Part shown: piece by piece, positions 1 through 64,000 of the stretch | How the letters are laid out: every line of letters begins with the position of its first letter | How positions within the stretch are numbered: position 1 is the first letter of the stretch | Assembly: GCA_050331175.1 (NCBI GenBank) | Contig: JBHJHC010000021.1 | Location: 7,206-71,205 of the forward strand | Length of the DNA stretch: 64,000 nt | Reading direction: 5' to 3' | From: Rubrobacteraceae bacterium | GTDB lineage: Bacteria; Actinomycetota; Rubrobacteria; Rubrobacterales; Rubrobacteraceae | Program-made: the position numbers and the translations under genes | Notes under the pieces: model-generated | The model's input: the letters and a program-made list of their open reading frames with translations, nothing else | Database searches by the model: none | What the model was told of the DNA's origin: nothing

Positions 1-1
1 C

Positions 2-841
2 TCCTGGCAGCTAAAGGGCAGCTATCCAAAGATCCTGGACGACCCGGAGAAAGGCGAAGAAGCCCGAAAGCTCTTCACGGAATCCCAGGCCCTGCTCGAC
101 CGGGTAATAGAAGAGAAGTGGCTCACGGCCCGCGCCGTCCTCGGCCTCTTCCCCGCGAGCCGGCTGCCGAACGATTCCGTCGAAGTCTATACAGACGAAT
201 CGCGCAAAGCGGTGCTCGCGCAACTCCACTTCCTCCGCCAGCAGAAGCAGAAGCCACCGGGCCGCCCGAACCAATCCCTCGCTGACTTCATCGCCCCGAA
301 GAGCACCGGATTGGAAGACCACATCGGTCTCTTCGCGGTTACCGCCGGCATCGGGGCGGACGAGATAGCGCGCCGCTTCGAGGAGGAGAACGACGTCTAC
401 AACGCGATTATGGTAAAGGCACTCGCCGACCGGCTCGCCGAAGCCTTCGCCGAGCTGCTGCACCAGCGGGTCCGCAAGGAGTTCTGGGGCTACGCGGCGG
501 ACGAAAGCCTCTCTAACGAGAGCCTGATCCGGGAGGAGTACCGGGGCATCCGTCCCGCCCCCGGCTACCCGGCCTGCCCGGAACATACAGAGAAGCGCAC
601 GATCTGGAACCTGCTCGAGGTGGAGAAAAACGCCGGCATCTCCCTTACCGAAAGCTGCGCCATGAACCCCGGCGCGGCGGTCAGCGGCTACTACTTCTCC
701 CACCCGGACTCCCGCTACTTCGGCGTCTCCGAGATCGGGCGCGACCAGGTAAGAGACTATGCGGAGCGCAAAGGTATGCCCCTGGAGAAAGCCGAGAAGT
801 GGCTCTCCCCAAACTTGAGCTACGACCCCGAACGCGATTAG
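2..841 (+). CDS. metH: Cobalamin-dependent methionine synthase MetH, C-terminal AdoMet-reactivation domain (5' end outside window)
   Basis: The frame is open from the window edge. The translation SWQLKGSYPKILDDPEKGEEARKLF..AVLGLFPA..LRQQ..GYPACPEHTEK..AVSGYYFSHPDSRYFGV matches conserved MetH activation-domain blocks. Confidence 0.9.
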   Translation, partial: SWQLKGSYPKILDDPEKGEEARKLFTESQALLDRVIEEKWLTARAVLGLFPASRLPNDSVEVYTDESRKAVLAQLHFLRQQKQKPPGRPNQSLADFIAPKSTGLEDHIGLFAVTAGIGADEIARRFEEENDVYNAIMVKALADRLAEAFAELLHQRVRKEFWGYAADESLSNESLIREEYRGIRPAPGYPACPEHTEKRTIWNLLEVEKNAGISLTESCAMNPGAAVSGYYFSHPDSRYFGVSEIGRDQVRDYAERKGMPLEKAEKWLSPNLSYDPERD

Positions 842-843
842 CA
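797..843. repeat. Left copy of a 47-bp direct repeat (last codons plus stop of metH)
   Basis: AAGTGGCTCTCCCCAAACTTGAGCTACGACCCCGAACGCGATTAGCA recurs at 1707-1753 with 2 mismatches. Confidence 0.9.
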
Positions 844-873
844 TTCACAGCCAAACATCTAATCCAGGGACGC

Positions 874-1203
874 CTACAGCGGCAGGAAGAGCTTCTGTCC
901 GGCCATATCTGGCGGATCGCCCACCATCGAGACGAATTCCAGATCGCGGACGCAATCGCCGATGGAAACGCGAAGTTGGTGGGCGTAGATCACGCCGGCA
1001 AACGACTGTCCTCGCCGCTGGCGGTGCGTCGCTTCGACAAGCAGATCATCATCTTGCGTAAAGAGCACCCGGTCCAGCTCGGTCGCACGCTCCAGCAACT
1101 CAGGATCCTGCAAGTGTCCGGCACCGTCCTCGGCAGCCGTAATCACGTCTACTCCGCGCAATTTCAGCCCGTTGGTGATCGCCCGCGGTACGTGGTGGTC
1201 CAT
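874..1203 (-). CDS. DUF5615-family PIN-like putative toxin
   Basis: 109 aa. The pattern D.HVPRAI..LK.RGVDV....DPELLE.A.ELDRVLFTQDDDLL is typical of DUF5615 (Mut7-C-like) proteins. It lies 17 nt downstream of a DUF433 gene. Confidence 0.6.
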   Translation of the reverse strand: MDHHVPRAITNGLKLRGVDVITAAEDGAGHLQDPELLERATELDRVLFTQDDDLLVEATHRQRRGQSFAGVIYAHQLRVSIGDCVRDLEFVSMVGDPPDMAGQKLFLPL

Positions 1204-1220
1204 GTAGAGCCGTAGCGGCG

Positions 1221-1529
1221 TTACCGCCCTCCCCTGGCTCTCATGCGCTCGGCGAGTGAAGAGCTGCGGACATCACCACTCAATTCGGTCAAGCGTTCAA
1301 GACGCCGCTGAATGTCGCGGTCGAACTCTTCACGATGGTCCCAGTAATAGGCGAGGGCGGAGTGGATCTGTCCGAGATCCAGATAAGGATGCTGGAAACG
1401 CAGTTCTTCGGGACTCCACCCGTAAGCCTGTTGCTCGACTACCAGTTCCACGACCTTCATCGTCGTTCCGGCAATGTTGGGCACGCGCTCCTCGTCCAAT
1501 ACGATGTGTTCGTAGCGCGTCTCCATCAT
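1221..1529 (-). CDS. DUF433-family putative antitoxin
   Basis: MMETRYEHIVLDEERVPNIAGTTMKVVELVVEQQAYGWSPEELRFQHPYLDLGQIHSALAYYWDHREE matches the DUF433 pattern. I chose the ATG at 1529 because it follows a GGAGG; the ORF track extends to 1613. Confidence 0.6.
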   Translation of the reverse strand: MMETRYEHIVLDEERVPNIAGTTMKVVELVVEQQAYGWSPEELRFQHPYLDLGQIHSALAYYWDHREEFDRDIQRRLERLTELSGDVRSSSLAERMRARGGR

Positions 1530-1610
1530 GCCTCCATCATACCGCAGCGACCACCCGAAGTAGTCAACTCCACAACCTCCGGTAGCTGATGGCCAAAGGC
1601 CTGATCGCAA

Positions 1611-1751
1611 CATACCCTGGTTTCCGCTACTTCGGCATCCCAGATCAGACGCGGCCAGGTCAAAGGCTACACCAGGCGCCAGGACACGGCGCTAGAAGAT
1701 ACCAAAAAGTGGCTCTCCCCGAACTTGAGCTACGACCCCGAACGAGATTAG
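1611..1751 (+). pseudogene. Displaced, frameshifted relic of a metH 3' end
   Basis: It translates as ..TYPGFRYFGI, then after a 1-nt frameshift as QIRRGQVKGYTRRQDTALEDTKKWLSPNLSYDPERD*. This aligns position for position with the intact MetH tail RYFGVSEIGRDQVRDYAERKGMPLEKAEKWLSPNLSYDPERD*. Confidence 0.6.
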
Positions 1752-1753
1752 CA
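1707..1753. repeat. Right copy of the 47-bp direct repeat
   Basis: 45 of 47 positions are identical to 797-843. Confidence 0.9.
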
Positions 1754-1811
1754 ACATCTTGATGTCCGAATTCCGCCAGTAATCTGCTGCAGCCGGTGGC
1801 ACAATTAGCTC

Positions 1812-3296
1812 ATGGTTGAAGACTTCGAGGGTTGTTATAGGGCGGCGAGCAGCCGCGACGCCCGCTTCGACGGGTGGTTTATCGTGGCGGTTACCACGGC
1901 GGGCATCTACTGCCGGCCGAGTTGTCCGGCGATCACGCCGAAGCGTCGGAACGTCCTTTTCTATCCGACGGCGGCCGCGGCCCAAGCGGCGGGGTTCCGG
2001 GCATGTTTGAGGTGCAGCCCGGATGCGGCGCCGGGATCTCCGGAGTGGGACCTGCGGGCGGACGCAGCGGGGCGGGCGATGCGCCTGATCAACGACGGCC
2101 TCGTGGATCGGGAAGGTGTGGCCGGCCTGGCCCGCAGGCTCTCCTACACCGAACGGCACCTGGGCCGGGTGCTGCTGGACGAGCTTGGAGCCGGGCCACT
2201 GGCGCTCGCCCGGGCCCGCAGGGCCCACACGGCCCGGCTGCTCGTCGAGACTACGGATATGCCCGCCGGTGAAATCGCTTTCGCCGCCGGCTTCTCCAGC
2301 ATCCGGCAGTTCAACGAGACGTTCCGCGAGGTCTTCGCCGCAACCCCCACGGAGCTGAGACGCAAAACCCGTCGCGGCGGGTCATCGGTTCCGGGATCTC
2401 TCACCCTGCGGTTGCCCTTCCGCGAGCCTTTCGACGCCGAGGGCCTGTTTCGTTTTCTCGGAGCCCGGGCCGTTCCGGGGATCGAGGGGTTCGACGGCGA
2501 ATGCTATCGTCGCACGCTCCGGCTGCCGAATGGCGCGGGCGTGGTCGGGCTGTCCGGAGAGGGCGGACACGTACGCTGCACCCTCCGGCTCGAGGACCTG
2601 CGGGATCTGGGTCCGGCGGTCGAGCGCTGCAGGAGGCTCCTGGATCTGGACGCGGATCCGGTGGCCATCCGGGAACAACTGGGCTCGGACCCGGTTCTGG
2701 GTTCGCTCGTACGCGAGACACCGGGACGGCGCGTCCCGAGGAGCGTGGCCGGTGACGAGCTGGCGATGCGGGCGATTCTCGGGCAGCAGGTCTCGGTAGC
2801 GGGGGCCCGAACCCTGGCCGAAAGGCTGGTACGCCGCTGCGGCCAGCCGCTACCCGACTCTCTGGTCGATACTGGCGGCAACCTGACACATCTCTTCCCG
2901 GACCCGTCAAGCGTCGCGGATACCAGCCTCGGAGACCTGGGCCTCCCGAGGAGCCGGCAAGAGGCGTTGAAAGGGCTGGCCCGGGAACTCGCCTCCGGGG
3001 AGTTGGTCCTGGACCCCGGCGTGGATCGCAGAGACGCTGAAACGCGCCTCCGGTCCATTCGGGGGATCGGCCCCTGGACAGCATCCTACGTGGCGATGCG
3101 AGCCCTGGGCGACCCTGACGCGTTCCCGGATACGGATCTCGGGGTCCGGCGCGCCGTCAGGCTCCTCGGTGGCGATGGTACCCCAGCCTCCACGTTCCGG
3201 CTCGCCCGGCAATGGAGGCCCTGGCGGTCCTACGCTACCCAGTATCTGTGGGCCAGCCTCGACAAACCTCGCAAACAGAAGGGAGAAGTAGCATGA
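1812..3296 (+). CDS. alkA: Ada-type Zn-finger/AraC HTH regulator fused to DNA-3-methyladenine glycosylase II (AlkA)
   Basis: The N-terminus has the Ada Zn-binding motif YCRPSCPA...CLRC. The middle has an AraC-type HTH (IRQFNETFREVF). The C-terminus has an HhH-GPD glycosylase region (IRGIGPWTASYVAMRALGDPDAFPDTDLGV). Confidence 0.85.
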   Translation: MVEDFEGCYRAASSRDARFDGWFIVAVTTAGIYCRPSCPAITPKRRNVLFYPTAAAAQAAGFRACLRCSPDAAPGSPEWDLRADAAGRAMRLINDGLVDREGVAGLARRLSYTERHLGRVLLDELGAGPLALARARRAHTARLLVETTDMPAGEIAFAAGFSSIRQFNETFREVFAATPTELRRKTRRGGSSVPGSLTLRLPFREPFDAEGLFRFLGARAVPGIEGFDGECYRRTLRLPNGAGVVGLSGEGGHVRCTLRLEDLRDLGPAVERCRRLLDLDADPVAIREQLGSDPVLGSLVRETPGRRVPRSVAGDELAMRAILGQQVSVAGARTLAERLVRRCGQPLPDSLVDTGGNLTHLFPDPSSVADTSLGDLGLPRSRQEALKGLARELASGELVLDPGVDRRDAETRLRSIRGIGPWTASYVAMRALGDPDAFPDTDLGVRRAVRLLGGDGTPASTFRLARQWRPWRSYATQYLWASLDKPRKQKGEVA

Positions 3297-3811
3297 AAGC
3301 CTACCTCGACACCGTAGAGACGCCCGCCGGGCCGTTAACGTTCGCGCTCAACGGAGAGGGAGCGCTGATACGCTCCCATTTCGAGGAATCCGACGACCAC
3401 TCGGACATCGAGGACGGGCTCCGCGCTGCCGGTTACGAGTGTTTCGTCCAGGACTCCGGCCGCACGGCACGGCTCAGGGGGGAGATCTCGGAGTATTGCG
3501 CGGGCGAGCGGCGCGAGTTCACCGTACCGCTGGCCGCCTCCGGCACGGAATGGCAGAAAGAAGTTTGGGCGGCGTTGACGCGCATCCCGTTCGGTGAAAC
3601 CCGCAGTTACGCCGAGATAGCAGACACGATCGGGCGTCCCGGCGCGGCGCGGGCCGTGGGCGGGGCGAACGCCCGCAACCAGTTGCCGCTGGTGGTGCCG
3701 TGTCACCGCGTGATCTCGGCGGACGGCTCGCTCGGCGGCTTCAACGGCGGCCTCCACCTCAAGCAGAGACTTCTGGAACACGAACGCCAGGCCACGCTCC
3801 AGGAACCCTAG
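3293..3811 (+). CDS. ogt: Methylated-DNA--protein-cysteine methyltransferase
   Basis: Contains the active-site PCHRV motif (VVPCHRVISADGSLGGF). The ATG overlaps the alkA stop (ATGA) and is preceded by GGGAGAAG. The ORF track start at 3212 is probably too long. Confidence 0.85.
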   Translation: MKAYLDTVETPAGPLTFALNGEGALIRSHFEESDDHSDIEDGLRAAGYECFVQDSGRTARLRGEISEYCAGERREFTVPLAASGTEWQKEVWAALTRIPFGETRSYAEIADTIGRPGAARAVGGANARNQLPLVVPCHRVISADGSLGGFNGGLHLKQRLLEHERQATLQEP

Positions 3812-3823
3812 AAACACCCTGCC

Positions 3824-4459
3824 TTATTCGAACCGTACTTCTTCGTAGCCGAGCGTGGTGAGGAAAGTTCGGACGGTATCTTGGGCGTTCAGGTCGGCGG
3901 TGGCGAGGATGTCGTTCCGGCGGGCGGCGGCCAGCAGCTCGTCCCGGGCGTCCCGGCGGGCCTCCTCGACGAGGGCGTCATCCGGGCGCAGGTTCAAGAG
4001 ACCCTGGTCCCGGTCGTAGAGGCGGGTCTTGTCTTCGTCGAGGCTGACGGAGGAGATCTGGGGCTCTGGAAGCCGGATCTCGACGCCCTCACCCTCGACC
4101 CGCACGTCGCTTTCGGAGATATCCGACAGGTCTACACCGGCTTCTACCTCGCCGACGGCCAGCAAAACCAGTTCCTCCCCCGTGAGCAGCCGCCGTAGTT
4201 CGGGGCCGTCGGTCTCCTTCGTGACGATGACCGATTCCGTCAGGCGCACGGTGTCGAGCCGGTCGAGCTTCTGGATGCCTTCCACCACGACCGGTCCGGT
4301 GGTCGTCTGCGACCGGCCCTCTCCGAAGAGCCACCCGACCACCGGCAGACTCCCCCCGTAGCGGGACAACCCGAGGCCGAGGCCAACAGACAGGACGACC
4401 ACCAGCAGCGCGAGCACCAGGGTGGTCCCCAACCCGCCGCTTCTCTTGCCTTTCTCCAA
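3824..4459 (-). CDS. DUF4230-like membrane-anchored protein
   Basis: One N-terminal TM segment, then VVEGIQKLDRLDTV...VGEVEAGVDLSDI...VEIRLPEPQI, which resembles DUF4230 (from memory). I prefer the TTG at 4459 (AGGAGG 5 nt upstream) over the ATG at 4501. Confidence 0.5.
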   Translation of the reverse strand: MEKGKRSGGLGTTLVLALLVVVLSVGLGLGLSRYGGSLPVVGWLFGEGRSQTTTGPVVVEGIQKLDRLDTVRLTESVIVTKETDGPELRRLLTGEELVLLAVGEVEAGVDLSDISESDVRVEGEGVEIRLPEPQISSVSLDEDKTRLYDRDQGLLNLRPDDALVEEARRDARDELLAAARRNDILATADLNAQDTVRTFLTTLGYEEVRFE

Positions 4460-4491
4460 CCTTGCCTCCTGAAGGACGTGCGTATGTAAAA

Positions 4492-4500
4492 ATTCTATCA
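4492..4500 (-). promoter_or_regulatory. Candidate extended -10 promoter element (TGATAGAAT)
   Basis: The minus-strand sequence TGaTAGAAT sits about 30 nt upstream of the TTG start of the DUF4230 gene. There is no good -35. Confidence 0.3.
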
Positions 4501-4552
4501 TCTGTCGAAATCGCGCTTTATACCTCGCCGCCGCTACAAACGTACCCGGCCC

Positions 4553-6085
4553 TTACCCGGCTCGCGAAACCCGGCCATCTATAAGAAAAGCCGCCAGCAG
4601 CCCGACCATGGAGACTACTACGCACAACAACATGGCCCCGTCGAACCCGTACAAGAACGCTTCCCGGACTATCCTCTCTACCTGTCCGGCTACCTCGGGA
4701 GCCAGGCGCGTAAGCTCGGCTTCGGCAGCCTCCGATCCAGATAGGAGTCCCCGAACCTCCTTACGATCCGGGTCGCTGAAGTTTGACCCGGCGCCGGTAA
4801 ACAAGCTCGCCAGCTTGTTGCTCTCCAGCGCCTTGAAGAACCCCCCGGCCATGGCGATACCGAAGACAGATCCTATATGACGGACCATAGACAACGTGCC
4901 CGAGGCTACACCCGCCTTGTCTTCCGGGATCACCGACATCCCCCCGGTCGTCGCGGCGGTAAAGGACAGGCTCCGGCCTACGCTCGCCAGGATGAGGGCG
5001 GCGATCACGAGGGCCAGGCCGCTAGTGGGGGTGAGGCGGGTCAGCATGAAGTACGACACCGCTCCCACCACCATACCGATAGCCAGCGGGATACGCGGTC
5101 CGATCACACCCTCCAACCAGCCCGCGAGCGGATTACCGACGACAAACAGGCCCGACAGCGCCAGAAACACGAGGCCGGTTTGCATCGGCGAGTAGCCGAG
5201 CACGTTCTGGAGGTAGAGCGTGAGCAGAAACATCATCGTATAAAGACCGAAGTTCTGGGAAAAAGAAGCCACGTTGGCCCCGAAATAGCTCCAGTTGCGA
5301 AAAAGACCCAGGTCTACCAGGGGTTCCCGCAACCGCGGCTCGACGACAACGAAGAGCCCGAGCAGAACCAACGCGACGACGGTACAGCCGACGATGACCG
5401 GCGAACCCCACCCCAGGGTGCCACCCTGCTGGACGGCCACCACCAGCGCCGTAAGCCCTCCGGTAAGGGTGAGCAGGCCGGCCAGATCCACGTGCCGCCC
5501 GACGGTCTCATCCCGGGACTCCCGCACCAGGATCAGGGTCAGGCACACGATCACCAGCGCAACGGGTATGTTGACGTAGAAAAACCAGCGCCAGGACAGA
5601 TAACTGGTGAGAAAACCTCCGATAAACGGCCCGACGGCGGCTCCCGCCCCGGTAGTACCGGCCCACACTCCTATTCCTTTGCTGCGTTCCACCGGGGGGA
5701 CTGCGTTGCTGACGATCGACAACGAAGCTGCGAAGAACGTGGCGCCCCCCAAACCCTGAACGGCGCGGGCACTTATCAGCCACCAGTCGGTCTGGGCCAT
5801 CCCGCAGATAGCTGAAGCCACGATGAAGATGACCATGCCGATCAACAGCACCCGGCGGCGCCCGAAGATGTCGGCCAGACGTCCGACGGCCACCAACGGG
5901 GTGGCGGAGGCCAGCAGGTAGGCGTTGATCGTCCACTGCAAACCCGTGGTCGAAGCACCCAGGTCCCGGCCAATAGTTGGTAGCGCAACCGTGAGCCCGT
6001 TAACGTCGACTATCACGAGGGTGGCGGCCAGCGACATAAGGACCACGGTCCACCACTTGCGGTTACGTTCACTCACCATCGACAC
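4553..6085 (-). CDS. MFS transporter, DHA2 (EmrB/QacA-like, 14-TMS) family, copy 1
   Basis: 510 aa and hydrophobic throughout. Contains the MFS motif GRLADIFGRRRVLL. It is a close paralogue of 6262-7785. Confidence 0.8.
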   Translation of the reverse strand: MSMVSERNRKWWTVVLMSLAATLVIVDVNGLTVALPTIGRDLGASTTGLQWTINAYLLASATPLVAVGRLADIFGRRRVLLIGMVIFIVASAICGMAQTDWWLISARAVQGLGGATFFAASLSIVSNAVPPVERSKGIGVWAGTTGAGAAVGPFIGGFLTSYLSWRWFFYVNIPVALVIVCLTLILVRESRDETVGRHVDLAGLLTLTGGLTALVVAVQQGGTLGWGSPVIVGCTVVALVLLGLFVVVEPRLREPLVDLGLFRNWSYFGANVASFSQNFGLYTMMFLLTLYLQNVLGYSPMQTGLVFLALSGLFVVGNPLAGWLEGVIGPRIPLAIGMVVGAVSYFMLTRLTPTSGLALVIAALILASVGRSLSFTAATTGGMSVIPEDKAGVASGTLSMVRHIGSVFGIAMAGGFFKALESNKLASLFTGAGSNFSDPDRKEVRGLLSGSEAAEAELTRLAPEVAGQVERIVREAFLYGFDGAMLLCVVVSMVGLLAAFLIDGRVSRAG

Positions 6086-6121
6086 CGGCCTGCCTCCCCA
6101 AACCTGGCAGCCATAGCGGTT

Positions 6122-6215
6122 CTAATGGCTGCCGGACGCCGGCAGGACCCGTTCGGGGCCGATGTCGGAGACCCGCTGTACGTCGGCCGGCTGCCTGGAG
6201 GCAAGGATTCTATCA
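6122..6215 (-). pseudogene. Relic of the 3' end of the FMN-dependent oxidase gene, carried along by the MFS duplication
   Basis: It translates as ..ILASRQPADVQRVSDIGPERVLPASGSH*, compared with the oxidase C-terminus LQLAGVKRVSDIDRSLVMPAPGSH*. The flanking DNA (AACCTGGCA.CC.TAGCGG.TCTA.TGGCTGCCGG) is also shared with 7808-7850. Confidence 0.55.
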
Positions 6216-6261
6216 TTCGCCGGAGTTGCGTTTCGCGTTTCGTTGGGCGCCAAGTGCGCCA

Positions 6262-7785
6262 CTAGGTTCGCGAAGTGGTTTCGGCTATCAGGAAGGCTGC
6301 CAGAAGCCCGACCAAGGAGACCGCTATACACAGCAGCATAGCTCCGTCAAAGGCGTAGTCGAACGCTGTCCGGACCATCCGCTCCACCTGCCCGGCCGTT
6401 TCCGGGGCCAGCCGTCTGAGCTCGACCTCGGCAGCCTCCGATCCAGATAGCAGCTCCCGAATCTCCCTGCGCTCCGGGTCACTAAAGCTGGCCCCGGCGG
6501 CGGCGAACAAGCTGGCGAGCTTGTTGTTCTCCAGCACCTGGAAAAATGTGCCGACCACGGCGATGCCGAAAACAGACCCCATCATACGGGCCGTAGACAA
6601 CACGCCCGAGCCTACGCCCGCCTTCTCCTGGGGTATCTCCGACATCCCTCCGGTTATCGTGGCGGTTAAAGACAGGCTCCGGCCGATGCTCGCCACGACG
6701 AGCGCGGCGATCACGATGGCGAGGCCGCTGGTGGGACTGAGGCGGGTTAGCAGGAGATAGGACACCGCTATCACCACCGTACCGATAATCAACGGGAGCC
6801 GCAGCCCGATCGCGCTCTCCACCCAGCCCGAGAGCGGGTTGCCGACAGCGAACAGGCTCGTAAACACCAGGAACACGAAGCCGGTCTGCAGCGGCGAGTA
6901 ACCGAGCACGTTCTGGAGGTAGAGCGTCAGCAGGAAGAGCATCGAAGTAAAACCGAAGTTCTGGAGAAAAACTACTATGTTGGCCCCGAGGTAGCTCCGG
7001 TTGCGGAAGAGACCCAGTTCTATCAAAGGCTCCCGCAACCGCGGCTCGACGACAACGAAGAGCCCGAGCAGAACCACCGCGGCGATGAAGCACCCGACAA
7101 CGACCGGAGACCCCCATCCCAGGGCGCTGCCCTGCTGGATGGCAAACACCATCGCCGTAAGCCCTCCGGTAAGGGTGAGCAGCCCGACCAGATCCACGTG
7201 CCGCCCGGCGCTCTCGTCCCTGGACTCCCGAACCACCACCAGGATCAGGAACACGGTCAGCAGCGCAATCGGTATGTTGACGTAGAAAAACCAGCGCCAG
7301 GACAGCGCGCTGGTGAGCAACCCCGCGACCAACGGTCCTACGGCGGTCCCCACCCCATTGACGCCAGCCCATAATCCTATGCCCTTGCTGCGTTCCGCCG
7401 GTGGAAAGGTGTTGCTGACGATCGATAAAGAGGCCGCGAACAACATGGCGCCTCCCAGGCCCTGGACGACGCGGGCGGAGATCAGCCACCAGTCGGTCTG
7501 GGCCAGCCCGCAGAGGGCGGAGGCCGACGCGAACACCGCAATGCCGATCAGCAGCACCCGGCGCCGCCCGAAGATGTCGGCCAGGCGCCCGACGGCGACC
7601 ATCGGGGCGGCGAAGGCCAGCAGGTAGGCGTTGATCGTCCACTGCAAAGCCGTGGTGGAGATGTCCAGCTCCCGGCCTATAGCGGGCAGCGCCACCATCA
7701 GGCCGCTGTAGTCGACCATTATGAGGGTGGAGGCGAACGACATGATGCCCGCGACCCACCACTTGCGGTTACGTTCACTGACCAT
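6262..7785 (-). CDS. MFS transporter, DHA2 family, copy 2
   Basis: 507 aa and collinear with copy 1. Compare MVSERNRKWW..LQWTINAYLLA..GRLADIFGRRRVLLIG in both copies. Confidence 0.8.
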   Translation of the reverse strand: MVSERNRKWWVAGIMSFASTLIMVDYSGLMVALPAIGRELDISTTALQWTINAYLLAFAAPMVAVGRLADIFGRRRVLLIGIAVFASASALCGLAQTDWWLISARVVQGLGGAMLFAASLSIVSNTFPPAERSKGIGLWAGVNGVGTAVGPLVAGLLTSALSWRWFFYVNIPIALLTVFLILVVVRESRDESAGRHVDLVGLLTLTGGLTAMVFAIQQGSALGWGSPVVVGCFIAAVVLLGLFVVVEPRLREPLIELGLFRNRSYLGANIVVFLQNFGFTSMLFLLTLYLQNVLGYSPLQTGFVFLVFTSLFAVGNPLSGWVESAIGLRLPLIIGTVVIAVSYLLLTRLSPTSGLAIVIAALVVASIGRSLSLTATITGGMSEIPQEKAGVGSGVLSTARMMGSVFGIAVVGTFFQVLENNKLASLFAAAGASFSDPERREIRELLSGSEAAEVELRRLAPETAGQVERMVRTAFDYAFDGAMLLCIAVSLVGLLAAFLIAETTSRT

Positions 7786-7827
7786 TTGCTTCCGCCTGAC
7801 TCTCCGAACCTGGCAACCGTAGCGGGT

Positions 7828-8919
7828 CTAGTGGCTGCCGGGCGCCGGCATGACCAGGCTCCGGTCGATATCGGAGACGCGCTTCACGCCGGCCAGCTGC
7901 AGGGAGTTCTCCAACCCCTCCCGGAAGATCTCCAGCATCTTGTGTACGCCCGGCTCTCCACCGGCCGCGAGCCCCCAGTAGATGGGCCGCCCCACCAGCA
8001 CCGCCCGCGCCCCGAGCGCCAGGGCTTTGAGCACGTGCGAGCCCTGGCGAATGCCCCCGTCCACGAACACCTCCACCTCCCCGTTTACCGCCTCGACGAC
8101 CTCGGGTAGAACGTCGAGCGTGGCAGGGTCCCCGTCCATCTGGCGTCCGCCCTGGTTGGACACGATAATGCCCGACACCCCGGCGTCCAGTGCCCGCCGC
8201 GCCTCCTCCCCCGTGAGCACCCCTTTGGCCACGATCGGCAGCGCTGTCTGCTCCGTTAGCCAGCGGGCGTCGTCCCACGTGCAGCTCTGCTCCATCTCGT
8301 CCCACATGTAAGCCATCAGGTCGTCGCCTTTGGCGTGGTGCGGCAGGGGTTTGTCCTTGAAGTTGGCGATCTCCACCCCTTTGGGCAGGTGGATGTGGTT
8401 CCGCTTGTCGGCGGGCCGTATCCCGTAGTTGGGAGCGTCCACCGTCAGGCACAGGGCGCGGTATCCGGCGGCCTCGGCCCTCTCTGCGAGGCTGGTGGTC
8501 AGCTCGCGGTCTTTGTGGATCTGGAGCTGGAACCAACAGTTGACGCCGGTGGCCGCCACGTCTTCGAGCGAGGTGCTCGCGAGCGTCGAGAGCACCATCA
8601 GGCTCCCCATCTCGCGGGCAGCCGTGGCCGAGGCGATCTCCCCGTCGGGGTGGGAGAGCTTGTGAAAGGCCGAGGGGGCCAGCATCACCGGAAAGCCCAA
8701 CTCCGTTCCGAGGGCGGTCGTCGAGAGGTCGGTGTCGGCCACGTCCACCATCAGCCGCTTGCGGAACACCCAGCGATCGTAGGCCCGGCGGTTCTCGTCG
8801 CGGGTCCAGTTGCCCATCGCCCCGGCGGCCAGGTGGTCGTAAGCCGCCTGAGGCAGGGTCTCGCGCGCGTGCTCCTCGAAGTCCGCGTACTCGGCGAGGC
8901 GGTCCAGGTCAACGGTCAT
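7828..8919 (-). CDS. FMN-dependent alpha-hydroxy-acid oxidase/dehydrogenase (lactate/glycolate/mandelate oxidase family)
   Basis: 363 aa. Family blocks are present: LGFPVMLAPSAFHKL, CWFQLQ, LCLTVDAP, VAKGV, IIVSNQGGRQMDG and VFVDGGIRQGSHVLKALALGA. Confidence 0.8.
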   Translation of the reverse strand: MTVDLDRLAEYADFEEHARETLPQAAYDHLAAGAMGNWTRDENRRAYDRWVFRKRLMVDVADTDLSTTALGTELGFPVMLAPSAFHKLSHPDGEIASATAAREMGSLMVLSTLASTSLEDVAATGVNCWFQLQIHKDRELTTSLAERAEAAGYRALCLTVDAPNYGIRPADKRNHIHLPKGVEIANFKDKPLPHHAKGDDLMAYMWDEMEQSCTWDDARWLTEQTALPIVAKGVLTGEEARRALDAGVSGIIVSNQGGRQMDGDPATLDVLPEVVEAVNGEVEVFVDGGIRQGSHVLKALALGARAVLVGRPIYWGLAAGGEPGVHKMLEIFREGLENSLQLAGVKRVSDIDRSLVMPAPGSH

Positions 8920-8979
8920 ATATGCTCCCTTCGGCCGTGATGCGACGTATCAGGGTACGGAGAACTACTTCGCCACTGT

Positions 8980-10314
8980 TCATGCCGGGGAAAGCAAGAA
9001 GGTCGGGGCCATGCTGCCACCCTGGGTGACGTTCGTAACTCCCCCGAGGCTCATCCGGGTGAGGATACCGACCATCTTGCCGCGGAACATAAACGGGTCG
9101 GTGTCGAGATAGAAGTCCTGTAGCGGAAATCCCGGTTTATCCAGCGCAAACTTCTCGTGGTGCGCCACGATCCTCTGCTGGACAACATGATCTTCGCCTA
9201 CAGCATCCGCGACGACCTTCTCCCACTCGCCAAGCTCCATCTCCCAACCGAGGTGGACATTGCTCCCGCCGTAATCGTGCGTGGGTTTAATCACGAGTGA
9301 AGTGCGGTGCTCTAGCACGTAGCCCTCCGGCACGGTGTCTGCGGCTCCGGGATCGCCGTCCCGGACCAACCTCTTGGTCCAGGGTACGTGATTGCGAACC
9401 GCGTTGCGCTCGGCGCTGCCCAGCCCGAAGTCGTGCTCCGGACTGGTGAGCAGGGCGAAGGCGGATTTATGACCTATAAGATCGCTGACAAAAGGGTTTA
9501 CCAGACACACTGCCCCGGCCCGGGCCGCGTCCACCAGGGTTTTCGTCGCATCCGGCCAGGCTAGGCAGTCCTGTATCATAAGCCGCCGGTAGACGAGGTC
9601 TATCGAGGTCGATTCGGCCACGAGCCGCTCTCCATCGAACGAGAGGCTCCGGGGATCGCAGATCATGGTCTGAATACCGGCCTCGACGAGGTGGTCCCGG
9701 ATGATCTCGAACTCCGGCATCAGCAGTCCATCCTTCCAATCCACAATGGCGATTACGGGGTCCCCTTTCCCTCCCCAGTCGCGCCAGGTGTCAAGAAAGG
9801 CTTCCATCAGCGAGTTCTTGACGAGCAGCGGTCGCGCATCATAGTCTTGGGTGAACCGCTCGTAGACGTGGGTCTGCGCAAACGCTTCCGCTGCTTCATC
9901 GTGGTACCCGATACCACCGGGAGCAGCACCTTGGACCTCGACGAAATCGAGCTTTTTACCGAAGAACGCGTCGTAGCGGTCAAGCACGTCGACATTCTCG
10001 AATCCCGGGTCGATCGTGACCAGTTCACGCTCGGCTTCGCCCACGCCAAGCCCCTCGAGCAGTGATGGGTCCGCGTGCAGGCCAGCCAGGACTTTCGCGA
10101 GCGCCGAGCCGACAAGCGAGGTGGCGAGGCGCTCGACCTCGTAGCGTACCGGGGTCACGAAGTGCGGCCGGGCAACCGTAAACACCCGCCGATCGCCGAA
10201 GGTCACAATGCCGCGCAGACGTTCGAGTCCGGGGTCCGATCCGGGGGTCTCGTGCAGCAGTTGGTGCCAGCGTGAAATAGCCTCCACGCGCAAAGCGGCA
10301 TCGTCACTCGGCAC
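8980..10314 (-). CDS. ATP-grasp-superfamily amide-ligase-like protein (glutathionylspermidine-synthase-like or circularly permuted ATP-grasp-like), function unknown
   Basis: 444 aa. The blocks VNPFVSDLIGHKSAFALLTSPE, LVIKPTHDYGGSNVHLGWE, HVVQQRI and GILTRMSLGGVTNVTQGG resemble that family. This assignment is from memory and has not been searched. Confidence 0.4.
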   Translation of the reverse strand: MPSDDAALRVEAISRWHQLLHETPGSDPGLERLRGIVTFGDRRVFTVARPHFVTPVRYEVERLATSLVGSALAKVLAGLHADPSLLEGLGVGEAERELVTIDPGFENVDVLDRYDAFFGKKLDFVEVQGAAPGGIGYHDEAAEAFAQTHVYERFTQDYDARPLLVKNSLMEAFLDTWRDWGGKGDPVIAIVDWKDGLLMPEFEIIRDHLVEAGIQTMICDPRSLSFDGERLVAESTSIDLVYRRLMIQDCLAWPDATKTLVDAARAGAVCLVNPFVSDLIGHKSAFALLTSPEHDFGLGSAERNAVRNHVPWTKRLVRDGDPGAADTVPEGYVLEHRTSLVIKPTHDYGGSNVHLGWEMELGEWEKVVADAVGEDHVVQQRIVAHHEKFALDKPGFPLQDFYLDTDPFMFRGKMVGILTRMSLGGVTNVTQGGSMAPTFLLSPA

Positions 10315-10360
10315 TAATGTCCTCCTTTACCTTTATACCGAACCCGCATAAGAAATAGAG

Positions 10361-10388
10361 CAGGATACTTAGAGCAGGATACTTGCAC
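10361..10388. repeat. Perfect 14-bp tandem duplication (AGAGCAGGATACTT x2) in an intergenic region
   Basis: Read directly from the sequence. It lies between the APC permease stop and the ATP-grasp-like gene start. Confidence 0.9.
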
Positions 10389-10425
10389 CTCAGGAGTCTA
10401 CCCTTCTAGGGCCCGTAGAATCCAC

Positions 10426-11853
10426 TCACGTTTTCCTGGACCTGGAGGCCCTACTGTAGCGGTAGATCGCGAACCCGGCCACAGAGAATACGAAGATGCC
10501 GGCGACGAGAAACGCCTCGTACGCCAGTGTGCTGCCGGTGTCTATCTGGGCGGGCGGAATGAAACCTGTGATGATCGCGAACACCGCCGCGAAGATCCCG
10601 GTTCCGGCAACTACCCAGATACCGCCCATACCGCCCGGGACCCGATATGCGCGTTCGACCTCCGGCGCTTTGTAGCGCAGCCGGACCGCAGCGGCCATCA
10701 TCAATATATACACGACGAGATATAGCTTGGTGGTCAGGGCGAGCAGTAGGTAGAACGAGGAGTTGACGGTCGGCTCCAGGAGGAAGACCAGCGAGACCAG
10801 GCTTACTATCACCGCCTGGGTAGCTAGCAGGTGGGTGGGAATTCGATGTTCGTTAACGCGCTGGAAGAAGGCGGGCATGTTACCGTCCTCCGCGGCGACG
10901 AGCAGCCCTTTGGACGGGCCGATGATCAGGGCGTTCAACATGCCGATCCCCCCGAAGACCAGGAGTAGGGCTACCGGCGGCACCAGCCAGGAAAGATCGT
11001 AGGCGGCGAAGAAAGCCGTGAACGCCTCCATCACGCCGGCGGCCAGGCTGATTTCCTTTTGGGGTACAACGGCGGCGATGGCGAGCGTGCCCGCCGCGTA
11101 CAACACGATAATGATGCTGCTCGATAAGAGTATGGCCCTGGGATAATGTCGACTCGGGTTACGCACCTCCCGCGCGTGGACCGCCGACATCTCGGTGCCG
11201 GCGAAAAAGAAGAAAACCGTGGACAAGAAAACCACGTTGCGGAGATCGCCCAGGTTGGGCAAAAAGTTGCCGGGATCAAACGAAACCCGGGACGGCTCGC
11301 CGATCAAGAGCCACAGGATTCCGAGAACGAAGATCAACCCGCCGGGCACGAGCGTTCCCACGACCACCCCGGCGCTGCTGATCCAACCCGAGATCTTCAT
11401 ACCCCGGAAGTTGGCGAGGGTAAAGGTCCAGGTCACCACCAGTATGACGCCGAGCGTATACAACTTGTTTGCCGCCAGCGAAGGATTCCACAAGTAGGCG
11501 AGCGAGGCGGCGACAAACGACAGGATGGTCGGGAAGAGTATCATGTAGCTGCACCAGAACAACCAGATACCCAGGAACCCCCACCCGGGCCCGAGCGCCG
11601 CCTTGATCCAATCGTAAAGCCCACCACCTCCGGTCCACCCCGTGGCAAGCTCGGCGGAGACCAGCGCCGCGGGCAGCAAGAAGACCACCGTCGCGACCAC
11701 CAAATAGAAGATCGCCTCCAGGCCGAGTTCCGCCAAAGTCGAGACGTTATTCAAACTAACGATGGCCGCCACGTTGAACATCGCGATGGTGAAAACGCCC
11801 AGGACGCGCCGGCTGGAGGCCGGTGCAGCCGACTCGCTGTCGGGGCCGTTCAA
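10426..11853 (-). CDS. APC-superfamily amino-acid permease (glutamate/GABA-antiporter-like)
   Basis: 475 aa with about 12 TM segments. The N-terminal block FTIAMFNVAAIVSL...AALVSAELATGW..GGGLYDWI is typical of this family. The TTG start overlaps the upstream stop (TTGA). Confidence 0.8.
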   Translation of the reverse strand: MNGPDSESAAPASSRRVLGVFTIAMFNVAAIVSLNNVSTLAELGLEAIFYLVVATVVFLLPAALVSAELATGWTGGGGLYDWIKAALGPGWGFLGIWLFWCSYMILFPTILSFVAASLAYLWNPSLAANKLYTLGVILVVTWTFTLANFRGMKISGWISSAGVVVGTLVPGGLIFVLGILWLLIGEPSRVSFDPGNFLPNLGDLRNVVFLSTVFFFFAGTEMSAVHAREVRNPSRHYPRAILLSSSIIIVLYAAGTLAIAAVVPQKEISLAAGVMEAFTAFFAAYDLSWLVPPVALLLVFGGIGMLNALIIGPSKGLLVAAEDGNMPAFFQRVNEHRIPTHLLATQAVIVSLVSLVFLLEPTVNSSFYLLLALTTKLYLVVYILMMAAAVRLRYKAPEVERAYRVPGGMGGIWVVAGTGIFAAVFAIITGFIPPAQIDTGSTLAYEAFLVAGIFVFSVAGFAIYRYSRASRSRKT

Positions 11854-13337
11854 GACCGGGCGTCTTTTTCGGCAAAGATGAACCCGAGGAGTTCCTGGCC
11901 GAAATCCGAGGCGGATTGCACATCTTCGGGCGATACCTCGACGTTGTTCAAATACTGGAGCCGCAGCACGTCGCCGTCGTCGCGGCCCTCGGGTACCACG
12001 CCGCCGAAGAAAAACCCCAGCTCCGAAAGCCGCTCCCCATCATCCTGCGTGGCGGGAAGGGAGAGCGGGAGGTCCGCGTACACGCAATCTACCCGGTGTA
12101 GCCGCAACTCCCGCAGTCGCCCCCGAACCAGCTCTTCCAGGTCCTCCCCCGGCTCGATGACCTTCAAGAAAGCTATGTTGTGATCCTGGCGCACCTGGAC
12201 GCTTACCCGCGAAGAAGGAGCCCTCTGGCTTTCCTGTACCTCGCCCATCGTGCGGCGCAGCCCGTTTAGCTCCACGATGCGCCCAACCACCCCCTGATAG
12301 CGGGCGGGCGGATAGACGGTACGTCCGGGCTCTTTGTTTGCCCGGGTGTAGAACAGGGCTACCGACCCGCGACTCCTGGCGCGGTCGTCGGCGATCTGCT
12401 TGTAGGAGACCGTAGGCGGGATGTAGCCCAGCAAGAACCCCGTCTCCCGGGCCCCGAGCTTCAGGTTACCCTTCTGGCTGTAGGGATGTATCGCGGTTGC
12501 CTCGCTGTAGAGACCGTAGATCCCGCCCTTGCGGGCCTCCTCTACCAAGAACGCTTTCATTCTCTCGAACAGGTGGTGTCCCCTGAAACGCGGGTTCACA
12601 ACCGCCTGGCCCGCCTCCGCGATAGGCGAATCGGGGTGTTCGAACCGCATCGCGAGATGGCCCACAAACTCATCTTCCGCGGTTACCGCCACACAGGAGC
12701 GCATCAGGCCGCTCTCCTGTAACTTCTGGATGCGGTCCGGGTAGTAGATGTCCTCCCAGTCGTAGCTGTAACCGTAGGAACGGTAGACGCAGCGCGAGAG
12801 AAAAACCGCCTCCTCCGGGCGCATCATCCGGATTTCTAGCGGGGTATCTTCCGCGGCCGCCGGCGCCCGGGCGGTCCGATGGTGCTCTTCTTCCGGGAGT
12901 TGGTCCCGCACGTCGGTCTGGGGAAGCTGCTTGATCAACTCCACCCGGTTACCCCCACGGCCCAGGTTTATGAATCGAACCTCATCGGCGAACCGGTGGA
13001 ACGGCAGGCTTTCCGAACCCGGGCCTCCTTCCTCGAACCGCGCGTAGTCGAGCGGGAGCCCCTGATCCTCGACCGCGACGACGACCTGCCCGGAACGGCG
13101 GAGGACGTGAACCTCGTAGCTTCCGCGTTCTTCCGGTCTGTAGGCGTTCTCGATAACGTTCCGGCAGACCGCTTCGACGGCGCGCACCAACTGTCCGGCC
13201 TCGGCGTCTCCCAACCCGATCTGGCGAATCGTCTGCTGCACGAAATCTACCGTGGATGGCAGAAAGCCACCGTCGGCCGCGATCGCAATGCGGACGAGCG
13301 GGTCTTCTAGTTCCGGCACGCGTTGCTGGCTCCCCAT
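11850..13337 (-). CDS. Three-part fusion: RsbW-like HATPase_c domain, GNAT acetyltransferase domain and a conserved C-terminal domain of unknown function
   Basis: The N-terminus VRAVEAVCRNVIENAY...YEVHVLRRSGQVVVAVEDQGLP is anti-sigma-kinase-like. The middle, VGHLAMRF...QAVVNPRFRGHHLFERM, is the acetyl-CoA-binding core of a GNAT. Confidence 0.6.
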   Translation of the reverse strand: MGSQQRVPELEDPLVRIAIAADGGFLPSTVDFVQQTIRQIGLGDAEAGQLVRAVEAVCRNVIENAYRPEERGSYEVHVLRRSGQVVVAVEDQGLPLDYARFEEGGPGSESLPFHRFADEVRFINLGRGGNRVELIKQLPQTDVRDQLPEEEHHRTARAPAAAEDTPLEIRMMRPEEAVFLSRCVYRSYGYSYDWEDIYYPDRIQKLQESGLMRSCVAVTAEDEFVGHLAMRFEHPDSPIAEAGQAVVNPRFRGHHLFERMKAFLVEEARKGGIYGLYSEATAIHPYSQKGNLKLGARETGFLLGYIPPTVSYKQIADDRARSRGSVALFYTRANKEPGRTVYPPARYQGVVGRIVELNGLRRTMGEVQESQRAPSSRVSVQVRQDHNIAFLKVIEPGEDLEELVRGRLRELRLHRVDCVYADLPLSLPATQDDGERLSELGFFFGGVVPEGRDDGDVLRLQYLNNVEVSPEDVQSASDFGQELLGFIFAEKDARS

Positions 13338-13394
13338 AAGTCGCCAAAAAGAATATTACATTTTCCGCGAGACTTCCCGCCAGCGATACCAGTC

Positions 13395-14366
13395 TCAGCC
13401 GGGTATTGCGACGGATTGTGGATGCAACGCTCTCTTTAGGGCTGCGTTCCGGTCCGCGATAAGCCTCTGGGAACTGGCTGCCCCGGGCAAGAAGGTGTCG
13501 GAGCCGTGGATGAGGCCCGGGTAGACGTGCAGCTCGGTGGGAACCCCAGCTTCTATAAGCCTTCTCGCATACCCGACGTTCTCGTCCAGGAAGATATCGA
13601 GGGTGCCCACGGCGAGGTAGGCTGGTGGCAGGCCGGAGAGATCCGTGGCCCTGGCGGCCGCGGCGTAGGGTGAGACACCCGCTTTGCCCGCCCCATTGCC
13701 CAGATAGGCGTTCCACCCGTTCTCGTTGTCCTGACGACTCCAGATACGGGAGGTGCCGTTCGCGTGGGCTGAGGGCGTTTCGTTGCGGTCGTCTATCATG
13801 GCGTAAATGGGGGCCTGGAAGGCTACGGCGACCTCGCCCCGGTCGCGGACCAGGAGTGCGAGCCCCGCGGTGAGGCCGCCTCCGGCGCTGGGGCCGGTTA
13901 TGGCTATCCTTGCCGGGTCTACGCCGAGGTCCCCGGCGTTGGATGCCATCCACTTGAGGGCGGCATAGCAGTCCTCGAGCGGCGCCGGGAAAGGATGCTC
14001 GGGGGCGAGCCGGTAGTCTACGGAGACCACGACGCATTCTACGGCTTCGGTTACGTTCTGGGATACGAGGTCTTCCTGGTCCACGCTGCCCACGATGTAG
14101 CCACCGCCGTGGATCCAGAGCACCCCCGGCAAGATACCGGAGCTTTCTACGGGCCGGTAGACTCGTACCGGGACCTCAGGGGCTCCTTCGGGGCCGGGTA
14201 CCGTCCGGTCTTCTTTTGTAACGTTCTCAGAGTCTGGAATATCGGCTGTCATCTGCTCGAAAAATACCCGGGTCTCGGGCAGGTCTTCCCAGTCGACAAA
14301 CCCTTTGGGCGGAACCTCTCGATAGGCGGCGACCAGTTCCGGGTCCATTCTCTGGGTAAGGTCCAT
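13395..14366 (-). CDS. Alpha/beta-hydrolase, hormone-sensitive-lipase-type esterase
   Basis: Contains the HGGG oxyanion motif (WIHGGGY), the nucleophile elbow GPSAGG, and a C-terminal DIFLDE...H catalytic region. Confidence 0.8.
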   Translation of the reverse strand: MDLTQRMDPELVAAYREVPPKGFVDWEDLPETRVFFEQMTADIPDSENVTKEDRTVPGPEGAPEVPVRVYRPVESSGILPGVLWIHGGGYIVGSVDQEDLVSQNVTEAVECVVVSVDYRLAPEHPFPAPLEDCYAALKWMASNAGDLGVDPARIAITGPSAGGGLTAGLALLVRDRGEVAVAFQAPIYAMIDDRNETPSAHANGTSRIWSRQDNENGWNAYLGNGAGKAGVSPYAAAARATDLSGLPPAYLAVGTLDIFLDENVGYARRLIEAGVPTELHVYPGLIHGSDTFLPGAASSQRLIADRNAALKRALHPQSVAIPG

Positions 14367-14414
14367 GAGTACGTTCCTCCTTATCGTCCGTAGCCACTAC
14401 CACTTGATTCCCGA

Positions 14415-14700
14415 TTGCTCGGCGTTCCAGCCTTTTCCCCGGGGCAGTCGCTCCTTATGGAGTTACGATCACGCCCCAGCAGGAAACCCATGGCAATCTC
14501 AAACGACGGCTTCTCCAACGGGTTTCAGTGTAGTAGACCCGCGCGCCCAAGGGAAAATGCCACTATCCCTCGGCTGTTCGTCTGCACCCGTACACATTGA
14601 GTGCAACTCAGCCTCGACTCGGCAGACCGGGACGAATCGCAGTTCGAGGATCCGAACCGCTTCGACAGCTTCGGCCCCGGCCCTCACTGTTGGACTATCT
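14415..14700 (+). pseudogene. Possible cytochrome P450 C-terminal relic
   Basis: The plus-frame translation ..ADRDESQFEDPNRFDSFGPGPHCW resembles the P450 NRD..F.dPdrFD...FG.G.H.C.G heme-loop region. It is shortened, interrupted by a stop at 14598-14600, and truncated by the alpha-galactosidase gene end. Confidence 0.35.
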
Positions 14701-16789
14701 CGACCAGAACGCTCGATAGCTCGTCGTCCAGTCGCACCTTGACGCCCCGCCACATGAGGGCTTTGCCGCTCACCGGCTCCTCTTCCAGGGTCGTAAGGTA
14801 CAAGGCTTCAGGGTTGAGGCCGCGGAGGAAAATCGTGGGTGCGGGGTCCGGGAACTGGTGGGTGCTCCGGAATACGAACAGGATGGATCTGGAACTATCC
14901 CGGCTAACATACTGGACGGCGGTGGTGTCACCCTCTCTCGGAGAGAGCAGCCGGTACTGGTCGCCGCCCTGAACCACGTCCCGGATCTCCTTATACTTCT
15001 CGACCAGCCCGCGGGCTTCTTCCATCTCCTCCGTGGACCATTCGATCAGATTTCCGCCGACGCCCAGAGAGCCCATCATGGCCGAGTGGAAACGATATGC
15101 AACAGAAGTCTCCCGGCCTTTCACCCACTTCCCCGAGTCGGCAACCCAGCACATCATTACCCGCGCCGGATAAGCCATCGAGAAGCCTTCCTGGATACGA
15201 AGCCGGTCGTAGGGGTCGGTGTTGTCGGAGACCCAGGCCTGATCCGCGTAGCGGAACATCCCGAGATCTACCCGTCCCCCGCCCCCCGCACAGGTCTCGA
15301 AGTACACGCCGGGATGCCTCCGGCGCAGCCGGTGGAGGATCTCGTAGATCCCCCACACGTGCCGAACCCAGGCCTCGCGCTGTTTTTCTAGCGGGGCTTC
15401 CGGCCAGCCGGGCTCCGAGAAGGGGCGGTTCATGTCCCACTTGACGAACGAGATGTCGTGCTCGGCGAGCAGGCCGTCCAGTACGCCGAACAGGTGTTCC
15501 CGAACTTCTACTTTCGCCAGGTTCAAGACTAGCTGGTTGCGGCTCTCGGTAAGCTCCCGGTTCGGAAAGCGGTAGACCCAGTCGGGATGCTCCCGGTAGA
15601 GGTCGCTGTCTTTGTTGACCATCTCGGGTTCCACCCACAGGCCAAATTCCATGCCTAAAGCGTGGACCTTCTCGATCAGGGGGTGCAGGCCGTTCGGGAA
15701 CTTCTCCGGGTTCACCCACCAGTCCCCGAGACCCCGGCCGTCGTCGTGCCGCTCTCCGAACCAGCCGTCGTCCACGACGAACAGCTCGACGCCCAATGAT
15801 GCGGCCTTCTCGGCCAGCTCCCCTTGCCCCTTCTCGTTGACGTCGAAGTAGGTCGCCTCCCAGGAGTTGTAGAGCACGGGCAGCGGACCTTTCGTGGGCA
15901 GCAAGTGGTCCAGCGTGTAGCGGTGAAGGTTGCGGCTCATCCCGCCGAAACCCTCCCGCGTATATCCCCCGATAAAGGATGGGGTTTGAAGTTCTTCTCC
16001 GGCGGCGAGATGCCAGGAGAAGTCGAAATCGTTGATGCCGCCGGAGACTTGCAAGAAGCCGTGGGCGTCGTGATCCACCGCAATCTTCCAGTTTCCACTC
16101 CATCCTAGAGCCCCGAACCAGACCTCCCCCGAGTCCTCGATGGCGTTGCCCCGGTCCAGGGCGAAAAAGGGGTTGGCGTGGTGGCTGGTGTGGCCCCTCC
16201 GGCTCTCAAAGACTTTCTTTCCCGGTGAGATCCCCTCCCGGTAAACCTGGGTCTCGCCGGCAAACTGTCCCGCCAGATGGGTCAGCCGGTAGTCGTATCC
16301 CCGCGGTACGTGCCACGTCGCGGAGAGTACTTCCTCCAGGGTAACCGGTTCTTCGCCTTCGTTCTCCAGAACGGCGAAACGTTCTACCAGATCTTGCTCC
16401 TCGAACAGCCGGTAATGGAGGCCGACCCGCAGAGGATAGTGGGCGTCGCGCAACACGACCACGAGCTCTGGAACACCGTCGTTCGCTATTCGATGGTCGT
16501 GGTATACGAGGCGCGTATCCCGGACGCCGTCCGCGAAGGTGGCTCTGAGACACGGCTCCCGATAGTACAGGCTTCCCCAAGCCGGAAACTCGTACCTCAG
16601 CCCCGGGCCGTGGGGGCTCTCGAACGGGAAATAGTACCCCTTGACGTCCGGCAAGTCCTCGATCCGGGGCAGCGCGCCGCCAAAGTATACGTGGCGCAAA
16701 CGGTTCTCTGTATCCAGTTCCAGGCCGTAGGTTACGTTGGCTCCTTGAAGCGCCCAGCGGCGGCGTTTCTCGTCGTACAGAATTGGCAT
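14684..16789 (-). CDS. Alpha-galactosidase, GH36
   Basis: 701 aa. Contains the GH36 blocks FVVDDGWF, FGLWVEPEMV, ISFVKWDMNR and ETCAGGGGRVD. Confidence 0.9.
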   Translation of the reverse strand: MPILYDEKRRRWALQGANVTYGLELDTENRLRHVYFGGALPRIEDLPDVKGYYFPFESPHGPGLRYEFPAWGSLYYREPCLRATFADGVRDTRLVYHDHRIANDGVPELVVVLRDAHYPLRVGLHYRLFEEQDLVERFAVLENEGEEPVTLEEVLSATWHVPRGYDYRLTHLAGQFAGETQVYREGISPGKKVFESRRGHTSHHANPFFALDRGNAIEDSGEVWFGALGWSGNWKIAVDHDAHGFLQVSGGINDFDFSWHLAAGEELQTPSFIGGYTREGFGGMSRNLHRYTLDHLLPTKGPLPVLYNSWEATYFDVNEKGQGELAEKAASLGVELFVVDDGWFGERHDDGRGLGDWWVNPEKFPNGLHPLIEKVHALGMEFGLWVEPEMVNKDSDLYREHPDWVYRFPNRELTESRNQLVLNLAKVEVREHLFGVLDGLLAEHDISFVKWDMNRPFSEPGWPEAPLEKQREAWVRHVWGIYEILHRLRRRHPGVYFETCAGGGGRVDLGMFRYADQAWVSDNTDPYDRLRIQEGFSMAYPARVMMCWVADSGKWVKGRETSVAYRFHSAMMGSLGVGGNLIEWSTEEMEEARGLVEKYKEIRDVVQGGDQYRLLSPREGDTTAVQYVSRDSSRSILFVFRSTHQFPDPAPTIFLRGLNPEALYLTTLEEEPVSGKALMWRGVKVRLDDELSSVLVEIVQQ

Positions 16790-17905
16790 CTAAAGGATTA
16801 CCTCCGCACCCGCTACCGGTAAGAACTCGTAGAAGACCGGAGCCTCGAACCCCCGCCCGGTGAAAGCGCCCTGGATCTTCTCTCGCAAGCCTCCGGCCTC
16901 CCTGGCCCGCGCGAGGACTATGGCACAACCCCCGAAACCGCCGCCGGTGAGCCGGGCGCCCAGGGCCCCTGAGTCCTCGGACACCTCCACGACGGTATCT
17001 ATCTCCGGGGTGGACATCTCAAAGTCATCGCGCATCGAACGGTGTGACTCGTACATCAAACGTCCGAATGCTCCGAAGTCCTCTTCTCCCAAAGCTTCTA
17101 CCGCCGCCAGCGTCCGGGCGTTCTCGGTGACGACGTGCCGGGCGCGTTGCCGCTCTTTCCCGTCGAGCATTTCCAGGTCCTCTTCGCGGGCGTCGCGCAG
17201 CTTCTCTACGCCGAGGTTTTTGGCGGCCCGTTCGCACTCCTCCCGGCGTTCGTTGTATCCGGTCTCAGCCGGTCCGTGCTGCACGCGGGTGTCGCACACC
17301 AGCAATGCCAGTCCGGGAGGTTCCAGGTCCAGGGGGACGCGCTCCGACACCAGAGAGCGGCAGTCTATAAACAGCGCGGCGCCTGCTTCACAGAGCAGCG
17401 AGGCGTACTGATCCATGATGCCGCTTTGTAGGCCTACAAACTCGTTTTCGGCCTTCATACAAAGCGCCGCCATCTCTTTCCGGTCCATGCCGAGTCCAAA
17501 GAGCGCGTCCAGGGCCAGCGCCGTAGACGCCTCTATCGCCGCCGAGGAAGAGAGCCCGGAGCCGAGCGGCACGTTTCCGGCAATAGCCGCCCGAAAACTC
17601 TCCAACTCGTAGCCCGCGCCCCTTAGGGCCCAGGCCACGCCCCGCGGGTAGTCCGACCAGGAACCTTCTCTTTTTTCATTTACCGGCTTCTTCTCGCCGA
17701 AGTCCGCGGAGTAAAGCCCGTCGCCGCCGCGGCCGATGGCGACCGCCACGCGGCGCTCCACGGCGCAGGGCAAAACGTAGCCATCATTGTAGTCGGTGTG
17801 CTCCCCGATGAGGTTTACCCGGCCCGGCGCGCTCGCGACCTTCTCCGGGTCTTCTCCGAAGTTCTCTTTGTAGGCTTCAACGGCCCGCTGCTCTATCTCT
17901 CGCAA
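16790..17905 (-). CDS. galK: Galactokinase
   Basis: Contains the GHMP kinase signature APGRVNLIGEHTDYNDG and GLSSSAA. I prefer the TTG at 17905 (GAAGGA 6 nt upstream, downstream of the galE stop). The GTG at 17953 would overlap galE by 37 nt. Confidence 0.9.
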   Translation of the reverse strand: MREIEQRAVEAYKENFGEDPEKVASAPGRVNLIGEHTDYNDGYVLPCAVERRVAVAIGRGGDGLYSADFGEKKPVNEKREGSWSDYPRGVAWALRGAGYELESFRAAIAGNVPLGSGLSSSAAIEASTALALDALFGLGMDRKEMAALCMKAENEFVGLQSGIMDQYASLLCEAGAALFIDCRSLVSERVPLDLEPPGLALLVCDTRVQHGPAETGYNERREECERAAKNLGVEKLRDAREEDLEMLDGKERQRARHVVTENARTLAAVEALGEEDFGAFGRLMYESHRSMRDDFEMSTPEIDTVVEVSEDSGALGARLTGGGFGGCAIVLARAREAGGLREKIQGAFTGRGFEAPVFYEFLPVAGAEVIL

Positions 17906-17916
17906 ACCGTTTCCTT

Positions 17917-18894
17917 CTAGCTTCCGTAGCCGAGAGGATGCTGCTGCTTCCACTCCCAGGCGTCAGAGATCATAGTTGCCAGACCGGGTTTCTCCGGCTC
18001 CCAACCGAGCTCCCGCCGGATCTTCTCGCTGGAAGCCACGAGCACGGGCGGATCCCCGGCTCGCCGGGGGGCCTCGACCGCCTCTATGTCCGCGCCCGTG
18101 ACTTCGCGGGCGGCCTCTATGACCTGCCGGACGGAGAAACCCTCACCGTTGCCGAGGTTGTAGATCCTGTGCTCTCCTTTATCCGCGGCGTCGAGCGCCA
18201 GCAGGTGCGCCCGTCCCAGGTCCTCGACGTGGATGTAGTCCCGGATGGCGCTGCCATCCCGGGTGTCGTAGTCGGTGCCGTAGATGTCTACGTGGTCCCA
18301 CTCGCCGGATGCAGCCCGGAGAACGAGCGGTATGAGGTGGGTCTCCGGTTCGTGGTCCTCCCCGAACCCATCTCTCGCCCCCGCAACGTTAAAGTATCGG
18401 AGGCTCGTAGCCGCCAGCCCCCGGGCCTCGGCGACCGCCCCGATCATGCGGTCCACCGCCAGCTTCGATCCGCCGTAAGGATTGGTCGGGAGAGTGGCGT
18501 CCGTTTCTGTTATCGGGACCTCTTCCGGCTCGCCGTAGACGGCGGCGGTCGAGGAAAACACGAGCCGGGAGGCGCCGTGATCTACCATCGACTCCAGCAG
18601 GTTCAGCGTTCCACAGACGTTGTTGCGGTAGTAGTTCTCCGGCTCTTCGACCGACTCGCCCACGAGCGAGAGGGCCGCGAAGTGTAGCACGCCGTCGAAA
18701 CCTTCGGACAGCGCCGCGCTTATCTGCTCCCGGTCCAGCAAGTCGCCCCTGACGAACCCGGCGCCGTCCGGCACGGCCTGCTCGTGCCCCTTCGAAAGGT
18801 CGTCGAAGACCACCACTTCGTGTTCCTCTTCCAGAAGCTGCGAGGTTACGACGCTCCCGATGTAACCCGCGCCGCCCGTTACCAGGAGCTTCAA
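17917..18894 (-). CDS. galE: UDP-glucose 4-epimerase
   Basis: MKLLVTGGAGYIGS Rossmann motif, the YGGSK catalytic motif, and full-length similarity to GalE. Confidence 0.9.
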   Translation of the reverse strand: MKLLVTGGAGYIGSVVTSQLLEEEHEVVVFDDLSKGHEQAVPDGAGFVRGDLLDREQISAALSEGFDGVLHFAALSLVGESVEEPENYYRNNVCGTLNLLESMVDHGASRLVFSSTAAVYGEPEEVPITETDATLPTNPYGGSKLAVDRMIGAVAEARGLAATSLRYFNVAGARDGFGEDHEPETHLIPLVLRAASGEWDHVDIYGTDYDTRDGSAIRDYIHVEDLGRAHLLALDAADKGEHRIYNLGNGEGFSVRQVIEAAREVTGADIEAVEAPRRAGDPPVLVASSEKIRRELGWEPEKPGLATMISDAWEWKQQHPLGYGS

Positions 18895-19880
18895 GACGCG
18901 GCCCCCTCGATCTTCTCCCGCAGTTCGGCCGCGGTGTCCTCAGGTTTTACATCCATCACGAACACCCCGGCCCCCGTTTCGCTGCCAGCCAGGTACTTCA
19001 GCTTTTCCGACGTCCGGTTCGGCGGGTAGAACTCTACGTGGAAGTGCGCTACCCCTTCGTAACTTCCCCCATCCGTCGGCGCCTGGTGCATGGCCATCAT
19101 GTACGGCAGCGAAAAGCCAAACAGCTCGTCGTAGCCGCTGAGCAGCCCCTTCAGAACGCCCGCCAGGTCCCACCGCTCTTCCTCACTCAACTCCGCTATG
19201 GACGGTACACACCTGTGGGCGTAGAGATGCGCCTCGTATGGAAAGCGGGCGTAGAACGGGATGAACGCGCTGAAGTGTTGCCCCTCGATCAAGACCCTCC
19301 GGCCGTCCTCGTGCTCCTCTGAGAGCAACTCACAGTGGAGGCAGCTTCCTTTCTCGCGGTGGTGCTCGCCGGCAGCTTCGAGCTCCCTGGCCGGGCGGGG
19401 CGGAACGAACGGGTAGGCGTAGATCTGTCCGTGGGGGTGGCTGAGCGTTACGCCGATGACCTCACCCTTGTTCTCGAAGATGAAGACGTAGTCGACGAAC
19501 TCCCGGGACCCGAGGTCGAGGTAGCGGTCGGCCCACACGTCAACGAGGTTCTTTATGTGCCTTTTGTCCATCTCGGCCAGGGTGGCGTAGTGGTCGTCGG
19601 TGTACAAGACTACCTCGCACACACCCTGCCCCGGCGCGGTTGGAGTAAGGCCGTTTCCGGCCTCTTGGGGATCTTCTGGTTTGGGGACGAACGAGGGGAA
19701 CTTGTTCTCGAAGACTACGATCTGGTAGGAGGGTTTGGGGACCTCGGTAGGGAAATCGTCTTCGTTTTTCGTGGGACAAAGGGGACAGTACTCGGGAGGC
19801 GGATGGAAGGTTCGGTCCTGGCGGTGGGTGGCGTAGGAGATCCACTCTTTCGCTGTGGGGTTCCAGCGAAGTTCGTTCAC
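18891..19880 (-). CDS. galT: Galactose-1-phosphate uridylyltransferase (HIT-type)
   Basis: Contains the Zn-site CPLCP and the active site HPHGQIYAY. The stop overlaps the galE start by 4 nt. Confidence 0.9.
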   Translation of the reverse strand: MNELRWNPTAKEWISYATHRQDRTFHPPPEYCPLCPTKNEDDFPTEVPKPSYQIVVFENKFPSFVPKPEDPQEAGNGLTPTAPGQGVCEVVLYTDDHYATLAEMDKRHIKNLVDVWADRYLDLGSREFVDYVFIFENKGEVIGVTLSHPHGQIYAYPFVPPRPARELEAAGEHHREKGSCLHCELLSEEHEDGRRVLIEGQHFSAFIPFYARFPYEAHLYAHRCVPSIAELSEEERWDLAGVLKGLLSGYDELFGFSLPYMMAMHQAPTDGGSYEGVAHFHVEFYPPNRTSEKLKYLAGSETGAGVFVMDVKPEDTAAELREKIEGAAS

Positions 19881-19988
19881 TGTTCCTCTTTCTGCTCAGC
19901 CGGCTCGTCGTCGAAAGTGTAGAAGATGATGTAGCGTCCGTCCTCTTTCGTCTGGCATTCTTTCTGCAAGCCACTCCTCTCAGGTAAA

Positions 19989-20014
19989 GCGCCCGCCCCC
20001 GCGCGGACGGGCGC
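19989..20014 (-). terminator. Candidate GC-rich hairpin terminator after the symporter gene
   Basis: On the minus strand, GCGCCCGTCCGCGCGGGGGCGGGCGC is followed by TTTAC. The U-tract is short, so this is weak. Confidence 0.35.
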
Positions 20015-20023
20015 CCAGACAGT

Positions 20024-21619
20024 TTAGAAGTAGTAGATCACGATTGCGGCCGTCACGACAAGTAGCGCTACAGACCAGTAGCGGTAGTTCCAGTACCAGG
20101 GCTTTCCGCGAAGCTCCCGGGAGTCTTCCCGCAGCAACTCTACCGACCAGGTGTACCTTTCCATCTGCTCTCTCGACGGAGCCGCGGTAGCCAGGCTCGC
20201 CACAACTAGGACGGCGACGTTGAAGATGGTGAGCGCGGTGGCCGCGTACAGGAACTGTATCTCGAAGAGCTGTAGCGACGGTACCTGGGTCAGGAAGAAC
20301 CCGACTATTCCGATGGGCAGGCCTATGATCAGGGTGATAAAGGCTCCTGCGGGACTGGAGCGTTTCCAGAATAGACCGACCAGCGAGATAGCCAGGGCCG
20401 GTGGAACGGTAAACGAGACGATGGCCTGCAGGTAGGTCCACAGGGTCTCGAAGCGTGAGATCTGGGGTGCCCAAACCATCGCCACCACCAACAAGACCAC
20501 CGTCGCTATGCGACCCGCCACTACCAGCGTCCGTTGCTCGGCATCAGGATTAATGGTGCTCACGAAATCCATCGTAATGATCGTCGAAGCCGAGTTGAGG
20601 ATCGAGTCCACGGACGACATGATGGCCGCCACTAATGCGGCCAGCACCAGACCCCGGAATCCTATCGGCAACAGGTCGAAGGCGAGCGTCGGCCACACCG
20701 CGTCCGGGTTTTCAAGGTCGGGATACAGAACGTTCGCCGCGACCGCGGGCAGGATGATGATGAATAGCAGAGACAGCTTGAGCGCACCCCCGGCCAGAGA
20801 TCCCATGCGACCGTGATCCAGGTTCTTCGAACCTAGCGTACGCTGCACGACGTACTGGTTTATGCAGAAGTACCAGATAGAGAGCAACATCACCCCCGTT
20901 ATGAGCCCCGGCCAGGGGATGACGGGGTCAGACGCAGGTTGTATGAGGCTGAACGCCCTGTCGGGCGCCGCCGCCTCGACCTGCTCCCAGGAGTCTATCC
21001 TCCCGAACACGAAGAACGTGATTATGGTGGAGCCTATGATGAGAACCACGGCCTGGATGGCGTCGGTGATCACCACAGCGGCGAGACCTCCCAGAACCGT
21101 ATATACACCCGCTACTATCGCCAGCACCGCGATAGCCTGCCACAGTTGCACGCTAGGATAGAGTACCTGGATTACCAGGGAACCAGCGTAAAGCGCGGCT
21201 GCCAGGTCGATAAATACGTTGGCGAAAATCAAGAACACCGAGAAAACGTATCGGGAACGGCGATCATACCGCCGCTCAAGATACTCCGGCGTCGTATACA
21301 CGCCAGAACGTAGATAGAACGGCAGGAAAAACACGAGAAAGAACATCAAGGCTATCGCGCCGGTCCACTCGTAGTTGTAGCCCTGCGCGATGCCCGTGTC
21401 ATAGCCCGCACCCGACAACCCGACGATCGAAGCGCCAGACTGATTGGAGGCGAAGAGCGAAAGTCCCACCAGAGGCCAGATGAAGTTGCGCCCGCCGAGG
21501 AAGTACCCTTCCGCGGTGTCGTTGCCCTTCGAACCGAGCCATATACCGATCGCTATGGTAATGGCCAGGTACGCGATTACGATGAATATGTCTATAAAGG
21601 TTATCTGAAAATCAGGCAC
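20024..21619 (-). CDS. Sodium:solute symporter (SSS/SGLT family), copy 1
   Basis: Polytopic membrane protein and a paralogue of 36662-38245. I chose the GTG at 21619 (GGAGGG 7 nt upstream) because the paralogue also starts V-P-D. The ORF track start is the TTG at 21649. Confidence 0.85.
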   Translation of the reverse strand: MPDFQITFIDIFIVIAYLAITIAIGIWLGSKGNDTAEGYFLGGRNFIWPLVGLSLFASNQSGASIVGLSGAGYDTGIAQGYNYEWTGAIALMFFLVFFLPFYLRSGVYTTPEYLERRYDRRSRYVFSVFLIFANVFIDLAAALYAGSLVIQVLYPSVQLWQAIAVLAIVAGVYTVLGGLAAVVITDAIQAVVLIIGSTIITFFVFGRIDSWEQVEAAAPDRAFSLIQPASDPVIPWPGLITGVMLLSIWYFCINQYVVQRTLGSKNLDHGRMGSLAGGALKLSLLFIIILPAVAANVLYPDLENPDAVWPTLAFDLLPIGFRGLVLAALVAAIMSSVDSILNSASTIITMDFVSTINPDAEQRTLVVAGRIATVVLLVVAMVWAPQISRFETLWTYLQAIVSFTVPPALAISLVGLFWKRSSPAGAFITLIIGLPIGIVGFFLTQVPSLQLFEIQFLYAATALTIFNVAVLVVASLATAAPSREQMERYTWSVELLREDSRELRGKPWYWNYRYWSVALLVVTAAIVIYYF

Positions 21620-21680
21620 GGCTTTGCCCTCCTGCCCGAGGGACAACAACCTCCGGAACAGTCGTTACTCCAAGCTTCAC
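21612..21680 (-). other. Candidate 22-codon upstream ORF ending inside the symporter start region
   Basis: AAAGGAGGG-5 nt-GTG AAG CTT ... CGT GCC TGA. The TGA overlaps codons 2-3 of the symporter. Expression is untested. Confidence 0.25.
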
Positions 21681-21743
21681 GATCGCCCTCCTTTCTCGGC
21701 GGCCTTCACCCCTGAAAGCCTGCTACATGTTGCAAGTTGAACA

Positions 21744-21772
21744 ATACTAACAATGATTCAAACTTAAATCAA
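21744..21772 (-). promoter_or_regulatory. Candidate sigma-70-type promoter TTGATT-17-TAGTAT in an AT-rich island
   Basis: Minus-strand hexamers at 21772-21767 and 21749-21744 with a 17-nt spacer. It sits immediately after the GH42 stop and about 125 nt upstream of the symporter start. Confidence 0.4.
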
Positions 21773-23832
21773 CAGATTTTATTGTTGTATTGTGGATTTT
21801 TAGGTGATACTGGTTTATCTTCGGGGATCGTTTCTTCGAGGACCGCTACGCCCCGTGGCTCGAGGGTTAGCCGCCCGGCGTGCGAATCACCGGTCAGCAG
21901 GTCTTTAGAGGCGACATCCAGGGGCAGCTGGACCTCTTCGTGGTTGTGGTTGAGCAGGAAGAGGAAGGATCTCCCGCCGGCTTTGCGTCGCACGGCCTCT
22001 ATACCAGGGGGTGTTTTTGGCGGGGTTCTCACGCCGGCTGCGTCGCACGCCTCCGAGACGAGTTGAGCCGTGTACGCCTCTTCCGGGCGGGTTCCGAGAT
22101 AGTAAGCGTAGCCCGCGCCGAACTCGTGGCGGGTTGCGGCTGGTATTCCGGCGCGAAAGTCGTTCTCGTAAGTGGCGAGAGGCTCGGCGCCTTCGAGGTG
22201 GATCAAATCCCCCCACAGGCTGCAGTCGTAAACGCCACCCTCGTTGGTGACCACCCGGTTTGCCTCACCGGCGGCGAGGGGTGAAAAATCTTCTACGCGA
22301 AGTCCCAACATCTCTCGAAACGGCGCCGGGTAGCCACCGAGCCGTACGTGATCTCTCTCGTCCACGATGCCGGAGAAGAAAGACATGAGTAAGTATCCTC
22401 CCTCAGATACGAACCTCCTCAGGTTCTCCGCGACCGCGTCCGAAACGAGGTAGAGGTGCGGCGCGAGGACGAGCTTGTATTTTGAAAGCTCCGAGCCCGG
22501 ATGCGCGAAGTCCACCGGCACGTTCGATTCGAAGAGCGGCTTGTAAAAAGAGTAGAGGCCGTCGAGCATCCTCACGGCGGCGGAGGGTTTGGAGTCGAGC
22601 TCCAGCGCCCACCAGTTCTCCCAGTCGAGCAGTATGGCGACCTCGGCTTCTCCGCCGGCGCCGGGTAGCGCGTCCAACCGGGCCAACTCCGCGCCGAGCC
22701 GTTTCACCTCTTGCCAGCTCCGGGACTGTTCCGGTTCTCCGTGGGGAACCATCGCGCTGTGGAACTTCTCCGCCCCGGCCTTTGAGGCGCGCCACTGGAA
22801 GAACATGATGCCGTCGGCGCCCCGGGCCACCGCCTGGTGGCTCCAGAGCCGCATCTGGCCGGGTTTCTTGGGCGCGTTGCGCTCGCGCCAGTTTACCCGG
22901 ACGGTGGTCTGCTCCATAAGCACCCAGGGCTTTCCTCCCCCGAGGGACCGCATCAAATCCCGGTTCATGGCGGCCCCGATGTGCGCCTCCGGATCCGAGG
23001 GGTCCGGGTAAGAGTCGTCTGATACGACGTCCTCGTGGGCGGCCCACCTCCAGTAATCCAGCGGCTTGAAAAACCCCATGAAGTTCGTCGTAATCGGGAC
23101 TTCCGGCGTCGCCTCGCGCAGGATTCCCTTCTCCATCAGAAAGCACTCCAACAGGGCGTCGGACGAGAAGCGGCGGAAATCCAGCTGCTGGGTCGGGTTG
23201 GCGAAGGTCGGGGCCGGGCGAGGGGGAAAGACCTCCGCCCACTCGGAATACTGCTGGCTCCAGAAAGCCGTGCCCCAGGCCTCGTTGAGCCCAGCGAGGT
23301 CCCCGTAGCGGTCCTTCAGCCACCCACGAAAGTGGGCTGCCGATGCGTCGCAGTAGCACTCGGAGACGTGGCAGCCGTACTCGTTGTTTACGTGCCACAT
23401 GGCGAGCGCCGGGTGCTCGCCGTAGCGGCCTGCAATGCGCCGAACCAGCTCCGCCGCCCGGTCCCGGTAGCCCGCGCTGCTCGGGCAGTAGTGTTGGCGG
23501 GCGCCGGGGTACAGGGTTACGCCCTCCCGCGTAACCGGCAGGCTTTCGGGATGGATGCGGGCGAGCCAGGGCGGCGGAGAAGCGGTGGCGGTCGCCAGAT
23601 CCACCATCACACCGTTCCCGTAGAGCAGGTCTATGATCCGGTCGAGCCAGCCGAAGTCGTACTCACCGGGCCGGGGCTCCAGCTTCGCCCACGAGAAGAT
23701 CCCCAAAGACACCAGGTTCACCCCGGCATCTCGCATGAGCCGCACGTCCTCCCGCCAGACCTCCTCCGGCCATTGCTCGGGGTTGTAATCCCCCCCGTAA
23801 AGAACGTGCGGAACCTTTTCGAGAAGCCTCAT
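21769..23832 (-). CDS. Beta-galactosidase, GH42
   Basis: 687 aa. The N-terminus YGGDYNPEQWPEEVWREDVRLMRDAGVNLVSLGIFSWAKLEP and the block HVNNEYG are typical GH42 sequences. Confidence 0.9.
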   Translation of the reverse strand: MRLLEKVPHVLYGGDYNPEQWPEEVWREDVRLMRDAGVNLVSLGIFSWAKLEPRPGEYDFGWLDRIIDLLYGNGVMVDLATATASPPPWLARIHPESLPVTREGVTLYPGARQHYCPSSAGYRDRAAELVRRIAGRYGEHPALAMWHVNNEYGCHVSECYCDASAAHFRGWLKDRYGDLAGLNEAWGTAFWSQQYSEWAEVFPPRPAPTFANPTQQLDFRRFSSDALLECFLMEKGILREATPEVPITTNFMGFFKPLDYWRWAAHEDVVSDDSYPDPSDPEAHIGAAMNRDLMRSLGGGKPWVLMEQTTVRVNWRERNAPKKPGQMRLWSHQAVARGADGIMFFQWRASKAGAEKFHSAMVPHGEPEQSRSWQEVKRLGAELARLDALPGAGGEAEVAILLDWENWWALELDSKPSAAVRMLDGLYSFYKPLFESNVPVDFAHPGSELSKYKLVLAPHLYLVSDAVAENLRRFVSEGGYLLMSFFSGIVDERDHVRLGGYPAPFREMLGLRVEDFSPLAAGEANRVVTNEGGVYDCSLWGDLIHLEGAEPLATYENDFRAGIPAATRHEFGAGYAYYLGTRPEEAYTAQLVSEACDAAGVRTPPKTPPGIEAVRRKAGGRSFLFLLNHNHEEVQLPLDVASKDLLTGDSHAGRLTLEPRGVAVLEETIPEDKPVSPKNPQYNNKIC

Positions 23833-23955
23833 ATACCTCTACCCCCTCGTCTTGTACCAGAGCGCGAACTCACCCCACCGGAGGTTAGCAAACCCTCAAA
23901 CACCAGGCAACAGCTATTTTGTTTATTTTAGTTGGACCGCGCCGTATGGTAACTT

Positions 23956-24750
23956 ATGGCCGTGGCCGAGAAGCAAAAAATGTTTGCCGAGGAGCGGCGG
24001 CGGCTCATCCTCAACGAGGTGAACCGGTTGGGAAGCGTAACGGTAACCGAGCTCGTGGACCGGCTCGGGGTTTCGGACATGACGGTTCGGCGGGATCTGG
24101 AGGTGCTCTCCGCCCACAAGCTGCTGCAGAAGGTTCATGGCGGGGCGGTGCCGTTGCCCAAGACGGCTGCGGAGCCGCACTTCACCCAGAAACAGCGGCT
24201 GAACCGGGAAGAGAAGAAAGCCATATCGCGGGTAGCATTGCCGCTGGTCGAGGACGGCCACACCATCGCCCTCTCCGCCGGCACCACCACCTGGAACGTG
24301 GCGAACGGCCTGCACCAGGGAAGAGAAGACCTTACCTTTATCACCAATTCCACCAACATCGCGCTAACGCTGCAGGAGAGGGGGTGGGAGCAGATCGTGC
24401 TCTCCGGCGGGATCTTCCGCACGCCGTCCGACGCCCTCGTGGGTCCCTTCGCCGAGCGCACCCTGAAGACGCTCAACGCCGACGTGTTGTTTCTTGGGGT
24501 TCACGGGGTTCATCCGACCGCCGGGCTGACCACGCCGAACGTGGCCGAGGCCGAGACGAACCGCTGCCTGGTAGAAGCGGCGCAGAAGATCGTGGTGGTC
24601 GCGGACCATACCAAGCTCGGCGTGATCGCCCTGGCGAAGATAGTCCCGATCTCCAGGATAGACGTCTTCGTCACCGACGACAAAGCGAACCCGGAATTGC
24701 TCCAGGAGATAACGCTCTCCGGCGTCCAGGTGATAGTCGCCGAAACCTAG
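23956..24750 (+). CDS. DeoR-family transcriptional regulator
   Basis: Contains the HTH ERRRLILNEVNRLGSVTVTELVDRLGVSDMTVRRDLEVL and a DeoR C-terminal sugar-phosphate sensor domain. It is divergent from the GH42 gene. Confidence 0.85.
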   Translation: MAVAEKQKMFAEERRRLILNEVNRLGSVTVTELVDRLGVSDMTVRRDLEVLSAHKLLQKVHGGAVPLPKTAAEPHFTQKQRLNREEKKAISRVALPLVEDGHTIALSAGTTTWNVANGLHQGREDLTFITNSTNIALTLQERGWEQIVLSGGIFRTPSDALVGPFAERTLKTLNADVLFLGVHGVHPTAGLTTPNVAEAETNRCLVEAAQKIVVVADHTKLGVIALAKIVPISRIDVFVTDDKANPELLQEITLSGVQVIVAET

Positions 24751-24770
24751 CGGTTGCGCTAGCGGTTGCG
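24747..24770. repeat. Perfect 12-bp tandem duplication (CTAGCGGTTGCG x2) spanning the DeoR stop codon
   Basis: Read directly from the sequence. It creates a second in-frame TAG 12 nt downstream. Confidence 0.9.
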
Positions 24771-24836
24771 CCGGACCCGGCTGCCGAAGGATAATTCACC
24801 CGTAACGCCCACAGATATTCGAGGAGGGGAAGCCAC

Positions 24837-25514
24837 ATGCCGCGAGTGTGTGTATTCGACGTAAACGAGACGCTGCTGGACCTGAAGGCCCTGGACCCGC
24901 ACTTCGAACGCGTCTTCGGAGATGGTGCTGTGCGGCAAGAATGGTTCGCGCAGATGATACAGTCGGCCCTCGTCTCGACGGTTACCGGAGCATACTCGGA
25001 CTTCGGCTCCATAGGCGGCGCGGCGCTCCAGATGACCGCGGAGCGTCACGGGATACGGATTTCAGACGACGACCGCGACAGCATTTTGACCACCGTTCCG
25101 CAACTCCCGCCCCACCCGGAAGTGCGGGAGGCCCTGGACCGGCTCCGCCACGCCGGTTTGCGGCTAGCCACCCTTACCAACTCGACGCAGCAGGTGGCGG
25201 ACAGCCAGATGGAGAACTCGGGGCTCGGCGGGTACTTCGAGCAAAAGATGTCGGCGGACACGGTACAGCGGCTGAAGCCTGCCCCCGAGCCCTACCGGAT
25301 GGCGGCGGAGAAGCTTGGCGTGGAGATCGGGGACGTCCGGCTCGTGGCGGCCCACGCCTGGGACGTGGGGGGCGCTTTGAGGGCCGGTTGCGCGGCCGCT
25401 TTCGTGGGACGTCCGGGGAAAGTGCCGGACCCGCTGGTCGGGACGCCGGATGTAGTGGGAGACGACCTTCTGGAAGTCGCGGACGGTATCATAGCAGCTG
25501 AGCTCCAAAACTAG
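24837..25514 (+). CDS. Haloacid dehalogenase type II (HAD superfamily)
   Basis: Contains the nucleophile motif VFDVNETLLDL, TNS, a conserved Lys region, and AAHAWDVGGA. Confidence 0.75.
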   Translation: MPRVCVFDVNETLLDLKALDPHFERVFGDGAVRQEWFAQMIQSALVSTVTGAYSDFGSIGGAALQMTAERHGIRISDDDRDSILTTVPQLPPHPEVREALDRLRHAGLRLATLTNSTQQVADSQMENSGLGGYFEQKMSADTVQRLKPAPEPYRMAAEKLGVEIGDVRLVAAHAWDVGGALRAGCAAAFVGRPGKVPDPLVGTPDVVGDDLLEVADGIIAAELQN

Positions 25515-25536
25515 ACAGCAGACAGAGGAGGCTGGA

Positions 25537-26283
25537 ATGGCAAGGGTAGTGGAGGGTGCGGAACCTTTTCGCATGGAGGGCGAAGAGGAAGTCGGGGTGC
25601 TGGTGTGTCACGGTTTCGCCGGGACTCCCCAAAGCGTGCGTCCCCTGGGGGAAGGACTGGCGAGGGCCGGGTTCACGGTAGCCGGGCCGAGACTCGCCGG
25701 ACACGGCACCACCGTCAGGGATTTGGCAAAGAGCACCGCGTCGGACTGGATCTCCTCGATCGAGGAGGACATTGACTGGTTGCAAGAGCGGGCGGACGAG
25801 ATCTTCTTCGTCGGTCAATCGGTGGGCGGCACGTTCGCGTTGTACTTCGCCGCCATGCGCCCCGAGCTGCTCCGCGGCATAGTGACCATAAACGCCTGCG
25901 TGTTCCTGGAGGCCCCGGAACTCTCCCGCCTCGTGTTCGACGAGAACGCCCCGGAAACCGCGCCCGGTTTCGGCTCGGACATCAAGGCATCCGGAGCGGA
26001 GGAACTGGCATATCCGGAAATACCCCTACCGGCGGTCAAGGAGCTAATGGCGCTCCTGCGCGTAACCGACGACCTGCTACCCACGATCGAGACCCCGGCC
26101 CTCATGTTTCAATCCGTGGAAGATCACGTCGTACCGCCCGAAAACGGGTCGTACATCCAGAGCCATCTGGCGAGCCGGTATCGGCAGCTCGCCCGGCTCG
26201 AAAACTCTTACCACGTAGCCACCCTGGACAACGACGCGAACTACATCGCGGAGCAGACCATCCGCTTTATCGTGGAGACCTAG
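25537..26283 (+). CDS. Alpha/beta-hydrolase, carboxylesterase/lysophospholipase-like
   Basis: Contains VLVCHGFAGTPQSVRPL, the nucleophile elbow GQSVGG, and a C-terminal SYH region. Confidence 0.75.
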   Translation: MARVVEGAEPFRMEGEEEVGVLVCHGFAGTPQSVRPLGEGLARAGFTVAGPRLAGHGTTVRDLAKSTASDWISSIEEDIDWLQERADEIFFVGQSVGGTFALYFAAMRPELLRGIVTINACVFLEAPELSRLVFDENAPETAPGFGSDIKASGAEELAYPEIPLPAVKELMALLRVTDDLLPTIETPALMFQSVEDHVVPPENGSYIQSHLASRYRQLARLENSYHVATLDNDANYIAEQTIRFIVET

Positions 26284-26302
26284 CGCCCGGGAGCCCGGCG
26301 GC

Positions 26303-26518
26303 CTAACCCTGAATATTGGTCTGGGTCCAGCGGGTGTGTTCGCCCAGGCCCTCGACTTCCGGAAACTCCTCGCCCCGGGCGAGTTGGACCCGGACCGGGG
26401 GCTGCATGGTCCCCCGGTCGCAGATGTAGGTACCGGAGTTCGGCGCTTCGTCTCCCGGTTTGTAGATCATGCCGTAGGGCCGGTAGCGGGCGAGTATCTC
26501 TTCGACGTTTTCGCTCAA
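26303..26518 (-). CDS. Small conserved-looking protein, possibly YjzC-like
   Basis: YKPGDEAPNSGTYICDRG...VQLARGEEFPE...RW resembles the YjzC-like small-protein pattern (from memory). The TTG start overlaps the serA stop (TTGA). An ATG 16 codons downstream is an alternative start. Confidence 0.35.
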   Translation of the reverse strand: MSENVEEILARYRPYGMIYKPGDEAPNSGTYICDRGTMQPPVRVQLARGEEFPEVEGLGEHTRWTQTNIQG

Positions 26519-28107
26519 GGCATCTCCTCCAGGGTAACGGCGCGGGCGTCGATGAAACCGGGGAGGCCCAACAGCCGGTCTATAACTTCTTGCGTGACGG
26601 GCTCATCCACGGTAACGGCCATCGCGGCCCGGGATCCGGGCTCTCCGCGGCCCACGGCCATGTTGCCGATATTTATACCGTATTCTCCCAGAGTGGTTCC
26701 GACTTTTCCGATCATACCGGGCACGTCTTCGTTTCGGACGAAGAGCATTTGCCTTTCGGGCGTCACGTCCATATCGAAGCCCATCGCCCCGATAAGCCGG
26801 GGCTGGTACCGGGGCCCGTAGAGCGTGCCGCTAACCACGCTCTCTCCTTCCCCGCTTTCCAGGCTCAGCACTACCAGGTTTGTAAAGTCCGAGCTCTCCG
26901 AGGTCTTCGCCGTTTCGACCCTCATGCCCCGGTCCCGGGCGAGCGCCGGGGTGTTGACGAAGTTGAGCGGCTCGTGAACCATCGGGGACAGGAGACCCAT
27001 GAGGGCCGAGACGTCCAGCAGCCGGGTGTCGAAGCCGGCGATCTCACCGTGGTACTCGATGCGCAGGTGGTTGCCCGGGTTGTCGGTGAGCTGGTAGAGC
27101 AGGTTCCCGAGCGCGTGGCACAACCCCGAGAACCGGGACACGAACTCGGCCCCCTCGCCCATAGGGACCGGCGCGTTTATGGCGTGTATCGGCACCGCGC
27201 CCCGTAACACCGTGGCCACCTGCTCCGCGGCCGTGACCCCCGCCCGGTCCTGCGCCTCGGCCGTGCTCGCCCCCAGATGTGGCGTGACCACGACGTTCGG
27301 CAGGCCGAATATCGGGGAGTCGGTGACCGGCTCCTCGGCGTAAACGTCGAGGGCTGCGCCGGCGATCCGGCCTTCCTTGAGCGCGACGTAGAGGTCGGTC
27401 TCGTCCACGATGCCGCCCCGGGCGACGTTTACGAGGTACGCGGTAGACTTCATCTTCTCTAGCGCCTCGGTCCCGATCATACCGGCCGTCTGCGGCGTGC
27501 GCGGGACGTGCAGCGAGATGAAGTCCGCGTTCTCCAATACCTCGTCCACGTCTTCGGCCTTCTCGACGTTCATGGAGCGAATTCGATCTTCGGCGACGTA
27601 GGGATCGTAGGCGATAACCCGCATTCCCATACCTAATGCCCCGCGGGCGACGATCGCGCCGACGTGCCCCAGGCCGATGAGGCCGAGCGTCTTGCCCGAC
27701 ACCTCGACGCCCTTGAAATCGCCCCGCTTCCATTCGCCGCTCCGCAACGACTGGTCCGCCGCCGGTATGTGCCGGGCCGCCGCGAGCATCAACCCTAGGG
27801 TGTGTTCCGCGGCGGCTACCGTGTTGCTCTCGGGGGCGTTGGCGACCAGGATGCCGCGTTTCGTGGCAGCTTCGATGTCTATGTTGTCCACGCCGATACC
27901 GGCCCGCCCGATGGCCTTGAGCCTGGTCGCGGCCTCTATAACCTCGCCGGTAACCTTGGTGGCGCTGCGGATTATCAGGCCGTCGTAGTCTTTGATCTTC
28001 TCTAGAAGCTCTTCCGGCGAGAGCCCGAGCAGCACATCTACCTCGAAATCCTGCTCCAGAAACTCTACGCCGCGATCAGCCAACTTCTCGCTTACGAGAA
28101 TTTTCAC
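26515..28107 (-). CDS. serA: D-3-phosphoglycerate dehydrogenase (long form with ASB/ACT domains)
   Basis: VKILVSEKL..., the NAD site GLIGLGHVGAIVA, and the catalytic RGGIVDE...HLGAST. The GTG at 28107 overlaps the upstream stop (GTGA). The 616-aa ORF in the track is an artefactual N-terminal extension. Confidence 0.9.
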   Translation of the reverse strand: MKILVSEKLADRGVEFLEQDFEVDVLLGLSPEELLEKIKDYDGLIIRSATKVTGEVIEAATRLKAIGRAGIGVDNIDIEAATKRGILVANAPESNTVAAAEHTLGLMLAAARHIPAADQSLRSGEWKRGDFKGVEVSGKTLGLIGLGHVGAIVARGALGMGMRVIAYDPYVAEDRIRSMNVEKAEDVDEVLENADFISLHVPRTPQTAGMIGTEALEKMKSTAYLVNVARGGIVDETDLYVALKEGRIAGAALDVYAEEPVTDSPIFGLPNVVVTPHLGASTAEAQDRAGVTAAEQVATVLRGAVPIHAINAPVPMGEGAEFVSRFSGLCHALGNLLYQLTDNPGNHLRIEYHGEIAGFDTRLLDVSALMGLLSPMVHEPLNFVNTPALARDRGMRVETAKTSESSDFTNLVVLSLESGEGESVVSGTLYGPRYQPRLIGAMGFDMDVTPERQMLFVRNEDVPGMIGKVGTTLGEYGINIGNMAVGRGEPGSRAAMAVTVDEPVTQEVIDRLLGLPGFIDARAVTLEEMP

Positions 28108-29261
28108 GCTACCACACCACTCTTGGCGAAGACCTTCTGGGCAGCCCCGACACCCTGGCCAAGCTCGACCGGGTGATCCAGGGCCTCCAACGCCAGCTCC
28201 GCGGCGGCGACGGTGGCGATGATGTCGTAGGCGTCGAAGTATCCGCAATGTCCCATGCGCCAGATCCTGCCGGCCATCTCTCCCTGGCCGCCGGTGACCT
28301 GTATCCCGTGCTCCCGGAACATGCGGCGAACCAGTTCTTTGCCGTCCACGCCGTCCGGCACCCACGAAGCGGTGACCGCCGCGTTGAGATCCTCGTCCGG
28401 CCCAAACAGCCGGAGCCCCATGCCTTTTACGCCTTCCCGGGCCGCCCGCCCGAGCAAGACGTGGCGCTCGAAAACGTTCTCGACGCCCTCATCCAGTATC
28501 TGCCGCAGCGCCAGGTCTAGCTGGACGATGAGGCTGACCGCGGGGGTCCACGCCGTCTGAGGCGGATTCTTCTCGAAGGCTTTCCTCGCCGCCGTCCAGT
28601 CGAAGTAGAAGCGCGGCATCCGGCTCTCCTCGTGCGCCTTCCACGCCCGCTCGCTGATGCTCGCGAAACCCAGTCCCGGCGGGATCATCAAGGCCTTCTG
28701 GCTTCCCGCCACCACCACGTCCACACCCCAATCGTCGGTCCGCAGCTCGCAGGCCCCGAGCCCGCTTACCGCGTCTACGATGGACACCACGTTCTCGGTG
28801 GCCTTCGCGAAGCCCTCGATGTCGTTGACCGTTCCGGTCGAAGTCTCGGAGAGCACGCACATGGCGCCCTTGATCTCCGGGTCCCCGGCGAGCTTCTCGG
28901 CTATCTCCTCGTTGTCGGCCTTGACTCCCCAGTCGTACTTGATCTCGGTGACTTCGAGCCCGAATGCCTGGCTCATTTTGACCCATCGATTCCCGAAGTT
29001 GCCGCTGTTCACAACGAGCACCCTGTCTCCCGGCGTGAAAAGGTTCTGGATGGCGCCCTCGAATACACCCGTTCCGCTGGCGGCGTAGGTGAAGACGTCG
29101 TTCTCGGTCAAGAACACTTGTTTGAGACCGTCGTTCACCCGCGAAAATATCTCGCCGAACTCCGGCGTCCGGTGGTGGATAACGGGTAATGCCCCGGCAG
29201 CCGAAACCTCCGGCGGTACGGGGGTCGGGCCGGGCGACATAAGACGGTACTTGTTCATCAT
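28104..29261 (-). CDS. Class V PLP aminotransferase (serine-glyoxylate / phosphoserine aminotransferase-like)
   Basis: MMNKYRLMSPGPTPVPPEV..., and the PLP-lysine block GSQKALMIPPGLGF. It is translationally coupled to serA. The start is at the ATG ATG at 29261; the track ORF to 29630 is over-extended. Confidence 0.8.
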   Translation of the reverse strand: MMNKYRLMSPGPTPVPPEVSAAGALPVIHHRTPEFGEIFSRVNDGLKQVFLTENDVFTYAASGTGVFEGAIQNLFTPGDRVLVVNSGNFGNRWVKMSQAFGLEVTEIKYDWGVKADNEEIAEKLAGDPEIKGAMCVLSETSTGTVNDIEGFAKATENVVSIVDAVSGLGACELRTDDWGVDVVVAGSQKALMIPPGLGFASISERAWKAHEESRMPRFYFDWTAARKAFEKNPPQTAWTPAVSLIVQLDLALRQILDEGVENVFERHVLLGRAAREGVKGMGLRLFGPDEDLNAAVTASWVPDGVDGKELVRRMFREHGIQVTGGQGEMAGRIWRMGHCGYFDAYDIIATVAAAELALEALDHPVELGQGVGAAQKVFAKSGVVA

Positions 29262-29517
29262 GGGCTGGTAGTTCCTCTCGTTTTTGTCGAATAGCCGCTC
29301 TCTGCAACCTTTACAGTCTACCCACAATAGTTCGTATTGCCTACAAATCAGATCTATCTCTAACAAACTATGGCATTCGATTTCGAGACTCCACGGTCCG
29401 ATAGCACCGCTGGTCCCGGCTATGTAGCCTGAGGACCTCCACGATATCCACCAACCCGAATTCAGGCATAATTGGAGGCGTGAGAACAATATACCCGCAA
29501 AGAGAAAGGAAGTGGCG

Positions 29518-30081
29518 ATGAACCAGATGTCTACCCTGCCGACCTTTACCACCAGCTGGTGGGCGATCTCTCTCAGGGGACTGCTCGCCGCGATCTTCGG
29601 GTTCCTCGCCCTCATCTGGCCCGGAATCACGATCCTGGCGCTCGTCGTTCTCTTCGGGGCCTACGCCCTGGTAGACGGCATCTTCGCCATAGTGGCCGCC
29701 GCCCGCGGGGCTGGCAGCCGGTGGTGGCTGGTGCTCGAAGGAGTGGTAGGGGTGCTGGCCGGCATTATCGCCTTTGCCTGGCCGGGTATCACGGCGCTGG
29801 CTTTATTGTACGTGATCGCCTTCTGGGCCATAATCACCGGGGTCCTGAAGGTGATCATGGCGATCTTCTTGAGACGCGAGATAGAGCGGGAATGGCTGAT
29901 GATCGCCAGCGGGGGGCTGTCGGTCATATTCGGTGTGATCCTCGCCGTGTTGCCAGCGGTAGGGCTCTTGTCTCTGGTATGGCTCGTAGGTTTGTACGCT
30001 ATCTTGCTCGGAGTAGCGTTAATGGTGTTTGGTTTCTGGGTGAGAGGCCAGCAGCATTCCGGGCGGAGCCGGGTTAGGTAG
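29518..30081 (+). CDS. HdeD-family (DUF308) acid-resistance membrane protein
   Basis: Repeated WW/GI-rich TM helices: WWAISLRGLLAAIFGFLALIWPGITILALVVLFGAYALVDGIF. The ATG at 29518 has AAGGAAG 5 nt upstream. Confidence 0.75.
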   Translation: MNQMSTLPTFTTSWWAISLRGLLAAIFGFLALIWPGITILALVVLFGAYALVDGIFAIVAAARGAGSRWWLVLEGVVGVLAGIIAFAWPGITALALLYVIAFWAIITGVLKVIMAIFLRREIEREWLMIASGGLSVIFGVILAVLPAVGLLSLVWLVGLYAILLGVALMVFGFWVRGQQHSGRSRVR

Positions 30082-30169
30082 CGGAGGCGGCCGTTGGTTG
30101 TCCAGCCACCCGCTGGACGGTCGAAGGCTACAGCCGGATAAGGCAAGCTCCCTGCGCGAGGCATAGGTT

Positions 30170-31354
30170 ATGACGGACGAAAACCGGGAGGCCGGCGAGC
30201 AGCCCCAAGAAGGCCCGGAGACCAACGGGAATGGGATGGACGGTGAACGGTCCGATCCCCCGGATCGCCCGCCGTCGTGGTGGCGGCAGCTGGCAGAACG
30301 TACGGTAAGCACCACCGACGAGCGCCGGCGGGAGGTCATGGAAGAGCTCCTCCCGGAGGGCGCAGCGTTGAGGAGCTACGTTTTCCGTTTCATCATCCTG
30401 CAATCTCTGGCCGTGCTTATAGCACTCTTCGGGCTGCTCACCGACTCGGCCGCGGTGGTTATCGGGGCGATGCTCGTGGCGCCGCTCATGCGTCCGGTGC
30501 TCGGTATCGCCGCGTCGCTCGTTACGGGCCGTCCGATACGGCGGGGAGCTTCGTATCTGATAGTTCTGGGTGCCAGCGTTGGGTCCGTATTTCTAGCCTG
30601 GGCAGTAACGAAGCTGTTGCCGATCCAGTTCGCCACCTCTCTACCGGGGGAGATACTGGCCCGCACGGGACCGGGGTTGCTGGACCTCGGCATAGCCCTC
30701 GCCGCGGGGGCCGCAGGGGCTTACGCGCTGGTGAGGCGGGAGGTAAGCGACGCTTTGCCCGGCGTGGCCGTGGCCGTGGCGCTGGTGCCGCCGCTCGCTA
30801 CCGTGGGATCTACCTTCGCGCTCGGCAGGCCGGACCTCGCGGCGGGAGCCCTGCTGCTCTATCTCACCAACCTCACGGCCATAGTGCTGGTCGGAGCCGT
30901 CGTGTTCGTCCTCACGGGCTTCGCCCCCAGAAGCCACGTCGTCCGGACGCAGCGTCAGGTCCGGCGCAGGATGATCTACGCCGTTATCCTCGTGGGAGCC
31001 ATCTCGATACCGCTTCTGTTGCACACCATAGTGGAAACGGCCGAGCAATGGGACACCGGACAGGCAACGGAAGAGGTGGATCAGTGGCTCCAGGGTACCA
31101 ACCTCCGCGCCACCCGAATAAACGCCTCTTTCGAGGCTGCCAGGCTTGATGCGTTCTTCGACGGAGAAGACTCTGGGACCGGCGTGGCAAACATCTCGGT
31201 CATCAACCGGGTGGTGGTAGACGTGACCGGACCCGACCCACCACCGCCCGTGGAGAACCTGGCGGCAGCGCTGGCAAAGCGGCATGGAGATAGAGTGAAG
31301 GTCGAGGTCCGTTGGACAAAGAGCCGGGAGATTTCCGCAGAAGCGACCCCTTGA
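30170..31354 (+). CDS. DUF389-family membrane protein
   Basis: LLTDSAAVVIGAMLVAPLMRPVLGIA and ALPGVAVAVALVPPLATVG match the DUF389 hydrophobic repeats. Confidence 0.7.
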   Translation: MTDENREAGEQPQEGPETNGNGMDGERSDPPDRPPSWWRQLAERTVSTTDERRREVMEELLPEGAALRSYVFRFIILQSLAVLIALFGLLTDSAAVVIGAMLVAPLMRPVLGIAASLVTGRPIRRGASYLIVLGASVGSVFLAWAVTKLLPIQFATSLPGEILARTGPGLLDLGIALAAGAAGAYALVRREVSDALPGVAVAVALVPPLATVGSTFALGRPDLAAGALLLYLTNLTAIVLVGAVVFVLTGFAPRSHVVRTQRQVRRRMIYAVILVGAISIPLLLHTIVETAEQWDTGQATEEVDQWLQGTNLRATRINASFEAARLDAFFDGEDSGTGVANISVINRVVVDVTGPDPPPPVENLAAALAKRHGDRVKVEVRWTKSREISAEATP

Positions 31355-31424
31355 CCGGCCCTCCCACCCAAGATGGCGCTGCTCGACGGATGTTACTGAT
31401 TCAGGGCACCGTCATGCCGGAACG

Positions 31425-32636
31425 CTAGCCGAAACCGGCTCCCGCTAGCGCGGGCAGGGCCGAACGCGCGTAGCGGGCGGCATATCCGGCGGTGGAGTCG
31501 TTTGGGATCTCGTACGGGTCCCGGCTGCGGATCTCCGCCGGTTTCGTTCCCGCCCGGATGCGTTCCTCCTGCAAGTCCATGCGGAGAAAGTCTCCATCAC
31601 GCAGGCGGCCCACAATGCCTTTCTTCGCGGCTTCGGGGGCCACCAGAGAGATCCAGCTCCCCTTCGCCTCGTCCGGCGGCAGCCCGTCGGTGAGAACCGG
31701 TGTGCTCTCTGCGAGTTTCGCGCCATCCAGTACGCGGCCGAGCGCGTCAAGCTTCAGCAGCCCCGGCCCGCCCCGGGGTCCGCAGCCGCTCACGACGATC
31801 AGGTCGCCGGGCTCGATCTCTTCGTCCCGGACAGCCTGCACAGCTTCTTCTTCGGAGTAGAAAACCCGGCACTCACCGGCGATCTCCTCAGTCCCCGGTG
31901 GAACCTGGCAGATCGCCTTCGTCCCGGAAGCCTGGCCCTCCACGAACACCAGCCACGACCTTTCCTCCGGGATCGGGGGCGCAGAGGGTAAGGAATTCTT
32001 GATCCAACCCGTAACCGTTGGTACGTCATGCAGGTCCTCTCCCAGGTGAGAAAGCAGTTTTTCCGTTCCCTGTTCCTGAAACCACCCGGAGTGGGGAGGC
32101 GAGATCACCGGGGTCTCGGGGACGAGCACGCGCAGCATCCGGGAGAAACCCGAAACGTCACCTTCGCGGGCTATGGCGGAGAGATGGACTGCGAGCTCCG
32201 GGCCTCCTCCCATCGAAAGCCCGACCCGGAGGGCGTTGGCCAGGGAAAAATTTCCGACCAGTTCACCGAGACGGGGCTCCCCCTTCGCAGAAAGCTCGAC
32301 TATGACCTCCGCAACATCCTCTCTCGCCGGCACGACCCCGAGGGCCGTAAATGCGCCGCCGTAAGCGTCGCTCCTGCGGGCCACTACCGAAGGAAGGTCC
32401 AACCTCAAAGCCGCCAGGAACAACCCGACCAGTTCCTCGGGACGCCCGGCATCGATCAGCAGGGCGTCGAGCTCCGCGGAGCCCAGGTAGACTTCTACGG
32501 TATCCGAGATCCATTCGCGGGTGAGCATCACACCGCCGGCGGGGCACACCTCGGGCAAGCCGATCTCCACGGGCTCGCTACCGGCATCCCGGACCCTGTC
32601 CGCGTGGTTCGCGGTACAAACACCGATACGGGTCAC
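31425..32636 (-). CDS. Short, degenerate IlvD/Edd-dehydratase-fold protein (probable pseudoenzyme)
   Basis: 403 aa. It is collinear with IlvD blocks (LAALRLDLPSVV ~ LMAALRLNIPVIFV; GLSMGGGPELAVHL ~ AMGGSTNTVLHL; VVSGCGPRGGPGLLKL ~ VIRYEGPKGGPGMQEM; LVAPEAAKKGIVGRLRDGD ~ HVSPEAASGGSIGLIEDGD). It lacks the CDK, CPTCGSC and DGRFSG motifs. The GTG start is 3 nt after the gatB stop. Confidence 0.55.
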   Translation of the reverse strand: MTRIGVCTANHADRVRDAGSEPVEIGLPEVCPAGGVMLTREWISDTVEVYLGSAELDALLIDAGRPEELVGLFLAALRLDLPSVVARRSDAYGGAFTALGVVPAREDVAEVIVELSAKGEPRLGELVGNFSLANALRVGLSMGGGPELAVHLSAIAREGDVSGFSRMLRVLVPETPVISPPHSGWFQEQGTEKLLSHLGEDLHDVPTVTGWIKNSLPSAPPIPEERSWLVFVEGQASGTKAICQVPPGTEEIAGECRVFYSEEEAVQAVRDEEIEPGDLIVVSGCGPRGGPGLLKLDALGRVLDGAKLAESTPVLTDGLPPDEAKGSWISLVAPEAAKKGIVGRLRDGDFLRMDLQEERIRAGTKPAEIRSRDPYEIPNDSTAGYAARYARSALPALAGAGFG

Positions 32637-32639
32637 GGG

Positions 32640-34103
32640 TTAAGAGCCCAGTTTCTCCAGGATGAGCTGGCGCGCCCGGCCGCCATCGGCCCCGCCGCGG
32701 GTCGCCTTCATAACCTGGCCGATGAGGAAGCCGATCACCTTCTGGTCCCCACCCCGGACACGGTCCGCCTCCTCGGGGTTGGCCACGAGAACCTGATCCA
32801 CGACCGCCGATAGCTCGTCGCCTTTCATCTGCGCCAACCCTTCGCGCTCGACCACGGCGGCCGGAGACTCACCGCTGGTAAAGATCCGGTCCAGAACATC
32901 CTTCGCGGTAGCCCGCGAGATGGTCCCGTCGCCAACGAGCCCGAGCAACTCCGCCATCTGTTCCGGGGCGACCCGGGACTCGGAGACCTCCATTCCGGCC
33001 TCGTTTAGCCGGGCCTGGAGCTCGACCGTAATCCAGTTGGCGGCCTGCTTCGAGTCCACCCCGGAACCGCCGGCAACCGCTTCGTAGTAAGCGGCGAGGT
33101 CGCGATCCGCCGTCAGCACGCCGGCGTCGTACCCGGAGAGGCCGTACTGCTCCACGAAGCGGGCCCGCATCTCCTCCGGCAACTCGGGCAAACGGTTCTT
33201 AATCTCGCGAACCCACGCTTCGGTAAGCTCCAGCGGCAGCAGGTCCGGCTCCGGGAAGTACCGGTAGTCGTGGGCGTACTCCTTGCTGCGAAGCTCGTGA
33301 ACCTCGTCGGTCTCCGGGTCATAGTGGAGCGTGGTCTGCGTTACGCGCCCGCCGCCTTCCAGAATGTCCCGCTGGCGCTCCAGCTCCCTCGTGAGCCCCC
33401 GCTCGACAAAACGGAAAGAGTTCATGTTCTTCAACTCGGTCTTGGTGCCGAAAGAGCCGTCGGGGTTGCGGAGGCTGACGTTGGCGTCGCAGCGGAGCTG
33501 GCCCTTCTCCATGTCCGCCTCGGAAACGCCGATGGCCCGCAGGATCTCTTTGAGGTGGTTGGCCGTGGCGCGGGCGGCCTCCGGCGAGGTAATGTCCGGC
33601 TCGGTGACGATCTCCATCAGGGGCGTACCGCCCCGGTTATAGTCCACGAGCGAGCCGACCGAACCGTGCATCCGGCCCGATTCTCCGACGTGGACGTTCT
33701 TGGCGGCGTCCTCTTCGAGGTGCAGCCGGGTAATGCCGACCCGGACAGTCTCATCCCCGAGCGGCACGTCCAGGTGGCCGCCGGTACAAATCGGCAGGTC
33801 GAACTGGGAGATCTGGTACCCCTTCGGGAGGTCGGGGTAGAAGTAGTTCTTGCGCGCGAAAACCGCCCGGGGAGCTACGTCGCAGTTGAGCGCGAGACCC
33901 GCCATGACGCCGAGCTCCACGGCCTTCTCGTTGGCGACCGGCAGCGCGCCGGGGTGTCCGAGGCAGACCGGGCAAGTGTGCGTATTCGGCTCCTCACCAT
34001 AGGCTACCCGGCAACCACAGAACATCTTGGTCGTCGTCGCCAGGTGGACGTGAAACTCCAGCCCGATAACCGCCCGGTAGGTTCGTTTCTCTTGAACTTC
34101 CAA
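32640..34103 (-). CDS. gatB: Asp-tRNA(Asn)/Glu-tRNA(Gln) amidotransferase subunit B
   Basis: YRAVIGLEFHVHLATTTKMFCGC...NYFYPDLPKGYQISQ, plus a C-terminal YqeY-like tail. I prefer the TTG at 34103 (GAGGTG upstream). The ATG at 34145 lies inside a promoter-like palindrome and the track start at 34367 is over-extended. Confidence 0.9.
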   Translation of the reverse strand: MEVQEKRTYRAVIGLEFHVHLATTTKMFCGCRVAYGEEPNTHTCPVCLGHPGALPVANEKAVELGVMAGLALNCDVAPRAVFARKNYFYPDLPKGYQISQFDLPICTGGHLDVPLGDETVRVGITRLHLEEDAAKNVHVGESGRMHGSVGSLVDYNRGGTPLMEIVTEPDITSPEAARATANHLKEILRAIGVSEADMEKGQLRCDANVSLRNPDGSFGTKTELKNMNSFRFVERGLTRELERQRDILEGGGRVTQTTLHYDPETDEVHELRSKEYAHDYRYFPEPDLLPLELTEAWVREIKNRLPELPEEMRARFVEQYGLSGYDAGVLTADRDLAAYYEAVAGGSGVDSKQAANWITVELQARLNEAGMEVSESRVAPEQMAELLGLVGDGTISRATAKDVLDRIFTSGESPAAVVEREGLAQMKGDELSAVVDQVLVANPEEADRVRGGDQKVIGFLIGQVMKATRGGADGGRARQLILEKLGS

Positions 34104-34142
34104 GTAAGTGCACCTCGCGTTTTCACCTGCTGTGACAGAGTT

Positions 34143-34173
34143 CATTCTAGCATTGTGGGTGAATGCTAGAATG
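34143..34173. promoter_or_regulatory. Perfect 12-bp inverted repeat carrying two back-to-back extended -10-like elements (TGCTAGAAT on each strand)
   Basis: CATTCTAGCATT-gtgggtg-AATGCTAGAATG. It lies in the divergent gatB / FHA-GGDEF intergenic region. Confidence 0.4.
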
Positions 34174-34238
34174 GGTCTCATCATCCTGGAAAGGTAGCAA
34201 AGGAGGAGGACATCTCGGAGGGTGGGCAGCCGCACCTG

Positions 34239-35048
34239 GTGGTGCTGCAAGGGCCGAGCTTCGGTGACATCTACTATCTTGAGGGCGAGCCGCTCGTTCT
34301 CGGCAGCAATCCTTTCCAGGCAGACATCGTGGTTCGGGACGTGGAGGTCGAACCGGAACACGTTCAACTCTACAGTGGCGGACCAGGCTACGTCGTTAAG
34401 GATCTCAGTACCGGGAAGCCAACTTTCATAAACGGAGATCGTGTGGCAGAGCCTCTCCCCGTGCGCTCTGGAGACCGTATTTTCGTCGGAAATAGCATTC
34501 TGGAGTTTGTGGACCAGGACCCCCTAAAAGAGCAGTTCCACAAGAAAATACAACGGATGATCAACCAGGACTACCTGACAGGCCTGCTCGCCAAAAACCG
34601 CTTTGATGAGAGGTTCGAGCAAACCCTGGAAATCTGTCAGGAGAACGAGAGTATATTGAGCGTCTTGATGGCCGACATAGACAACCTCAAGAAGATAAAC
34701 GACTCCTACGGACACCTGCTGGGCGAGTTCGTGGTGGGCGAGATCGGGCGCATCATCCACGATTGTCTGGAATCCGAAGAGTTCTTCGCGAGCCGCTTTG
34801 GAGGCGATGAGTACCAGGCGATCCTGCCCGGCCTTACCAAAGACGAAGCCACCGAAATCGCCGAGGAGATCCGCCACAGCATCGAAGAGTTTACGTTCGA
34901 GCACGAAGGCGCTTACGCGAACCCGACTCTTTCCCTGGGCGTCGCCTCCTATCCCGAGGACGGGGACAACCGGGACAAGCTCACCCATTCCGCCGACAAA
35001 GCTCTCTACCGGGCGAAGCACGCCGGCGGCAACTCGGTTTCTCAATAG
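34239..35048 (+). CDS. FHA-domain diguanylate cyclase (GGDEF domain with a GGDEY variant)
   Basis: The N-terminus is an FHA domain (LVLGSNP.ADIVV.D..V...H..L....GYVVKDLSTGKPTFING). The C-terminus is a GGDEF domain (DYLTGL..R, ADIDNLKKINDSYGH, RFGGDEYQAIL). The exact start is uncertain: a strong AGGAGGAGG lies at 34201-34209. Confidence 0.8.
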   Translation: MVLQGPSFGDIYYLEGEPLVLGSNPFQADIVVRDVEVEPEHVQLYSGGPGYVVKDLSTGKPTFINGDRVAEPLPVRSGDRIFVGNSILEFVDQDPLKEQFHKKIQRMINQDYLTGLLAKNRFDERFEQTLEICQENESILSVLMADIDNLKKINDSYGHLLGEFVVGEIGRIIHDCLESEEFFASRFGGDEYQAILPGLTKDEATEIAEEIRHSIEEFTFEHEGAYANPTLSLGVASYPEDGDNRDKLTHSADKALYRAKHAGGNSVSQ

Positions 35049-35091
35049 CCCGCCGCGCCAGGATGAGGTCCGGCCGGTAGAACGCCGGCGG

Positions 35092-36561
35092 TTATCCGGA
35101 GTCCGGTCCAGTTGCCGCAGACCATATCGGGCGCATCTCCCACGAGTCAAGGGATTTCAGCTTCGCGCCCCCGCCGGACGGCAGCAGACCCAGGCCGAGG
35201 CTGCCGGGCAGGGAGGGGTAGATCCTGCCCGAGATGCACGCCCGGTCGTTGGCGAACACCTCGATCACGGAGCGGTCGAGGAAGATATGAAGCCTCAGCA
35301 GCTCGCCGGGATGGAGCTCTAGTTCTCCCCACCGGAGATCCCGCCGGACGTTGGGAGCCAGGCTGGACCGCGTGGTATCCAGGATCAAACGCCCGCGCCC
35401 GCTGTCGTACGCCACGATCGTCTCCTCTTCACCCCCCGGCGAAAGCCGCACTTTCAGGCCGAGGCTGGCAGCATCCCCCACCTCGAACACCGCCAGGATC
35501 TCCAAACTGTCTCCCCGAACGCCTTCGAGCATCCCGGAGGATGCGGGGGTGAGATCCAGATCCCCGAACCGGTGATGTTTGCCCCGGAGCCCTTGGAGCT
35601 CCGGGACGGGCTCTAAGCCGAGCTTACCGTCGGATCTCATAGACAATACCCGGGGCAAGGACAATACCCCAGCCCATCCGGCTTCCAGGGCCGCCCGCGC
35701 GTCCCGGCCTTCCCACAACCAGCCCCACATGATCCGGCGTCCCTCTTTATCCAGGAGCGTTTGCGGGGCGTAGAAGTATCCGCCAGGATCGATAATCCTC
35801 AGCATCTCCGGGATGAACTTGTGGTCGGCATACGCCCCGGCGAAGTACACGGTGTAGTGGGGGTCTTCACCGTCGAATACCGAGGCTAGGAGCACGTGTT
35901 TGTCTTCCAGCGCGAAGAAATCCGGACACTCCCACATCGAACCGGTCCAGGCCGGTTCGGTGCGGGTTTCGTCTCCAACGTATAGAGGGTGCACGTATTC
36001 CCAACGGATGAGATCCCCGGACCTGTAGAGCAAGGCGGCACCGCCTACGCCCTCGAGGCCGGATCCGACGATCTGGTACCAGGTATCGCCCTCCTTCCAC
36101 ACGCAATGGTCCCGGAAGCCGGTGGTGTTCAGTTCTTCGGGAGGCGAAGGGATTACCGGGTTTCCACCGTACTTCTTCCAGGCAACCAGCTCGTCGTCGA
36201 GGCTCGTCGCCAAACATGGCAGCTGGGCCTCGCCTCGCACGCCGGTGTAGATCAGGGTCGGCGTGCCACGGTCGTCAACCGCGCAACCGGAGTAGCAGCC
36301 GTCTTCGTCCGGCCCCCCGGGTGTCGGCGTCAGCGCAACCGGTAAGTCCTCCCAGTGCACCAGGTCCTCGCTCGCGGCGTGGCCCCACCGGATAGCGTCG
36401 TGGACCGGACTGTTAGGGTTGTACTGGTAGAAAAGATGGTACCGTCCCCGCCACTCCATAAGGCCGTTAGGGTCGTTGATCCAATTCGCCGGCGGCAAGA
36501 AGTGGTAAAGAGGACGATGCGGATCATTCGCCCAACTCCGCCGGTACATTATCTCACCCAT
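35092..36561 (-). CDS. GH32 beta-fructofuranosidase (sucrose-6-phosphate hydrolase/invertase/levanase family)
   Basis: Contains WINDPNG, FRD and WECPDFF catalytic blocks. I prefer the ATG at 36561 (GGGAGG 8 nt upstream); the track start is 36621. Confidence 0.85.
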   Translation of the reverse strand: MGEIMYRRSWANDPHRPLYHFLPPANWINDPNGLMEWRGRYHLFYQYNPNSPVHDAIRWGHAASEDLVHWEDLPVALTPTPGGPDEDGCYSGCAVDDRGTPTLIYTGVRGEAQLPCLATSLDDELVAWKKYGGNPVIPSPPEELNTTGFRDHCVWKEGDTWYQIVGSGLEGVGGAALLYRSGDLIRWEYVHPLYVGDETRTEPAWTGSMWECPDFFALEDKHVLLASVFDGEDPHYTVYFAGAYADHKFIPEMLRIIDPGGYFYAPQTLLDKEGRRIMWGWLWEGRDARAALEAGWAGVLSLPRVLSMRSDGKLGLEPVPELQGLRGKHHRFGDLDLTPASSGMLEGVRGDSLEILAVFEVGDAASLGLKVRLSPGGEEETIVAYDSGRGRLILDTTRSSLAPNVRRDLRWGELELHPGELLRLHIFLDRSVIEVFANDRACISGRIYPSLPGSLGLGLLPSGGGAKLKSLDSWEMRPIWSAATGPDSG

Positions 36562-36661
36562 CCTTACATCCTCCCACTTCTCCGCTATCATCCCCCGCCC
36601 AGGAAACTGCGGCAGACCCAAGTGTCCTAGAAGCCTGTGGAAGGGTAGCGTATCCTGTCTC

Positions 36662-38245
36662 TTACCACCACCAGATTACGACGGCGGCCGTTACCAGAAA
36701 GAGCACGATGGAAAGGTATCGGTAGTTGTAGTACCAGGGTATCTCTTCGAGTTCCCGAGATTCCTCCCGCCACAGTTCACGATGCCACGTCAACCCTTCA
36801 ATCTTCTCGTCCGGTGGCGGGTCCGTAGCCAGACTCACGCCGGCCAGGATCAGGAAACTAACGACCAACGAGATGCCGGAAGCATAGAGAAATTGGATCT
36901 TGAAGACCCCGAGTATCTCGTTCAGGACGAACCCAAACACGCCTAGAGGAACGCCTATGACCAGCGTGGCGAAACCGCCGTGCCGATTAGCCCGAGCCCA
37001 GAAAATACCGCCGAGAAACACTACTACTACCGGGGGTGTGATATACGCGAGCACTGACTGCAAGTATTGCCAGAGCGTGGGAAAGCGGGTTATTTGTGGC
37101 GCCCATATTATCGCGACGATCATGGCGACCACCGTGGCTATACGCCCGATGTACACCAGGGAGGCCTGACTGGTGTCGGGCCGGATCGTCTTGACGAAGT
37201 CCATTGTGACCATTGTGGCAGCCGAGTTGAGTACCGAGTCGACGCTGGAAGTGATGGCCGCAACCAGCGCCGCCAGAATTACGCCCCGCAGACCGACTGG
37301 CAAAAGGTCGAACGCCAGCGTAGGCCACACGAGGTCGGGGTTCTGAAGGTTTGGATAGAGTGCGAGAGCCATAGTTCCCGGGAGAACCATTATGAACAGC
37401 GGCGGTATCTTGAGAAATCCTGCGAACAACGAGCCCCACCTGCCATGGTTGAGGCTTCTCGCCCCCAACGTACGCTGCACGATGAGTTGGTTCGAGGTCC
37501 AGAAATATATCCCTATTATGAGTACACCGGTGAATAAGCCGGGCCAGGGTAATGCTTCGTCTCCGATAGGTTGGACGATGTGCAAAGCGCCTTCGGGAGC
37601 GGCCTCTTCAACCGCGCCCCAAGAAGGTATCGCCCGGTAAGTCAGAATAGAGATTACCATAGCCCCGATGATCAGTACGACGGCTTGTATTGAGTCGCTG
37701 ATCACCACGGCCCCGAGTCCGCCAAATACGGTATATATTCCCGCGAGCACGGCCAGCGCGAGGATATCTATCCACAGGGGGATCTCCGGGTACAGCGTCC
37801 GGATCACGATACCCCCCGCATATAGAGCAGCGGCCATGTCTATGAACATGTTCGCAAACAGGTTGAAACCGGAGAACGCCAATCGCGAGCGCACATCGTA
37901 GCGTTTTTCGAGGAACTCGGGCATCGTAAAGACCCTGGAGCGCAGGTAGAATGGCAGGATAAAGAAGATGAAAATTATCAGTATTATGGCCGCCATCCAC
38001 TCGTAGGAATAGACGGAGATACCAGAATTGTATCCGGCGCCCGCAAGCCCTACAAAGGAGCTACCGCTCATGTTGGTAGCAAAGAGCGAGAACCCGATCA
38101 GGGGCCACACAAAGTTGCGGCCGCCGAGGAAGTAGTCGTCCGAATCCTCGTTCTTACCGGCTAGTAACAAAGGTATTATTCTACTCGCGATAAGATACAC
38201 TACAAGAACAGTAATATCTATGGCGCCAACGCTTAGATCAGGCAC
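36662..38245 (-). CDS. Sodium:solute symporter (SSS family), copy 2
   Basis: 527 aa and collinear with 20024-21619. The GTG start has GGGAGG 5 nt upstream and an in-frame stop 15 nt upstream. Confidence 0.85.
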   Translation of the reverse strand: MPDLSVGAIDITVLVVYLIASRIIPLLLAGKNEDSDDYFLGGRNFVWPLIGFSLFATNMSGSSFVGLAGAGYNSGISVYSYEWMAAIILIIFIFFILPFYLRSRVFTMPEFLEKRYDVRSRLAFSGFNLFANMFIDMAAALYAGGIVIRTLYPEIPLWIDILALAVLAGIYTVFGGLGAVVISDSIQAVVLIIGAMVISILTYRAIPSWGAVEEAAPEGALHIVQPIGDEALPWPGLFTGVLIIGIYFWTSNQLIVQRTLGARSLNHGRWGSLFAGFLKIPPLFIMVLPGTMALALYPNLQNPDLVWPTLAFDLLPVGLRGVILAALVAAITSSVDSVLNSAATMVTMDFVKTIRPDTSQASLVYIGRIATVVAMIVAIIWAPQITRFPTLWQYLQSVLAYITPPVVVVFLGGIFWARANRHGGFATLVIGVPLGVFGFVLNEILGVFKIQFLYASGISLVVSFLILAGVSLATDPPPDEKIEGLTWHRELWREESRELEEIPWYYNYRYLSIVLFLVTAAVVIWWW

Positions 38246-38247
38246 AG

Positions 38248-38340
38248 TTACCTCCCTCTAGAACGGCTCTTCGCTACAAATCCCGGCCGCGTAAGCCATC
38301 GCTCGCCACGATAGCCAACCGCGTACCGCACGGGGTCCAT
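38248..38340 (-). other. Candidate 30-codon upstream ORF in the symporter leader
   Basis: GGAGGTG-ATG GAC CCC ... AGG TAA, with the stop 2 nt before the symporter GTG. The SD spacing is short (2 nt), so translation is doubtful. Confidence 0.2.
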
Positions 38341-38449
38341 CACCTCCGAAAAACCCAGGTATAGCCTCCGAAACCAGCCACTATCTGCCATGCCTCAGAC
38401 CGTCCACACTTGTTCTTCCAAGCACTTTTCCATCCCGCTGTTTCATTTA

Positions 38450-38463
38450 CTAACACGTTTTAG
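38450..38463. promoter_or_regulatory. LacI-type operator candidate 1 (CTAACACGTTTTAG; flanks extend to TTTACTAA-N6-TTAGTAAA)
   Basis: A 14-bp near-palindrome with a central CG. It lies 8-21 nt downstream of the predicted TSS of the symporter/GH32 promoter. Confidence 0.45.
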
Positions 38464-38477
38464 TAAATGGTTTTAGC

Positions 38478-38506
38478 ACTGTAACAGCCTTGTTGATTGC
38501 TGTCAA
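38478..38506 (-). promoter_or_regulatory. Candidate promoter TTGACA-17-TACAGT for the symporter-GH32 operon
   Basis: Minus-strand hexamers at 38506-38501 and 38483-38478 with an exact 17-nt spacer. Confidence 0.45.
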
Positions 38507-38580
38507 CGTTATGTGCTTGTACGCCTCGACGAGGTTTATTCGGCAGCCTGGGCGTAGACACCGGCTTGGTGTAAGATTTC

Positions 38581-38594
38581 CTAATACGTTTTAG
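38581..38594. promoter_or_regulatory. LacI-type operator candidate 2 (CTAATACGTTTTAG)
   Basis: Same 14-mer as site 1 except for one base. It ends 27 nt upstream of the LacI-family gene start. Confidence 0.45.
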
Positions 38595-38621
38595 TTCTAC
38601 AAACATGGAAGCCAGGAGGCT

Positions 38622-39638
38622 GTGACGCAAAGAAAGCGGGCACCAACGATCAGCGATATTGCACGGTTGGCGGGGGTTTCCCCGACCACGGTGTCGTTCG
38701 TGTTGAACGAAGTAAGCGGCAGCGGCATATCCGAGGAGACCCAGAGCAGGGTAAAGAGCTTTGCCCACGAGCTTGGCTACCGGCCAAACGCCACGGCGAA
38801 GCTGCTCAGGACGAATCGGTCTCACACCATAGGTTTCGTTACAGATGAGATAGCGTCCACTCCGTTTGCGGGAAATGTCATCAAGGGCGCCCAGGATGCA
38901 GCCTGGGACAACGAGAAGATCCTGATGATAGTAAACACGGACCGCAACCAGGAAATCAAAGAGTCTGCCGTGGAGATGATTCTGGAGCGTCGGGTAGAGG
39001 GGATCATCTACGCCGCCATGTACCATCAGGCCGTCGAGCCGCCAACCCGCTCTCACGAAGTGCCGCTGGTACTGCTCGATTGTTTCTCGGAAGACCTGGC
39101 CTTCACCTCCGTGGTTCCTGATGAGGTCTCGGGCGGCCACACGGCGACGGAGGTTCTGCTAGCCAAAGGGCACCGGAAGATCGGCTTCATCAACCTCACA
39201 CCCGGCCTGCCGGCGGCGGTTGGCCGCCTTGAAGGCTACAAACAAGCCCTGGCAGAGTATGGCGTCGGCTTTGACGCATCGTTGGTCAAGTACAGCGACG
39301 GCACGGCAAACGGCGGATACCTTTGCGCTTTGGAGATGTTGCGGCGCGAGGAACTCCCGACAGCAATCTTCTGTGGCACGGACCATGTAGCGATGGGCAC
39401 CTACGAGGCGCTGAAAGAGCGCGGCCTGAACATTCCCGAAGACGTGGCGATCGTCGGATTCGATAACCAGGAACTCATTGCTCCCCACCTTCGGCCCCCG
39501 CTCTCAACGGTTGCGCTACCACATTACGAAATGGGCCAACGGGCGGTAGAGCATCTCATCCGGCAGGCAGCGCACGCGCAGAGCACACCGGTGCAGCACA
39601 CCATTGCCTGTCCTTACGTCGAGCGTGAATCAGTTTGA
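38622..39638 (+). CDS. LacI-family transcriptional regulator
   Basis: Contains the HTH TISDIARLAGVSPTTVSFVLN and a periplasmic-binding-protein-like sugar-binding core. Confidence 0.85.
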   Translation: MTQRKRAPTISDIARLAGVSPTTVSFVLNEVSGSGISEETQSRVKSFAHELGYRPNATAKLLRTNRSHTIGFVTDEIASTPFAGNVIKGAQDAAWDNEKILMIVNTDRNQEIKESAVEMILERRVEGIIYAAMYHQAVEPPTRSHEVPLVLLDCFSEDLAFTSVVPDEVSGGHTATEVLLAKGHRKIGFINLTPGLPAAVGRLEGYKQALAEYGVGFDASLVKYSDGTANGGYLCALEMLRREELPTAIFCGTDHVAMGTYEALKERGLNIPEDVAIVGFDNQELIAPHLRPPLSTVALPHYEMGQRAVEHLIRQAAHAQSTPVQHTIACPYVERESV

Positions 39639-39642
39639 GGGA

Positions 39643-41085
39643 TCACGGCTTCATCGTGAACTCGAAGTCCGCGACCTCCTCTACGCCGCGGGCGGCGCGC
39701 AGGAGCAGGGGTTCGGTGAAGTGGTCGCTCATGAGCTGGACGCCCACGGGCAGGCCTTGCGAAAGGCCACCGGGGACGCTGATCGCCGGTATTCCGGCCA
39801 GGTTGGCCGGGATGGAGCAGATGTCCTGGTAGTACATGGCGAGCGGGTCGTCGACCTTGTCCCCGATCTCGAACGCCACCGTGGGCGAAATTGGGGAGAG
39901 CAGCACGTCGTAGCGGCTAAAGGCCGAACGGAAGTCCTCGACGATCCGGGTGCGGACCTTCTGAGCCTGGGCGTAGTAGGCCTCGTAGTAACCGCTGGAG
40001 AGGGCGTAGGTGCCGAGCATGATCCTGCGTTTCGCCTCGTCCCCAAAACCCTCTTCCCGCGTCTTTCGGTACATCTCGTGTACCCCGTCCGCCGGAACCC
40101 GCAGCCCGTAGCGCACGCCGTCGAAGCGGGCCAGGTTGGAGGAAACTTCTGCCGGGGCGATGATGTAGTAGGCTGGCAGCGCGTACTCCTGGTGTGGAAG
40201 CTGTGCCTCTCCTACCTCGGCCCCCGCACGCTCCAGTTCCCGGGCGACCTTCTCGACCACCGCGCGTACCCCCGGCTCGATCCCCTCTTTCATCAGCTCG
40301 CCAACCACCCCCACGCGGAGGCCGGCGACGCCGTCTTCGAGCCCTGACAGATAGTCCGGCACCTCGACGTTGGCGCTGGTGGAGTCCTGGGGATCATGGC
40401 CGGCGATCGCCTGCAATAACAGCGCCGCGTCGCGCACGTCGCGGGTCATGGGGCCGACCTGATCGAGGGAAGACGCGAAGGCGATCAGGCCGTGCCGCGA
40501 AACCCGTCCGTAGGTTGGCTTGAGCCCGACGATACCGCACAACGCCGCCGGCTGGCGCACCGAACCGCCGGTGTCCGTGCCCAGCGACCACCAGCCCTCC
40601 CCGGCGGCCACCGCGGCCGCCGAACCGCCGGAAGAGCCACCCGGCACCCGATCCAGATCCCAGGGGTTCCTCGCCGGGCCGTAAGCCGAGTTCTCCGTCG
40701 AGGAACCCATCGCGAACTCGTCGCAGTTGGCTTTGCCAACCATGATGATGTCTTCCCCGAAGTTCTGGAGCGCCGAAGCGTCGTAGAGTGGCTCGAACCC
40801 TTCCAGAATCTTTGAGCCGCACGTAGTCCGCACGCCGCGGGTAGAAAGAACGTCCTTTACGGCCAGCGGTACGCACTCCCAGAGCTTCACACCTCCGTTT
40901 CGCAGCCGGGCATCTACCTTCTCCGCCCGCCGGACGGCGATCTCGGGCGTCGTCGTGACGAAGGCGTTGACTTCACTTTCAACCGCTTCGACCCGCTCGT
41001 TGGCGGCCCCGGCGGCCTCGCGGGCGGAGATCTCCCCGGCCTCTATGCGCTGCGCCAGCTCGTAGGCTGTGAGGTCCAGCATCAA
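39643..41085 (-). CDS. gatA: Glu-tRNA(Gln)/Asp-tRNA(Asn) amidotransferase subunit A
   Basis: Contains the amidase signature GGSSGGSAAAVAAG and has full-length GatA similarity. Confidence 0.9.
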   Translation of the reverse strand: MMLDLTAYELAQRIEAGEISAREAAGAANERVEAVESEVNAFVTTTPEIAVRRAEKVDARLRNGGVKLWECVPLAVKDVLSTRGVRTTCGSKILEGFEPLYDASALQNFGEDIIMVGKANCDEFAMGSSTENSAYGPARNPWDLDRVPGGSSGGSAAAVAAGEGWWSLGTDTGGSVRQPAALCGIVGLKPTYGRVSRHGLIAFASSLDQVGPMTRDVRDAALLLQAIAGHDPQDSTSANVEVPDYLSGLEDGVAGLRVGVVGELMKEGIEPGVRAVVEKVARELERAGAEVGEAQLPHQEYALPAYYIIAPAEVSSNLARFDGVRYGLRVPADGVHEMYRKTREEGFGDEAKRRIMLGTYALSSGYYEAYYAQAQKVRTRIVEDFRSAFSRYDVLLSPISPTVAFEIGDKVDDPLAMYYQDICSIPANLAGIPAISVPGGLSQGLPVGVQLMSDHFTEPLLLRAARGVEEVADFEFTMKP

Positions 41086-41363
41086 TCTATCCTCGGCACG
41101 GCGAATAGGTCGTCCGCGGGCTCCGGGGCCACGGATAATGCTTCTTCCCGGGGCAATTCCTCGCGCGGCTCATCCGGGCGCAGCACGTTCGTCAGGCTGA
41201 GCGGGTTTGCCGTCGGCGGCACCCCGGCGAGGTCCAGCTCCCCGATCTTATCTATGCTCTCCAGAATGGCGCCCAGCTGCTCCCCCATTCTCGCGACCTC
41301 CTCGTCCGTCAAACCCAGCCGCGCCAGGTTTGCGACGTGGCGCACCTGCTCTTCGGATATCAT
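41082..41363 (-). CDS. gatC: Amidotransferase subunit C
   Basis: 93 aa, MISEEQVRHVANLARLGLTDEE... The stop overlaps the gatA start by 4 nt. Confidence 0.85.
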   Translation of the reverse strand: MISEEQVRHVANLARLGLTDEEVARMGEQLGAILESIDKIGELDLAGVPPTANPLSLTNVLRPDEPREELPREEALSVAPEPADDLFAVPRID

Positions 41364-41464
41364 CTATATGCCTCCATGCTCCGGATACTAACTTCCCTAT
41401 CTTAGCGTACCGTTAGCCGGTGGACCGCTGGTGGACCGGGCCAGCATCTACTCCGGGGCAGAGG

Positions 41465-42622
41465 CTATGAGCCGTTTAGCGCCTCCTCGGCGAGGCGGGC
41501 GCCTTCGACCATGTTGACGAGCTTCTCGTAGGAGACTTCCCAACTGCGGGTCCGAAGGCCGCAGTCGGTGTTTACCTCGATTCGCTCCGGGCCCAGCACC
41601 GCCGCCGCATAGAGGATACGGTCGCGCACCAGCTCCGGTGGTTCGACGAAATCCGTGTGGATGTCTATAACCCCGAGCCCGATCTTCCCCTCCCACGGGC
41701 TCTCCCGGAAGTTGCCGAGTATAGAGTAGCCGGGCCGATCCTCGCCCTTCGTACCGGTCTCCAGCGAGTCGCGGTTGGAAAACTCCAGCTGCAACTCATA
41801 GCAATTTTCAAGCTCTTCGATGTGGGGAAAGAGACAACCATAATCCGAAAAGCACACGTGCATGGAGCAGCGGGCCTCTATCCCCTCCCGGGTTGCGTTG
41901 AAGGTCTCGACGAGGAGCGGTACTTCGTTGGGGCGGGTGGTGGCGGCAGGCTCGTCGATCTGGACCCACCCGGCCCCGGCCTCGACTATCCCGGTCACGT
42001 TAGGTCTCACCAAGTCGCGGGCCGCATCCACCCCGAATTGCCGGCGCGCCGCTATCCGGCGCCCCGTCGAAGCTCCGAGTAAACTTTCCTCCCCAACGTA
42101 GTATTCGTCGTAGGACCAATCCATGATGGTATACGCTCCGGTGAAAGGAACCTTTATTGCCCGGTCGGTGTGCCCGCTGACGAACTGGTACTCTTCCAGA
42201 TCGTAGGCCGTTTCGACGAGTGGTCTCCCGACCACGGCGGCCTTGGTGTAGTACTTGTTGTCCCAGGAGCGGACCGTGCCCCGGGCCTCGAAACCCTTTG
42301 CATGCTTTACGGCATGGTCGTACATCTCGCTCCGGCGCTGCTCTCCATCGTAGACTACGTCGAGGCCGCTGCTCTCCAGGAGCCGGAGTCCGTAGAGGGC
42401 GGCGTAGTCCTGAATCCTCGCCTTTTCTGAGTCCGAGAACCCCGTGCCCTTCGAGAGCGTCTGTGCAAGCTCCTCCACGCCGGCTATTCCGAGCCGAGAG
42501 CCCCACTTGCGGGCGTACTCGACATCGGACTCGTCCACGGGCCGGCCAACGATGGGCTTCACGCGCCACCCGGGCTTGGCGAGGCTCCCGATCTCACGAG
42601 TAACGAACCTGACTTCAACCAT
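41465..42622 (-). CDS. Cobalamin-independent methionine synthase, catalytic (MetE C-terminal-like, Meth_synt_2) subunit
   Basis: Zn-site motifs are conserved: MHVCFSD (His-x-Cys), LQLEFSNRD (Glu) and VNTDCGLRTRSWE (Cys). Also contains the substrate block IDEPAA. Confidence 0.75.
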   Translation of the reverse strand: MVEVRFVTREIGSLAKPGWRVKPIVGRPVDESDVEYARKWGSRLGIAGVEELAQTLSKGTGFSDSEKARIQDYAALYGLRLLESSGLDVVYDGEQRRSEMYDHAVKHAKGFEARGTVRSWDNKYYTKAAVVGRPLVETAYDLEEYQFVSGHTDRAIKVPFTGAYTIMDWSYDEYYVGEESLLGASTGRRIAARRQFGVDAARDLVRPNVTGIVEAGAGWVQIDEPAATTRPNEVPLLVETFNATREGIEARCSMHVCFSDYGCLFPHIEELENCYELQLEFSNRDSLETGTKGEDRPGYSILGNFRESPWEGKIGLGVIDIHTDFVEPPELVRDRILYAAAVLGPERIEVNTDCGLRTRSWEVSYEKLVNMVEGARLAEEALNGS

Positions 42623-42623
42623 G

Positions 42624-43553
42624 CTACTGCTCCTCCTTCAGGATGCGGGCCGCCGCGCCGAGCCGCAGAACCTTCTCCCGGGCGATCCTCTCCGGTACGA
42701 ACTGCAGATCCCCGTTCGGCGCCAGATGCAAATCCCCCTCTAGTTCTTCCAGAAGTTGTCGGCCAAACTCCGCAACTATTTCGGGCTCCTCCAGCAAGGA
42801 GTTGCGGGCATCCACCACTCCCGCGAGCAGGATCTTTGGAAACGGGCGCGGCAAGGAAGCTATGTCCGTCGCGTAGAAATCCACCCCGATGGCCGCCACG
42901 TTCAGCCCCACTAACTCCCCGAGCAACCCTCCCGCATCACCGAATGGGAGCTGGAGCGCGAGTGGCACGGGGCTGTTCAACGAGCCCAGCGCCTCGCCGA
43001 GCCCGAAGATGTCGCCAGCCTCGCCATAGAGGGCGGTCTCCTGTAAGACGACCATAGCGCAACCGTTGCCGGCGAGCCATCTTATCTGGGGTCCGATCAC
43101 CGTTTCGGCCACGACGCGCGGCTCGAGTTTGTCTGTCGCAACCTGTGCCAGGGTGTACGGTGAAGGCAGCGTCGCAACCCATCTTTCGCGGGGCAAGTCG
43201 CCAATTCGGAAAAGAGGTTCTCCCACAGGCTCGACCAACCTCGGTGTCTCCGTTTCGGCCGCTGGCGCCCGGAAAAACGTATTCGTGTTCAGATAGCGCG
43301 TCAAAGGACCAGGATGCAGGCCCTGCGTCCCCGTAGAAAAGGGACGGAAGAGGTCCTGCCAGTTCAAGAGGCCGTCGGAGAGGTAGTCGAAACCCGCCTC
43401 ACGCTGAACTTCGAGGAAACCGTGCAGGTCTTCATCCCGCTGCTTCTCTACCACTTGCCCGGCGGCGCGCCCCCGATCCAGGTCGCGGGTGGCCTGCACC
43501 AACTCCTCCGTGCGGGCGTAAATGCCGGGCGCATAGGTTCTTATCTCCGGCAA
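42624..43553 (-). CDS. MetE N-terminal-like (Meth_synt_1) subunit
   Basis: AGFDYLSDG, RYLNTNTFFRAP (compare WFDTNYHYIVPE) and VVLQETAL (compare IQIDEPAL). It has no Zn ligands. Its stop is 1 nt before the catalytic-subunit start. Confidence 0.65.
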   Translation of the reverse strand: MPEIRTYAPGIYARTEELVQATRDLDRGRAAGQVVEKQRDEDLHGFLEVQREAGFDYLSDGLLNWQDLFRPFSTGTQGLHPGPLTRYLNTNTFFRAPAAETETPRLVEPVGEPLFRIGDLPRERWVATLPSPYTLAQVATDKLEPRVVAETVIGPQIRWLAGNGCAMVVLQETALYGEAGDIFGLGEALGSLNSPVPLALQLPFGDAGGLLGELVGLNVAAIGVDFYATDIASLPRPFPKILLAGVVDARNSLLEEPEIVAEFGRQLLEELEGDLHLAPNGDLQFVPERIAREKVLRLGAAARILKEEQ

Positions 43554-43596
43554 CCTCTTCTCCTCTCTCCGATTCGGAAATCAGCTATCGTGCTCC

Positions 43597-44658
43597 TCAA
43601 TCCCAGACCAGGGTACCGGCGTTCTGGTACTCGGTGACGCGGGTCTCGAAGAAGTTCTTCTCCTTGGCGAGGTCCATCGTCTCGCTCATCCAGGGGAACG
43701 GGTTGCGGGAGCCGTACTGGGCCGGGAGCCCGATGCGGCCGAGCCGCCGGTCGGCGATGAACTGGACGTACTCGCGAAACAGCCCGGCGTTGAGGCCGAG
43801 GACGCCGTCGGGCAGGCAATCGCTGGCGTAGGCGACCTCGTACTCGACGGATTGCCGGATCATCGCCACGATCTCGTCCTTGAGTTCCGGGGTCCAGGCT
43901 TCGGGGTTCTCTTCCTTGATGGAGTTGATGAGGTCTATCCCGAAGTTCAGGTGAACCGTCTCGTCGCGCAGGATGTACTGGAACTGCTCCCCGATGCCGG
44001 TCATCCGGTTCTGGCGGTGGAAGGAGAGGATCATGACGAACCCGGAGTAGAAGAAGATGCCCTCCATGATCACGTAGAACCCTACCAGGTTCTTGATGAA
44101 CTCCTGGATGCCCTCCGTGGTCCGGGTTGAGAAATCCGGCCGCAGGACAGACGCCGTTAGCGACATTACGAACTCGTCTTTGCCCCGGATGGAGTCGACC
44201 TCGTTGTACATGTTGAAGACCTCCCGGCCGTCGAGGCCGAGCGACTCCACTATGTAGTGAAAGGTGTGGGTGTGGATGGCTTCCTCGAAGGCCTGGCGCA
44301 AGAGGTACTGCCGGGCTTCGGGGTTGGTGATGTGCTCGAAGATGGAGAGCACGATGTTGTTGCCTACGAGGCTCTCGCCGGTCGAGAAGAACCCCAGGTT
44401 CCGCATTATGACGAGCCGCTCCCCCTCGGTAAGCCGGTCGGAATGCCAGAGCGAGATGTCGCCCTGCATCGGGACCTCGGAGGGCATCCAGTTGTTGGCG
44501 CAGCCGTTGAGGTAGTGCTCCCAGGCCCACTCGTACTTCAGGGGCCAGAGCTGGTTCACGTCCACGGCCCGGCAGTTGAGCAGGCGCTTGTCCTCGGCGT
44601 TGATCCGCTTCGCCAGGTCGTAGGGTTGTTCGCTACCGGTCGTGCAGCATTGGGACAT
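43597..44658 (-). CDS. nrdB: Ribonucleotide reductase small subunit, class Ic (Chlamydia-type R2c)
   Basis: 353 aa. It is nearly collinear with my recollection of C. trachomatis R2: [92 protein letters not shown]. Phe133 (TTT, 44262-44260) occupies the radical-Tyr position and Glu95 replaces the usual Asp ligand. Confidence 0.9.
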
Positions 44659-44672
44659 GGATGGATTCCTTT

Positions 44673-47480
44673 CTACTGGCAGGCTTCGCACTCGGGCTCG
44701 TCGGGGGAACACGTCTCCCCCCGAACCGCTTCTTTGGCAACGACCGGCATCTCCCCGGTGTCCACCCGGCCGGAGGCGGAACGGCTCTTCATCCAGCGGG
44801 GCTGGATGCCGCGCTTGTTTACGTCCATGCTGGACTTCTCGACGTTCGTGGCGCCGCGGGACCGCAGGTAGTAGGTGGTCTTGAGGCCCTTGCGCCAGGC
44901 GTTCAGGTACATCTCGGAGAGGAGCTTGCCGCTCGGTTGGGCGAGGTAGAGGTTCAGAGACTGGCCCATGTCGATCCACTTCTGCCGCCGCCCGGCGCAG
45001 TCTATGAGCCAGCCGGGGTCTATCTCGAACGCCGTCAGGTAGAGCTTCTTGAGGTCTTCGGGGACCCGCCCTATCTCCTGCACCGAGCCGTCGAAGTGCT
45101 TGAGGTCCTCGATCATTTCCTCGTCCCAAAGCCCGCGCTTTTTGAGGTTCCGCACCAGATAGGGGTTGACGACCGTGAACTCCCCGGAGAGGTTGGATTT
45201 GACGAACAGGTTGGAGTACGCCGGCTCGATGGACTGGTAGGATCCCGCGATGTTGGAGATGGTGGCCGTCGGCGCTATCGCCATAACGTTGCTGTTCCTC
45301 ATACCATGCTCGGCCAGGACCTCCCGGACCGGCTGCCAGTCGAGCGTCGTTGAGCTGTCCATCTCGACCTCGACCCCGCGCTCTGCTTCGAGTAGCGCCA
45401 CCGTGTCTATCGGTAGAAGGCCGCGGCTCCACTTGGAACCCTCGTAGCTCGAATAGGCACCCCGGGTGGCGGCGAGGTTCGCCGAGGCCATTATGGCGTG
45501 GTAGGAGATCAGCTCCATCGAATAGTCGGCGAACCGGACGGCCTCTTCGCTCGCGTAGCTGATGCGCTGCTCGAAAAGGGCGTCCTGAAAACCCATGATC
45601 CCGAGCCCGACCGGCCGGTGCCGCAGGTTTGCTTCCCGGGCCTCGGGTGTGGGATAGAAGTTGATGTCTACGACGTTGTCCAGCATCCGCACCGCGGTCT
45701 TTATGGTCCCGGAAAGCAACTCCTCGTCCAGTCCGTAGGCGTCGGTGTGGGCGGCGAGGTTTATGGAGGCCAGGTTGCAGACGGCGGTCTCTTCGGGGCT
45801 GGTGTTGAGGAGAATTTCGGTGCAGAGGTTCGAGCTGTGGACGACGCCGGCGTGGTCTTGCGGAGACCGGACGTTGGAAGGGTCCTTGAAGGTGATCCAG
45901 GGGTGCCCCGTTTCGAAGAGCATGGAGAGCATCTTGCGCCACAGCTGCCCGGCCTCGACGCGCTTGTGCTGGCGCAGCCCGCCCTCATCAGCCATCCGCT
46001 CGTACGCAACGTAGCGCTCCTCGAACTTCTTGCCGGAGAGGTCGTGCAGGTCGGGGACTTCGTTTGGTGAGAAGAGCGTCCACTGTCCGTTTTCGATCAC
46101 GCGCTTGATAAAGAGGTCCGGGATCCAGTTGGCCGTGTTCATGTCGGGCGTCCGGCGCCGCTCGTCGCCGGTGTTCTTCCTGAGCTCCAGGAAGTCCTCC
46201 ACGTCCAGATGCCAGGTCTCCACGTAAGAGCACGCCGCGCCCTGTCTCTTTCCCCCCTGATTGACCGCCACCGCCGTATCGTTGACGATCTTGAGGAACG
46301 GAACGACGCCCTGGCTCTCGCCGCCGGTGCCTTTGATGAGGGAGCCCGTCGCCCGGATGTTGGTCCAGTCGTTCCCCAATCCCCCTGCCCACTTGGACAG
46401 CCTGGCGTTGTCCGAGATGGCCTTGAAGATGCCCTCGATGTCGTCGCTAACGGTGGTGAGGTAGCAAGAGGAGAGCTGGGGATGTAGCGTGCCGCTGTTG
46501 AAGAGCGTGGGTGTGGCGGAGACGACCCGAAAGTACGAAAGCGCCTCGTAAAACTCTATGGCGCGCGCCTCCCGGTCATCCTCGTTCAGGGCCAGGCCCA
46601 TCGCGACCCGCATCCAGAAGTATTGAGGGCACTCGATCCGGCGTCCACCGGCCTCGATGAGGTAGCGGTCGTAGATGGTCTGGAGGCCGAGATAGGTGAA
46701 GTCCTCGTCCCGCCCCGGTCGCAACGCGGCAGAGAGCTGGTCGAGGTCGAACGCCAGCAGGTCCGGGGAAACTCGTCCGGCCTCTACTCCGGCTCGCAGG
46801 TAGCCGGCGAAGTTTTCGCGGTAGGTCCGGTCGAAGTCTTCTTCGGTTGGCGAACCGTTCCAGGCTTCCCGGTAGATCACCCCGAGCAGCAGCCGGGCGG
46901 CCGCGGTGCCGTAGGCGGGATCCACCTCGATGTGAGACCGGGCGGCCAGGATGGTGGCGCGCCGGATCTGCTGCGGCGTGATGCCGTCGTAGAGCGAGCC
47001 CAGAGCTTCGTCCAGGATGCGCCCCGGGTCCACGGGCTCCAGGTTCCGGCAGGCGGCCTCGATCCTCCGCCGGACGCGCCACGGCTCGAAGACGCTCTCG
47101 CGGCCATCCTCGTGGCGCACGTTTATGGCCGGCCGGGCACCGTCGGCGGGTTCCCCGCGGAACATGCGGGCTTTGTTGTGTTCCTCGCGGTAGACGATAT
47201 ACCTGCGGGCGACCCGGTAGTTGCCGTCCCGCATCAACTGCTCCTCGACGAGGTCCTGGATCTTCTCCACGTCCACCGCGCCACCCGACTCCGGGAGCCG
47301 ATCAACCACCGCGGTCGTGGTGCGTTGTATCTCCTCACCAAGCTCCGGACCCAACCCGGCGCCCTTTGGCAGGCCTTGCTCCGCCCGGAACGCGTTGGCG
47401 ACGGCCGTGGAGATTCTGGCCGTCTCGAAGGCCACGACCCGCCCGTCCCGTTTCCTGACCGATGTTTCTTGTGGGATCAC
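44673..47480 (-). CDS. nrdA: Ribonucleotide reductase large subunit, class I, with tandem N-terminal ATP-cone-like segments
   Basis: [17 protein letters not shown].. and ..[23 protein letters not shown].. are ATP-cone-like. Catalytic blocks are SSCYL, NLCTEI and LMPTA-like, and the C-terminus has the CEAC pair. The GTG at 47480 follows AAAGGGG; the track ORF to 47783 runs into the riboswitch. Confidence 0.9.
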
Positions 47481-47674
47481 CGCTCTACCCCTTTCGCGCC
47501 GCTTTTCTACTGCGGACGGCCGCGGAGACCGGCGAGAAAGATAGGTAGCGCAAAAGAGATTCCGTGCCGGCAGGGTAAACGTCAAGGTGCTGCCACTACC
47601 GGCGACGCTCTTTTGGCGACCAGCCTCTCCCTCGAAGGCTCGAGCCACCCTCCCGCACACCCGTGCGGGCCACC

Positions 47675-47840
47675 GGCAGGTCTTCGGACTCGCAGGCCCT
47701 TCGATCGGAGATCGAACCCTACTCACCGCCGCTTCCCAACCTCGAAAGGCCAGTGCTCCATGGCGGTTTTCGTTCCTGCTCACCGCTGCGGGGCAGTTCC
47801 GGATTTACACCGGATTCCCTCTTGCGACACCGGAACCTGC
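47675..47840 (-). promoter_or_regulatory. Cobalamin (B12) riboswitch aptamer
   Basis: The minus strand reads GCAGGTTCCGGTGTCGCAAGAGGGAATCCGGTGTAAATCCGGAACTGCCCCGCAGCGGTGAGC...GAGCACTGGCC...TTGGGAAGCGGCGG...AGTCCGAAGACCTGCC. The conserved core and the 3' B12-box are present, and P1 closes by GCAGGT/ACCTGC. Confidence 0.85.
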
Positions 47841-47879
47841 GATACTCCCTAGGCTCCGGTGAACCGGCAGATGGTGGAG

Positions 47880-47908
47880 ATTATGTTGCCTGACCGCGGC
47901 GCTGTCAA
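47880..47908 (-). promoter_or_regulatory. Candidate promoter TTGACA-17-CATAAT driving the riboswitch-nrdAB leader
   Basis: Minus-strand -35 at 47908-47903 and -10 at 47885-47880, with a 17-nt spacer. It lies about 35 nt upstream of the aptamer. Confidence 0.5.
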
Positions 47909-47948
47909 CACCGGTCCGGAGAAAAGTCCTGGTAAACGGCGGTCTTTT

Positions 47949-48623
47949 TCAGTCCCCCAGCACCCGGGCGATCGAGATGCCGTCCACGCCCTCCCGGAGC
48001 ACCGGCAGGATCGTGGCGGAGAGCCGGGGATGCCGCGCCAGCCGCTCGTTGAATTCGCGGGTGGCGCGGGCGGATTCGTCTTCGCCGTTCAAAACGGTCC
48101 CGCCCCGGATGGTATTGTCGGCCAGTATCAGGGAGCCGGGCCGGGAGAGTTGCAGGGCGAGATCCAGGTATCGGGGATAGCCGTCTTTCTCCGCGTCGAT
48201 AAAGATGAGGTCGAAGGATTCGGTACCGCCCTCTACCAGCTCCCCGAGCAGGCCGTGGGCGTCCCCGACGAGCACCTCCACGCTGTCTTCCAACCCGGCG
48301 CGTTCGACGTTTGCCCGGGCCACCTCGGCGTGCCGCCCGTCTACTTCGAGGGAGATCAGGCATCCCCCGTCCGGCAGGGCGCGGGCGAGGTGGATGGCGC
48401 TGTAGCCTCCGAGAGTCCCGATCTCCAGGATGCGGCGGGCTCCGGCTATTTCGGCGAGCAGTTGCAGGAGCCTGCCCTGGGTCGGGGAGATGTGGATCTC
48501 CGGCAACCCCGCTTCCCGGGAAGCGCGCAGCGCCGCTTTCAAAGCTTCATCACCCGGCGCGTACAGCTCCTCGACGTACCGGTTAACCTCTCCGACCAGC
48601 TCTTTGAAACTATCCACGGCCAC
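47949..48623 (-). CDS. Class I SAM-dependent O-methyltransferase (caffeoyl-CoA OMT-like, Methyltransf_3)
   Basis: RILEIGTLGGYSAIHLA SAM motif, FDLIFIDAEK and ADN blocks. The GTG at 48617 is an alternative start with better SD spacing. Confidence 0.8.
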   Translation of the reverse strand: MAVDSFKELVGEVNRYVEELYAPGDEALKAALRASREAGLPEIHISPTQGRLLQLLAEIAGARRILEIGTLGGYSAIHLARALPDGGCLISLEVDGRHAEVARANVERAGLEDSVEVLVGDAHGLLGELVEGGTESFDLIFIDAEKDGYPRYLDLALQLSRPGSLILADNTIRGGTVLNGEDESARATREFNERLARHPRLSATILPVLREGVDGISIARVLGD

Positions 48624-49374
48624 TTCCTCCCCACAGGTCTAGTTCGTATTCGACGTTTGTTAGTGTAAGGCCCCGCGCCGGTACGGCGGGACCGGCCTCC
48701 GTTCGTCCGCCACCGGAGAGCAACTGCTCGAAGCTCGACCACGCGCGTTTGCCCTGGGCCAGCTCCAGCATCGTCCCGACCAGCGTGCGGACCATGCCGT
48801 AGAGAAAGGAGTTGGCCGTTATGTAGTAGGTCAGCAACTCGCCCTCCTCTTTCCAGCGCGACTCCGAGATGGTGCGTTCGAACCGGACGTGGTAGCTTTT
48901 CGAGGGTGTAAAGCCTCGAAAGTTGTGCAGGCCCTTCACCGACTCCGCCGCTTTTTGCAACGCACCGTAGTCTAGCTCTCTTGCAACGTACATGGTGTGC
49001 TGCCAGAGCAGCGCCGAGCGGACGGGCGTGTTGACAACCCGGTATTCGTAGCTCCGGCTCCGGGCATCCCGGCGGGCATCGAAGCCCTCCGGCACCGCGA
49101 CGCAGCGCCGGAGCGCCACGTCTTTCGGGAGTAAGGCGGTAGTTTTGTAGGCGACCAGGCTCGGTGATAGGCCGGTATCCGCGTTGAACGAGATGACCTG
49201 TCCACTCGCGTGTACCCCCGCGTCGGTGCGGCCGGCGACGGCCAGCTTCACCGGCTCTCGCAACACCGTCTCCAGGGCCTCCGCCAGGACGCCTTCCACC
49301 GTCCGCTGGTCCGGCTGGGCGGCCCAGCCGGCGAAGCTGGTGCCGTCATACTCTACGAACCCGGCCAGGTTCAT
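48610..49374 (-). CDS. truA: tRNA pseudouridine(38-40) synthase
   Basis: Contains the GRTDAGVHASGQV catalytic-Asp motif and YDGTSFAGW. Confidence 0.9.
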   Translation of the reverse strand: MNLAGFVEYDGTSFAGWAAQPDQRTVEGVLAEALETVLREPVKLAVAGRTDAGVHASGQVISFNADTGLSPSLVAYKTTALLPKDVALRRCVAVPEGFDARRDARSRSYEYRVVNTPVRSALLWQHTMYVARELDYGALQKAAESVKGLHNFRGFTPSKSYHVRFERTISESRWKEEGELLTYYITANSFLYGMVRTLVGTMLELAQGKRAWSSFEQLLSGGGRTEAGPAVPARGLTLTNVEYELDLWGGSGRG

Positions 49375-50156
49375 AGCAGAATGCCCGTCAGGAGAATGAG
49401 CCCCGTCGCGGCGAGGGCCAGGGCATCCCGGGGGCGGAAGCGCAGCTCCCGGTAGCGGGTGCGGCCTTCGCCGCCCCGGTAGCCCCGGCTTTCCATGGCT
49501 TCGGCCAGCTCGTCGGCCCGCCGAAAAGCCCCGATGGTCAGCGGGATCAGGACGGGCACCATCGCCCGGACGCGCCGCCCGGGGCCGCCGTCGGCGGCAT
49601 CCGAGCCGCGGGCGGCCTGGGCCTTCATGATCTTCTGGGCCTCGTCGTAGAGCGTCGGAATGAAGCGGAGGGCTATGGTCATCATCATCGCCACCTCATG
49701 CGCCGGGAAGCGGAGCCTCTTGAGCGGGGAGAGCAGGTCCTCGATGCCGTCGGCCAGGGCCACCGGGGCCGTTGTAGCCGTTAGCAAACCCGCCGCCGAC
49801 ACGAGCAGCAAAATCCTGAGCGCGAGCAGCAAGCCCATCCTGATCCCACCCTCGTGAACCTCTATGACGCCCCACTTGAATAGAAGCTCGCCTTCTCTGG
49901 AGAAGAGAACCTGGAAGAGCGCCGTGAGCGCCACGATCAACAAGACCGGCCGCAGCACCCGCAGGAACGTACCCGGCGGGATGTGCGCGACCATCACCAG
50001 CGCCCCGAGGGCCGCCGCTACCGCCAACAAACCGGCTATGGAGTTTACGAGGAACAACCCGACGACCAGGATCCCGACGGCCACGATCTTGGCCCGCGGG
50101 TCCAACTCGTGGAGCGGCGACGCTACGGGATAGAATTGTCCGAGAGTCCGGTTCAT
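49371..50156 (-). CDS. ecfT: Energy-coupling-factor transporter transmembrane subunit
   Basis: A CbiQ-like membrane protein with the ARG coupling motif (KAQAARG). It is positioned after two ecfA genes. Confidence 0.85.
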   Translation of the reverse strand: MNRTLGQFYPVASPLHELDPRAKIVAVGILVVGLFLVNSIAGLLAVAAALGALVMVAHIPPGTFLRVLRPVLLIVALTALFQVLFSREGELLFKWGVIEVHEGGIRMGLLLALRILLLVSAAGLLTATTAPVALADGIEDLLSPLKRLRFPAHEVAMMMTIALRFIPTLYDEAQKIMKAQAARGSDAADGGPGRRVRAMVPVLIPLTIGAFRRADELAEAMESRGYRGGEGRTRYRELRFRPRDALALAATGLILLTGILL

Positions 50157-50974
50157 CGCGGTTCTTCCAACAGCTCCTTCAAGGCCGCAAGCGTTTCTTC
50201 GAACCGCACCGGCGTTCCGAATGCCGGGCAGGCCGCCCTCAACGCCTCGCCAACCCTCACGGTTGCCGGGGCTATCCCGGGGTTTCCGTAGAAGACTTCA
50301 GCCGGCCTCCCGATAGCGCGCACTTCGCCACCGGCCATCACGCAAATCCGGTCGGCGATCTCGGCCACCTCGTCGAGGTCGTGGGAAACCAGGACTACCG
50401 AGGTTCCACGGTGCCGGAGATCCCGCACCACACCGAGGAGTTCTTCCCTCGTCGCCGGGTCGAGCCCGGCGGTCGGCTCGTCGAGGACGAGGACTTCCGG
50501 CTCCATCGCCAGCACACCCGCGATGGCTACCCGGCGCTTCTCGCCGCCGGAGAGCGAGTGCGGCGAACGATCGGCCAGGTGTCCGATGCCGAGGAGGTCC
50601 AGCACCTCCCGAACTCTTTCTCGAACCTGGTCTTCGTGCAACCCCAGCTGCCGGGGGGCGAAGCCTACGTCCTCTTCGACGCTCGGGGCGAACAGGCTCT
50701 GCTCCGGGAACTGGAACACGAGCCCGATCCGGCGCCGGAGCTCGCTCTTTTTTAGCGTCGCGGCGCCTACCCCGTCCACGAACACTTCTCCGCCGGTGGG
50801 TTCCAGCAGAAGGTTCATGTGCTGCACCAGGGTACTCTTCCCGGAGCCGGTTCCGCCGACGATCCCGAGCACCTCACCTTCCTCTACGGACAGCGAGACG
50901 CCCCGCAAAGCGGCGACCTCGAAGTCCGTGCCGGGCGAGTAGACGTGCCGCACGTCCCGCAGCTCCAGCTTCAC
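50153..50974 (-). CDS. ecfA2: ECF transporter ATPase A2
   Basis: Walker A GGTGSGKST, the signature LSGGEKRRV, and Walker B LVLDEPT. Confidence 0.85.
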   Translation of the reverse strand: MKLELRDVRHVYSPGTDFEVAALRGVSLSVEEGEVLGIVGGTGSGKSTLVQHMNLLLEPTGGEVFVDGVGAATLKKSELRRRIGLVFQFPEQSLFAPSVEEDVGFAPRQLGLHEDQVRERVREVLDLLGIGHLADRSPHSLSGGEKRRVAIAGVLAMEPEVLVLDEPTAGLDPATREELLGVVRDLRHRGTSVVLVSHDLDEVAEIADRICVMAGGEVRAIGRPAEVFYGNPGIAPATVRVGEALRAACPAFGTPVRFEETLAALKELLEEPR

Positions 50975-51837
50975 GGCACCTCCGCGTTCCGGCCGGTAGC
51001 CTCCAGCACCAGCGCCGCCAGCTCCTCCGGGGTCCGGCGCGGCGGGAGCCCGAGCTCTGCGGCGAGCCGCAACACCGGCGGCAGGAGAAGCCGGTTGTCC
51101 CGTAGCAGCTCGGTGTCCGAGACCAGGCGTTCGGGCTCTACGTCCGCCACGAGGGCGCCGTCGTTCAGGACCAGCACCCGGTCGGCTTCGAGAAGCTCTT
51201 CCAGGTGGTGGGTGACGTGCAGAATAGTCTTCCTGCCCCGGAGTTTGGTGATCCGATCCAGCACCTCCCGGCGGCCGGCGGCGTCGAGCATCGAGGTCGG
51301 CTCGTCCAGGATCAGGACCTCCGGCTCCACCGCCAGAATCCCGGCGAGCGCCACCCGCTGCTTCTCTCCTCCGGAGAGCGTGTGGGGCTCGCGGCGCTCG
51401 TGGCCCTCCAGCCCGACGCCCTTTATCGCCTCAGCGACCCTCGCGCGCATCTCGGGGCGCGGAACCCCGAGGTTCTCCAGGCCAAATGCCACGTCGTCTT
51501 CGACGAACGGCGCGACGAGCCCGTTGTCCGGGTTCTGGAAGAGCATCCCTACCTTTTCGCGAACCCCGAAGGGTTCCGTAGCCGGGTCCAGCCCCCCCAC
51601 CCGGACCTTACCGGAGTCCGGTTTGAGCAGGCCGTTGAGCAATCGGACGAGGGTAGACTTGCCACCACCGTTCGGGCCGACGACGCCGATGTACTCCCCG
51701 GCAAAGACCTCGAAGCTCGCGCCCCGGAGTACCGGGCGGTCGCTTCCGGGATACGAGAAGGTCAGGTTCTCACAACAGACAACGAGAGGCCCCACCGTGG
51801 CGGGGCCTCCTCGTGGAGTCTGGTGTTTGTCCGGCAT
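50971..51837 (-). CDS. ecfA1: ECF transporter ATPase A1
   Basis: Walker A GPNGGGKST, the signature LSGGEKQRV, and Walker B LILDEPT. Confidence 0.85.
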   Translation of the reverse strand: MPDKHQTPRGGPATVGPLVVCCENLTFSYPGSDRPVLRGASFEVFAGEYIGVVGPNGGGKSTLVRLLNGLLKPDSGKVRVGGLDPATEPFGVREKVGMLFQNPDNGLVAPFVEDDVAFGLENLGVPRPEMRARVAEAIKGVGLEGHERREPHTLSGGEKQRVALAGILAVEPEVLILDEPTSMLDAAGRREVLDRITKLRGRKTILHVTHHLEELLEADRVLVLNDGALVADVEPERLVSDTELLRDNRLLLPPVLRLAAELGLPPRRTPEELAALVLEATGRNAEVP

Positions 51838-52202
51838 TACTCCGCTTCGTAGTTGACCAGCTCCAGGTAGACTTGCTCGGCACCGTCACCGAGCCGAGGT
51901 CCCAGCTTGAGAATCCTGGTGTAACCCGAGTTCCGGTCGTCGAGGTCGGGGGCCACGTCCTCAAAGAGCTTGCGAACGACGGTCTTGTCCTTCAGGACCT
52001 TTACCGCCTGCCGGCGGGCGTGAAGGTCGTCTTTCTTGGCGGTGTTTACGAGCTTGTCTACCACGCCGCGGACTTCCTTGGCCTTCGGGGCGGTGGTCTT
52101 TATGCGGCCGTGCTGTATCACCTGCCCGGCCATCGTGCCGAGCATCAGGTTCCGGTGCTGGGCCTCGCGGCCGAGCTTGCGCCCCCGTTTAGCGTGCCTC
52201 AT
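51837..52202 (-). CDS. rplQ: 50S ribosomal protein L17
   Basis: MRHAKRGRKLGREAQHRNLM... The ATG at 52202 gives the canonical MRH N-terminus. Confidence 0.9.
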   Translation of the reverse strand: MRHAKRGRKLGREAQHRNLMLGTMAGQVIQHGRIKTTAPKAKEVRGVVDKLVNTAKKDDLHARRQAVKVLKDKTVVRKLFEDVAPDLDDRNSGYTRILKLGPRLGDGAEQVYLELVNYEAE

Positions 52203-53139
52203 AGCCCTCACTCTCCAACTCGTATCCGTACTCGGTGAGCTTCGAGCGGATCTCGTCCACGCTTTTCATGCCGAGGTTGCGGATGTTCATCAACTCTTCC
52301 TCGGTCATCGTGGCGAGCTGGCCGATGGTGTCTACGCCCTCGCGCTTGAGGCAGTTGTAGGAGCGAACCGTCAGCTCCAGCTCCTCCACCGGACGCTCGT
52401 CGGTTATGACCGGGCGGCCCGCCGGACGCCGCGGATCGGCCGTCCGGGAGCTCTCGTAGCCGTCGGTAAAGAGGCCGAGGATGTCTATGAGCTGCTTCGA
52501 AGCGTCCTGGAGGGCTTCGCGGGGTTCGATCCTCCCGTCGGTAAACACCTCCAGCGTGAGCGAATCCAGATCGGTGCGGGCGCCCGCGCGGGCCTCGCTA
52601 ACCGAATAGTTCACCCGCTGCACCGGCGAGAACAACGAGTCGATCGCTATGACCCCGATCGGGTCGGCGTCGCTCTTGTTCTGCTCGGCCCGGACGTAGC
52701 CCTGGCCCCCCTCGACCGTCAGGCGCATGTCCAGGTGGCCGTTCTCGGAGACGCTCGCTATGTACGCCTCGGGGTCTACGATCTCGACGTCGGCCTTTAG
52801 CTCGATATCCTCCGCCCGCACCTCGCCGGGGCCGTCTTTGGTGATCTCCAGCTCCATCGGCTCGTCGCGCTCCAGCTTGAACTTCAGCTCTTTTACGTTG
52901 AGGATAATGTCCACCACGTCTTCCCGGACACCGGGGATCGTGGAGAACTCGTGCTGGACACCCTCTATGCGGATCTTGGTGATCGCGGCCCCAGAGAGCC
53001 CGCTGAGCATCACCCGCCGGAGCGAGTTGCCTAGTGTGTGTCCCAGCCCGCGGGGGAGCGGCTCGGCCACGAAGATCGCCCGGCGCTCGTCTTCTTCTTC
53101 CACCCTGAAACGGGGTGGCGCTATGTCTAACATCGTCAA
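52189..53139 (-). CDS. rpoA: DNA-directed RNA polymerase alpha subunit
   Basis: Full-length RpoA similarity, with the N-terminal assembly domain and C-terminal domain (VRSYNCLKREGVDTIGQL). Confidence 0.95.
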   Translation of the reverse strand: MTMLDIAPPRFRVEEEDERRAIFVAEPLPRGLGHTLGNSLRRVMLSGLSGAAITKIRIEGVQHEFSTIPGVREDVVDIILNVKELKFKLERDEPMELEITKDGPGEVRAEDIELKADVEIVDPEAYIASVSENGHLDMRLTVEGGQGYVRAEQNKSDADPIGVIAIDSLFSPVQRVNYSVSEARAGARTDLDSLTLEVFTDGRIEPREALQDASKQLIDILGLFTDGYESSRTADPRRPAGRPVITDERPVEELELTVRSYNCLKREGVDTIGQLATMTEEELMNIRNLGMKSVDEIRSKLTEYGYELESEGYEAR

Positions 53140-53170
53140 ACTACCACCTGCTTGAATAAATAGATCTTTA

Positions 53171-53773
53171 CTACCGGCTGTAGAACTCGATAATGAGCTG
53201 TTCTTCGACCGGGGTGTCTATCTCGTCCCGGCTCGGCGAGTGCAGCACCCGGCCGGTGAAGTTCTCGTGGTCGGCTTCGAGCCAGGCCGGCACGGCCACG
53301 ACGTTCTCGACGGCGTTGATTATGGGCACCAGCTGGCGGCTCTTCTCCCGGACCATGAGCACGTCTCCAGGCCGCATGACCGCCGAGGGGACGTCGTGCT
53401 TCTTGCCGTTGAGCAGGAAGTGTCCGTGAACCACGAGCTGCCGGGCCTGCGGCCGGCTGGTCGCGAACCCGAGCCGGTAGACCACGTTGTCGACCCGGAG
53501 CTCCATGAGCCGGAGGAGATTCTCGCCCGTAACGCCTGACATCCGGCTCGCCGTTTCGTAAGCGCGGCTGAACTGCTTCTCCGAAACCCCGTAATACCAG
53601 CGGGCCTTCTGTTTCTCCAGAAGCCGGATGCCGAACTCCGTCTGTTTCTGCCGTCCCCGGCCGTGTTCGCCGGGCGGGTAAGGCTTCTTCTCCAGCGGGT
53701 TCTTCCGCATCGAGGAGAGCATTACCCCGGCCCGCCGGTCCCGCCGGCCCCTGGGTCCTGTATAACGTGCCAC
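53171..53773 (-). CDS. rpsD: 30S ribosomal protein S4
   Basis: MARYTGP... and the S4 RNA-binding domain. Confidence 0.95.
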   Translation of the reverse strand: MARYTGPRGRRDRRAGVMLSSMRKNPLEKKPYPPGEHGRGRQKQTEFGIRLLEKQKARWYYGVSEKQFSRAYETASRMSGVTGENLLRLMELRVDNVVYRLGFATSRPQARQLVVHGHFLLNGKKHDVPSAVMRPGDVLMVREKSRQLVPIINAVENVVAVPAWLEADHENFTGRVLHSPSRDEIDTPVEEQLIIEFYSR

Positions 53774-53809
53774 TGCTCTTTGCTACCTCCTGATCTCTTC
53801 TGGCCCCGG

Positions 53810-54229
53810 CTAGCCCCGGCGCCGCTTGGGCGGCCGGCAGCCGTTGTGCGGCTGGCCCGTGACGTCTTTTATGGAGAGGACTTCGATACCCATCGCCTGG
53901 AAGGTCCTGGCGGCCATGTCCCGGCCGGAGCCGTGGCCTTTGACCTCTATGTCTACCCGCCGGACGCCCTGCTCCATGGCTTTGTTCGCGCAACTCTCCG
54001 CCGTCATCTGGGCGGCGTAGGGCGTGCTCTTGCGGCTGCCCTTGAAGCCCAACGCGCCGGCCGATTCCCAGGCTATCGTGTTGCCCTCCTGGTCGGAGAC
54101 GCTGACGATGGTGTTGTTGAACGAGCTCTTGATGTGCACCACGCCGGTCGAGATGTTCTTGCGGACCCGCCGGCGGGAGCGACTGGCCCCACGCCCGCGC
54201 TGGCCCCGCTGTTGCCTTTGACGCCCCAT
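53810..54229 (-). CDS. rpsK: 30S ribosomal protein S11
   Basis: [32 protein letters not shown]. Confidence 0.95.
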
Positions 54230-54601
54230 TTAACCCTTCTTTCTTCCGCCGATGGACGGCTTCGGACCCTTGCGCTGGCGCGCGTTGGTCTTGGTCCGTT
54301 GGCCGCGCACCGGGAGGCCCCGGCGATGCCGGATACCCCGGTAGCAGCCAATGTCTATCAGCCGCCGGATGTTCTGATTCGTCTCGCGCCGGAGGTCGCC
54401 CTCGACCTCCAGGTTCTCGTCGATGTAGGTCCGGATCTTGCTGACCTCCCCCTCGGCCAGGTCGCGGACTTTCGTGTCCCGATCCACCTCGGAGGCGTCA
54501 CAGATCTTCTTCGCCGTCGACCGGCCAACCCCGTAGATGTAGGTTAGCCCGACCTCGATCCTCTTCTCTCTCGGAAGGTCTACTCCCGCTATCCGCGCCA
54601 T
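54230..54601 (-). CDS. rpsM: 30S ribosomal protein S13
   Basis: [26 protein letters not shown]. Confidence 0.95.
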
Positions 54602-54602
54602 G

Positions 54603-54716
54603 CTATCCCTGCCTCTGCTTGTGTCGGGGGTTCGAGCAGATCACCCGCACCACGCCGCCGCGGCGGATGACCTTGCACCGCTCGCAGATCGGTTTCACGC
54701 TCGCTCGCACTTTCAC
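54603..54716 (-). CDS. rpmJ: 50S ribosomal protein L36 (Zn-ribbon form)
   Basis: Not in the ORF track because it is only 37 aa. Hand translation of the minus strand gives [37 protein letters not shown]. The GTG start follows AAGGAGAA. Confidence 0.9.
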
Positions 54717-54735
54717 AACTTTCTCCTTCTTCCTA

Positions 54736-54957
54736 CTAGTTACGGAACCTGTAAGTGATCCGTCCCCGGCTCAAGTCATAGGGACTGAGCTCGACCTTGA
54801 CGCGATCTCCCGGCAGGATCCTGATGTAGTTCATCCGCATCTTGCCCGAGATGTGCGCCAAAACCTCGTGCCCGTTGTCCAACTCCACCCGGAACTGGGT
54901 GTTGGGCAACGCCTCGTTTACAATGCCCTCTACCTCTATGACGTCTTCTTTAGCCAA
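54736..54957 (-). CDS. infA: Translation initiation factor IF-1
   Basis: [36 protein letters not shown] start after GAGGAGG. Confidence 0.95.
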
Positions 54958-55029
54958 GGACCTCCTCAGTCTTCTTCGGGAACGTTACAAGGTGGCTGAA
55001 GCCATGGCTGAAGCCAAACGAATATCTTA

Positions 55030-55827
55030 TCACGCAACGCCCGTTTCTCCCAGCGCCGGCTCGCCTTCCGTGAGGATCCACGGGCCGCCTTCGGTAACGG
55101 CCACGGTATGTTCGTAGTGGGCGGCGAGGGAGTAATCCGCAGTGAAGATGGACCAGCTGTCCCACTCGCTAATGCGGATGTCGTAGCTTCCTAGCGTGAT
55201 CATTGGCTCTATCGCGAAGACCATTCCCGGTTGCAACCGGACCCCGGTGCGGGGCTCGCCGTAGTTGGGGATCTGGGGGTCTTCGTGCATCTTGCGCCCC
55301 ACACCGTGGGATACGAGATCCCGGACCACCCCGTACCCCGCGGGTTCGGCGACGGATTGAATCGCGTGTCCCACGTCTCCGAGCCGCTTGCCGGGCCGCA
55401 TCTGGTCCGTGGCCGCGGCCAGGCACCGCTTTGTGGTGGCGAGCAGCTTCCGGGTATCTTCCGGTATCTCCCCAACGGGAACGGTTACGGCGCTGTCGGT
55501 AACGAAGCCTTCGTAGCGGACGCCCACGTCCAGAGAGATGATGTCTCCCTCCTTCAGACGGTAGGCGCCGGGGATACCGTGCACGATCATGGCGTTCGGC
55601 GAGGCGCAGATGGAGCCGGGAAAGTCCGGCGCGCCGGGAGACCCGGGATATCCTTTGAACTCCGGCGTACCGCCCCGGCCCCGGATAAACTCTTCGGCCA
55701 GGAGATCCAGCTCCCGCGTCGTAACACCGGGCCGGGCGTTCTCGGAGAGCAGGCCCAGGCAGGCGGCGGTTATGCGGCCACCCTCGCGCATCGCTTCCAG
55801 CTCGCCGCGGCTCTTGCGGACGATCAC
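55030..55827 (-). CDS. map: Type I methionine aminopeptidase
   Basis: Metal-ligand blocks are present: ISLDVGV, HGVGRKMHE, FAIEPM and EHTV. Confidence 0.9.
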   Translation of the reverse strand: MIVRKSRGELEAMREGGRITAACLGLLSENARPGVTTRELDLLAEEFIRGRGGTPEFKGYPGSPGAPDFPGSICASPNAMIVHGIPGAYRLKEGDIISLDVGVRYEGFVTDSAVTVPVGEIPEDTRKLLATTKRCLAAATDQMRPGKRLGDVGHAIQSVAEPAGYGVVRDLVSHGVGRKMHEDPQIPNYGEPRTGVRLQPGMVFAIEPMITLGSYDIRISEWDSWSIFTADYSLAAHYEHTVAVTEGGPWILTEGEPALGETGVA

Positions 55828-55830
55828 TTT

Positions 55831-56469
55831 CTAAGAAGCCTTTCCACTCAGGGCCGCCATGGCATCTTCCGTTACCTCCGGGATGTCCTGGGTGGCGTCG
55901 ACACCCACCAGGATGTTCCTCTCGGAGTAGTAGTCCTTCAGAGGCTCGGTCTGTTCGTGGTAGATCTCCAACCGGCGCCGGATAGATTCTTCCTGGTCGT
56001 CTTCCCGCTGGACGAACGGGCCGGGGTCTTCCTCGCTATCTTCCGGCGGCGGATCGTGCTCGACGTGGTAGATGTTGCCGGTAGCTTCGCTCTGCCGGCG
56101 CCCCGAGAGGCGCTTTACGAGCTCCTCGTCCGGCGCTTCGAGCACGATAGCGGCATCCAGTTCCATGCCGGATTCGCCGAGGGCCTCGTCGAGGGCTTCG
56201 GCCTGGGCCTCGTTGCGCGGAAAACCATCCAGAAGCCAGGAGTCGTTTTGCTCCAGGTAAGGCATCGTCATCTCGATAATTATCTCGTCGGGGACCAACT
56301 CCCCGCGGTCGTTGTAGTCCTTGATCCGCTCGCCAAGCTCGGAGCCGGACTTGATCTCCGCCCGCACCAAATCGCCGGTGGCGATGTGTTCCGCGCCGGT
56401 TTCCTCCGAGATCCTCTGTGCCTGGGTTCCCTTTCCCGCCCCCTGGGGGCCGAGTATTACCACTCTCAT
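55831..56469 (-). CDS. adk: Adenylate kinase
   Basis: P-loop GPQGAGKGTQ and GDLVR; short-lid form. Confidence 0.95.
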   Translation of the reverse strand: MRVVILGPQGAGKGTQAQRISEETGAEHIATGDLVRAEIKSGSELGERIKDYNDRGELVPDEIIIEMTMPYLEQNDSWLLDGFPRNEAQAEALDEALGESGMELDAAIVLEAPDEELVKRLSGRRQSEATGNIYHVEHDPPPEDSEEDPGPFVQREDDQEESIRRRLEIYHEQTEPLKDYYSERNILVGVDATQDIPEVTEDAMAALSGKAS

Positions 56470-56474
56470 ACCCT

Positions 56475-57761
56475 TTATCTCCCTTTCCTCAGGAATCCTT
56501 CGTAATTGCGCATCATCAGCTGGCTTTCCAGCTGGCGCACCGTATCCAACGAAACACCGACCACGATCAGGATCGAAGTACCACCGATGTAGATGGTGGA
56601 AGGCAGCCCGAGAGCCGGCGTTATGAGATACGGCACCACCGCCACCGCCGCCAGGAAGATCGCGCCGAACAACGTGATCCTGGTCAACACCAGGTTCAGG
56701 TACTCCGCCGTCGGCCGCCCCGGACGGTAGCCCGGCACGTAGCCGCCGCTCTTTTTCAGGTTCTCCGCGTGATCCACGGGATTAAACTGCACGGCGGTGT
56801 AGAAGTACGTGAACATCACGATCAGCAGCGCGTACGGAACTATGTACGCCAGGCTCCCCGGCTGGAAAAACGACGCCGTCTGGGCCAGAAACGAATCTGG
56901 GTTTCCGCCGGCCATCTGCCCCAGAACCACCGGGAAGATCATGAGCGAAGAGGCGAAGATGATCGGGATGACGCCCGCCATATTCACCTTGAGCGGCAGG
57001 TACGTCGAGCCGCCCTGGCTCATCTTGCGGCCGACCTGGCGGCGGGCGTAGGTGATCGGGATGCGCCGCTGGCCCTCGTTCACGAAGACGATGGCCGCCA
57101 CGATACCCAGCGTGAGGATACCGAGCACCACGAGAACCAGGATGTCGGCATTCCGCCACAGTAGCTGCAATGCAGCCGGAGCCTGCGAGATGATCGAGGC
57201 CGTAATAATGAGCGAGATACCGTTGCCCAGGCCCCGCTGGGAGATCTGCTCCCCCATCCACATGATAAGCATTACCCCGGTCGTTAGGGTGATGATGATG
57301 AGAAACAGGTCTATCGCCGTCGCGCCGGAGAGTGCCGCGCCAAACGCGTCCGACCTGGTAAAGAAGAGGGCCATCGCGATGGACTGGATGAACGCCAGCA
57401 CCAGGGTGAAGTACCGGGTGTACTGCGTTATCTTCGCCTGGCCGGTTTCTCCTTCGCGGGCCAGCTGCTGCAGGCGCGGTATCGCCACCGTCATGAGGTT
57501 CATGACGATGGCCGCCGTGATGTACGGCATGATGCCCAGCGAGAAGACCGCGAGGTTGTTGAACGCCCCGCCGGTAAACACCCCGAACAGCTGGGTTACG
57601 GAGCTTTCGGTGTTCACCCCGCCCTGGGCCAGAATCTCGGCGTTGACGCCCGGCAGGGGTACGAAAGCCCCGAGCCGGTACAGCGCGATGATCGCCGCCG
57701 TAAACAGCAGCTTCTGGCGCAGGTCCGGTACGCGCCAGGCATTTGCGAGGGCTTCTAACAT
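56475..57761 (-). CDS. secY: Preprotein translocase subunit SecY
   Basis: 10-TM protein with SecY signatures, located in the spc operon. Confidence 0.95.
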   Translation of the reverse strand: MLEALANAWRVPDLRQKLLFTAAIIALYRLGAFVPLPGVNAEILAQGGVNTESSVTQLFGVFTGGAFNNLAVFSLGIMPYITAAIVMNLMTVAIPRLQQLAREGETGQAKITQYTRYFTLVLAFIQSIAMALFFTRSDAFGAALSGATAIDLFLIIITLTTGVMLIMWMGEQISQRGLGNGISLIITASIISQAPAALQLLWRNADILVLVVLGILTLGIVAAIVFVNEGQRRIPITYARRQVGRKMSQGGSTYLPLKVNMAGVIPIIFASSLMIFPVVLGQMAGGNPDSFLAQTASFFQPGSLAYIVPYALLIVMFTYFYTAVQFNPVDHAENLKKSGGYVPGYRPGRPTAEYLNLVLTRITLFGAIFLAAVAVVPYLITPALGLPSTIYIGGTSILIVVGVSLDTVRQLESQLMMRNYEGFLRKGR

Positions 57762-57764
57762 TAC

Positions 57765-58226
57765 CTATCGCTCCAGTATCTCGATGCTCCCGCCGGCAGC
57801 TTCTATCTTGTCCTTCGCCGTCCGGCTAAAAGCGTGGGCTTTGGCCGTTAGGGGACGTCCGATCTCCCCGTCGCCGAGGATCTTGATCAGCCCCGCTTTC
57901 TTCCTCACCAAACCCGCGCCCCGCAACTCTTCCGGCCCTATGGTATCACCGGAAACTCTTTCGAGGTCGCTCAGGTTTACCGGGGCGTACACGGTCGGCC
58001 GGGCCACCGTGTGCCGGCCCCGGGCCTCGCCTTTAAGGCGCGGCAGCCGCCGCTGGAGCGGCATCTGCCCACCCTCGTAGCCCATGAAAGCCGAGGCTCC
58101 CGAGCGGGACTTGGCCCCCTTGTGGCCGCGCCCGCTGGTCTTGCCCTGTCCCGAACCCGTACCGCGTCCGACGCGCTTGCGCGCCTTTTTCGAGCCGGGA
58201 ACCGGGGAAAGCTCGTTAAGTCTCAC
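57765..58226 (-). CDS. rplO: 50S ribosomal protein L15
   Basis: MRLNELSP.PGSKK..KRVGRG.GSG.GKTSGRGHKG. Confidence 0.9.
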   Translation of the reverse strand: MRLNELSPVPGSKKARKRVGRGTGSGQGKTSGRGHKGAKSRSGASAFMGYEGGQMPLQRRLPRLKGEARGRHTVARPTVYAPVNLSDLERVSGDTIGPEELRGAGLVRKKAGLIKILGDGEIGRPLTAKAHAFSRTAKDKIEAAGGSIEILER

Positions 58227-58417
58227 TACTCTTCAACCTCCTCGACGCGGACCAGGTGGCGCACGTTCTGGACCATGCCCCGGATCTGGGGCGTATCCTG
58301 GTGGACCCGCGAATCCCGGATGCGCTTCAGACCCAACGCCCGCACCGTCTTCTTGTGGTTCCCGAGGGAACCGATAACGCTCTTGACCTGCGTGACCTTC
58401 AGTTTCGCCGGGCTCAT
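58226..58417 (-). CDS. rpmD: 50S ribosomal protein L30
   Basis: [11 protein letters not shown]....K.TVRALGL..I. Confidence 0.9.
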
Positions 58418-58950
58418 GAGGTGATCTTCACCCCCCGCAACTGTTCGATGTCGGCCTTCGACCGGAGCTGCTTGAGGCCCTGCTCGGTAGCCTTCACCAG
58501 GTTTACCGAGGTGGTAGAACCCAGCGCTTTCGTCAAGACGTCCTTGATACCGGCCAGCTCCAGCACCGCCCGGACGCCACCGCCGGCGATAACCCCCGTA
58601 CCTTCGGACGCGGGCTTGAGCATTACCTCGGAGCTCTCGAACTTGCCCACTACGGCGTGCGGGATGGTGGTGTTCCGCATCGGCACCTGAAACATCGCGT
58701 GCCGGGCCTTTTCCTGGCCCTTGGCTATCGCCGCCGGCACCCCGTTGGCTTTGCCCAGGCCCACGCCGACGCGGCCTTTGCCGTCACCGACGACTACCAG
58801 GGCGCTGAAGTTAAAGCGCCGGCCGCCCTTGACGACCTTCGAGACCCGCCGGATCTCTACTACCCGGTCCTGGAACTCCGAGTCCCGCTCGCGCTGGCGG
58901 CGTCCACCACGCCCGCCGCCTCCTCTGTTATCGCTCCTTGGACGACCCAA
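58414..58950 (-). CDS. rpsE: 30S ribosomal protein S5
   Basis: [32 protein letters not shown], with an Arg/Gly-rich N-terminal tail. Confidence 0.95.
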
Positions 58951-58968
58951 GATCTGACCTCCTAATCC

Positions 58969-59319
58969 TTAAAACTCTAATCCGCCGGAGCGCGCGCCCT
59001 CGGCGAGCGCGGCCACCCGGCCGTGATACCGGTTGCCGCCCCGGTCAAAGACGATTTCCTCTACGCCGGCCTCCTTCGCCCGCTCGGCGACGAGCTCGCC
59101 AACCCGCCGGGCGGCTTCGACCCGGTTCTCCGCGCCGCCAGCCTCCCGGGAGTCGACGGCGGCCAGCGTGTGGCCCTCGTCATCATCTATAAGCTGGGCG
59201 TAGATGTGTACGTTCGAGCGGTACACCGAGAGCCGGGGACGCTCCGCCGTGCCGTAGATCCGGCGCCGGACCCGCTTCCGCCGCTTCTCGCGGTGCGCTC
59301 TTTTCTGCAAAAGTGCCAT
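58969..59319 (-). CDS. rplR: 50S ribosomal protein L18
   Basis: [19 protein letters not shown]...FDRGG..YHGRV.ALAEGAR..GL.F. Confidence 0.9.
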
Positions 59320-59348
59320 TTACAAACCTTCCTGAGTTCTCTGGTCCG

Positions 59349-59882
59349 CTAGCCGGCCTTGCCGACCTTGCGCCGTATCTGCTCGTCCGCGTAGCGGATA
59401 CCCTTGCCCTTGTACGGCTCCGGCGGACGAACTTTCCGGATCTCCGCCGCCGTCTGGCCGACCCGCTGCTTGTCTATTCCCCGCACGATGATCGTCGTCG
59501 GGGCCGGGACCTCGAACTCTATCCCTTCCCGCGGCGAGATCGAGACCGGGTGCGAGTAACCGACCTGCAGGTTTATGTCCTGCCCCTGCAGGGCCGCCCG
59601 GTAGCCGACGCCCGCTATCTGGAGCGTCCGGCTGAAGCCATCCTTTACGCCCGTAACGGCGTTCTGCACGAGAGAGCGGGTAAGCCCGTGCATGGACTTG
59701 TGCTCCGGGGATTCCGAAGCCCGTTCCAGCACGATAGTCCCGTCTTCCTGCTTTACCTCGACGCCTTTGCCGACGGGAACTTCCAGCTCGCCCTTCGGAC
59801 CGCTCACCTTTACGGTGCGGCCCGTGATCTCTACCTGTACGCCACCCGGTACTTCGACCGGAGCTTTACCAATTCTCGACAT
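59349..59882 (-). CDS. rplF: 50S ribosomal protein L6
   Basis: MSRIGK.P...P.GV.V......V.V.GPKGEL. Confidence 0.95.
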   Translation of the reverse strand: MSRIGKAPVEVPGGVQVEITGRTVKVSGPKGELEVPVGKGVEVKQEDGTIVLERASESPEHKSMHGLTRSLVQNAVTGVKDGFSRTLQIAGVGYRAALQGQDINLQVGYSHPVSISPREGIEFEVPAPTTIIVRGIDKQRVGQTAAEIRKVRPPEPYKGKGIRYADEQIRRKVGKAG

Positions 59883-59898
59883 AGTGCCTCAATCCTCC

Positions 59899-60297
59899 CT
59901 AATACACGAAGCAGAGGACTTCGCCGCCGACGCCCTGTCTGCGGGCCGTGTGGTCGGTGAGTATCCCCCGCGAGGTCGAGAGTATCGCCACGCCGAGCCC
60001 GTCGAGCACCCGGGGAATGTCCGACTGCTTGCGGTAGACCCGCCGGCCGGGGCGGCTCATGCGCCGCATGCCGGTGATGGCGCGCTGTCCATCGGGGCCG
60101 TACTTCAGCTCTATGATGAGCTTCGCCTCTGCCCCGGAGCCCCGCTCGGTGTAGTCCTCGATGTAGCCTTCCTCCTTCAGGATGCGGGCCAGGTTGGCCT
60201 TCATCCGGGAGTTGGGAATCTCGACCGTCTTGTGCTTGGCCATGCCCGCGTTGCGGATGCGGGTCAGGAAATCTGCTATAGGATCGTTTACCGACAT
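59899..60297 (-). CDS. rpsH: 30S ribosomal protein S8
   Basis: [13 protein letters not shown]......V.IP.S..K..LA.IL..EGYI. Confidence 0.95.
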
Positions 60298-60304
60298 GCT
60301 ATAC

Positions 60305-60490
60305 CTACCAACTCGCTTTCGTTACGCCGGGGATCTTGCCTTCGTGAGCCAGCTCCCGCAGGCAGATCCGGCACAGGCCGAACTTCCTGTAATAGCCGTG
60401 CGCCCGTCCACACTTCTGGCAGCGGTTGTACTCTCGGGTGGAATACTTCTGCTTCTTTTTCTGCTTCTCCAGCAGCGCTTTCCTGCTCAT
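60305..60490 (-). CDS. rpsZ: 30S ribosomal protein S14 type Z (Zn-binding)
   Basis: 61 aa: [61 protein letters not shown], with a CxxC...CxxC motif. The longer track ORF is an upstream extension. Confidence 0.9.
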
Positions 60491-60501
60491 CTCAAACTCT
60501 C

Positions 60502-61044
60502 CTAGTTCTGGCGGAAGGGCATCCCGAGCTGCCGCAGCAGCTCCCGGGCCTCGTCGTCGGTCTCCGCGGTGGTCACGATCGCGACGTCCAGACCCCGCGT
60601 GGCGTCGATGGAATCGTAAGAAACCTCCGGGAAGATCAGCTGCTCCCGGACGCCGAGCGCGAAGTTGCCCCGGCCGTCGAAGGAGCGGGGGCTTATGCCC
60701 CGGAAGTCCCTCACCCGTGGGAGGGCCACGGAGATCAGGCGATCCAAGAACTCCCACATCCGCTCCCCGCGCAGGGTAACCCGCGCGCCGACCGGCATGC
60801 CGTCCCGGATCTTGAACCCCGCGATGCTCTTGCGGGCCCGCCGCACCTGGGCTTTCTGGCCGGTGATTTTGGCGAGGTCTTCCAGGGCCCCGTCGAGGGC
60901 CTTGCTGTTCTGCACGGCCTCCCCGACGCCCATGTTTACCACGATCTTCTCGATTTTGGGCACCCGCATGGAGTTCTCTATCCCGAACTGGTCCTTGATC
61001 GCCGGGGCGACCTCCGCGAGATACCGCTCTTTTAGTCTAGCCAT
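60502..61044 (-). CDS. rplE: 50S ribosomal protein L5
   Basis: MARLKERY...[13 protein letters not shown]. Confidence 0.95.
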
Positions 61045-61354
61045 CTATGTCCTCCCCGGTCTTCTTGCTTACCCGGAGCTTCTCGCCCGATTCCGTAAAG
61101 CGGTGCCCCACGCGGGTCGGCTCGCCGGAGGTCGGGTCCACGACCATCAGGTTCGAGGCGTGCATCGGGGCCTCGAACGTGTAGAGTCCCTGCTGGTTGT
61201 TCTGGCTCGGCCGGGCGTGCTTGGTCCGGACGTTAACGCCGCCCACGACTACCCGGTTCTCCCTCGGCAGTACCCGCTCGACCTCGCCGCGCTTGCCTTT
61301 CTCCTTGCCGGAGATCACCTGCACGGTATCGCCGCGCTTTATCTTCAAACCCAT
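61037..61354 (-). CDS. rplX: 50S ribosomal protein L24
   Basis: [24 protein letters not shown] motif. Confidence 0.9.
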
Positions 61355-61723
61355 CTACAACACCTCCGGGGCCAGCGATATGATCCTGGTGTAACCCTTG
61401 TCCCGGAGCTCCCGCGCGACGGGACCGAAAATCCGGGTCCCGCGCGGGGCGCCGTCCTGGTTGATCACCACGCCCGCGTTCTCGCCAAACCGTATGTACG
61501 AACCATCGTTCCGGCGGGTTTCCTTGGCCGTGCGCACCACTACGGCCCGGACGACCTCGCCCTTGCGAACGCCGCCGCCCGGCGTCGCCTCCTTGACGGA
61601 GGCCACGACCACGTCTCCGACACCGGCGCTGCGCCGCTTGCTGCCACCGAGAACCCGGATGGTCAGCAGGCTCCGGGCGCCGGAGTTATCCGCTACCCTT
61701 AGTTTCGTCTCCTGCTGGATCAC
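61355..61723 (-). CDS. rplN: 50S ribosomal protein L14
   Basis: [17 protein letters not shown]....IRVLGGS. Confidence 0.95.
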
Positions 61724-62160
61724 TACTCGGCCCTCGATATGACGTTCGCCAGCCGCCAGTGCTTGCGGCGCGAGATCGGTCGGGTCTCGATTATCCGCAC
61801 GGTGTCGCCCAAGCGGGCGTCGTTCTGCTCGTCGTGAACGAGGAACTTCTTTGAGCTCCGCACGCGCTTCTTGTAGAGCGGATGGCGCACCAACGTCTCT
61901 ACCGAGACGGTTACCGTCTTCTCCGGCGCGTCCGAGACGACCATCCCGACCCGCTCCTTGCGCGTACCGCGGGTGGAGTCGGTCTGGACCCGGCCCTCGT
62001 CGAGGTCTACCCTCGTCGCCTGGCTCGCTACGGGCTCTTCGGCAACCTCCGCTTCGAGGACTTCCTCCAAAGGTTCTTCTTCGGTAGGCTCCCCGGCGGG
62101 GCCTTCAGTAGGCTCTTGCTCTTCCGGGAGCCCCTGGTTCTCTGTTTTTTCCTCCGCCAT
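61723..62160 (-). CDS. rpsQ: 30S ribosomal protein S17 with an acidic N-terminal extension of about 60 aa
   Basis: The C-terminal 80 aa are canonical S17 ([44 protein letters not shown]). The ATG at 62160 abuts the L29 stop and follows AGGAGAGG. Confidence 0.85.
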
Positions 62161-62355
62161 TTACCTCTCCTGCTGTTTCTGGTTCATCACGGTCAGGATG
62201 CGGGCGATGTTCTTCCGCACCTCTTTTAGCTGCCCCGTGTTATCCAACTGTCCGGTGGCGTGCTGGAAGCGCAGGTTGAAGAGCTCCCGCCGCGTTTCGG
62301 CGAGGCGCCGCTCCAACTCCTCCACGTCCAACTCGCGAACCTCGGCCGCCTTCAC
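62161..62355 (-). CDS. rpmC: 50S ribosomal protein L29
   Basis: MKAAEVRELDVEELERRLAETRRELFNLRFQ. Confidence 0.9.
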   Translation of the reverse strand: MKAAEVRELDVEELERRLAETRRELFNLRFQHATGQLDNTGQLKEVRKNIARILTVMNQKQQER

Positions 62356-62771
62356 TACTGAACACCTCCCCGAACGATAATGCGCGTCTGGATGGGGAGC
62401 TTCTGGGCGGCGAGCCGCATGGCCTCGCGCGCCAGCTCCTCGTTTACGCCGCTCATCTCGAACATCACGCGTCCCGGCTTTACCACGGCCACGTAGTCCT
62501 CGGGGGTGCCTTTGCCGCTGCCCATCCGGGTCTCGGCGGGCTTCTTGGTCACGGGCTTGTGGGGAAAGATGTTGATCCAGACCTTTCCTCCGCGCTTGAT
62601 CTTCCGGGTCATCGCGATCCGGGCCGCCTCTATCTGGCGGTTGGTGATCCAGGCCGGCTCCAACGCTTGCAAGCCGTACTCCCCGAAGTGGACGTCGGTG
62701 CCGCCTTTGGCCTGGCCCCGCATCCGGCCCCGGTGGGGCTTGCGGTACTTGAGTTTCTTGGGTACGAGCAT
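62355..62771 (-). CDS. rplP: 50S ribosomal protein L16
   Basis: [22 protein letters not shown]. The ATG at 62771 lies just after the S3 stop; the track start at 62801 overlaps rpsC. Confidence 0.9.
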
Positions 62772-62772
62772 C

Positions 62773-63441
62773 TTAAACCTTGCCCTCCAGGTCTTCGTCA
62801 CTGTGGATCCCGTGGTTGATCCAGACCTTGACCCCGATCTGGCCCATCTGGGTCTTCGCCTCCCGGAAGCCGTAGTCTATGTCAGCGTCCAGGGTGTGCA
62901 GCGGAACCCGGCCCTCGGAGATGGTCTCTTCCCGGCTCATCTCGATACCACCGAGCCGGCCCCCGCACCGGATCCGGCATCCCTCGGCCCCGCTCCTCAT
63001 GGCGCTGGTCATCGCCCGCCGCATGGTGCGGCGGAACGCGGCCCGGCCTTCGAGTTGCTCGGCGATGGACTCGGCCACCAGCGCGGCGTTGAGCTCCGGC
63101 CGCGATACCTCGCGCACGTTGACCTGCACTTTCTTGCCGGTCAGGCGCTCCAGATCGCCGCGGAGCGCGTCGACCTCGCTGCCGCCCTTGCCGATCACGA
63201 TGCCGGGACGGGCGGTGTGGATGTCCACGACGACTTCGCCCTGCTCGGCGGCCTTGCGAATCTCGATGTTCGCTATGCCGGCCCGGTTGCTCTTCTTCTC
63301 GATGTGCTCCCGGATCTTGAGATCCTCGCCGAGCAATTCGGCGTAGTCCCTCTCGGAATACCAACTGCTCTTGAAATCTACTTTCTCGCCCTTGCGCCGT
63401 ACGCCGAGGCGGAAGCCTTCCGGGTGTACTTTCTGGCCCAT
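62773..63441 (-). CDS. rpsC: 30S ribosomal protein S3
   Basis: [14 protein letters not shown]...KH domain...[10 protein letters not shown]. Confidence 0.95.
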
Positions 63442-63442
63442 G

Positions 63443-63832
63443 CTACTCCTCTTCCTCCTCGTCTCCGGGCGTGTCTACGTTAGCGGTAATCGCCGCCAGG
63501 CTCTCCGGGACCGCGCCCAGCTCGACCGTTATGTGGCTGGTCCGCTTCCGGATCATGGTCGCCCGGCCCATGGCCCGCGCCCGGTAGCGCTTGATGGTCG
63601 GGCCGTCGTCCACCCGGATCTCCCGGACGAACAGGTCTTCCGGGGAGATGTCGAAGTTGTTCTCCGCGTTCGAGGCGGCGCTGTTTATAACGTCTCCGAC
63701 CAGCCCGGCGGCCCGCTTGTTGGTGAACTGGAGCGTGCTCAAGGCGTCGGCGTAGTCCTTACCGCGAACCTCGTCGGCCACGAGCCGCGCCTTGCGCGGC
63801 GCGATGCGGATGTACTTTGCCACGGCTCGCAT
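63443..63832 (-). CDS. rplV: 50S ribosomal protein L22
   Basis: [22 protein letters not shown]....A...L.FT.K, with an acidic C-terminal tail. Confidence 0.9.
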
Positions 63833-64000
63833 TAGCGCCTCCTCGCGGTCCGGTCGTCCTTCCGGTGGGTCCGGAAGGTCCTGGTCGGGGCAAACTCGCC
63901 GAGCTTGTGGCCCACCATGCTCTCCGTACAGAACACCGGCACGTGCTTGCGCCCGTCGTGAACGGCGATGGTGTGGCCCACGAACTCCGGATATATAACC
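63832..64000 (-). CDS. rpsS: 30S ribosomal protein S19, C-terminal part (5' end outside window)
   Basis: Hand translation of the minus strand gives ..[53 protein letters not shown]. The stop overlaps the rplV ATG (TAATG). Confidence 0.85.

What the first reader, a model, noticed from the sequence alone, without database searches (positions are those of the whole stretch)
797..1753. Toxin-antitoxin cassette bracketed by a duplicated metH 3' end (integration scar without a recombinase)
Seen in the sequence: the last 47 bp of metH, including the stop, recur at 1707-1753 with 45 of 47 positions identical. Upstream of the second copy, about 100 more bp still translate as a diverged MetH tail. About half the residues are identical position for position, but reading it requires a 1-nt frameshift, so it is a displaced and decaying original 3' end. 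The roughly 860 bp between the copies contain only a DUF433/DUF5615 pair.

Established knowledge: elements that integrate into the 3' end of a gene carry a replacement 3' end and leave the old one as a flanking direct repeat.

Inference: this is either a minimal or eroded integrative element, or a TA cassette mobilised in trans. No integrase or transposase is present.
Basis: partly seen in the sequence, partly recalled or inferred. Interest (0 to 1): 0.6.

Follow-up and report, generated by a model that had tools for sequence, protein, structure and literature searches.

The report
Toxin-antitoxin insert duplicating metH end

Summary
The metH 3' end (about 644-846) recurs at about 1566-1756. 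The core is 45/47 identical (48/50 if extended). The part upstream of the core is decayed and frameshifted, yet still significantly metH-like (z = 12.5). Only an intact DUF433 antitoxin / DUF5615 PIN-like toxin pair lies between the copies.

But this is not a recent or eroded integrase element.
- The same junctions occur in two other Rubrobacteraceae assemblies (G008 and a metagenome contig), so the insertion is old and shared.
- In those two, the second tail differs from the first almost only at synonymous sites, so it has been overwritten by functional alleles.
- In G000 the near-identical core is a homogenised patch (P about 1e-6).
- Two other family members carry different cargo bracketed by metH-tail relics of other lengths.
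- Across 117 homologous TA loci from many phyla, 10% are tightly bracketed by direct repeats, against 0.3% of control windows. In the cases checked the repeats are locus-specific.

The best fit is "insertion with long target duplication" (Nobusato 2000; Furuta 2010), here carrying a TA cargo. Interest is moderate. The scan had not noted this bracketing before.

The parts
2..841 (+). 3' part of metH (B12-dependent methionine synthase, activation domain). The window starts inside the gene. Stop codon at 839-841.
   Evidence: Pfam Met_synt_B12, 397 bits. 80-87% DNA identity to metH of 8 congeners.
644..846 (+). Copy 1 (c1) of the duplicated target: the last ~200 nt of metH plus a few nt past the stop. 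It is the functional copy.
   Evidence: The left limit is set by where the second copies of G008 and L141 begin (CTnACCGAAAGC).
797..846 (+). Core, copy 1. It is 48/50 identical to 1707-1756.
842..873 (.). 32-nt spacer between the metH stop and the toxin stop. It contains AACATCT..AT, which is shared with L141 and resembles the start of the alkA upstream region after copy 2.
   Evidence: The suggestion that the duplication ran ~15-25 nt past the stop rests on a short match and is only suggestive.
874..1203 (-). Toxin gene, 109 aa: DUF5615 / COG4634, Mut7-C-type PIN-like protein. Intact.
   Evidence: Pfam PF18480 at 36.3 bits. All positions conserved at >=95% in 159 homologues are kept, except R14K, and the acidic residues D19, D26, D33, D51, D53, E57 and D87 are present.
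1221..1529 (-). Antitoxin gene, 102 aa: DUF433 / COG2442, a helical DNA-binding domain. Intact.
   Evidence: Pfam PF04255 at 29.1 bits. Conserved residues are kept. PIN-COG2442 was predicted as a type II TA by Makarova 2009.
1530..1565 (-). TA leader and spacer. GGTATGATGGAGG lies just before the antitoxin start and is conserved in G000, G008, L141 and G019. The GAAGTAGTC spacer is shared with L141.
   Evidence: No sigma-70 consensus promoter was found, so the promoter position is inferred only.
1566..1756 (+). Copy 2 (c2), the metH-tail relic. 1566-1613 is barely recognisable. 1614-1706 has 62 matches and 32 mismatches, with indels that shift the frame. 1707-1756 is the core (48/50).
1754..1811 (+). 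Conserved upstream region of the ada/alkA gene. In all congeners the variable cargo ends here.
   Evidence: Matches to G001, G007, G003, G005 and G008 start at window 1754-1762.
1812..3296 (+). Ada-AlkA fusion gene (Ada Zn-binding, AraC HTH, AlkA_N, HhH-GPD). It is the right-hand neighbour and not part of the insert.

Best explanation
What it is: a minimal type II toxin-antitoxin cassette, running from the toxin stop codon to about 40-80 nt upstream of the antitoxin start. It was inserted once, in an ancestor shared by several Rubrobacteraceae lineages, at the metH/alkA junction. The insertion duplicated about 200 bp of target DNA (the metH 3' end), so metH stayed intact. This is 'insertion with long target duplication', the recombinase-free mode described for restriction-modification modules.

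Likely mechanism (inferred): a recombination or repair event, such as a staggered break with fill-in, or homology-anchored capture of incoming DNA. It is not site-specific recombination.

What happened afterwards: the two direct repeats kept interacting by homologous recombination.
- In G000 the upstream part of the second copy decayed (frameshift, many amino-acid changes), while the last ~47 bp were homogenised with the functional copy.
- In relatives the second copy was overwritten by functional metH alleles.
- In most congeners the cassette is not present (lost, or never there; not distinguished here).

How the pair works (inferred from family knowledge, not shown): as an addiction module. 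The DUF433 protein would bind and neutralise the PIN-like nuclease and repress the operon.
For: 1. Anatomy: direct repeats bracket only the TA pair, and no mobility gene is on the contig.
2. Shared junctions: G008 (same genus) and L141 (metagenome contig) have metH-TA-tail with the same left limit of the second tail, the same antitoxin leader and a related stop-to-stop spacer.
3. Empty site: G001 has a single tail followed by TetR-MFS. G008 has tail-TA-tail followed by the same TetR-MFS, collinear over 1.7 kb.
4. Codon differences between the two tails (synonymous-only codons / amino-acid-changing codons):
   - G008 22/7, with pS 0.69 and pN 0.05.
   - L141 12/1.
   - G000 8/34.
   - Functional orthologue pairs give 20/3 to 25/7.
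5. The second tails are no closer to each other than to first tails.
6. Core homogenisation: G000 has 2 mismatches in 47, P = 1e-6 at the relic's own mismatch rate. G008 has an identical 44-nt block, chosen post hoc (P = 5e-5). The cores differ between genomes by 20-30%.
7. Other cargo at the same gene end, with other duplication lengths:
   - G013 has a 443-aa ORF plus a decayed relic.
   - G119 has an AAA_16 ATPase plus a Uma2 fragment plus a relic of about 105 nt.
8. Family-wide pattern: 12/117 de-duplicated loci of close toxin homologues from many phyla are bracketed within 300 bp by direct repeats of >=30 bp at >=85% identity. Control windows give 30/10066. With looser criteria it is 17/117 against 45/9057.
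9. Repeat copy number in four cases checked: two repeats have only the two flanking full-length copies (L122; L140, plus one 30-nt partial match). A third (L129) has two full copies, though its first ~30 nt occur elsewhere. The fourth (L111) is a dispersed repeat.
10. Several repeats span gene ends (L140, L186, L205) or gene starts (L096, L099).
11. No tyrosine recombinase lies on the TA contigs of five such genomes.
12. Literature: Furuta 2010 describes repeats of >=30 bp, variable length, no mobility genes, often spanning start or stop codons.
Against: [quoted passage not shown]
- The mechanism of long target duplication is unknown, so 'not site-specific' is an inference from absence.
- Three cargos at one gene end, and a possibly similar left limit of the G013 relic, could point to a preferred site.
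- The near-identical core is also what attL/attR would look like.
- Some bracketed loci in the survey are something else. L088, L179 and L185 have palindromic attC-like repeats. L111 is a dispersed repeat with 45 copies. L069 and L125 have flanking paralogues. The true fraction of target duplications is therefore lower than 10%.
- TA function is untested.
Confidence: 0.6

Rival explanations
1. A non-autonomous integrative element (CIME-like), mobilised in trans by a tyrosine or serine recombinase encoded elsewhere. The 47-bp core would be attL/attR, and the diverged tail would be the arm of the element's attP.
For: - Direct repeats with a sharply more identical core.
- G000 has about 7 tyrosine and 7 serine recombinase genes elsewhere.
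- The metH 3' end is used by three cargos in the family.
Against: - No recombinase lies near metH in six genomes.
- The core occurs nowhere else in G000.
- Cores are genome-specific rather than conserved.
- The junctions are shared, which implies a single old event rather than repeated integrations.
- A fixed crossover cannot explain second tails that carry fresh, functional-looking sequence.
- Homologous cassettes elsewhere have unrelated repeats of 31-234 bp and no integrase on the contig.
Confidence: 0.15
2. Campbell-type single crossover. A circularised fragment from a related donor, carrying the donor's metH tail plus the adjacent TA (the G019-like layout), recombined by RecA with the resident metH tail. 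Repeated in-and-out cycles would shuffle the two tails. This is a specific mechanism within the recombination-based family of explanations.
For: - Both tails in G008 and L141 look like functional alleles of different lineages.
- Identity rises towards the 3' end, as expected if crossovers exchange the right-hand parts.
- G019 has metH-TA without a second tail.
- TA and metH similarities are mildly incongruent. G000-G019 TA is 82% against G000-G008 76%, while metH is 80% against 82%.
Against: - It does not explain how the first metH-TA linkage arose.
- It does not explain why unrelated loci in other phyla show the same architecture with near-identical repeats.
- The shared left limit of the second tail needs a single founding event anyway.
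Confidence: 0.15
3. A purely local rearrangement. The TA was already downstream of metH, a tandem segmental duplication copied tail plus TA, and the second TA copy was then deleted.
Against: - It needs two precise steps.
- The second tails of G008 and L141 differ from the first at synonymous sites only, which is not the pattern of an in-situ copy decaying neutrally.
- It does not explain the family-wide enrichment of bracketing repeats.
Confidence: 0.05
4. Assembly artefact of a metagenome-assembled genome.
For: G000 is a 139-contig MAG with 4% contamination.
Against: - The repeats are only 76% identical over 130 nt, and the identical core is shorter than assembler k-mers.
- The same architecture is present in three independent assemblies.
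Confidence: 0.02

Closest known systems
Insertion with long target duplication of restriction-modification gene complexes (Nobusato et al. 2000, Gene 259:99; Furuta, Abe & Kobayashi 2010, NAR 38:2428, PMC2853133)
   Same: - A selfish two-gene addiction module with no mobility gene.
- It is flanked by locus-specific direct repeats of >=30 bp and variable length (here about 200 bp; 31-234 bp at other loci).
- The repeat is single-copy at the empty site of a relative.
- The repeats span a stop or start codon, so the target gene survives.
   Different: - The cargo is a type II TA pair, not an RM system. The 2014 review by Mruk & Kobayashi ascribes this mode only to RM systems.
- The event is old. 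The repeats have since diverged, been partly homogenised, and in relatives been overwritten by foreign alleles.
- The idea that restriction cleavage drives the insertion cannot apply as such.
PIN-like (COG4634 / DUF5615, Mut7-C group) - COG2442 (DUF433) predicted type II TA systems (Makarova 2009, PMC2701414; Matelska 2017, PMC5499597)
   Same: Gene order, sizes, Pfam matches above cut-off, and conserved acidic residues.
   Different: Nothing notable in the proteins. Toxicity is untested. No solved structure of the toxin family was found by sequence, and the fold search was inconclusive.
Integrase-mediated elements that target the 3' end of a gene and carry a replacement end (known cases, from memory: e14 and phage 21 in icd; ICESt1/CIME in fda)
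   Same: A duplicated gene 3' end as direct repeats, with the gene kept intact.
   Different: No integrase in or near the unit in any genome examined. No conserved att core. The duplication length varies between cargos.
Integron gene cassettes carrying TA pairs
   Same: Some homologous cassettes (L088, L179, L185) are flanked by ~135-bp palindromic attC-like repeats in array-like contexts.
   Different: The metH case has no attC-like palindrome and no array; its repeats are coding sequence of metH.

Membership tests
Type II TA, PIN-like (DUF5615/COG4634) with DUF433/COG2442 antitoxin | Two small adjacent co-directional genes, antitoxin first, each matching its family model above the curated cut-off | tested here: met
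   DUF433 29.1 bits (cut-off 23.6); DUF5615 36.3 bits (cut-off 23.8); 17-nt gap between the genes.
Type II TA, PIN-like (DUF5615/COG4634) with DUF433/COG2442 antitoxin | Conserved acidic active-site residues of the PIN-like toxin are present | tested here: met
   D19, D26, D33, D51, D53, E57 and D87 are kept. The only change at a >=95% conserved position is R14K.
Type II TA, PIN-like (DUF5615/COG4634) with DUF433/COG2442 antitoxin | PIN-like fold of the toxin | tested here: inconclusive
   AlphaFold model: pLDDT 73.8, pTM 0.65. Foldseek against PDB: best E 0.13; PIN, NYN and PRORP entries appear only among weak hits.
Type II TA, PIN-like (DUF5615/COG4634) with DUF433/COG2442 antitoxin | Toxin is toxic and is neutralised by the cognate antitoxin | not testable with these tools
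   Needs expression assays.
Insertion with long target duplication (Nobusato/Furuta) | The inserted unit holds the complete module and no mobility gene, and is under 20 kb | tested here: met
   The ~700-bp insert holds only the TA pair.
Insertion with long target duplication (Nobusato/Furuta) | Flanking direct repeats longer than 30 bp that are unique to the locus | tested here: met
   About 200 bp originally. The core 47-mer is found only at the two flanks in the 3.85-Mb assembly.
Insertion with long target duplication (Nobusato/Furuta) | A related genome has the repeat once and no insert (empty site) | tested here: met
   G001 is an empty site for G008: single tail followed by TetR-MFS, against tail-TA-tail followed by TetR-MFS. 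For G000 itself only the single-copy tail in 6 congeners was shown; a metH-alkA empty junction was not found.
Insertion with long target duplication (Nobusato/Furuta) | At the time of insertion the two repeats are copies of the same target | tested here: inconclusive
   The event is old. The repeats now differ (G000 decayed; G008 and L141 differ at synonymous sites), which requires later recombination.
Integrase-mediated integrative element / CIME | A recombinase gene inside or next to the element, in this genome or in relatives with the same site | tested here: not met
   No PF00589 or PF00239 match on contig C21. None near metH in G001, G003, G007, G008 or G013.
Integrase-mediated integrative element / CIME | A conserved att core shared by independent occupants of the site | tested here: not met
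   The cores are identical within a genome but only 70-80% identical between genomes. The relics of G013 and G119 have other limits.
Integrase-mediated integrative element / CIME | Excision to a circle with a crossover in the core | not testable with these tools
Integron gene cassette | An attC-type imperfect palindrome at the cassette end, within an array | tested here: not met
   The repeats are metH coding sequence. No inverted repeat of that kind appears in 1-4000.

The most novel reading that the evidence does not exclude
[quoted passage not shown] That would make this insertion mode a general property of addiction modules. Highly conserved gene ends such as the metH 3' end in Rubrobacteraceae would then act as recurrent landing pads, because they offer a homology anchor and the duplication keeps the gene intact. 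The duplicated tails would afterwards serve as substrates for loss, gene conversion and exchange with relatives.
Probability: 0.3. Interest if true: 0.7.

Novelty: new member of a known kind. Interest (0 to 1): 0.5.

Why it matters
How chromosomal toxin-antitoxin pairs move between genomes without transposases or integrases is still unclear. This locus gives a TA counterpart to the 'insertion with long target duplication' known for restriction-modification systems, a mode whose mechanism has been open since 2000.

It offers three things:
- A dated series: a decayed copy, fresh-looking copies, a copy-less state and other cargos at one gene end.
- A family-wide signal: about 10% of loci are bracketed, against 0.3% of controls.
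- Concrete predictions that can be tested in competent laboratory strains.

It also warns annotators. A short gene-tail relic with a near-identical core can result from gene conversion between old repeats, and need not be a recent integration scar.

Tried and rejected
- **Integrase or serine recombinase next to the site.** None on the contig or near metH in relatives.
- **Other copies in G000.** No other copy of the 47-mer, of the tail, or of the TA pair.
- **Genome-wide screen of G000 for similar short direct repeats 0.3-20 kb apart.** It found paralogue families, tRNA-like repeats and one classical 11-kb integrase element flanked by 77-bp tRNA-like direct repeats. It found no second gene-tail/TA case.
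- **Relic downstream of the TA in G019.** None; the alignment score is within shuffles.
- **Clean empty sites for other bracketed loci (L122, L135) in species-level relatives.** Too divergent or rearranged to read.
- **Sigma-70 promoter scan of 700-1900.** No site.
- **PDB sequence search for both proteins.** Nothing.
- **Fold search of the toxin model.** Not significant.
- **Plasmid collection.** Only 34%-identical homologues on Thermus and Halocatena plasmids, so no vehicle was identified.
- **Pandey & Gerdes 2005.** I recall it mentions repeats around TA loci, but the paper is not held, so this is unverified memory.
- **Literature search on homology-facilitated illegitimate recombination producing duplications.** Nothing usable.
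Full report
**Observation.** The window is G000:C21:7206-71205, from a 139-contig, 62.8% G+C assembly. Close matches place it in the Rubrobacteraceae.
- The window opens inside metH (Met_synt_B12, 397 bits; stop at 839-841).
- The last 47 nt of metH (797-843) recur at 1707-1753 with 45/47 identity, or 48/50 when extended to 846/1756.
- Upstream of the second copy, 1614-1706 aligns to 702-796 with 62 matches, 32 mismatches and 2 gaps, and the indels shift the frame.
- Without the core, this stretch still scores z = 12.5 against metH, above all 1000 dinucleotide shuffles.
- The 47-mer occurs nowhere else in the window or in the 3.85-Mb assembly.
- Between the copies lie only a DUF5615 PIN-like gene (874-1203, minus strand) and a DUF433 gene (1221-1529, minus strand), both above Pfam cut-offs.
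- Both keep the residues conserved in about 150 homologues.
- The right-hand neighbour is an Ada-AlkA fusion, followed by ogt.

**Relatives with the same structure.** Among 8 congeners, 6 have a single metH tail and no TA at this site.
- G008 (same genus) has metH tail, then TA, then a second tail of 200 nt with an intact frame. After that comes TetR-MFS.
- G001 has a single tail followed directly by the same TetR-MFS. The second tail of G008 plus 1.5 kb downstream is collinear with the G001 tail plus downstream. G001 is thus an empty site for G008.
- A metagenome contig (L141) has the same layout. Its second tail is 131 nt long, 90% identical to its first tail, and truncated on the 3' side.
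- G019, from another genus, has metH-TA with no second tail.

**One founding event.** The junctions are shared.
- The antitoxin leader is conserved in all four genomes.
- The second tail starts at the same metH position (about -200 from the stop) in G008 and L141. G000 has a decayed version of it, plus a spacer motif shared with L141.
- The 30-nt spacer between the metH stop and the toxin stop is related in G000, L141 and G008.

The insertion therefore happened once, and long ago. TA DNA identity among these genomes is 74-82%, similar to metH at 78-85%.

**History of the two tails.** Codon differences between the first and second tail are as follows:

| Comparison | Synonymous-only codons | Amino-acid-changing codons |
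|---|---|---|
| G008, tail 1 vs tail 2 | 22 | 7 |
| L141, tail 1 vs tail 2 | 12 | 1 |
| G000, tail 1 vs tail 2 | 8 | 34 |
| Functional metH tails of different species | 20-25 | 3-7 |

- For G008, pS is 0.69 and pN is 0.05.
- A copy decaying in place should gain more replacement than silent changes. The second tails of G008 and L141 must therefore carry sequence that was recently part of a working metH of another lineage.
- The second tails are no closer to each other than to the first tails. That fits repeated overwriting by homologous recombination. For example, DNA from TA-less relatives has a tail-plus-downstream segment that is collinear with the second tail.
- In G000 the second tail has really decayed, except for the core. 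Two mismatches in 47 has P of about 1e-6 at the relic's own mismatch rate.
- The core sequence is genome-specific. G000's two cores share variants that no other genome has, and so do G008's two cores.
- The core is thus a homogenised patch (gene conversion or a crossover tract), not residual similarity and not a conserved att site.

**A recurrent target.**
- G013 (another genus) has a 443-aa ORF between metH and a decayed tail relic.
- G119 (a third genus) has an AAA_16 ATPase gene and a Uma2 nuclease fragment between metH and a relic of about 105 nt. Its two contigs overlap by 127 nt.
- In other congeners the gap between metH and alkA holds a split GmrSD gene (G007), 13 kb with IS110 and ISL3 transposases (G003), or TetR-MFS (G001).
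- No tyrosine recombinase lies near metH in any of these genomes.
- G000 has recombinases, but none on this contig.

**The TA family at large.** I fetched 160 loci of close toxin homologues (60-86% amino-acid identity) from many phyla.
- After removing near-duplicates, 12 of 117 testable loci are bracketed within 300 bp by direct repeats of >=30 bp at >=85% identity.
- The rate for equally sized control windows in the same loci is 30 of 10066.
- With looser criteria the figures are 17/117 against 45/9057 (earlier versions).
- The repeats are unrelated between loci and 31-234 bp long.
- Several repeats are gene ends with a terminator (L140), gene 3' ends (L186, L205) or gene 5' ends (L096, L099).
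- Whole-genome checks of four repeats gave a mixed result. L122 has only the two flanking copies, as does L140 apart from a 30-nt partial match. L129 has two full copies, with its first ~30 nt also found elsewhere. L111 is a dispersed repeat with 45 copies.
- L088, L179 and L185 have palindromic attC-like repeats, so they look like integron-type arrays. The class is heterogeneous.
- No tyrosine recombinase lies on the TA contig in five bracketed genomes.

**Comparison with what is known.**
- The pair belongs to the PIN-COG2442 TA class predicted by Makarova 2009. Matelska 2017 places the toxin in the Mut7-C group of PIN-like domains.
- The architecture matches 'insertion with long target duplication': an addiction module without mobility genes, flanked by long, variable, locus-specific repeats that often span a start or stop codon so that the target gene survives (Furuta 2010).
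- A 2014 review ascribes this mode to RM systems only.
- I therefore file the locus as a new member (TA cargo) of that known kind.
- The integrase-type reading fails two defining tests: no recombinase, and no conserved core.

**Limits.**
- The mechanism of long target duplication is unknown.
- No conspecific empty site exists for G000 itself.
- The toxin fold search was inconclusive, and TA activity is untested.
- The suggestion that the duplication extended about 15-25 nt beyond the stop rests on a 10-nt motif.

Noticed in passing
G000:C56:6621-17692 (outside the window): An 11-kb segment is flanked by 77-bp direct repeats (92% identical) that look like tRNA gene ends. It holds a tyrosine integrase (8929-10092). 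This is a classical integrative element and a useful contrast to the metH case.
   Followed up: partly
L023 (G007) 3233-4792: In congener G007 the gap between metH and alkA holds a GmrSD-type (type IV restriction) gene split into two ORFs (192 aa N-terminal part, 320 aa C-terminal part), probably frameshifted.
   Followed up: partly
L030 (G013) 1393-3040; L234/L233 (G119): Two other Rubrobacteraceae genera carry different cargo between metH and a metH-tail relic. G013 has a 443-aa ORF with a weak metallophosphoesterase hit. G119 has an AAA_16 ATPase plus a Uma2 nuclease fragment. The duplication lengths differ from the TA case.
   Followed up: partly
L088, L179, L185 (Desulfobacteraceae-like contigs): Homologous TA cassettes and a neighbouring VapBC-like pair are separated by ~135-bp repeats whose ends are inverted repeats of each other (attC-like). 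This suggests chromosomal integron-type cassette arrays.
   Followed up: no
L096 2070-2303 and 3743-3969 (Tectomicrobia MAG): A 234-bp duplication (96.6% identical) of the 5' end of a flavin-oxidoreductase-like gene brackets the TA pair. The left copy has small indels, so this looks like a young long target duplication at a gene start.
   Followed up: partly
L003 (G008) 1321-1500: The second metH tail of G008 is an open 59-codon frame starting at an ATG. It lies only 22 nt from the antitoxin start, so the TA promoter there must lie inside the relic, or the operon is read through from the upstream TetR gene.
   Followed up: no
G000:C61:5044-6025 (outside the window): Two 135-bp direct repeats (96% identical, 847 bp apart) flank a 120-aa ORF whose N-terminus resembles nitrile-hydratase-type leader peptides.
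   Followed up: no
window 3212-3296: The longest ogt reading frame (3212-3811) overlaps the end of the ada-alkA fusion gene (1812-3296) by 85 nt. The true ogt start is probably further downstream.
   Followed up: no

What the first reader, a model, noticed from the sequence alone, without database searches (positions are those of the whole stretch)
31425..32639. Degenerate IlvD/Edd-fold pseudoenzyme translationally coupled to gatB
Seen in the sequence: a 403-aa ORF is collinear with dihydroxy-acid/6-phosphogluconate dehydratases over several blocks but is about 170-200 aa shorter. Where IlvD has NCDK it has DAGRPEE. The CPTCGSCSGMFTANS segment is absent. TDGRFSGG is replaced by TDGLPPDE. Its GTG start lies 3 nt after the gatB stop codon.

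Established knowledge: those motifs supply Fe-S cluster cysteines and the catalytic serine in this family.

Inference: the protein keeps the fold but not the dehydratase chemistry. Its tight coupling to the tRNA-dependent amidotransferase B subunit hints at a new, non-catalytic or different role.
Basis: partly seen in the sequence, partly recalled or inferred. Interest (0 to 1): 0.6.

Follow-up and report, generated by a model that had tools for sequence, protein, structure and literature searches.

The report
Dead IlvD paralogue coupled to gatB
Nearly every genome searched in the Rubrobacter class has, directly after the tRNA-amidotransferase gene gatB, a shortened copy of the enzyme dihydroxy-acid dehydratase that keeps its shape but has lost almost every residue its chemistry needs, so it probably has a different, still untested job.

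Summary
Its GTG start is 3 nt after the gatB stop.

It is a true IlvD/Edd homologue. hhalign gives probability 100% and E 6.5e-51. The AF2 model has pLDDT 86, and Foldseek gives TM 0.78-0.80 to DHAD structures.

In 145 distinct family members the segments carrying Cys1 and Cys3 are deleted. The C, D and K of CDK are replaced. The Arg of TDGR is lost, and the Ser base is Pro in 138 of 145. Only one Mg ligand (Glu) is kept.

The genome has a normal 560-aa IlvD elsewhere.

The short form was found in 96 of 104 Rubrobacteria genomes (17 genera) and in none of 369 other Actinomycetota genomes searched. It evolves under purifying selection (dN/dS about 0.31). gatB lies directly upstream wherever this could be checked, usually with a start codon 0-8 nt after the gatB stop. 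In some genera the order is gatA-gatB-X.

Best reading: a conserved pseudo-dehydratase made together with GatB. Its partner or activity is unknown. An AF2 fusion model and a rate-covariation test gave no support for GatB contact. Similar degenerate IlvD paralogues occur in Elusimicrobiota ilv operons. I found no paper describing this family. Interest is moderate.

The parts
31425..32636 (-). X: short (403 aa) catalytically degenerate IlvD/Edd paralogue. GTG start at 32636-32634; stop at 31427-31425.
   Evidence: ORF and translation. Pfam and PDB hits. hhalign. AF2 and Foldseek. Residue census.
32637..32639 (-). 3-nt spacer (CCC) between the gatB stop TAA and the GTG of X. Both genes are in the same frame, and there is no room for a promoter.
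   Evidence: Sequence. No promoter-like site in 31000-34500. A start codon 0-8 nt after the gatB stop is typical of the family.
32640..34103 (-). gatB (487 aa), the B subunit of the tRNA-dependent amidotransferase. It has both the GatB_N and the YqeY tail domains.
   Evidence: Pfam. 76-89% identical GatB lies upstream of X in relatives.
39643..41085 (-). gatA (amidase family). Here it is separated from gatB by a sugar-utilisation/GGDEF insert. In 10 of the 53 distinct relatives' loci with enough upstream sequence it is contiguous with gatB-X.
   Evidence: Pfam. Synteny.
26515..29630 (-). Class-V aminotransferase (serC-like) and serA. In most relatives they lie downstream of X on the same strand. 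In this genome a convergent DUF389 gene (30170-31354, +) sits in between.
   Evidence: Pfam. Synteny.

Best explanation
X is a class-specific, shortened paralogue of dihydroxy-acid dehydratase. It keeps the two-domain IlvD/Edd fold but cannot perform the family's Fe-S/Mg/Ser dehydration. The BCAA pathway is served by a normal IlvD encoded elsewhere in the genome.

X is the last gene of the gatB operon (ancestrally perhaps gatC-gatA-gatB-X). Its start codon sits a few nucleotides after the gatB stop, so ribosomes finishing GatB most likely re-initiate on X, and the two proteins are made together.

Shown: homology, fold, loss of the catalytic residues, purifying selection, class-wide presence, and invariant position behind gatB.

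Inferred: X acts as a non-dehydratase binding or accessory protein. It would use the remodelled but still strongly conserved former active-site cleft and a conserved C-terminal tail.

My odds:
- No canonical dehydratase activity: about 0.9.
- Functional protein rather than relic: about 0.95.
- Partner is GatB/GatCAB: about 0.3.
For: - Homology and fold.
- Catalytic residues in 145 distinct sequences. The Cys1 and Cys3 segments are deleted in all. Cys2 becomes E/S/R/K/D. The Mg Asp becomes Pro (126). The carbamylated Lys becomes E/A. The TDGR Arg becomes Leu (135). The Ser base becomes Pro (138). Only the Mg Glu (144/145) and T-D-G are kept. Residue roles come from PMC5770437.
- A canonical IlvD with PCNF, GCDK, the Cys3 loop and TDGRFSG is present in the same genome and in the 7 other Rubrobacteria genomes whose canonical copy was fetched.
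- Selection: median dN/dS 0.31, against 0.17 for gatB, over 641 pairs. The ORF is intact in 17 genera.
- Distribution: short-family matches in 96 of 104 Rubrobacteria genomes; the 8 without one are 51-92% complete. None in 369 other Actinomycetota genomes at E<=1e-25. Only Rubrobacter/Rubrobacteraceae contigs were found in the 185,579-species collection.
- Coupling: gatB is directly upstream on the same strand in 114/114 loci. Of the 76 distinct loci with at least 300 nt upstream, 74 have it within 250 nt. The commonest stop-to-start distances are 3, 4, 7, 5 and 6 nt. The same holds for the most divergent member, P0130.
- Operon order: gatA-gatB-X is contiguous in 10 distinct loci.
- The genome has no AsnRS or GlnRS above cut-off, so GatCAB should be indispensable.
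- Columns that correspond to the canonical active-site motifs are more conserved within the short family than the rest of the protein (0.79 vs 0.63, permutation p<1e-4). The last 20 residues are also highly conserved.
Against: - There is no direct evidence of any interaction or activity.
- AF2 of the GatB-X read-through fusion with 18 paired rows gave pTM 0.47, so no confident joint arrangement.
- Rate covariation of X with GatB is no higher than with GatA, SerA or the aminotransferase (partial r 0.10).
- The whole block gatA-gatB-X-aminotransferase-serA is syntenic in the class, so adjacency may partly be history.
- X is acidic (pI about 4.85), which argues against direct tRNA binding.
- The motif columns are also structural core, so their conservation need not mean a functional pocket.
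- Three nearly invariant cysteines new to the family (C243, C256, C285) leave room for a new metal site or a new catalytic activity.
Confidence: 0.6

Rival explanations
1. X is a new enzyme, or a protein with a relocated metal site. After losing the Fe-S/Mg site, the cleft was rebuilt with new invariant residues (W42, R137, S237, C243, C256, C285, W328, R352, Y385, R388). It now catalyses a different reaction or binds a different cofactor.
For: Family-specific residues are invariant or nearly so in 145 sequences, although overall identity is only about 50%. Several of them lie inside the former active-site motifs: REW, LANALR, GCGPRGGPG, TDGLPP and W-x-S-L-x-x-PEA. Three cysteines were gained in a protein that lost three cysteine ligands.
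Against: No known catalytic motif is recognisable. C285 is Tyr in 11 of 145 sequences. dN/dS of 0.31 is rather relaxed for a core enzyme.
Confidence: 0.22
2. X works with the canonical IlvD, or more broadly in BCAA/serine metabolism, for example as an inactive partner in a heterodimer or as a metabolite sensor. Its position behind gatB would then be only inherited gene order.
For: IlvD/Edd enzymes are obligate dimers whose active site is completed by the partner chain (PMC5770437). Full-length degenerate IlvD paralogues in Elusimicrobiota sit inside the operon cimA/leuA-ilvD*-ilvB-ilvN-ilvC, while a canonical IlvD is encoded elsewhere in the same genome. These proteins group with X in unconstrained trees. 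A serC-like aminotransferase and serA follow X on the same strand in most relatives. The highest partial rate covariation is with the aminotransferase, though it is weak (0.26).
Against: X is never next to the canonical ilvD or other ilv genes in Rubrobacteria. The stop-to-start distance to gatB stays at 0-8 nt even where the N-terminus of X varies in length, which looks like selection for the coupling itself. X lacks the N-terminal helices that canonical subunits lend to their partner's active site. The grouping with other degenerate proteins may be long-branch attraction: the stem is 1.2-1.9 substitutions per site, and the AU tests do not reject a sister relation to the Rubrobacteria IlvD (p 0.75 and 0.32).
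Confidence: 0.13
3. X is a decaying relic of a duplicated ilvD with no function. It is kept open only by chance or by polar effects on neighbouring genes.
For: Massive loss of catalytic elements. It evolves faster than gatB (dN 0.41 vs 0.14).
Against: The ORFs are intact and about 400 aa long in 17 genera of a deep-branching class. dN/dS is about 0.3, not about 1. 32 columns are invariant in 77 sequences. The fold prediction is confident. The only apparent disruptions (R. marinus and one long-read MAG contig) lie in loci where the neighbouring genes also show frameshifts (gatB in the MAG contig; serA and the aminotransferase in R. marinus), which points to assembly errors.
Confidence: 0.03
4. 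The database name is right: X is a functional dihydroxy-acid dehydratase.
For: Sources call it 'dihydroxy-acid dehydratase'. It passes the Pfam gathering scores.
Against: It scores 105 bits against a cut-off of 618 for the ilvD equivalog. All cluster ligands, most Mg ligands and the base are missing. A normal IlvD exists in the same genomes.
Confidence: 0.02

Closest known systems
Canonical dihydroxy-acid dehydratase IlvD (e.g. M. tuberculosis, PDB 6OVT; Synechocystis, PDB 6NTE; the genome's own 560-aa IlvD on another contig)
   Same: Homologous over both domains: hhalign 100%, 26% identity, 406 columns. Same fold, TMq 0.78-0.80. Shared motifs are S/T-R-E, (E/A)NA, V/L-H-L, ARE, GP(K/R)GGPG, T-D-G, PEA and D-G-D.
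   Different: 157 aa shorter. X lacks the N-terminal helices, the Cys1 loop, the loop after SDG, and the ~54-residue Cys3/Thr helix-loop. CDK becomes R/E-P-E, and TDGRFSG becomes TDGLPP. X sits behind gatB, whereas only 1 of 35 canonical actinobacterial ilvD loci had even a GatB-like hit in its flanks (opposite strand, 35% identity).
Uncharacterised full-length degenerate IlvD paralogues of Elusimicrobiota (P0146/P0413 group, auto-named dihydroxy-acid dehydratase)
   Same: They also lack Cys1, the CDK cysteine and aspartate, and the CxGxC loop. They also have Pro in place of the Ser base (TDGR-L/F-P) and GP(K/R)GGPGL. They also coexist with a canonical IlvD. They group with X in unconstrained trees.
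   Different: They are full length (546-563 aa) and keep the TDGR arginine. They lie inside the ilv operon, not next to gatB. Whether they share an origin with X is unresolved (AU p 0.32-0.75 for the alternative).
IRP2 / apo-IRP1 (aconitase-fold proteins that act without the Fe-S cluster). This is an analogy from my own knowledge, not tested here.
   Same: An Fe-S dehydratase fold reused for a non-catalytic role after loss or absence of the cluster.
   Different: Unrelated fold family. The IRPs bind RNA, whereas X is acidic (pI 4.85) and has no known ligand.
AstD (PDB 9IX7), a DHAD homologue from Aspergillus terreus
   Same: A second, divergent DHAD-family copy alongside the housekeeping enzyme. 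It is among the top structural hits.
   Different: AstD is described as a self-resistance enzyme that still works as a DHAD (my own knowledge). X has lost the catalytic residues.

Membership tests
IlvD/Edd superfamily (homology and fold) | Significant match to Pfam ILVD_EDD_N (PF00920) and ILV_EDD_C (PF24877) above the gathering scores | tested here: met
   89.8 bits (cut-off 27.7) and 40.0 bits (cut-off 27). hhalign 100%, E 6.5e-51.
IlvD/Edd superfamily (homology and fold) | Two-domain fold: N-terminal alpha/beta domain plus C-terminal mixed beta-sheet domain | tested here: met
   AF2 pLDDT 86, pTM 0.85. Foldseek TMq 0.74-0.80 to 25 DHAD/sugar-acid/6PG dehydratase chains.
Functional IlvD/Edd dehydratase | PROSITE motif 1, C-D-K-x(2)-P-[GA] (cluster Cys, Mg Asp, carbamylated Lys; PMC5770437) | tested here: not met
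   Window: G-R-P-E-E-L-V. Family: Cys becomes E/S/R/K/D, Asp becomes P (126/145), Lys becomes E/A.
Functional IlvD/Edd dehydratase | PROSITE motif 2, T-D-[GA]-R-x-S-[GA] with the serine base | tested here: not met
   TDGLPPD. Arg becomes Leu in 135/145 and Ser becomes Pro in 138/145.
Functional IlvD/Edd dehydratase | Three cysteine ligands of the [2Fe-2S]/[4Fe-4S] cluster | tested here: not met
   The Cys1 and Cys3 segments are deleted in 145/145. Cys2 is replaced in all.
Functional IlvD/Edd dehydratase | Four Mg2+ ligands (Asp/Glu of SDG, Asp and Lys of CDK, Glu of PEA) | tested here: not met
   Only the PEA glutamate is kept (144/145). The other three are replaced.
Functional IlvD/Edd dehydratase | Score above the NCBIfam ilvD equivalog cut-off | tested here: not met
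   TIGR00110: 104.8 bits against 618.15. NF002068: 132.5 against 644.
Functional IlvD/Edd dehydratase | Dehydratase activity on 2,3-dihydroxy acids or sugar acids | not testable with these tools
   Needs an enzyme assay or complementation of an ilvD deletion.
GatCAB-associated (accessory) protein | Conserved co-transcription and translational coupling with a gat gene | tested here: met
   gatB directly upstream in 114/114 loci. Start codon 0-8 nt after the gatB stop in most. gatA-gatB-X contiguous in 10 distinct loci.
GatCAB-associated (accessory) protein | Physical interaction with GatB/GatCAB | tested here: inconclusive
   AF2 of the read-through fusion: pTM 0.47. Rate covariation: partial r 0.10. 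Neither test is decisive.
Pseudoenzyme | Homologue of an enzyme that lacks the catalytic residues yet is kept by selection | tested here: met
   Residue census. dN/dS 0.31. Found in 96 of 104 genomes of the class. Absence of every activity cannot be shown in silico.

The most novel reading that the evidence does not exclude
A dead Fe-S dehydratase has been recruited as a fourth, lineage-specific component of the tRNA-dependent amidotransferase (GatCAB/transamidosome) in Rubrobacteria. It would be made in step with GatB by termination-reinitiation, and might tune Asn-tRNA/Gln-tRNA formation, and hence translational fidelity, in response to a metabolite bound in its remodelled cleft.
Probability: 0.25. 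Interest if true: 0.8.

Novelty: new variant of a known kind. Interest (0 to 1): 0.52.

Why it matters
First, annotation. Members of this family are named 'dihydroxy-acid dehydratase' in public databases. That name would mislead metabolic reconstructions of Rubrobacteria, and similar names would mislead reconstructions of Elusimicrobiota.

Second, X is a clean, ancient example of a bacterial pseudoenzyme derived from an Fe-S enzyme. It is a core gene of a whole class and is tied by translational coupling to a gene that should be essential, since no AsnRS or GlnRS was found.

If X binds GatCAB, it would be the first accessory factor of this kind for bacterial indirect aminoacylation. Actinobacterial GatCAB levels are known to set mistranslation rates (my own knowledge).

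If instead X, or the related Elusimicrobiota proteins in ilv operons, has a new activity or regulates DHAD, that bears on the oxygen-sensitive DHAD step that limits engineered isobutanol pathways.

Tried and rejected
1. GatB-X gene fusion as a Rosetta-stone link. An apparent 912-aa open frame in one relative is only an out-of-frame open stretch in GC-rich DNA; gatB and X are separate genes there.
2. AF2 of a GatB-X read-through fusion (both genes share a frame in 22 loci) with 18 naturally paired rows gave pTM 0.47 and pLDDT 72.5, which is uninformative.
3. Mirror-tree rate covariation over 22 loci showed no specific signal for GatB.
4. X as an in-situ remnant of an ancestral gatB-adjacent ilvD. 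Of 35 canonical actinobacterial ilvD loci, only one had a GatB-like hit in its 1.5-kb flanks (opposite strand, 35% identity), and there are no ilv genes in the window.
5. Origin. Two unconstrained trees put X with other degenerate DHAD-like proteins. AU tests do not reject X as sister to the Rubrobacteria IlvD (p 0.75 and 0.32), and in one data set the constrained tree had the higher likelihood. The origin is unresolved.
6. A short form outside Rubrobacteria. The one 'Acidobacteriota' hit is a mis-binned Rubrobacteraceae contig, and a Chitinophagaceae hit is an ordinary IlvD with a frameshift.
7. Pseudogenisation in R. marinus. The aminotransferase and serA genes at the same locus are frameshifted too, so this is probably assembly error.
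8. RNA elements: Rfam found none in 31000-34600. No sigma-70-like promoter was found.
9. Nucleic-acid binding is unlikely, because the pI is 4.85.
10. Literature. Four searches found no paper on this family or on Fe-S-less IlvD homologues.
12. Spatial clustering of the three new cysteines could not be measured, because the model coordinates are not exposed.
Full report
OBSERVATION. The window has a 403-codon ORF at 31425..32636 on the minus strand, with a GTG start. The gene upstream on the same strand is gatB (32640..34103; GatB_N 2.3e-111, GatB_Yqey 2.3e-42). The junction reads TAA-CCC-GTG. The start is therefore 3 nt after the gatB stop, in the same frame, with no space for a promoter; the consensus scan found none. 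Relatives begin with M-(P/S)-R-I-G-V at the same place, which supports this start.

HOMOLOGY AND FOLD. I call the protein X.
- X matches Pfam ILV_EDD_C (2e-25) and ILVD_EDD_N (3.5e-10), both above their gathering scores.
- It matches solved DHADs, with 6ovt at 2.3e-22.
- As a 77-sequence profile it matches a profile of 34 full-length IlvD-family proteins with probability 100%, E 6.5e-51, over 406 columns that span both domains.
- It falls far below the NCBIfam ilvD equivalog cut-off: 105 bits against 618.
- An AF2 model built from the family alignment is confident (pLDDT 86.1, pTM 0.85).
- The 25 best Foldseek PDB hits are all IlvD/Edd dehydratases, with TMq 0.74-0.80 and E down to 2.8e-25. 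The next hits are chance-level.

WHAT IS MISSING. PMC5770437 gives the defining elements of the enzyme family:
- three cluster cysteines;
- Mg ligands: the Asp/Glu of the SDG region, the Asp and the carbamylated Lys of C-D-K, and the Glu of P-E-A;
- the Arg and the Ser base of T-D-G-R-x-S.

I aligned X with the genome's own 560-aa IlvD, which has all of these elements. X lacks the N-terminal ~37 residues, the loop with Cys1, a 10-residue loop after SDG, and a ~54-residue segment with Cys3 and the conserved Thr. C-D-K is R-P-E, and TDGRFSG is TDGLPPD.

A census over 145 distinct family sequences shows this is true of the whole family:
- The Cys1 and Cys3 segments are deleted in 145/145.
- Cys2 is E/S/R/K/D.
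- The Mg Asp is Pro in 126.
- The Lys is E or A.
- The Arg is Leu in 135.
- The Ser is Pro in 138.
- Only the P-E-A Glu (144/145) and T-D-G survive.

So the canonical chemistry is gone.

IS IT ALIVE?
- A search of 1.84 billion cluster representatives finds a tight family: 18 hits at E<=1e-30, all short-family proteins or fragments, followed by a gap down to ordinary IlvD-family proteins at about 1e-28.
- In the GTDB class that contains the window's genome (one family, 17 genera), 96 of 104 genomes have a short-family match. The 8 without one are 51-92% complete.
- None of 369 other Actinomycetota genomes searched has a match at E<=1e-25.
- A scan of one genome for each of 185,579 species returned only Rubrobacter/Rubrobacteraceae contigs, including R. 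taiwanensis and R. marinus. It also returned one mis-binned contig and one ordinary IlvD.
- The most divergent members, P0131 and P0130, are also Rubrobacter-type.
- Median pairwise dN/dS is 0.31 for X and 0.17 for gatB in the same loci (641 pairs).
- 32 columns are invariant in 77 sequences.
- All 8 Rubrobacteria genomes checked, including the window's own, also have a canonical IlvD.

X is therefore a maintained core gene of the class, not a relic.

CONTEXT.
- gatB lies directly upstream on the same strand in 30/30 loci and in 114/114 loci when all fetched loci are counted.
- Of the 76 distinct loci with at least 300 nt of upstream sequence, 74 have gatB within 250 nt.
- The commonest distances from the gatB stop to the X start are 3, 4, 7, 5 and 6 nt. 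Where the N-terminus of X is longer, an in-frame start at +4 is still present. This suggests that the coupling itself is conserved.
- The same arrangement holds for the most divergent member, with an 11-nt gap.
- Upstream of gatB there is either gatA directly (10 distinct loci) or a divergent FHA-GGDEF gene (32 loci).
- Downstream, a serC-like class-V aminotransferase and serA usually follow on the same strand.
- In this window the order is: gatA, a sugar-utilisation module, the GGDEF gene, gatB, X, a convergent DUF389 gene, a DUF308 gene, the aminotransferase, serA.
- The canonical ilvD lies on another contig between a transporter gene and universal-stress-protein genes.
- The genome has no AsnRS or GlnRS above cut-off. 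GatCAB is therefore presumably required for both Asn-tRNA and Gln-tRNA, as is usual in Actinomycetota.

ORIGIN.
- X sequences form one clade (SH-aLRT support 100) on a very long stem of 1.2-1.9 substitutions per site.
- Unconstrained trees place X among other catalytically degenerate DHAD-like proteins rather than with the Rubrobacteria IlvD.
- AU tests do not reject a sister relation to the resident IlvD (p 0.75, where the constrained tree actually had the higher likelihood, and p 0.32).

Long-branch attraction is likely, and I leave the origin open.

WHAT IT MAY DO. Three points bear on this.
- The columns equivalent to the canonical active-site motifs remain more conserved within the short family than the rest of the protein (0.79 vs 0.63, p<1e-4), even though the residues have changed.
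- Family-specific invariant residues (W42, R137, S237, C243, C256, C285, W328, R352, Y385, R388) lie partly inside those motifs.
- The C-terminal ~20 residues, ending in G-A-G-F-G, are highly conserved although modelled with low confidence. In canonical enzymes the C-terminus reaches into the partner's active site.

This points to a used surface or pocket. The protein is acidic (pI about 4.85), so direct tRNA binding is unlikely.

I tested the GatB-partner idea in two ways, and neither was informative:
- AF2 on the natural read-through fusion (same frame in 22 loci; 18 paired rows) gave pTM 0.47.
- Distance-matrix covariation over 22 loci gave a partial r of 0.10 for GatB, no better than the controls.

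I therefore commit only to this: X is a conserved non-dehydratase IlvD-fold protein made together with GatB. The most likely role is a binding or accessory protein. I put GatCAB as its partner at about 0.3, a new catalytic or metal site at about 0.2, and a link to IlvD, BCAA or serine metabolism at about 0.13.

WIDER PATTERN. This was noticed in passing.
- Many full-length IlvD-family representatives close to X also lack C-D-K, the cluster cysteines and the serine.
- One such group of about 50 clusters comes from Elusimicrobiota. It has V-G-D-(S/A)-x-(K/E)-T-L in place of G-C-D-K and T-D-G-R-(L/F)-P in place of T-D-G-R-F-S.
- In one genome this gene sits between a cimA/leuA-like gene and ilvB-ilvN-ilvC, while a canonical IlvD is encoded elsewhere.

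The pairing of a canonical and a degenerate IlvD therefore recurs in a second phylum. An earlier, unchecked note of this scan (e1-2324962) reports another truncated degenerate IlvD homologue in a different genome.

NOVELTY AND VERDICT. Four literature searches found no description of this family or of Fe-S-less IlvD homologues. Databases name it dihydroxy-acid dehydratase. I class it as a new variant of a known kind: a lineage-specific pseudoenzyme of the IlvD/Edd family in a gat operon. The functional link to GatB remains a hypothesis. Interest is moderate (0.52): the case is solid and clean, but its mechanism is unknown.

Noticed in passing
L164:7001-8683 (GCA_022072025.1, JAJVIP010000005.1) and L166/L167: Elusimicrobiota carry a full-length IlvD paralogue without the cluster cysteines, the CDK Asp or the Ser base (TDGRLPE). 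It lies inside the operon cimA/leuA-ilvD*-ilvB-ilvN-ilvC, while a canonical IlvD (GCDK, TDGRFSG) is encoded elsewhere in the same genome. About 50 clusters of this type exist, all auto-named dihydroxy-acid dehydratase.
   Followed up: partly
Representative proteins P0153, P0155, P0162, P0164, P0187, P0194, P0211, P0219, P0262 and others: Many other full-length IlvD-family proteins from metagenomes lack most catalytic positions. Loss of the Fe-S site appears to be recurrent in this family.
   Followed up: no
window 32640-34103 and the whole genome G000: No AsnRS or GlnRS above the NCBIfam cut-offs in the 92%-complete genome, so GatCAB should serve both Asn-tRNA and Gln-tRNA. An asparagine-synthase-family gene is present (C16).
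   Followed up: partly
L125 (CAVRRE010000006.1, labelled Acidobacteriota MAG): This contig carries gatB, X, aminotransferase and serA at about 80% identity to the window, with frameshifts within gatB and X. It is almost certainly a mis-binned, error-prone long-read Rubrobacteraceae contig.
   Followed up: yes
L118 (Rubrobacter marinus SCSIO 52915, NZ_CP045121.1): X appears split over three frames, but the neighbouring aminotransferase and serA genes are frameshifted too. This suggests indel errors in the assembly rather than pseudogenes.
   Followed up: partly
L163:700-2133 (protein P0130): The most divergent family member (477 aa) has an insertion of about 60 residues, rich in Asp/Glu, in the C-terminal domain. 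It still follows gatB by 11 nt. A MOSC-domain gene separates it from the aminotransferase.
   Followed up: partly
window 31425-31500 (residues ~380-403 of X): The C-terminal tail (G-Y-A-A-R-Y-A-R-S-A ... G-A-G-F-G) is among the most conserved parts of the family, yet it is modelled with pLDDT below 60. It may be an interaction motif.
   Followed up: partly
window 26515-41085 and loci L033-L047: The block gatA-(GGDEF)-gatB-X-(class-V aminotransferase)-serA is syntenic across the class. The window's genus has extra inserts: a GH32/SSS/LacI sugar module between gatA and gatB, and DUF389 and DUF308 genes after X.
   Followed up: yes

Follow-up and report, generated by a model that had tools for sequence, protein, structure and literature searches.

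Genes of the locus and their assignment

The window, which is the whole 64-kb stretch of Rubrobacteraceae DNA analyzed here, carries on its minus strand a promoter-like site, a B12 (cobalamin) riboswitch, the class I ribonucleotide reductase (RNR) genes nrdA and nrdB, and two genes resembling the N- and C-terminal parts of the methionine synthase MetE, in that order. An earlier note on this DNA had described this order, a class Ic nrdB, a split metE and a metH gene at the left edge, and each of these was recovered in our analysis. The genes and the regions that adjoin them are as follows.

2..841, plus: 3' end of metH, AdoMet-binding reactivation domain (PRK09490, 432 bits)
41364..41464, minus: intergenic region of 101 nt ahead of gatC-gatA (sequence)
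41465..42622, minus: split-MetE catalytic component (MetE-C), 385 aa, ATG start (Meth_synt_2, 99.9 bits)
42624..43553, minus: split-MetE N-like, non-catalytic component (MetE-N), 309 aa, TTG start (homologues, family profile)
43554..43596, minus: nrdB/MetE-N spacer of 43 nt, with the Shine-Dalgarno (SD) site GGAGAAGAGG ahead of TTG (sequence)
43597..44658, minus: nrdB, predicted class Ic beta subunit, 353 aa, ATG start (alignment to C. trachomatis R2c)
44673..47480, minus: nrdA, class I RNR alpha subunit, 935 aa, GTG start (domains, NCBIfam)

The nrdA product combines an ATP-cone (two N-terminal stretches) with the Ribonuc_red_lgN and Ribonuc_red_lgC domains, and scored 1415 bits against NCBIfam PRK07207 (cutoff 965). 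Its true start was assigned to the GTG at 47480, where a relative has an aligned ATG; the start of the longest open reading frame in the same frame, at 47783, was rejected as it would extend the gene into the aptamer. Over 337 ungapped residues, the nrdB product is 72% identical to the R2c protein of Chlamydia trachomatis (1SYY/4D8F), and its E95, E126, H129 and F133 correspond to R2c E89, E120, H123 and F127, all of which are kept. The radical-tyrosine site is occupied by Phe133 (EEAIHTHTF versus EEAVHTHTF of 1SYY, F127), and the first metal ligand is Glu95 in place of Asp (STGESLV versus STAESLV, E89 of R2c). Because these four residues match those of R2c, we assign nrdB to class Ic, and the Mn(IV)/Fe(III) cofactor of that class is predicted from sequence. 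The host and the regulation differ from those of the chlamydial enzyme: here a B12 riboswitch lies ahead of the class Ic genes, whereas Chlamydia is not known to have one.

The MetE-C protein aligns with T. maritima MetE at the zinc-site motifs H-x-C, E and DCGL and at the substrate-site Trp (matching motifs MHVCFSD, LEFSNRD and TDCGLRTR). Its best NCBIfam matches were PRK04326 and PRK01207, both short models named 'methionine synthase' (about 240 bits), with the full-length MetE model at 91 bits, and it fell under the curated cutoffs of every NCBIfam methionine-synthase model. The MetE-N-like protein is without the zinc ligands (PNGDLQF at the place of MetE PDCGLKT) and, in a single-sequence scan, reached only 21 bits against Pfam Meth_synt_1, below the cutoff. 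Its close homologues carry PF08267, and the family profile matched structures of full-length MetE in their N-terminal domain with an E of 2e-37. The TTG start of this gene has an aligned ATG in locus L002 and in six other related loci, and its 3' end contains the MetE-C SD (GAAGGAGGAG).

Split MetE was described by Price, Deutschbauer and Arkin (2021, PLoS Genet, PMC7857596) as adjacent genes of <=400 aa carrying the Meth_synt_1 and Meth_synt_2 halves, with a predicted methyl-pterin donor and, as the working threshold for the catalytic component, a score against P. furiosus PF1269 of 200 bits or more. As a proxy for this threshold we take the match of MetE-C to the short NCBIfam models at about 240 bits. 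The pair in the window likewise consists of two adjoining genes of <=400 aa, with zinc ligands in the C part alone. In that study split MetE was mainly archaeal and the sole methionine synthase in 106 of 107 genomes, whereas here it is bacterial (found in Rubrobacteraceae and in about 60 Gaiellales loci), stands alongside MetH and is under predicted riboswitch control (B12 or SAM). The authors of the proposal still place split MetE among the previously proposed families. The genomic context of the pair in relatives, namely its SAM riboswitch and the neighboring MTHFR fusion gene, supports its prediction as a cobalamin-independent methyl-pterin:homocysteine methyltransferase.

As for B12-dependent counterparts, the window holds the last 279 codons of metH (PRK09490 profile positions 959-1233 of 1234), the gene continuing past the left window edge. 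No NrdJ was found within the 64-kb window or the related loci compared, and a literature search on NrdJ in these genomes gave nothing.

Promoter-like site, cobalamin aptamer and expression platform

The region upstream of nrdA comprises the following elements.

47880..47908, minus: sigma-70-type promoter-like site, TTGACA-17 nt-CATAAT (11/12 matches)
47658..47883, minus: cobalamin riboswitch aptamer, RF00174 (Rfam covariance model, 99.9 bits)
47481..47657, minus: expression platform (alignments, consensus fold)
47669-47652, minus: platform hairpin, overlapping the aptamer match at its 3' end
47639-47623, minus: invariant GCCUUCGAGGGAGAGGC, which can pair with aptamer loop L5 (alignments)
47614-47552, minus: sequence-variable hairpin closed by AAAAGAG/CUCUUUU (alignments)
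about 47559-47555, minus: anti-SD UCUCU (consensus fold)
47494-47488, minus: nrdA SD AAAGGGG, 7 nt ahead of the GTG (sequence)

The promoter-like site was the sole one of its kind on both strands in a scan of 40800-48200 (7.4 kb); transcription from it (47908..47880) would be expected to start at about 47873. L001, L002, L003 and L083 have the identical hexamers and spacing ahead of their riboswitch. The RF00174 match (99.9 bits versus a gathering score of 31.5; E 8.7e-24) spans model positions 1-189 of 189 and corresponds to the long form of the aptamer with a peripheral P6 extension. Along the minus strand, the promoter-like site (47908-47880) is followed by the aptamer (47883-47658) and the nrdA start (47480), a layout kept in nine related loci with metE and in two without, and homologous aptamers at the same position scored 92-106 bits (n=9).

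In the consensus fold, an anti-SD:SD helix pairs UCUCU..GCGC with GCG..AGGGG in seven sequences, with compensatory changes at three pairs. The duplex of L5 with the invariant, L13-like loop (L5:L13) reached energies of -11.5 to -19.8 kcal/mol in 6/6 sequences, despite differing L5 sequences. The terminator scan (40800-48200) called no canonical intrinsic terminator in the leader; the U-run hairpin of the leader is non-canonical as a terminator and absent from L015 and L083. The expression platform looks mainly translational, operating via SD occlusion, in which case nrdB and the two metE genes would be repressed only through polarity or coupling. Each gene downstream of nrdA carries its own SD, so that translation from surviving mRNA would be possible if the control of nrdA were purely translational, in which case B12 control of metE could be partial.

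A close parallel to this leader is in Streptomyces coelicolor, for which PMC4991794, citing Borovok et al. (2006, J Bacteriol 188:2512), describes a B12 riboswitch leader ahead of nrdABS, with B12 repressing these genes and the AdoCbl-dependent NrdJ taking over. Both cases pair an actinobacterial cobalamin riboswitch leader with an oxygen-dependent class I RNR operon. The Streptomyces operon, however, is of class Ia and includes the regulator NrdS without methionine-synthase genes, whereas the one described here is of predicted class Ic, lacks nrdS and adds two metE genes. The Streptomyces switch is reported to be transcriptional, whereas SD occlusion is the conserved feature in our loci. Mycobacterial B12 riboswitches are translational OFF switches, and Mycobacterium tuberculosis likewise encodes MetH together with a B12-repressed cobalamin-independent methionine synthase (bioRxiv 10.1101/2023.04.25.538288). 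There, MetE is a full-length single polypeptide with its own riboswitch adjoining, whereas the split MetE of the window lies 3.9 kb downstream, behind nrdAB.

Gene junctions and related loci

Direct reading of the sequence gave gaps of 14, 43 and 1 nt for nrdA/nrdB, nrdB/MetE-N and MetE-N/MetE-C, respectively. The 43-nt spacer carries GGAGAGAGGAGAAGAGG-TTG. No U-tract hairpin is present in it, and it folds no better than shuffled sequences do (z -0.48). Simple scans of 40800-48200 returned neither a minus-strand terminator-like site nor a second promoter-like site from nrdA to the end of MetE-C. Gap lengths and spacer content agree with what the earlier note had read, and the second promoter that it proposed to look for in 43554-43596 did not appear, in a scan that detects sigma-70 consensus sites only. 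Promoters off the sigma-70 consensus are common in Actinobacteria, and such promoters would escape a consensus scan. No other Rfam element was detected downstream of nrdA as far as the MetE-C end, even at E<=1 (41300-44700). Synonymous divergence at the nrdB 3' end (0.24-0.28 versus a gene mean of 0.32; a low-power test) is not markedly lower than elsewhere in the gene, which argues against a conserved embedded promoter. In a further low-power test, no promoter or terminator recurred at the nrdB/metE junction in L001, L002 and L003.

The 3' end of the four-gene unit probably lies in the 101-nt region at 41364..41464, which contains a -10-like TAAGAT for gatC. A convergent Uma2 gene follows MetE-C in L001, L088, L089 and L090, indicating that the unit is bounded after this gene. 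No terminator before gatC-gatA was called in the scanned 40800-48200, and transcription read-through from MetE-C into gatCA is possible.

A comparative survey of the kind that the earlier note had suggested recovered the order RF00174-nrdA-nrdB-MetE-N-MetE-C in nine further Rubrobacteraceae loci (L001, L002, L003, L015, L082, L088, L089, L090 and L091), ten in all. The nrdB-metE spacers range from 10 nt (L003) to 43 nt, with the SD alone conserved, and MetE-N and MetE-C are either 1 nt apart or overlap by 4 nt. The MetE-N proteins of the B12-linked loci are 69-80% identical to that of the window. Two of these loci, L015 and L091, have a 4HBT thioesterase gene between nrdB and metE; it is co-oriented with its neighbors, and its gaps in L091 measure 8 and 14 nt.

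In sister Rubrobacteraceae lineages, the same split metE either has a SAM riboswitch (RF00162) immediately ahead of it or stands behind a yitJ-like gene that such a riboswitch precedes, and in R. taiwanensis the metE pair comes directly after, and overlaps, a homocysteine-S-methyltransferase/MTHFR fusion gene. Rfam scans detected no SAM element in the window's locus. Rubrobacter calidifluminis (L083) and Thermobaculum terrenum combine a B12 riboswitch with nrdAB (class Ic) without metE; in the former, a strong GC-rich hairpin (-36.8 kcal/mol, z -2.7) lies 3' of nrdB, and rplM-rpsI come after nrdAB. Given SAM riboswitch-metE in the sister lineages and riboswitch-nrdAB without metE elsewhere, the nrdAB-metE fusion looks derived, with the SAM control of metE apparently exchanged for B12 control. 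The riboswitch-nrdAB module would be older than the fusion, and the split metE pair, formerly under a SAM riboswitch, would have been relocated to its place after nrdB a single time, within one clade of the Rubrobacteraceae. Judging from the loci compared, the combined arrangement is confined to that clade; in the tree, all B12-linked loci cluster, with low bootstrap (25-37%) when L003 and L015 are included. Neither the clade restriction nor the SAM riboswitch over the same metE pair in sister lineages figured in the earlier note. In Firmicutes, a SAM (S-box) riboswitch controls metE/yitJ, and Bacillus clausii metE carries SAM and B12 riboswitches in tandem; here, by contrast, B12 is the sole detectable input, and its riboswitch is shared with another pathway.

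A candidate B12-sparing operon and its alternatives

Taken together, we read nrdA-nrdB-metE(N)-metE(C) as one unit with one promoter and one cobalamin riboswitch, a 'B12-sparing' operon, and assign this reading a probability of about 0.72. The earlier note had proposed a single B12-repressed unit, and all the parts of that proposal amenable to computation came out in its favor; the co-transcription of the four genes and their response to the ligand are what we infer from them. In the mechanism we propose, loop L5 would dock, once the aptamer has bound cobalamin, onto CUUCGAGGGAGAGG, the invariant loop further downstream. This predicted docking would release the UCUCU anti-SD, which could then occlude the SD of nrdA and leave nrdA untranslated. 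The long untranslated mRNA may then be lost through Rho-type polarity or decay, or else through weak termination at the leader hairpin; in either case, expression of nrdB and of the tightly coupled metE pair would be expected to fall as well. When B12 is absent, the four genes would be on, and DNA-precursor and methionine synthesis would proceed through the cobalamin-independent enzymes instead of MetH and a presumed NrdJ.

The main competing explanation, which we regard as unlikely, is that the riboswitch governs nrdA or nrdAB only and that metE is largely B12-independent, owing to a promoter within nrdB or to translation of surviving mRNA. It draws on the conserved core of the platform being an SD-occluding helix rather than a canonical terminator, on the strong SD of MetE-N's own, and on the restriction of the promoter scan to sigma-70 consensus sites. 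However, a spacer that shrinks to 10 nt in L003 and is unconserved except for the SD, an nrdB 3' end without marked excess synonymous conservation, and the lack of a recurring promoter-like site among L001, L002 and L003 all argue against separate expression of metE, which, having lost its SAM riboswitch on moving, would moreover be left without known control. Considerably less probable still, in our estimation, is a purely neutral adjacency, produced by rearrangement in a variable spot and with an unconventional terminator or processing site splitting the two halves. The order and tight spacing are kept in ten loci though MetE-N has diverged by 20-30%, the spacers are without a hairpin, and the inserted thioesterase gene is same-oriented with tiny gaps; on the other side, the locus is rearrangement-prone, as rplM-rpsI after nrdAB in R. 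calidifluminis and the gain or loss of Uma2, thioesterase and other genes nearby attest, and actinobacterial terminators are often without U-tracts.

The logic of two B12-independent isozymes would fall if the MetE-like pair were not a methionine synthase, methylating another substrate or using a corrinoid protein like the 'core' Mes enzymes. The standing of split MetE as a proposed family (PMC7857596), the below-cutoff Pfam score of the N part in a single-sequence scan, and a catalytic part that reaches none of the curated NCBIfam cutoffs for methionine synthases leave some room for this. We nonetheless consider it very improbable, as the zinc ligands and substrate-site motifs are retained and an N-domain-type partner is present, which the Mes families are without. 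Furthermore, the pair is under a SAM riboswitch in relatives and overlaps, in R. taiwanensis, an MTHFR-containing gene making methyl-THF, and a corrinoid-dependent enzyme would need the opposite of B12 repression.

The favored single-operon reading joins well-known parts in a new combination, and the mechanism itself is not new. The earlier note had thought the arrangement undescribed, and our literature searches likewise gave no paper on a riboswitch-nrdAB-split-metE order. For the Rubrobacteraceae that carry it, the arrangement probably means that, whenever B12 is available, both B12-independent back-ups, the ribonucleotide reductase and the methionine synthase, would be turned off together.

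The riboswitch-led unit and its products

The candidate unit occupies the minus strand of the window (G+C content ~63%), where a promoter-like site, a cobalamin riboswitch and four genes follow one another with intergenic gaps of 14, 43 and 1 nt. This layout, first described in the earlier note, proved accurate by Rfam, promoter scan and sequence, and comprises the following features:

47908-47880, minus: sigma-70-like promoter site TTGACA-17-CATAAT, just 5' of the riboswitch, sole match in 7.4 kb
47883-47658, minus: cobalamin (B12) riboswitch RF00174, full-length in the Rfam scan (99.9 bits, E 8.7e-24)
47480-44673, minus: nrdA, GTG start, aligned with the ATG of one relative
44658-43597, minus: nrdB
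43553-42624, minus: MetE-N-like gene, 309 aa, TTG start, aligned with ATG in seven relatives
42622-41465, minus: MetE-C-like gene, 385 aa

At the gathering score, the riboswitch is the sole Rfam element in the whole window. The MetE-N-like protein matches MGF1470939.1, encoded on a 74-kb contig of a Rubrobacteraceae metagenome-assembled genome (MAG), at 100% identity.

NrdA combines two ATP-cone stretches with class I N-terminal and barrel domains and passed the NCBIfam equivalog PRK07207. The assignment of NrdB to class Ic, also made in the earlier note, is correct, since the protein aligns gap-free with its C. trachomatis class Ic counterpart at 72% identity and keeps both the Glu at the first metal site and the Phe at the radical-tyrosine site. 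In Chloroflexota, Thermobaculum, Hydrogenedentota, Bdellovibrionales and Oligoflexia, class Ic NrdB proteins all share 78-85% identity with their Rubrobacter counterpart. Such uniformity between phyla is unusual and suggests that the protein is either very strongly constrained or often transferred. At one locus from another genome (L088, 927-4865), the nrdA product is 1312 aa long and has Hint_2 and LAGLIDADG matches inside the barrel domain, which indicates that this class Ic alpha subunit holds a putative intein.

The MetE-C-like protein retains the zinc ligands (His-x-Cys, Glu and Cys), and its best alignment is to T. maritima MetE, in the C-terminal domain. The MetE-N-like protein has no zinc ligands and its own Pfam score falls under the threshold; its close homologues bear PF08267, and the family profile hits structures of full-length MetE in their N-terminal domain (E 2e-37). 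Judged by these sequence features, the two proteins are the 'split MetE' that Price et al. 2021 (PMC7857596) put forward and described as mainly archaeal and as nearly always the sole methionine synthase in those hosts. In contrast, the pair in the window is bacterial and has MetH alongside: the 3' end of metH was found at the left edge, confirming its position in the earlier note, and MetH and split MetE thus coexist. No nrdJ was found in the window or in the 91 loci fetched (tblastn with NrdA), and the literature searched on Rubrobacter with NrdJ, RNR or B12 yielded nothing usable.

The final 116 nt of metH (728-843, plus strand) are repeated 910 nt downstream (1638-1753, plus strand) at 76% identity, and the second copy still codes for ...WLSPNLSYDPERD*. 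Both copies bracket a DUF5615/DUF433 pair (ORFs 874-1203 and 1221-1613, minus strand), which we take to be toxin-antitoxin-like, and the arrangement resembles the outcome of an insertion at the 3' end of metH, with the terminus of the gene duplicated or replaced in the process.

Evidence for a single transcription unit

Scanning of the minus strand in the window, from the riboswitch to gatC, called neither a terminator-like site nor a second promoter-like site. The 43-nt nrdB/MetE-N spacer folds no better than shuffled sequence; the earlier note's statement that it lacks a GC-rich hairpin held, and the second promoter for which it proposed searching the spacer was not called. A second regulatory RNA for metE was not detected in the whole window at the gathering score, nor between nrdB and gatC (41300-44700) at E<=1.

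The comparative evidence for a single unit is stronger than that from within the window. A MetE-N profile scan of 185,579 species genomes, with contig look-ups, answered the earlier note's call for a synteny survey by recovering the order RF00174-nrdA-nrdB-MetE-N-MetE-C in nine further loci (L001, L002, L003, L015, L082, L088, L089, L090 and L091). The nrdB-metE spacers of these loci measure 10, 37, 37, 41, 42, 43 and 43 nt and have no conserved feature other than the Shine-Dalgarno site (SD). L001, L002, L003 and the Rubrobacter calidifluminis locus L083 share identical promoter hexamers, and no promoter or terminator match recurs at the nrdB/metE junction. Synonymous divergence averages 0.32 over nrdB as a whole and 0.24-0.28 over its last 40 codons, so that in this weak test the nrdB 3' end appears to be free of the marked dip expected from a conserved embedded promoter.

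In two of the nine loci, a gene for a 162-aa 4HBT (hotdog-fold) thioesterase lies in the same orientation between nrdB and MetE-N (L015, about 9500-9989; L091, 5498-5986, with flanking gaps of 8 and 14 nt). In four loci the unit is bounded after MetE-C by a convergent gene for a 194-aa Uma2-family protein, putatively restriction-endonuclease-like, which stands between MetE-C and gatC:

L001, 10109-10693, minus: Uma2-family gene
L088, 8109-8693, minus: Uma2-family gene
L089, 8101-8685, minus: Uma2-family gene
L090, 8102-8686, minus: Uma2-family gene

The Uma2 gene is absent from the window between MetE-C and gatC, and gatC has its own conserved -10-like element. The gatB (32640-34367) and gatCA (39643-41363) genes lie ~5 kb apart in the window, separated by a GH32 hydrolase, a sodium:solute symporter and a further ORF, where L001 has only a GGDEF gene; a galactoside-utilisation cluster (GH36, galK, GH42, symporter) is found at 14684-23832.

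The expression platform of the leader spans 177 nt and is highly conserved, with an invariant GCCUUCGAGGGAGAGGC common to 7/7 aligned leaders. This segment is computed to pair with the aptamer loop L5 at -11.5 to -19.8 kcal/mol though L5 varies between genomes, the pattern expected for the L5-L13 kissing loop of cobalamin riboswitches. In the consensus fold, a UCUCU-containing segment pairs with the nrdA SD AAAGGGG, with compensatory changes in three pairs, and GGGAGAGG within the invariant loop is computed to be able to pair with the UCUCU anti-SD as well. From the pairing of the invariant loop with both L5 and the anti-SD, and of the anti-SD with the SD, we infer a switching step in which, with ligand absent, the invariant loop would sequester the anti-SD and nrdA would be translated, and in which, with ligand present, the loop would dock on L5, leaving the anti-SD to cover the SD and turn translation off. 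Such a switch would agree with mycobacterial B12 switches, which are reported to turn translation OFF (bioRxiv 10.1101/2023.04.25.538288). Repression of nrdB and metE would follow through polarity or decay of the untranslated 6-kb mRNA, together with tight coupling. The U-run hairpin of the leader, which is non-canonical and not found in all relatives, could contribute some termination. An intrinsic terminator at the leader hairpin 47614-47552 was considered but is not relied on: its fold reaches -30.8 kcal/mol but only z -0.63 against shuffles, it was not called, and it is missing in L015 and L083.

Split metE under SAM riboswitches and the origin of the fusion

In eight other Rubrobacteraceae loci, the same split metE pair is preceded by a SAM (S-box) riboswitch, RF00162:

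L012, 3076-3197: RF00162 directly upstream of split metE
L013, 3726-3847: RF00162 directly upstream of split metE
L016, 113-234: RF00162 directly upstream of split metE
L004, 7344-7459: RF00162, same strand, about 2-2.5 kb from MetE-N
L008, 7969-8081: RF00162, same strand, about 2-2.5 kb from MetE-N
L017, 4970-5083: RF00162, same strand, about 2-2.5 kb from MetE-N
L018 (R. taiwanensis), 7952-8062: RF00162 directly before a fusion gene, 8127-9995
L007, 6972-7088: RF00162, then metK, a phosphoribosyltransferase gene, a fusion-gene fragment and metE

The R. taiwanensis fusion gene encodes a 622-aa homocysteine-S-methyltransferase/MTHFR protein (YitJ-like) and overlaps the MetE-N start by 4 nt; the L007 fragment (9108-9563) amounts to 151 aa only. 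This SAM-riboswitch/MTHFR setting independently supports a methionine-synthase role for split MetE with a methyl-folate donor. Given RF00162 ahead of these genes in sister Rubrobacteraceae, the riboswitch class that targets bacterial split MetE differs between lineages, SAM in some and B12 in others. No riboswitch was found in the full 10-kb upstream flanks of two further Rubrobacteraceae loci (L006 and L010). In about 60 Gaiellales split-metE loci, the flanks retrieved (up to 10 kb) held no nrdAB, and no riboswitch was seen; Rfam gave no match on seven sampled loci, and nhmmer searches with profiles for B12 and SAM yielded nothing further at any locus. One Rubrobacter MAG, assembly DATDKO01, gave two MetE-N loci (L009, 278-1204; L072, 2820-3287) that are 72% and 67% identical to the window protein, so some genomes may carry two split metE copies, or this bin may be mixed.

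The riboswitch-nrdAB module also occurs without metE. In R. calidifluminis (L083, 3820-8200), a B12 riboswitch and class Ic nrdAB are flanked by truA-O-methyltransferase and rplM-rpsI, with a strong GC-rich hairpin (-36.8 kcal/mol, z -2.7) 3' of nrdB and before rplM-rpsI. As Thermobaculum terrenum (L085, 4150-8062) likewise has a B12 riboswitch ahead of class Ic nrdAB and no metE, this control of class Ic RNR reaches beyond the clade studied here.

Neighbour-joining on MetE-N plus MetE-C groups the nrdAB-linked loci together, with a core of seven at 100% bootstrap that falls to 25-37% once L003 and L015 join, and the SAM-linked loci are basal and paraphyletic. The most economical history is that the riboswitch-nrdAB module came first and that the metE pair was later placed behind it in a single move, which cost the pair its SAM control and brought it under B12 control. 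Since the three species-representative genomes with the fusion returned one split-metE locus each, the B12-linked copy appears to be the sole one, with MAG incompleteness as a caveat. Our boldest reading, to which we give slightly better than even odds (about 0.55), is that a Rubrobacteraceae clade rewired metE: the split pair left the SAM-riboswitch regulon and joined a B12-riboswitch class Ic nrdAB, forming one 'cobalamin-sparing' operon of four genes, with two unrelated pathways under the same RNA sensor.

Relation to known systems and significance

B12 riboswitches act on metE and on B12-independent RNR genes, normally in separate regulons. The closest systems include split MetE itself and riboswitch-controlled full-length metE, whereas the Rubrobacteraceae unit carries a split pair. 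A further close system, the Streptomyces B12 riboswitch-nrdABS operon, as cited in PMC4991794, is class Ia and without metE; the Rubrobacteraceae unit, in contrast, joins class Ic to split metE. No description of an nrdAB-metE operon was found in the literature searched. The parts and their logic are all of known kinds, and no new mechanism is involved; the novelty lies in two classical targets being fused behind a single aptamer, in class Ic RNR and bacterial split MetE as B12-riboswitch targets, and in a SAM-to-B12 swap within one family.

The fusion predicts that one ligand moves four genes of two pathways, which is testable in culturable Rubrobacter, and class Ic RNRs (Rubrobacter, Thermobaculum) are added to the targets of B12 riboswitch control. 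The fusion also lends independent, regulation-based support to the proposed role of split MetE as a cobalamin-independent methionine synthase. Within one family, the same gene pair is found in three control states (under a SAM riboswitch, under a B12 riboswitch by operon fusion, and with none detected), which are useful for the study of riboswitch-regulon evolution. If our boldest reading is true, the rewiring would represent a natural swap of riboswitch input, from SAM to B12, through operon fusion and not through gain of a new aptamer. It would also be the first evidence from regulation that split MetE in bacteria genuinely backs up the B12-dependent MetH without needing B12.
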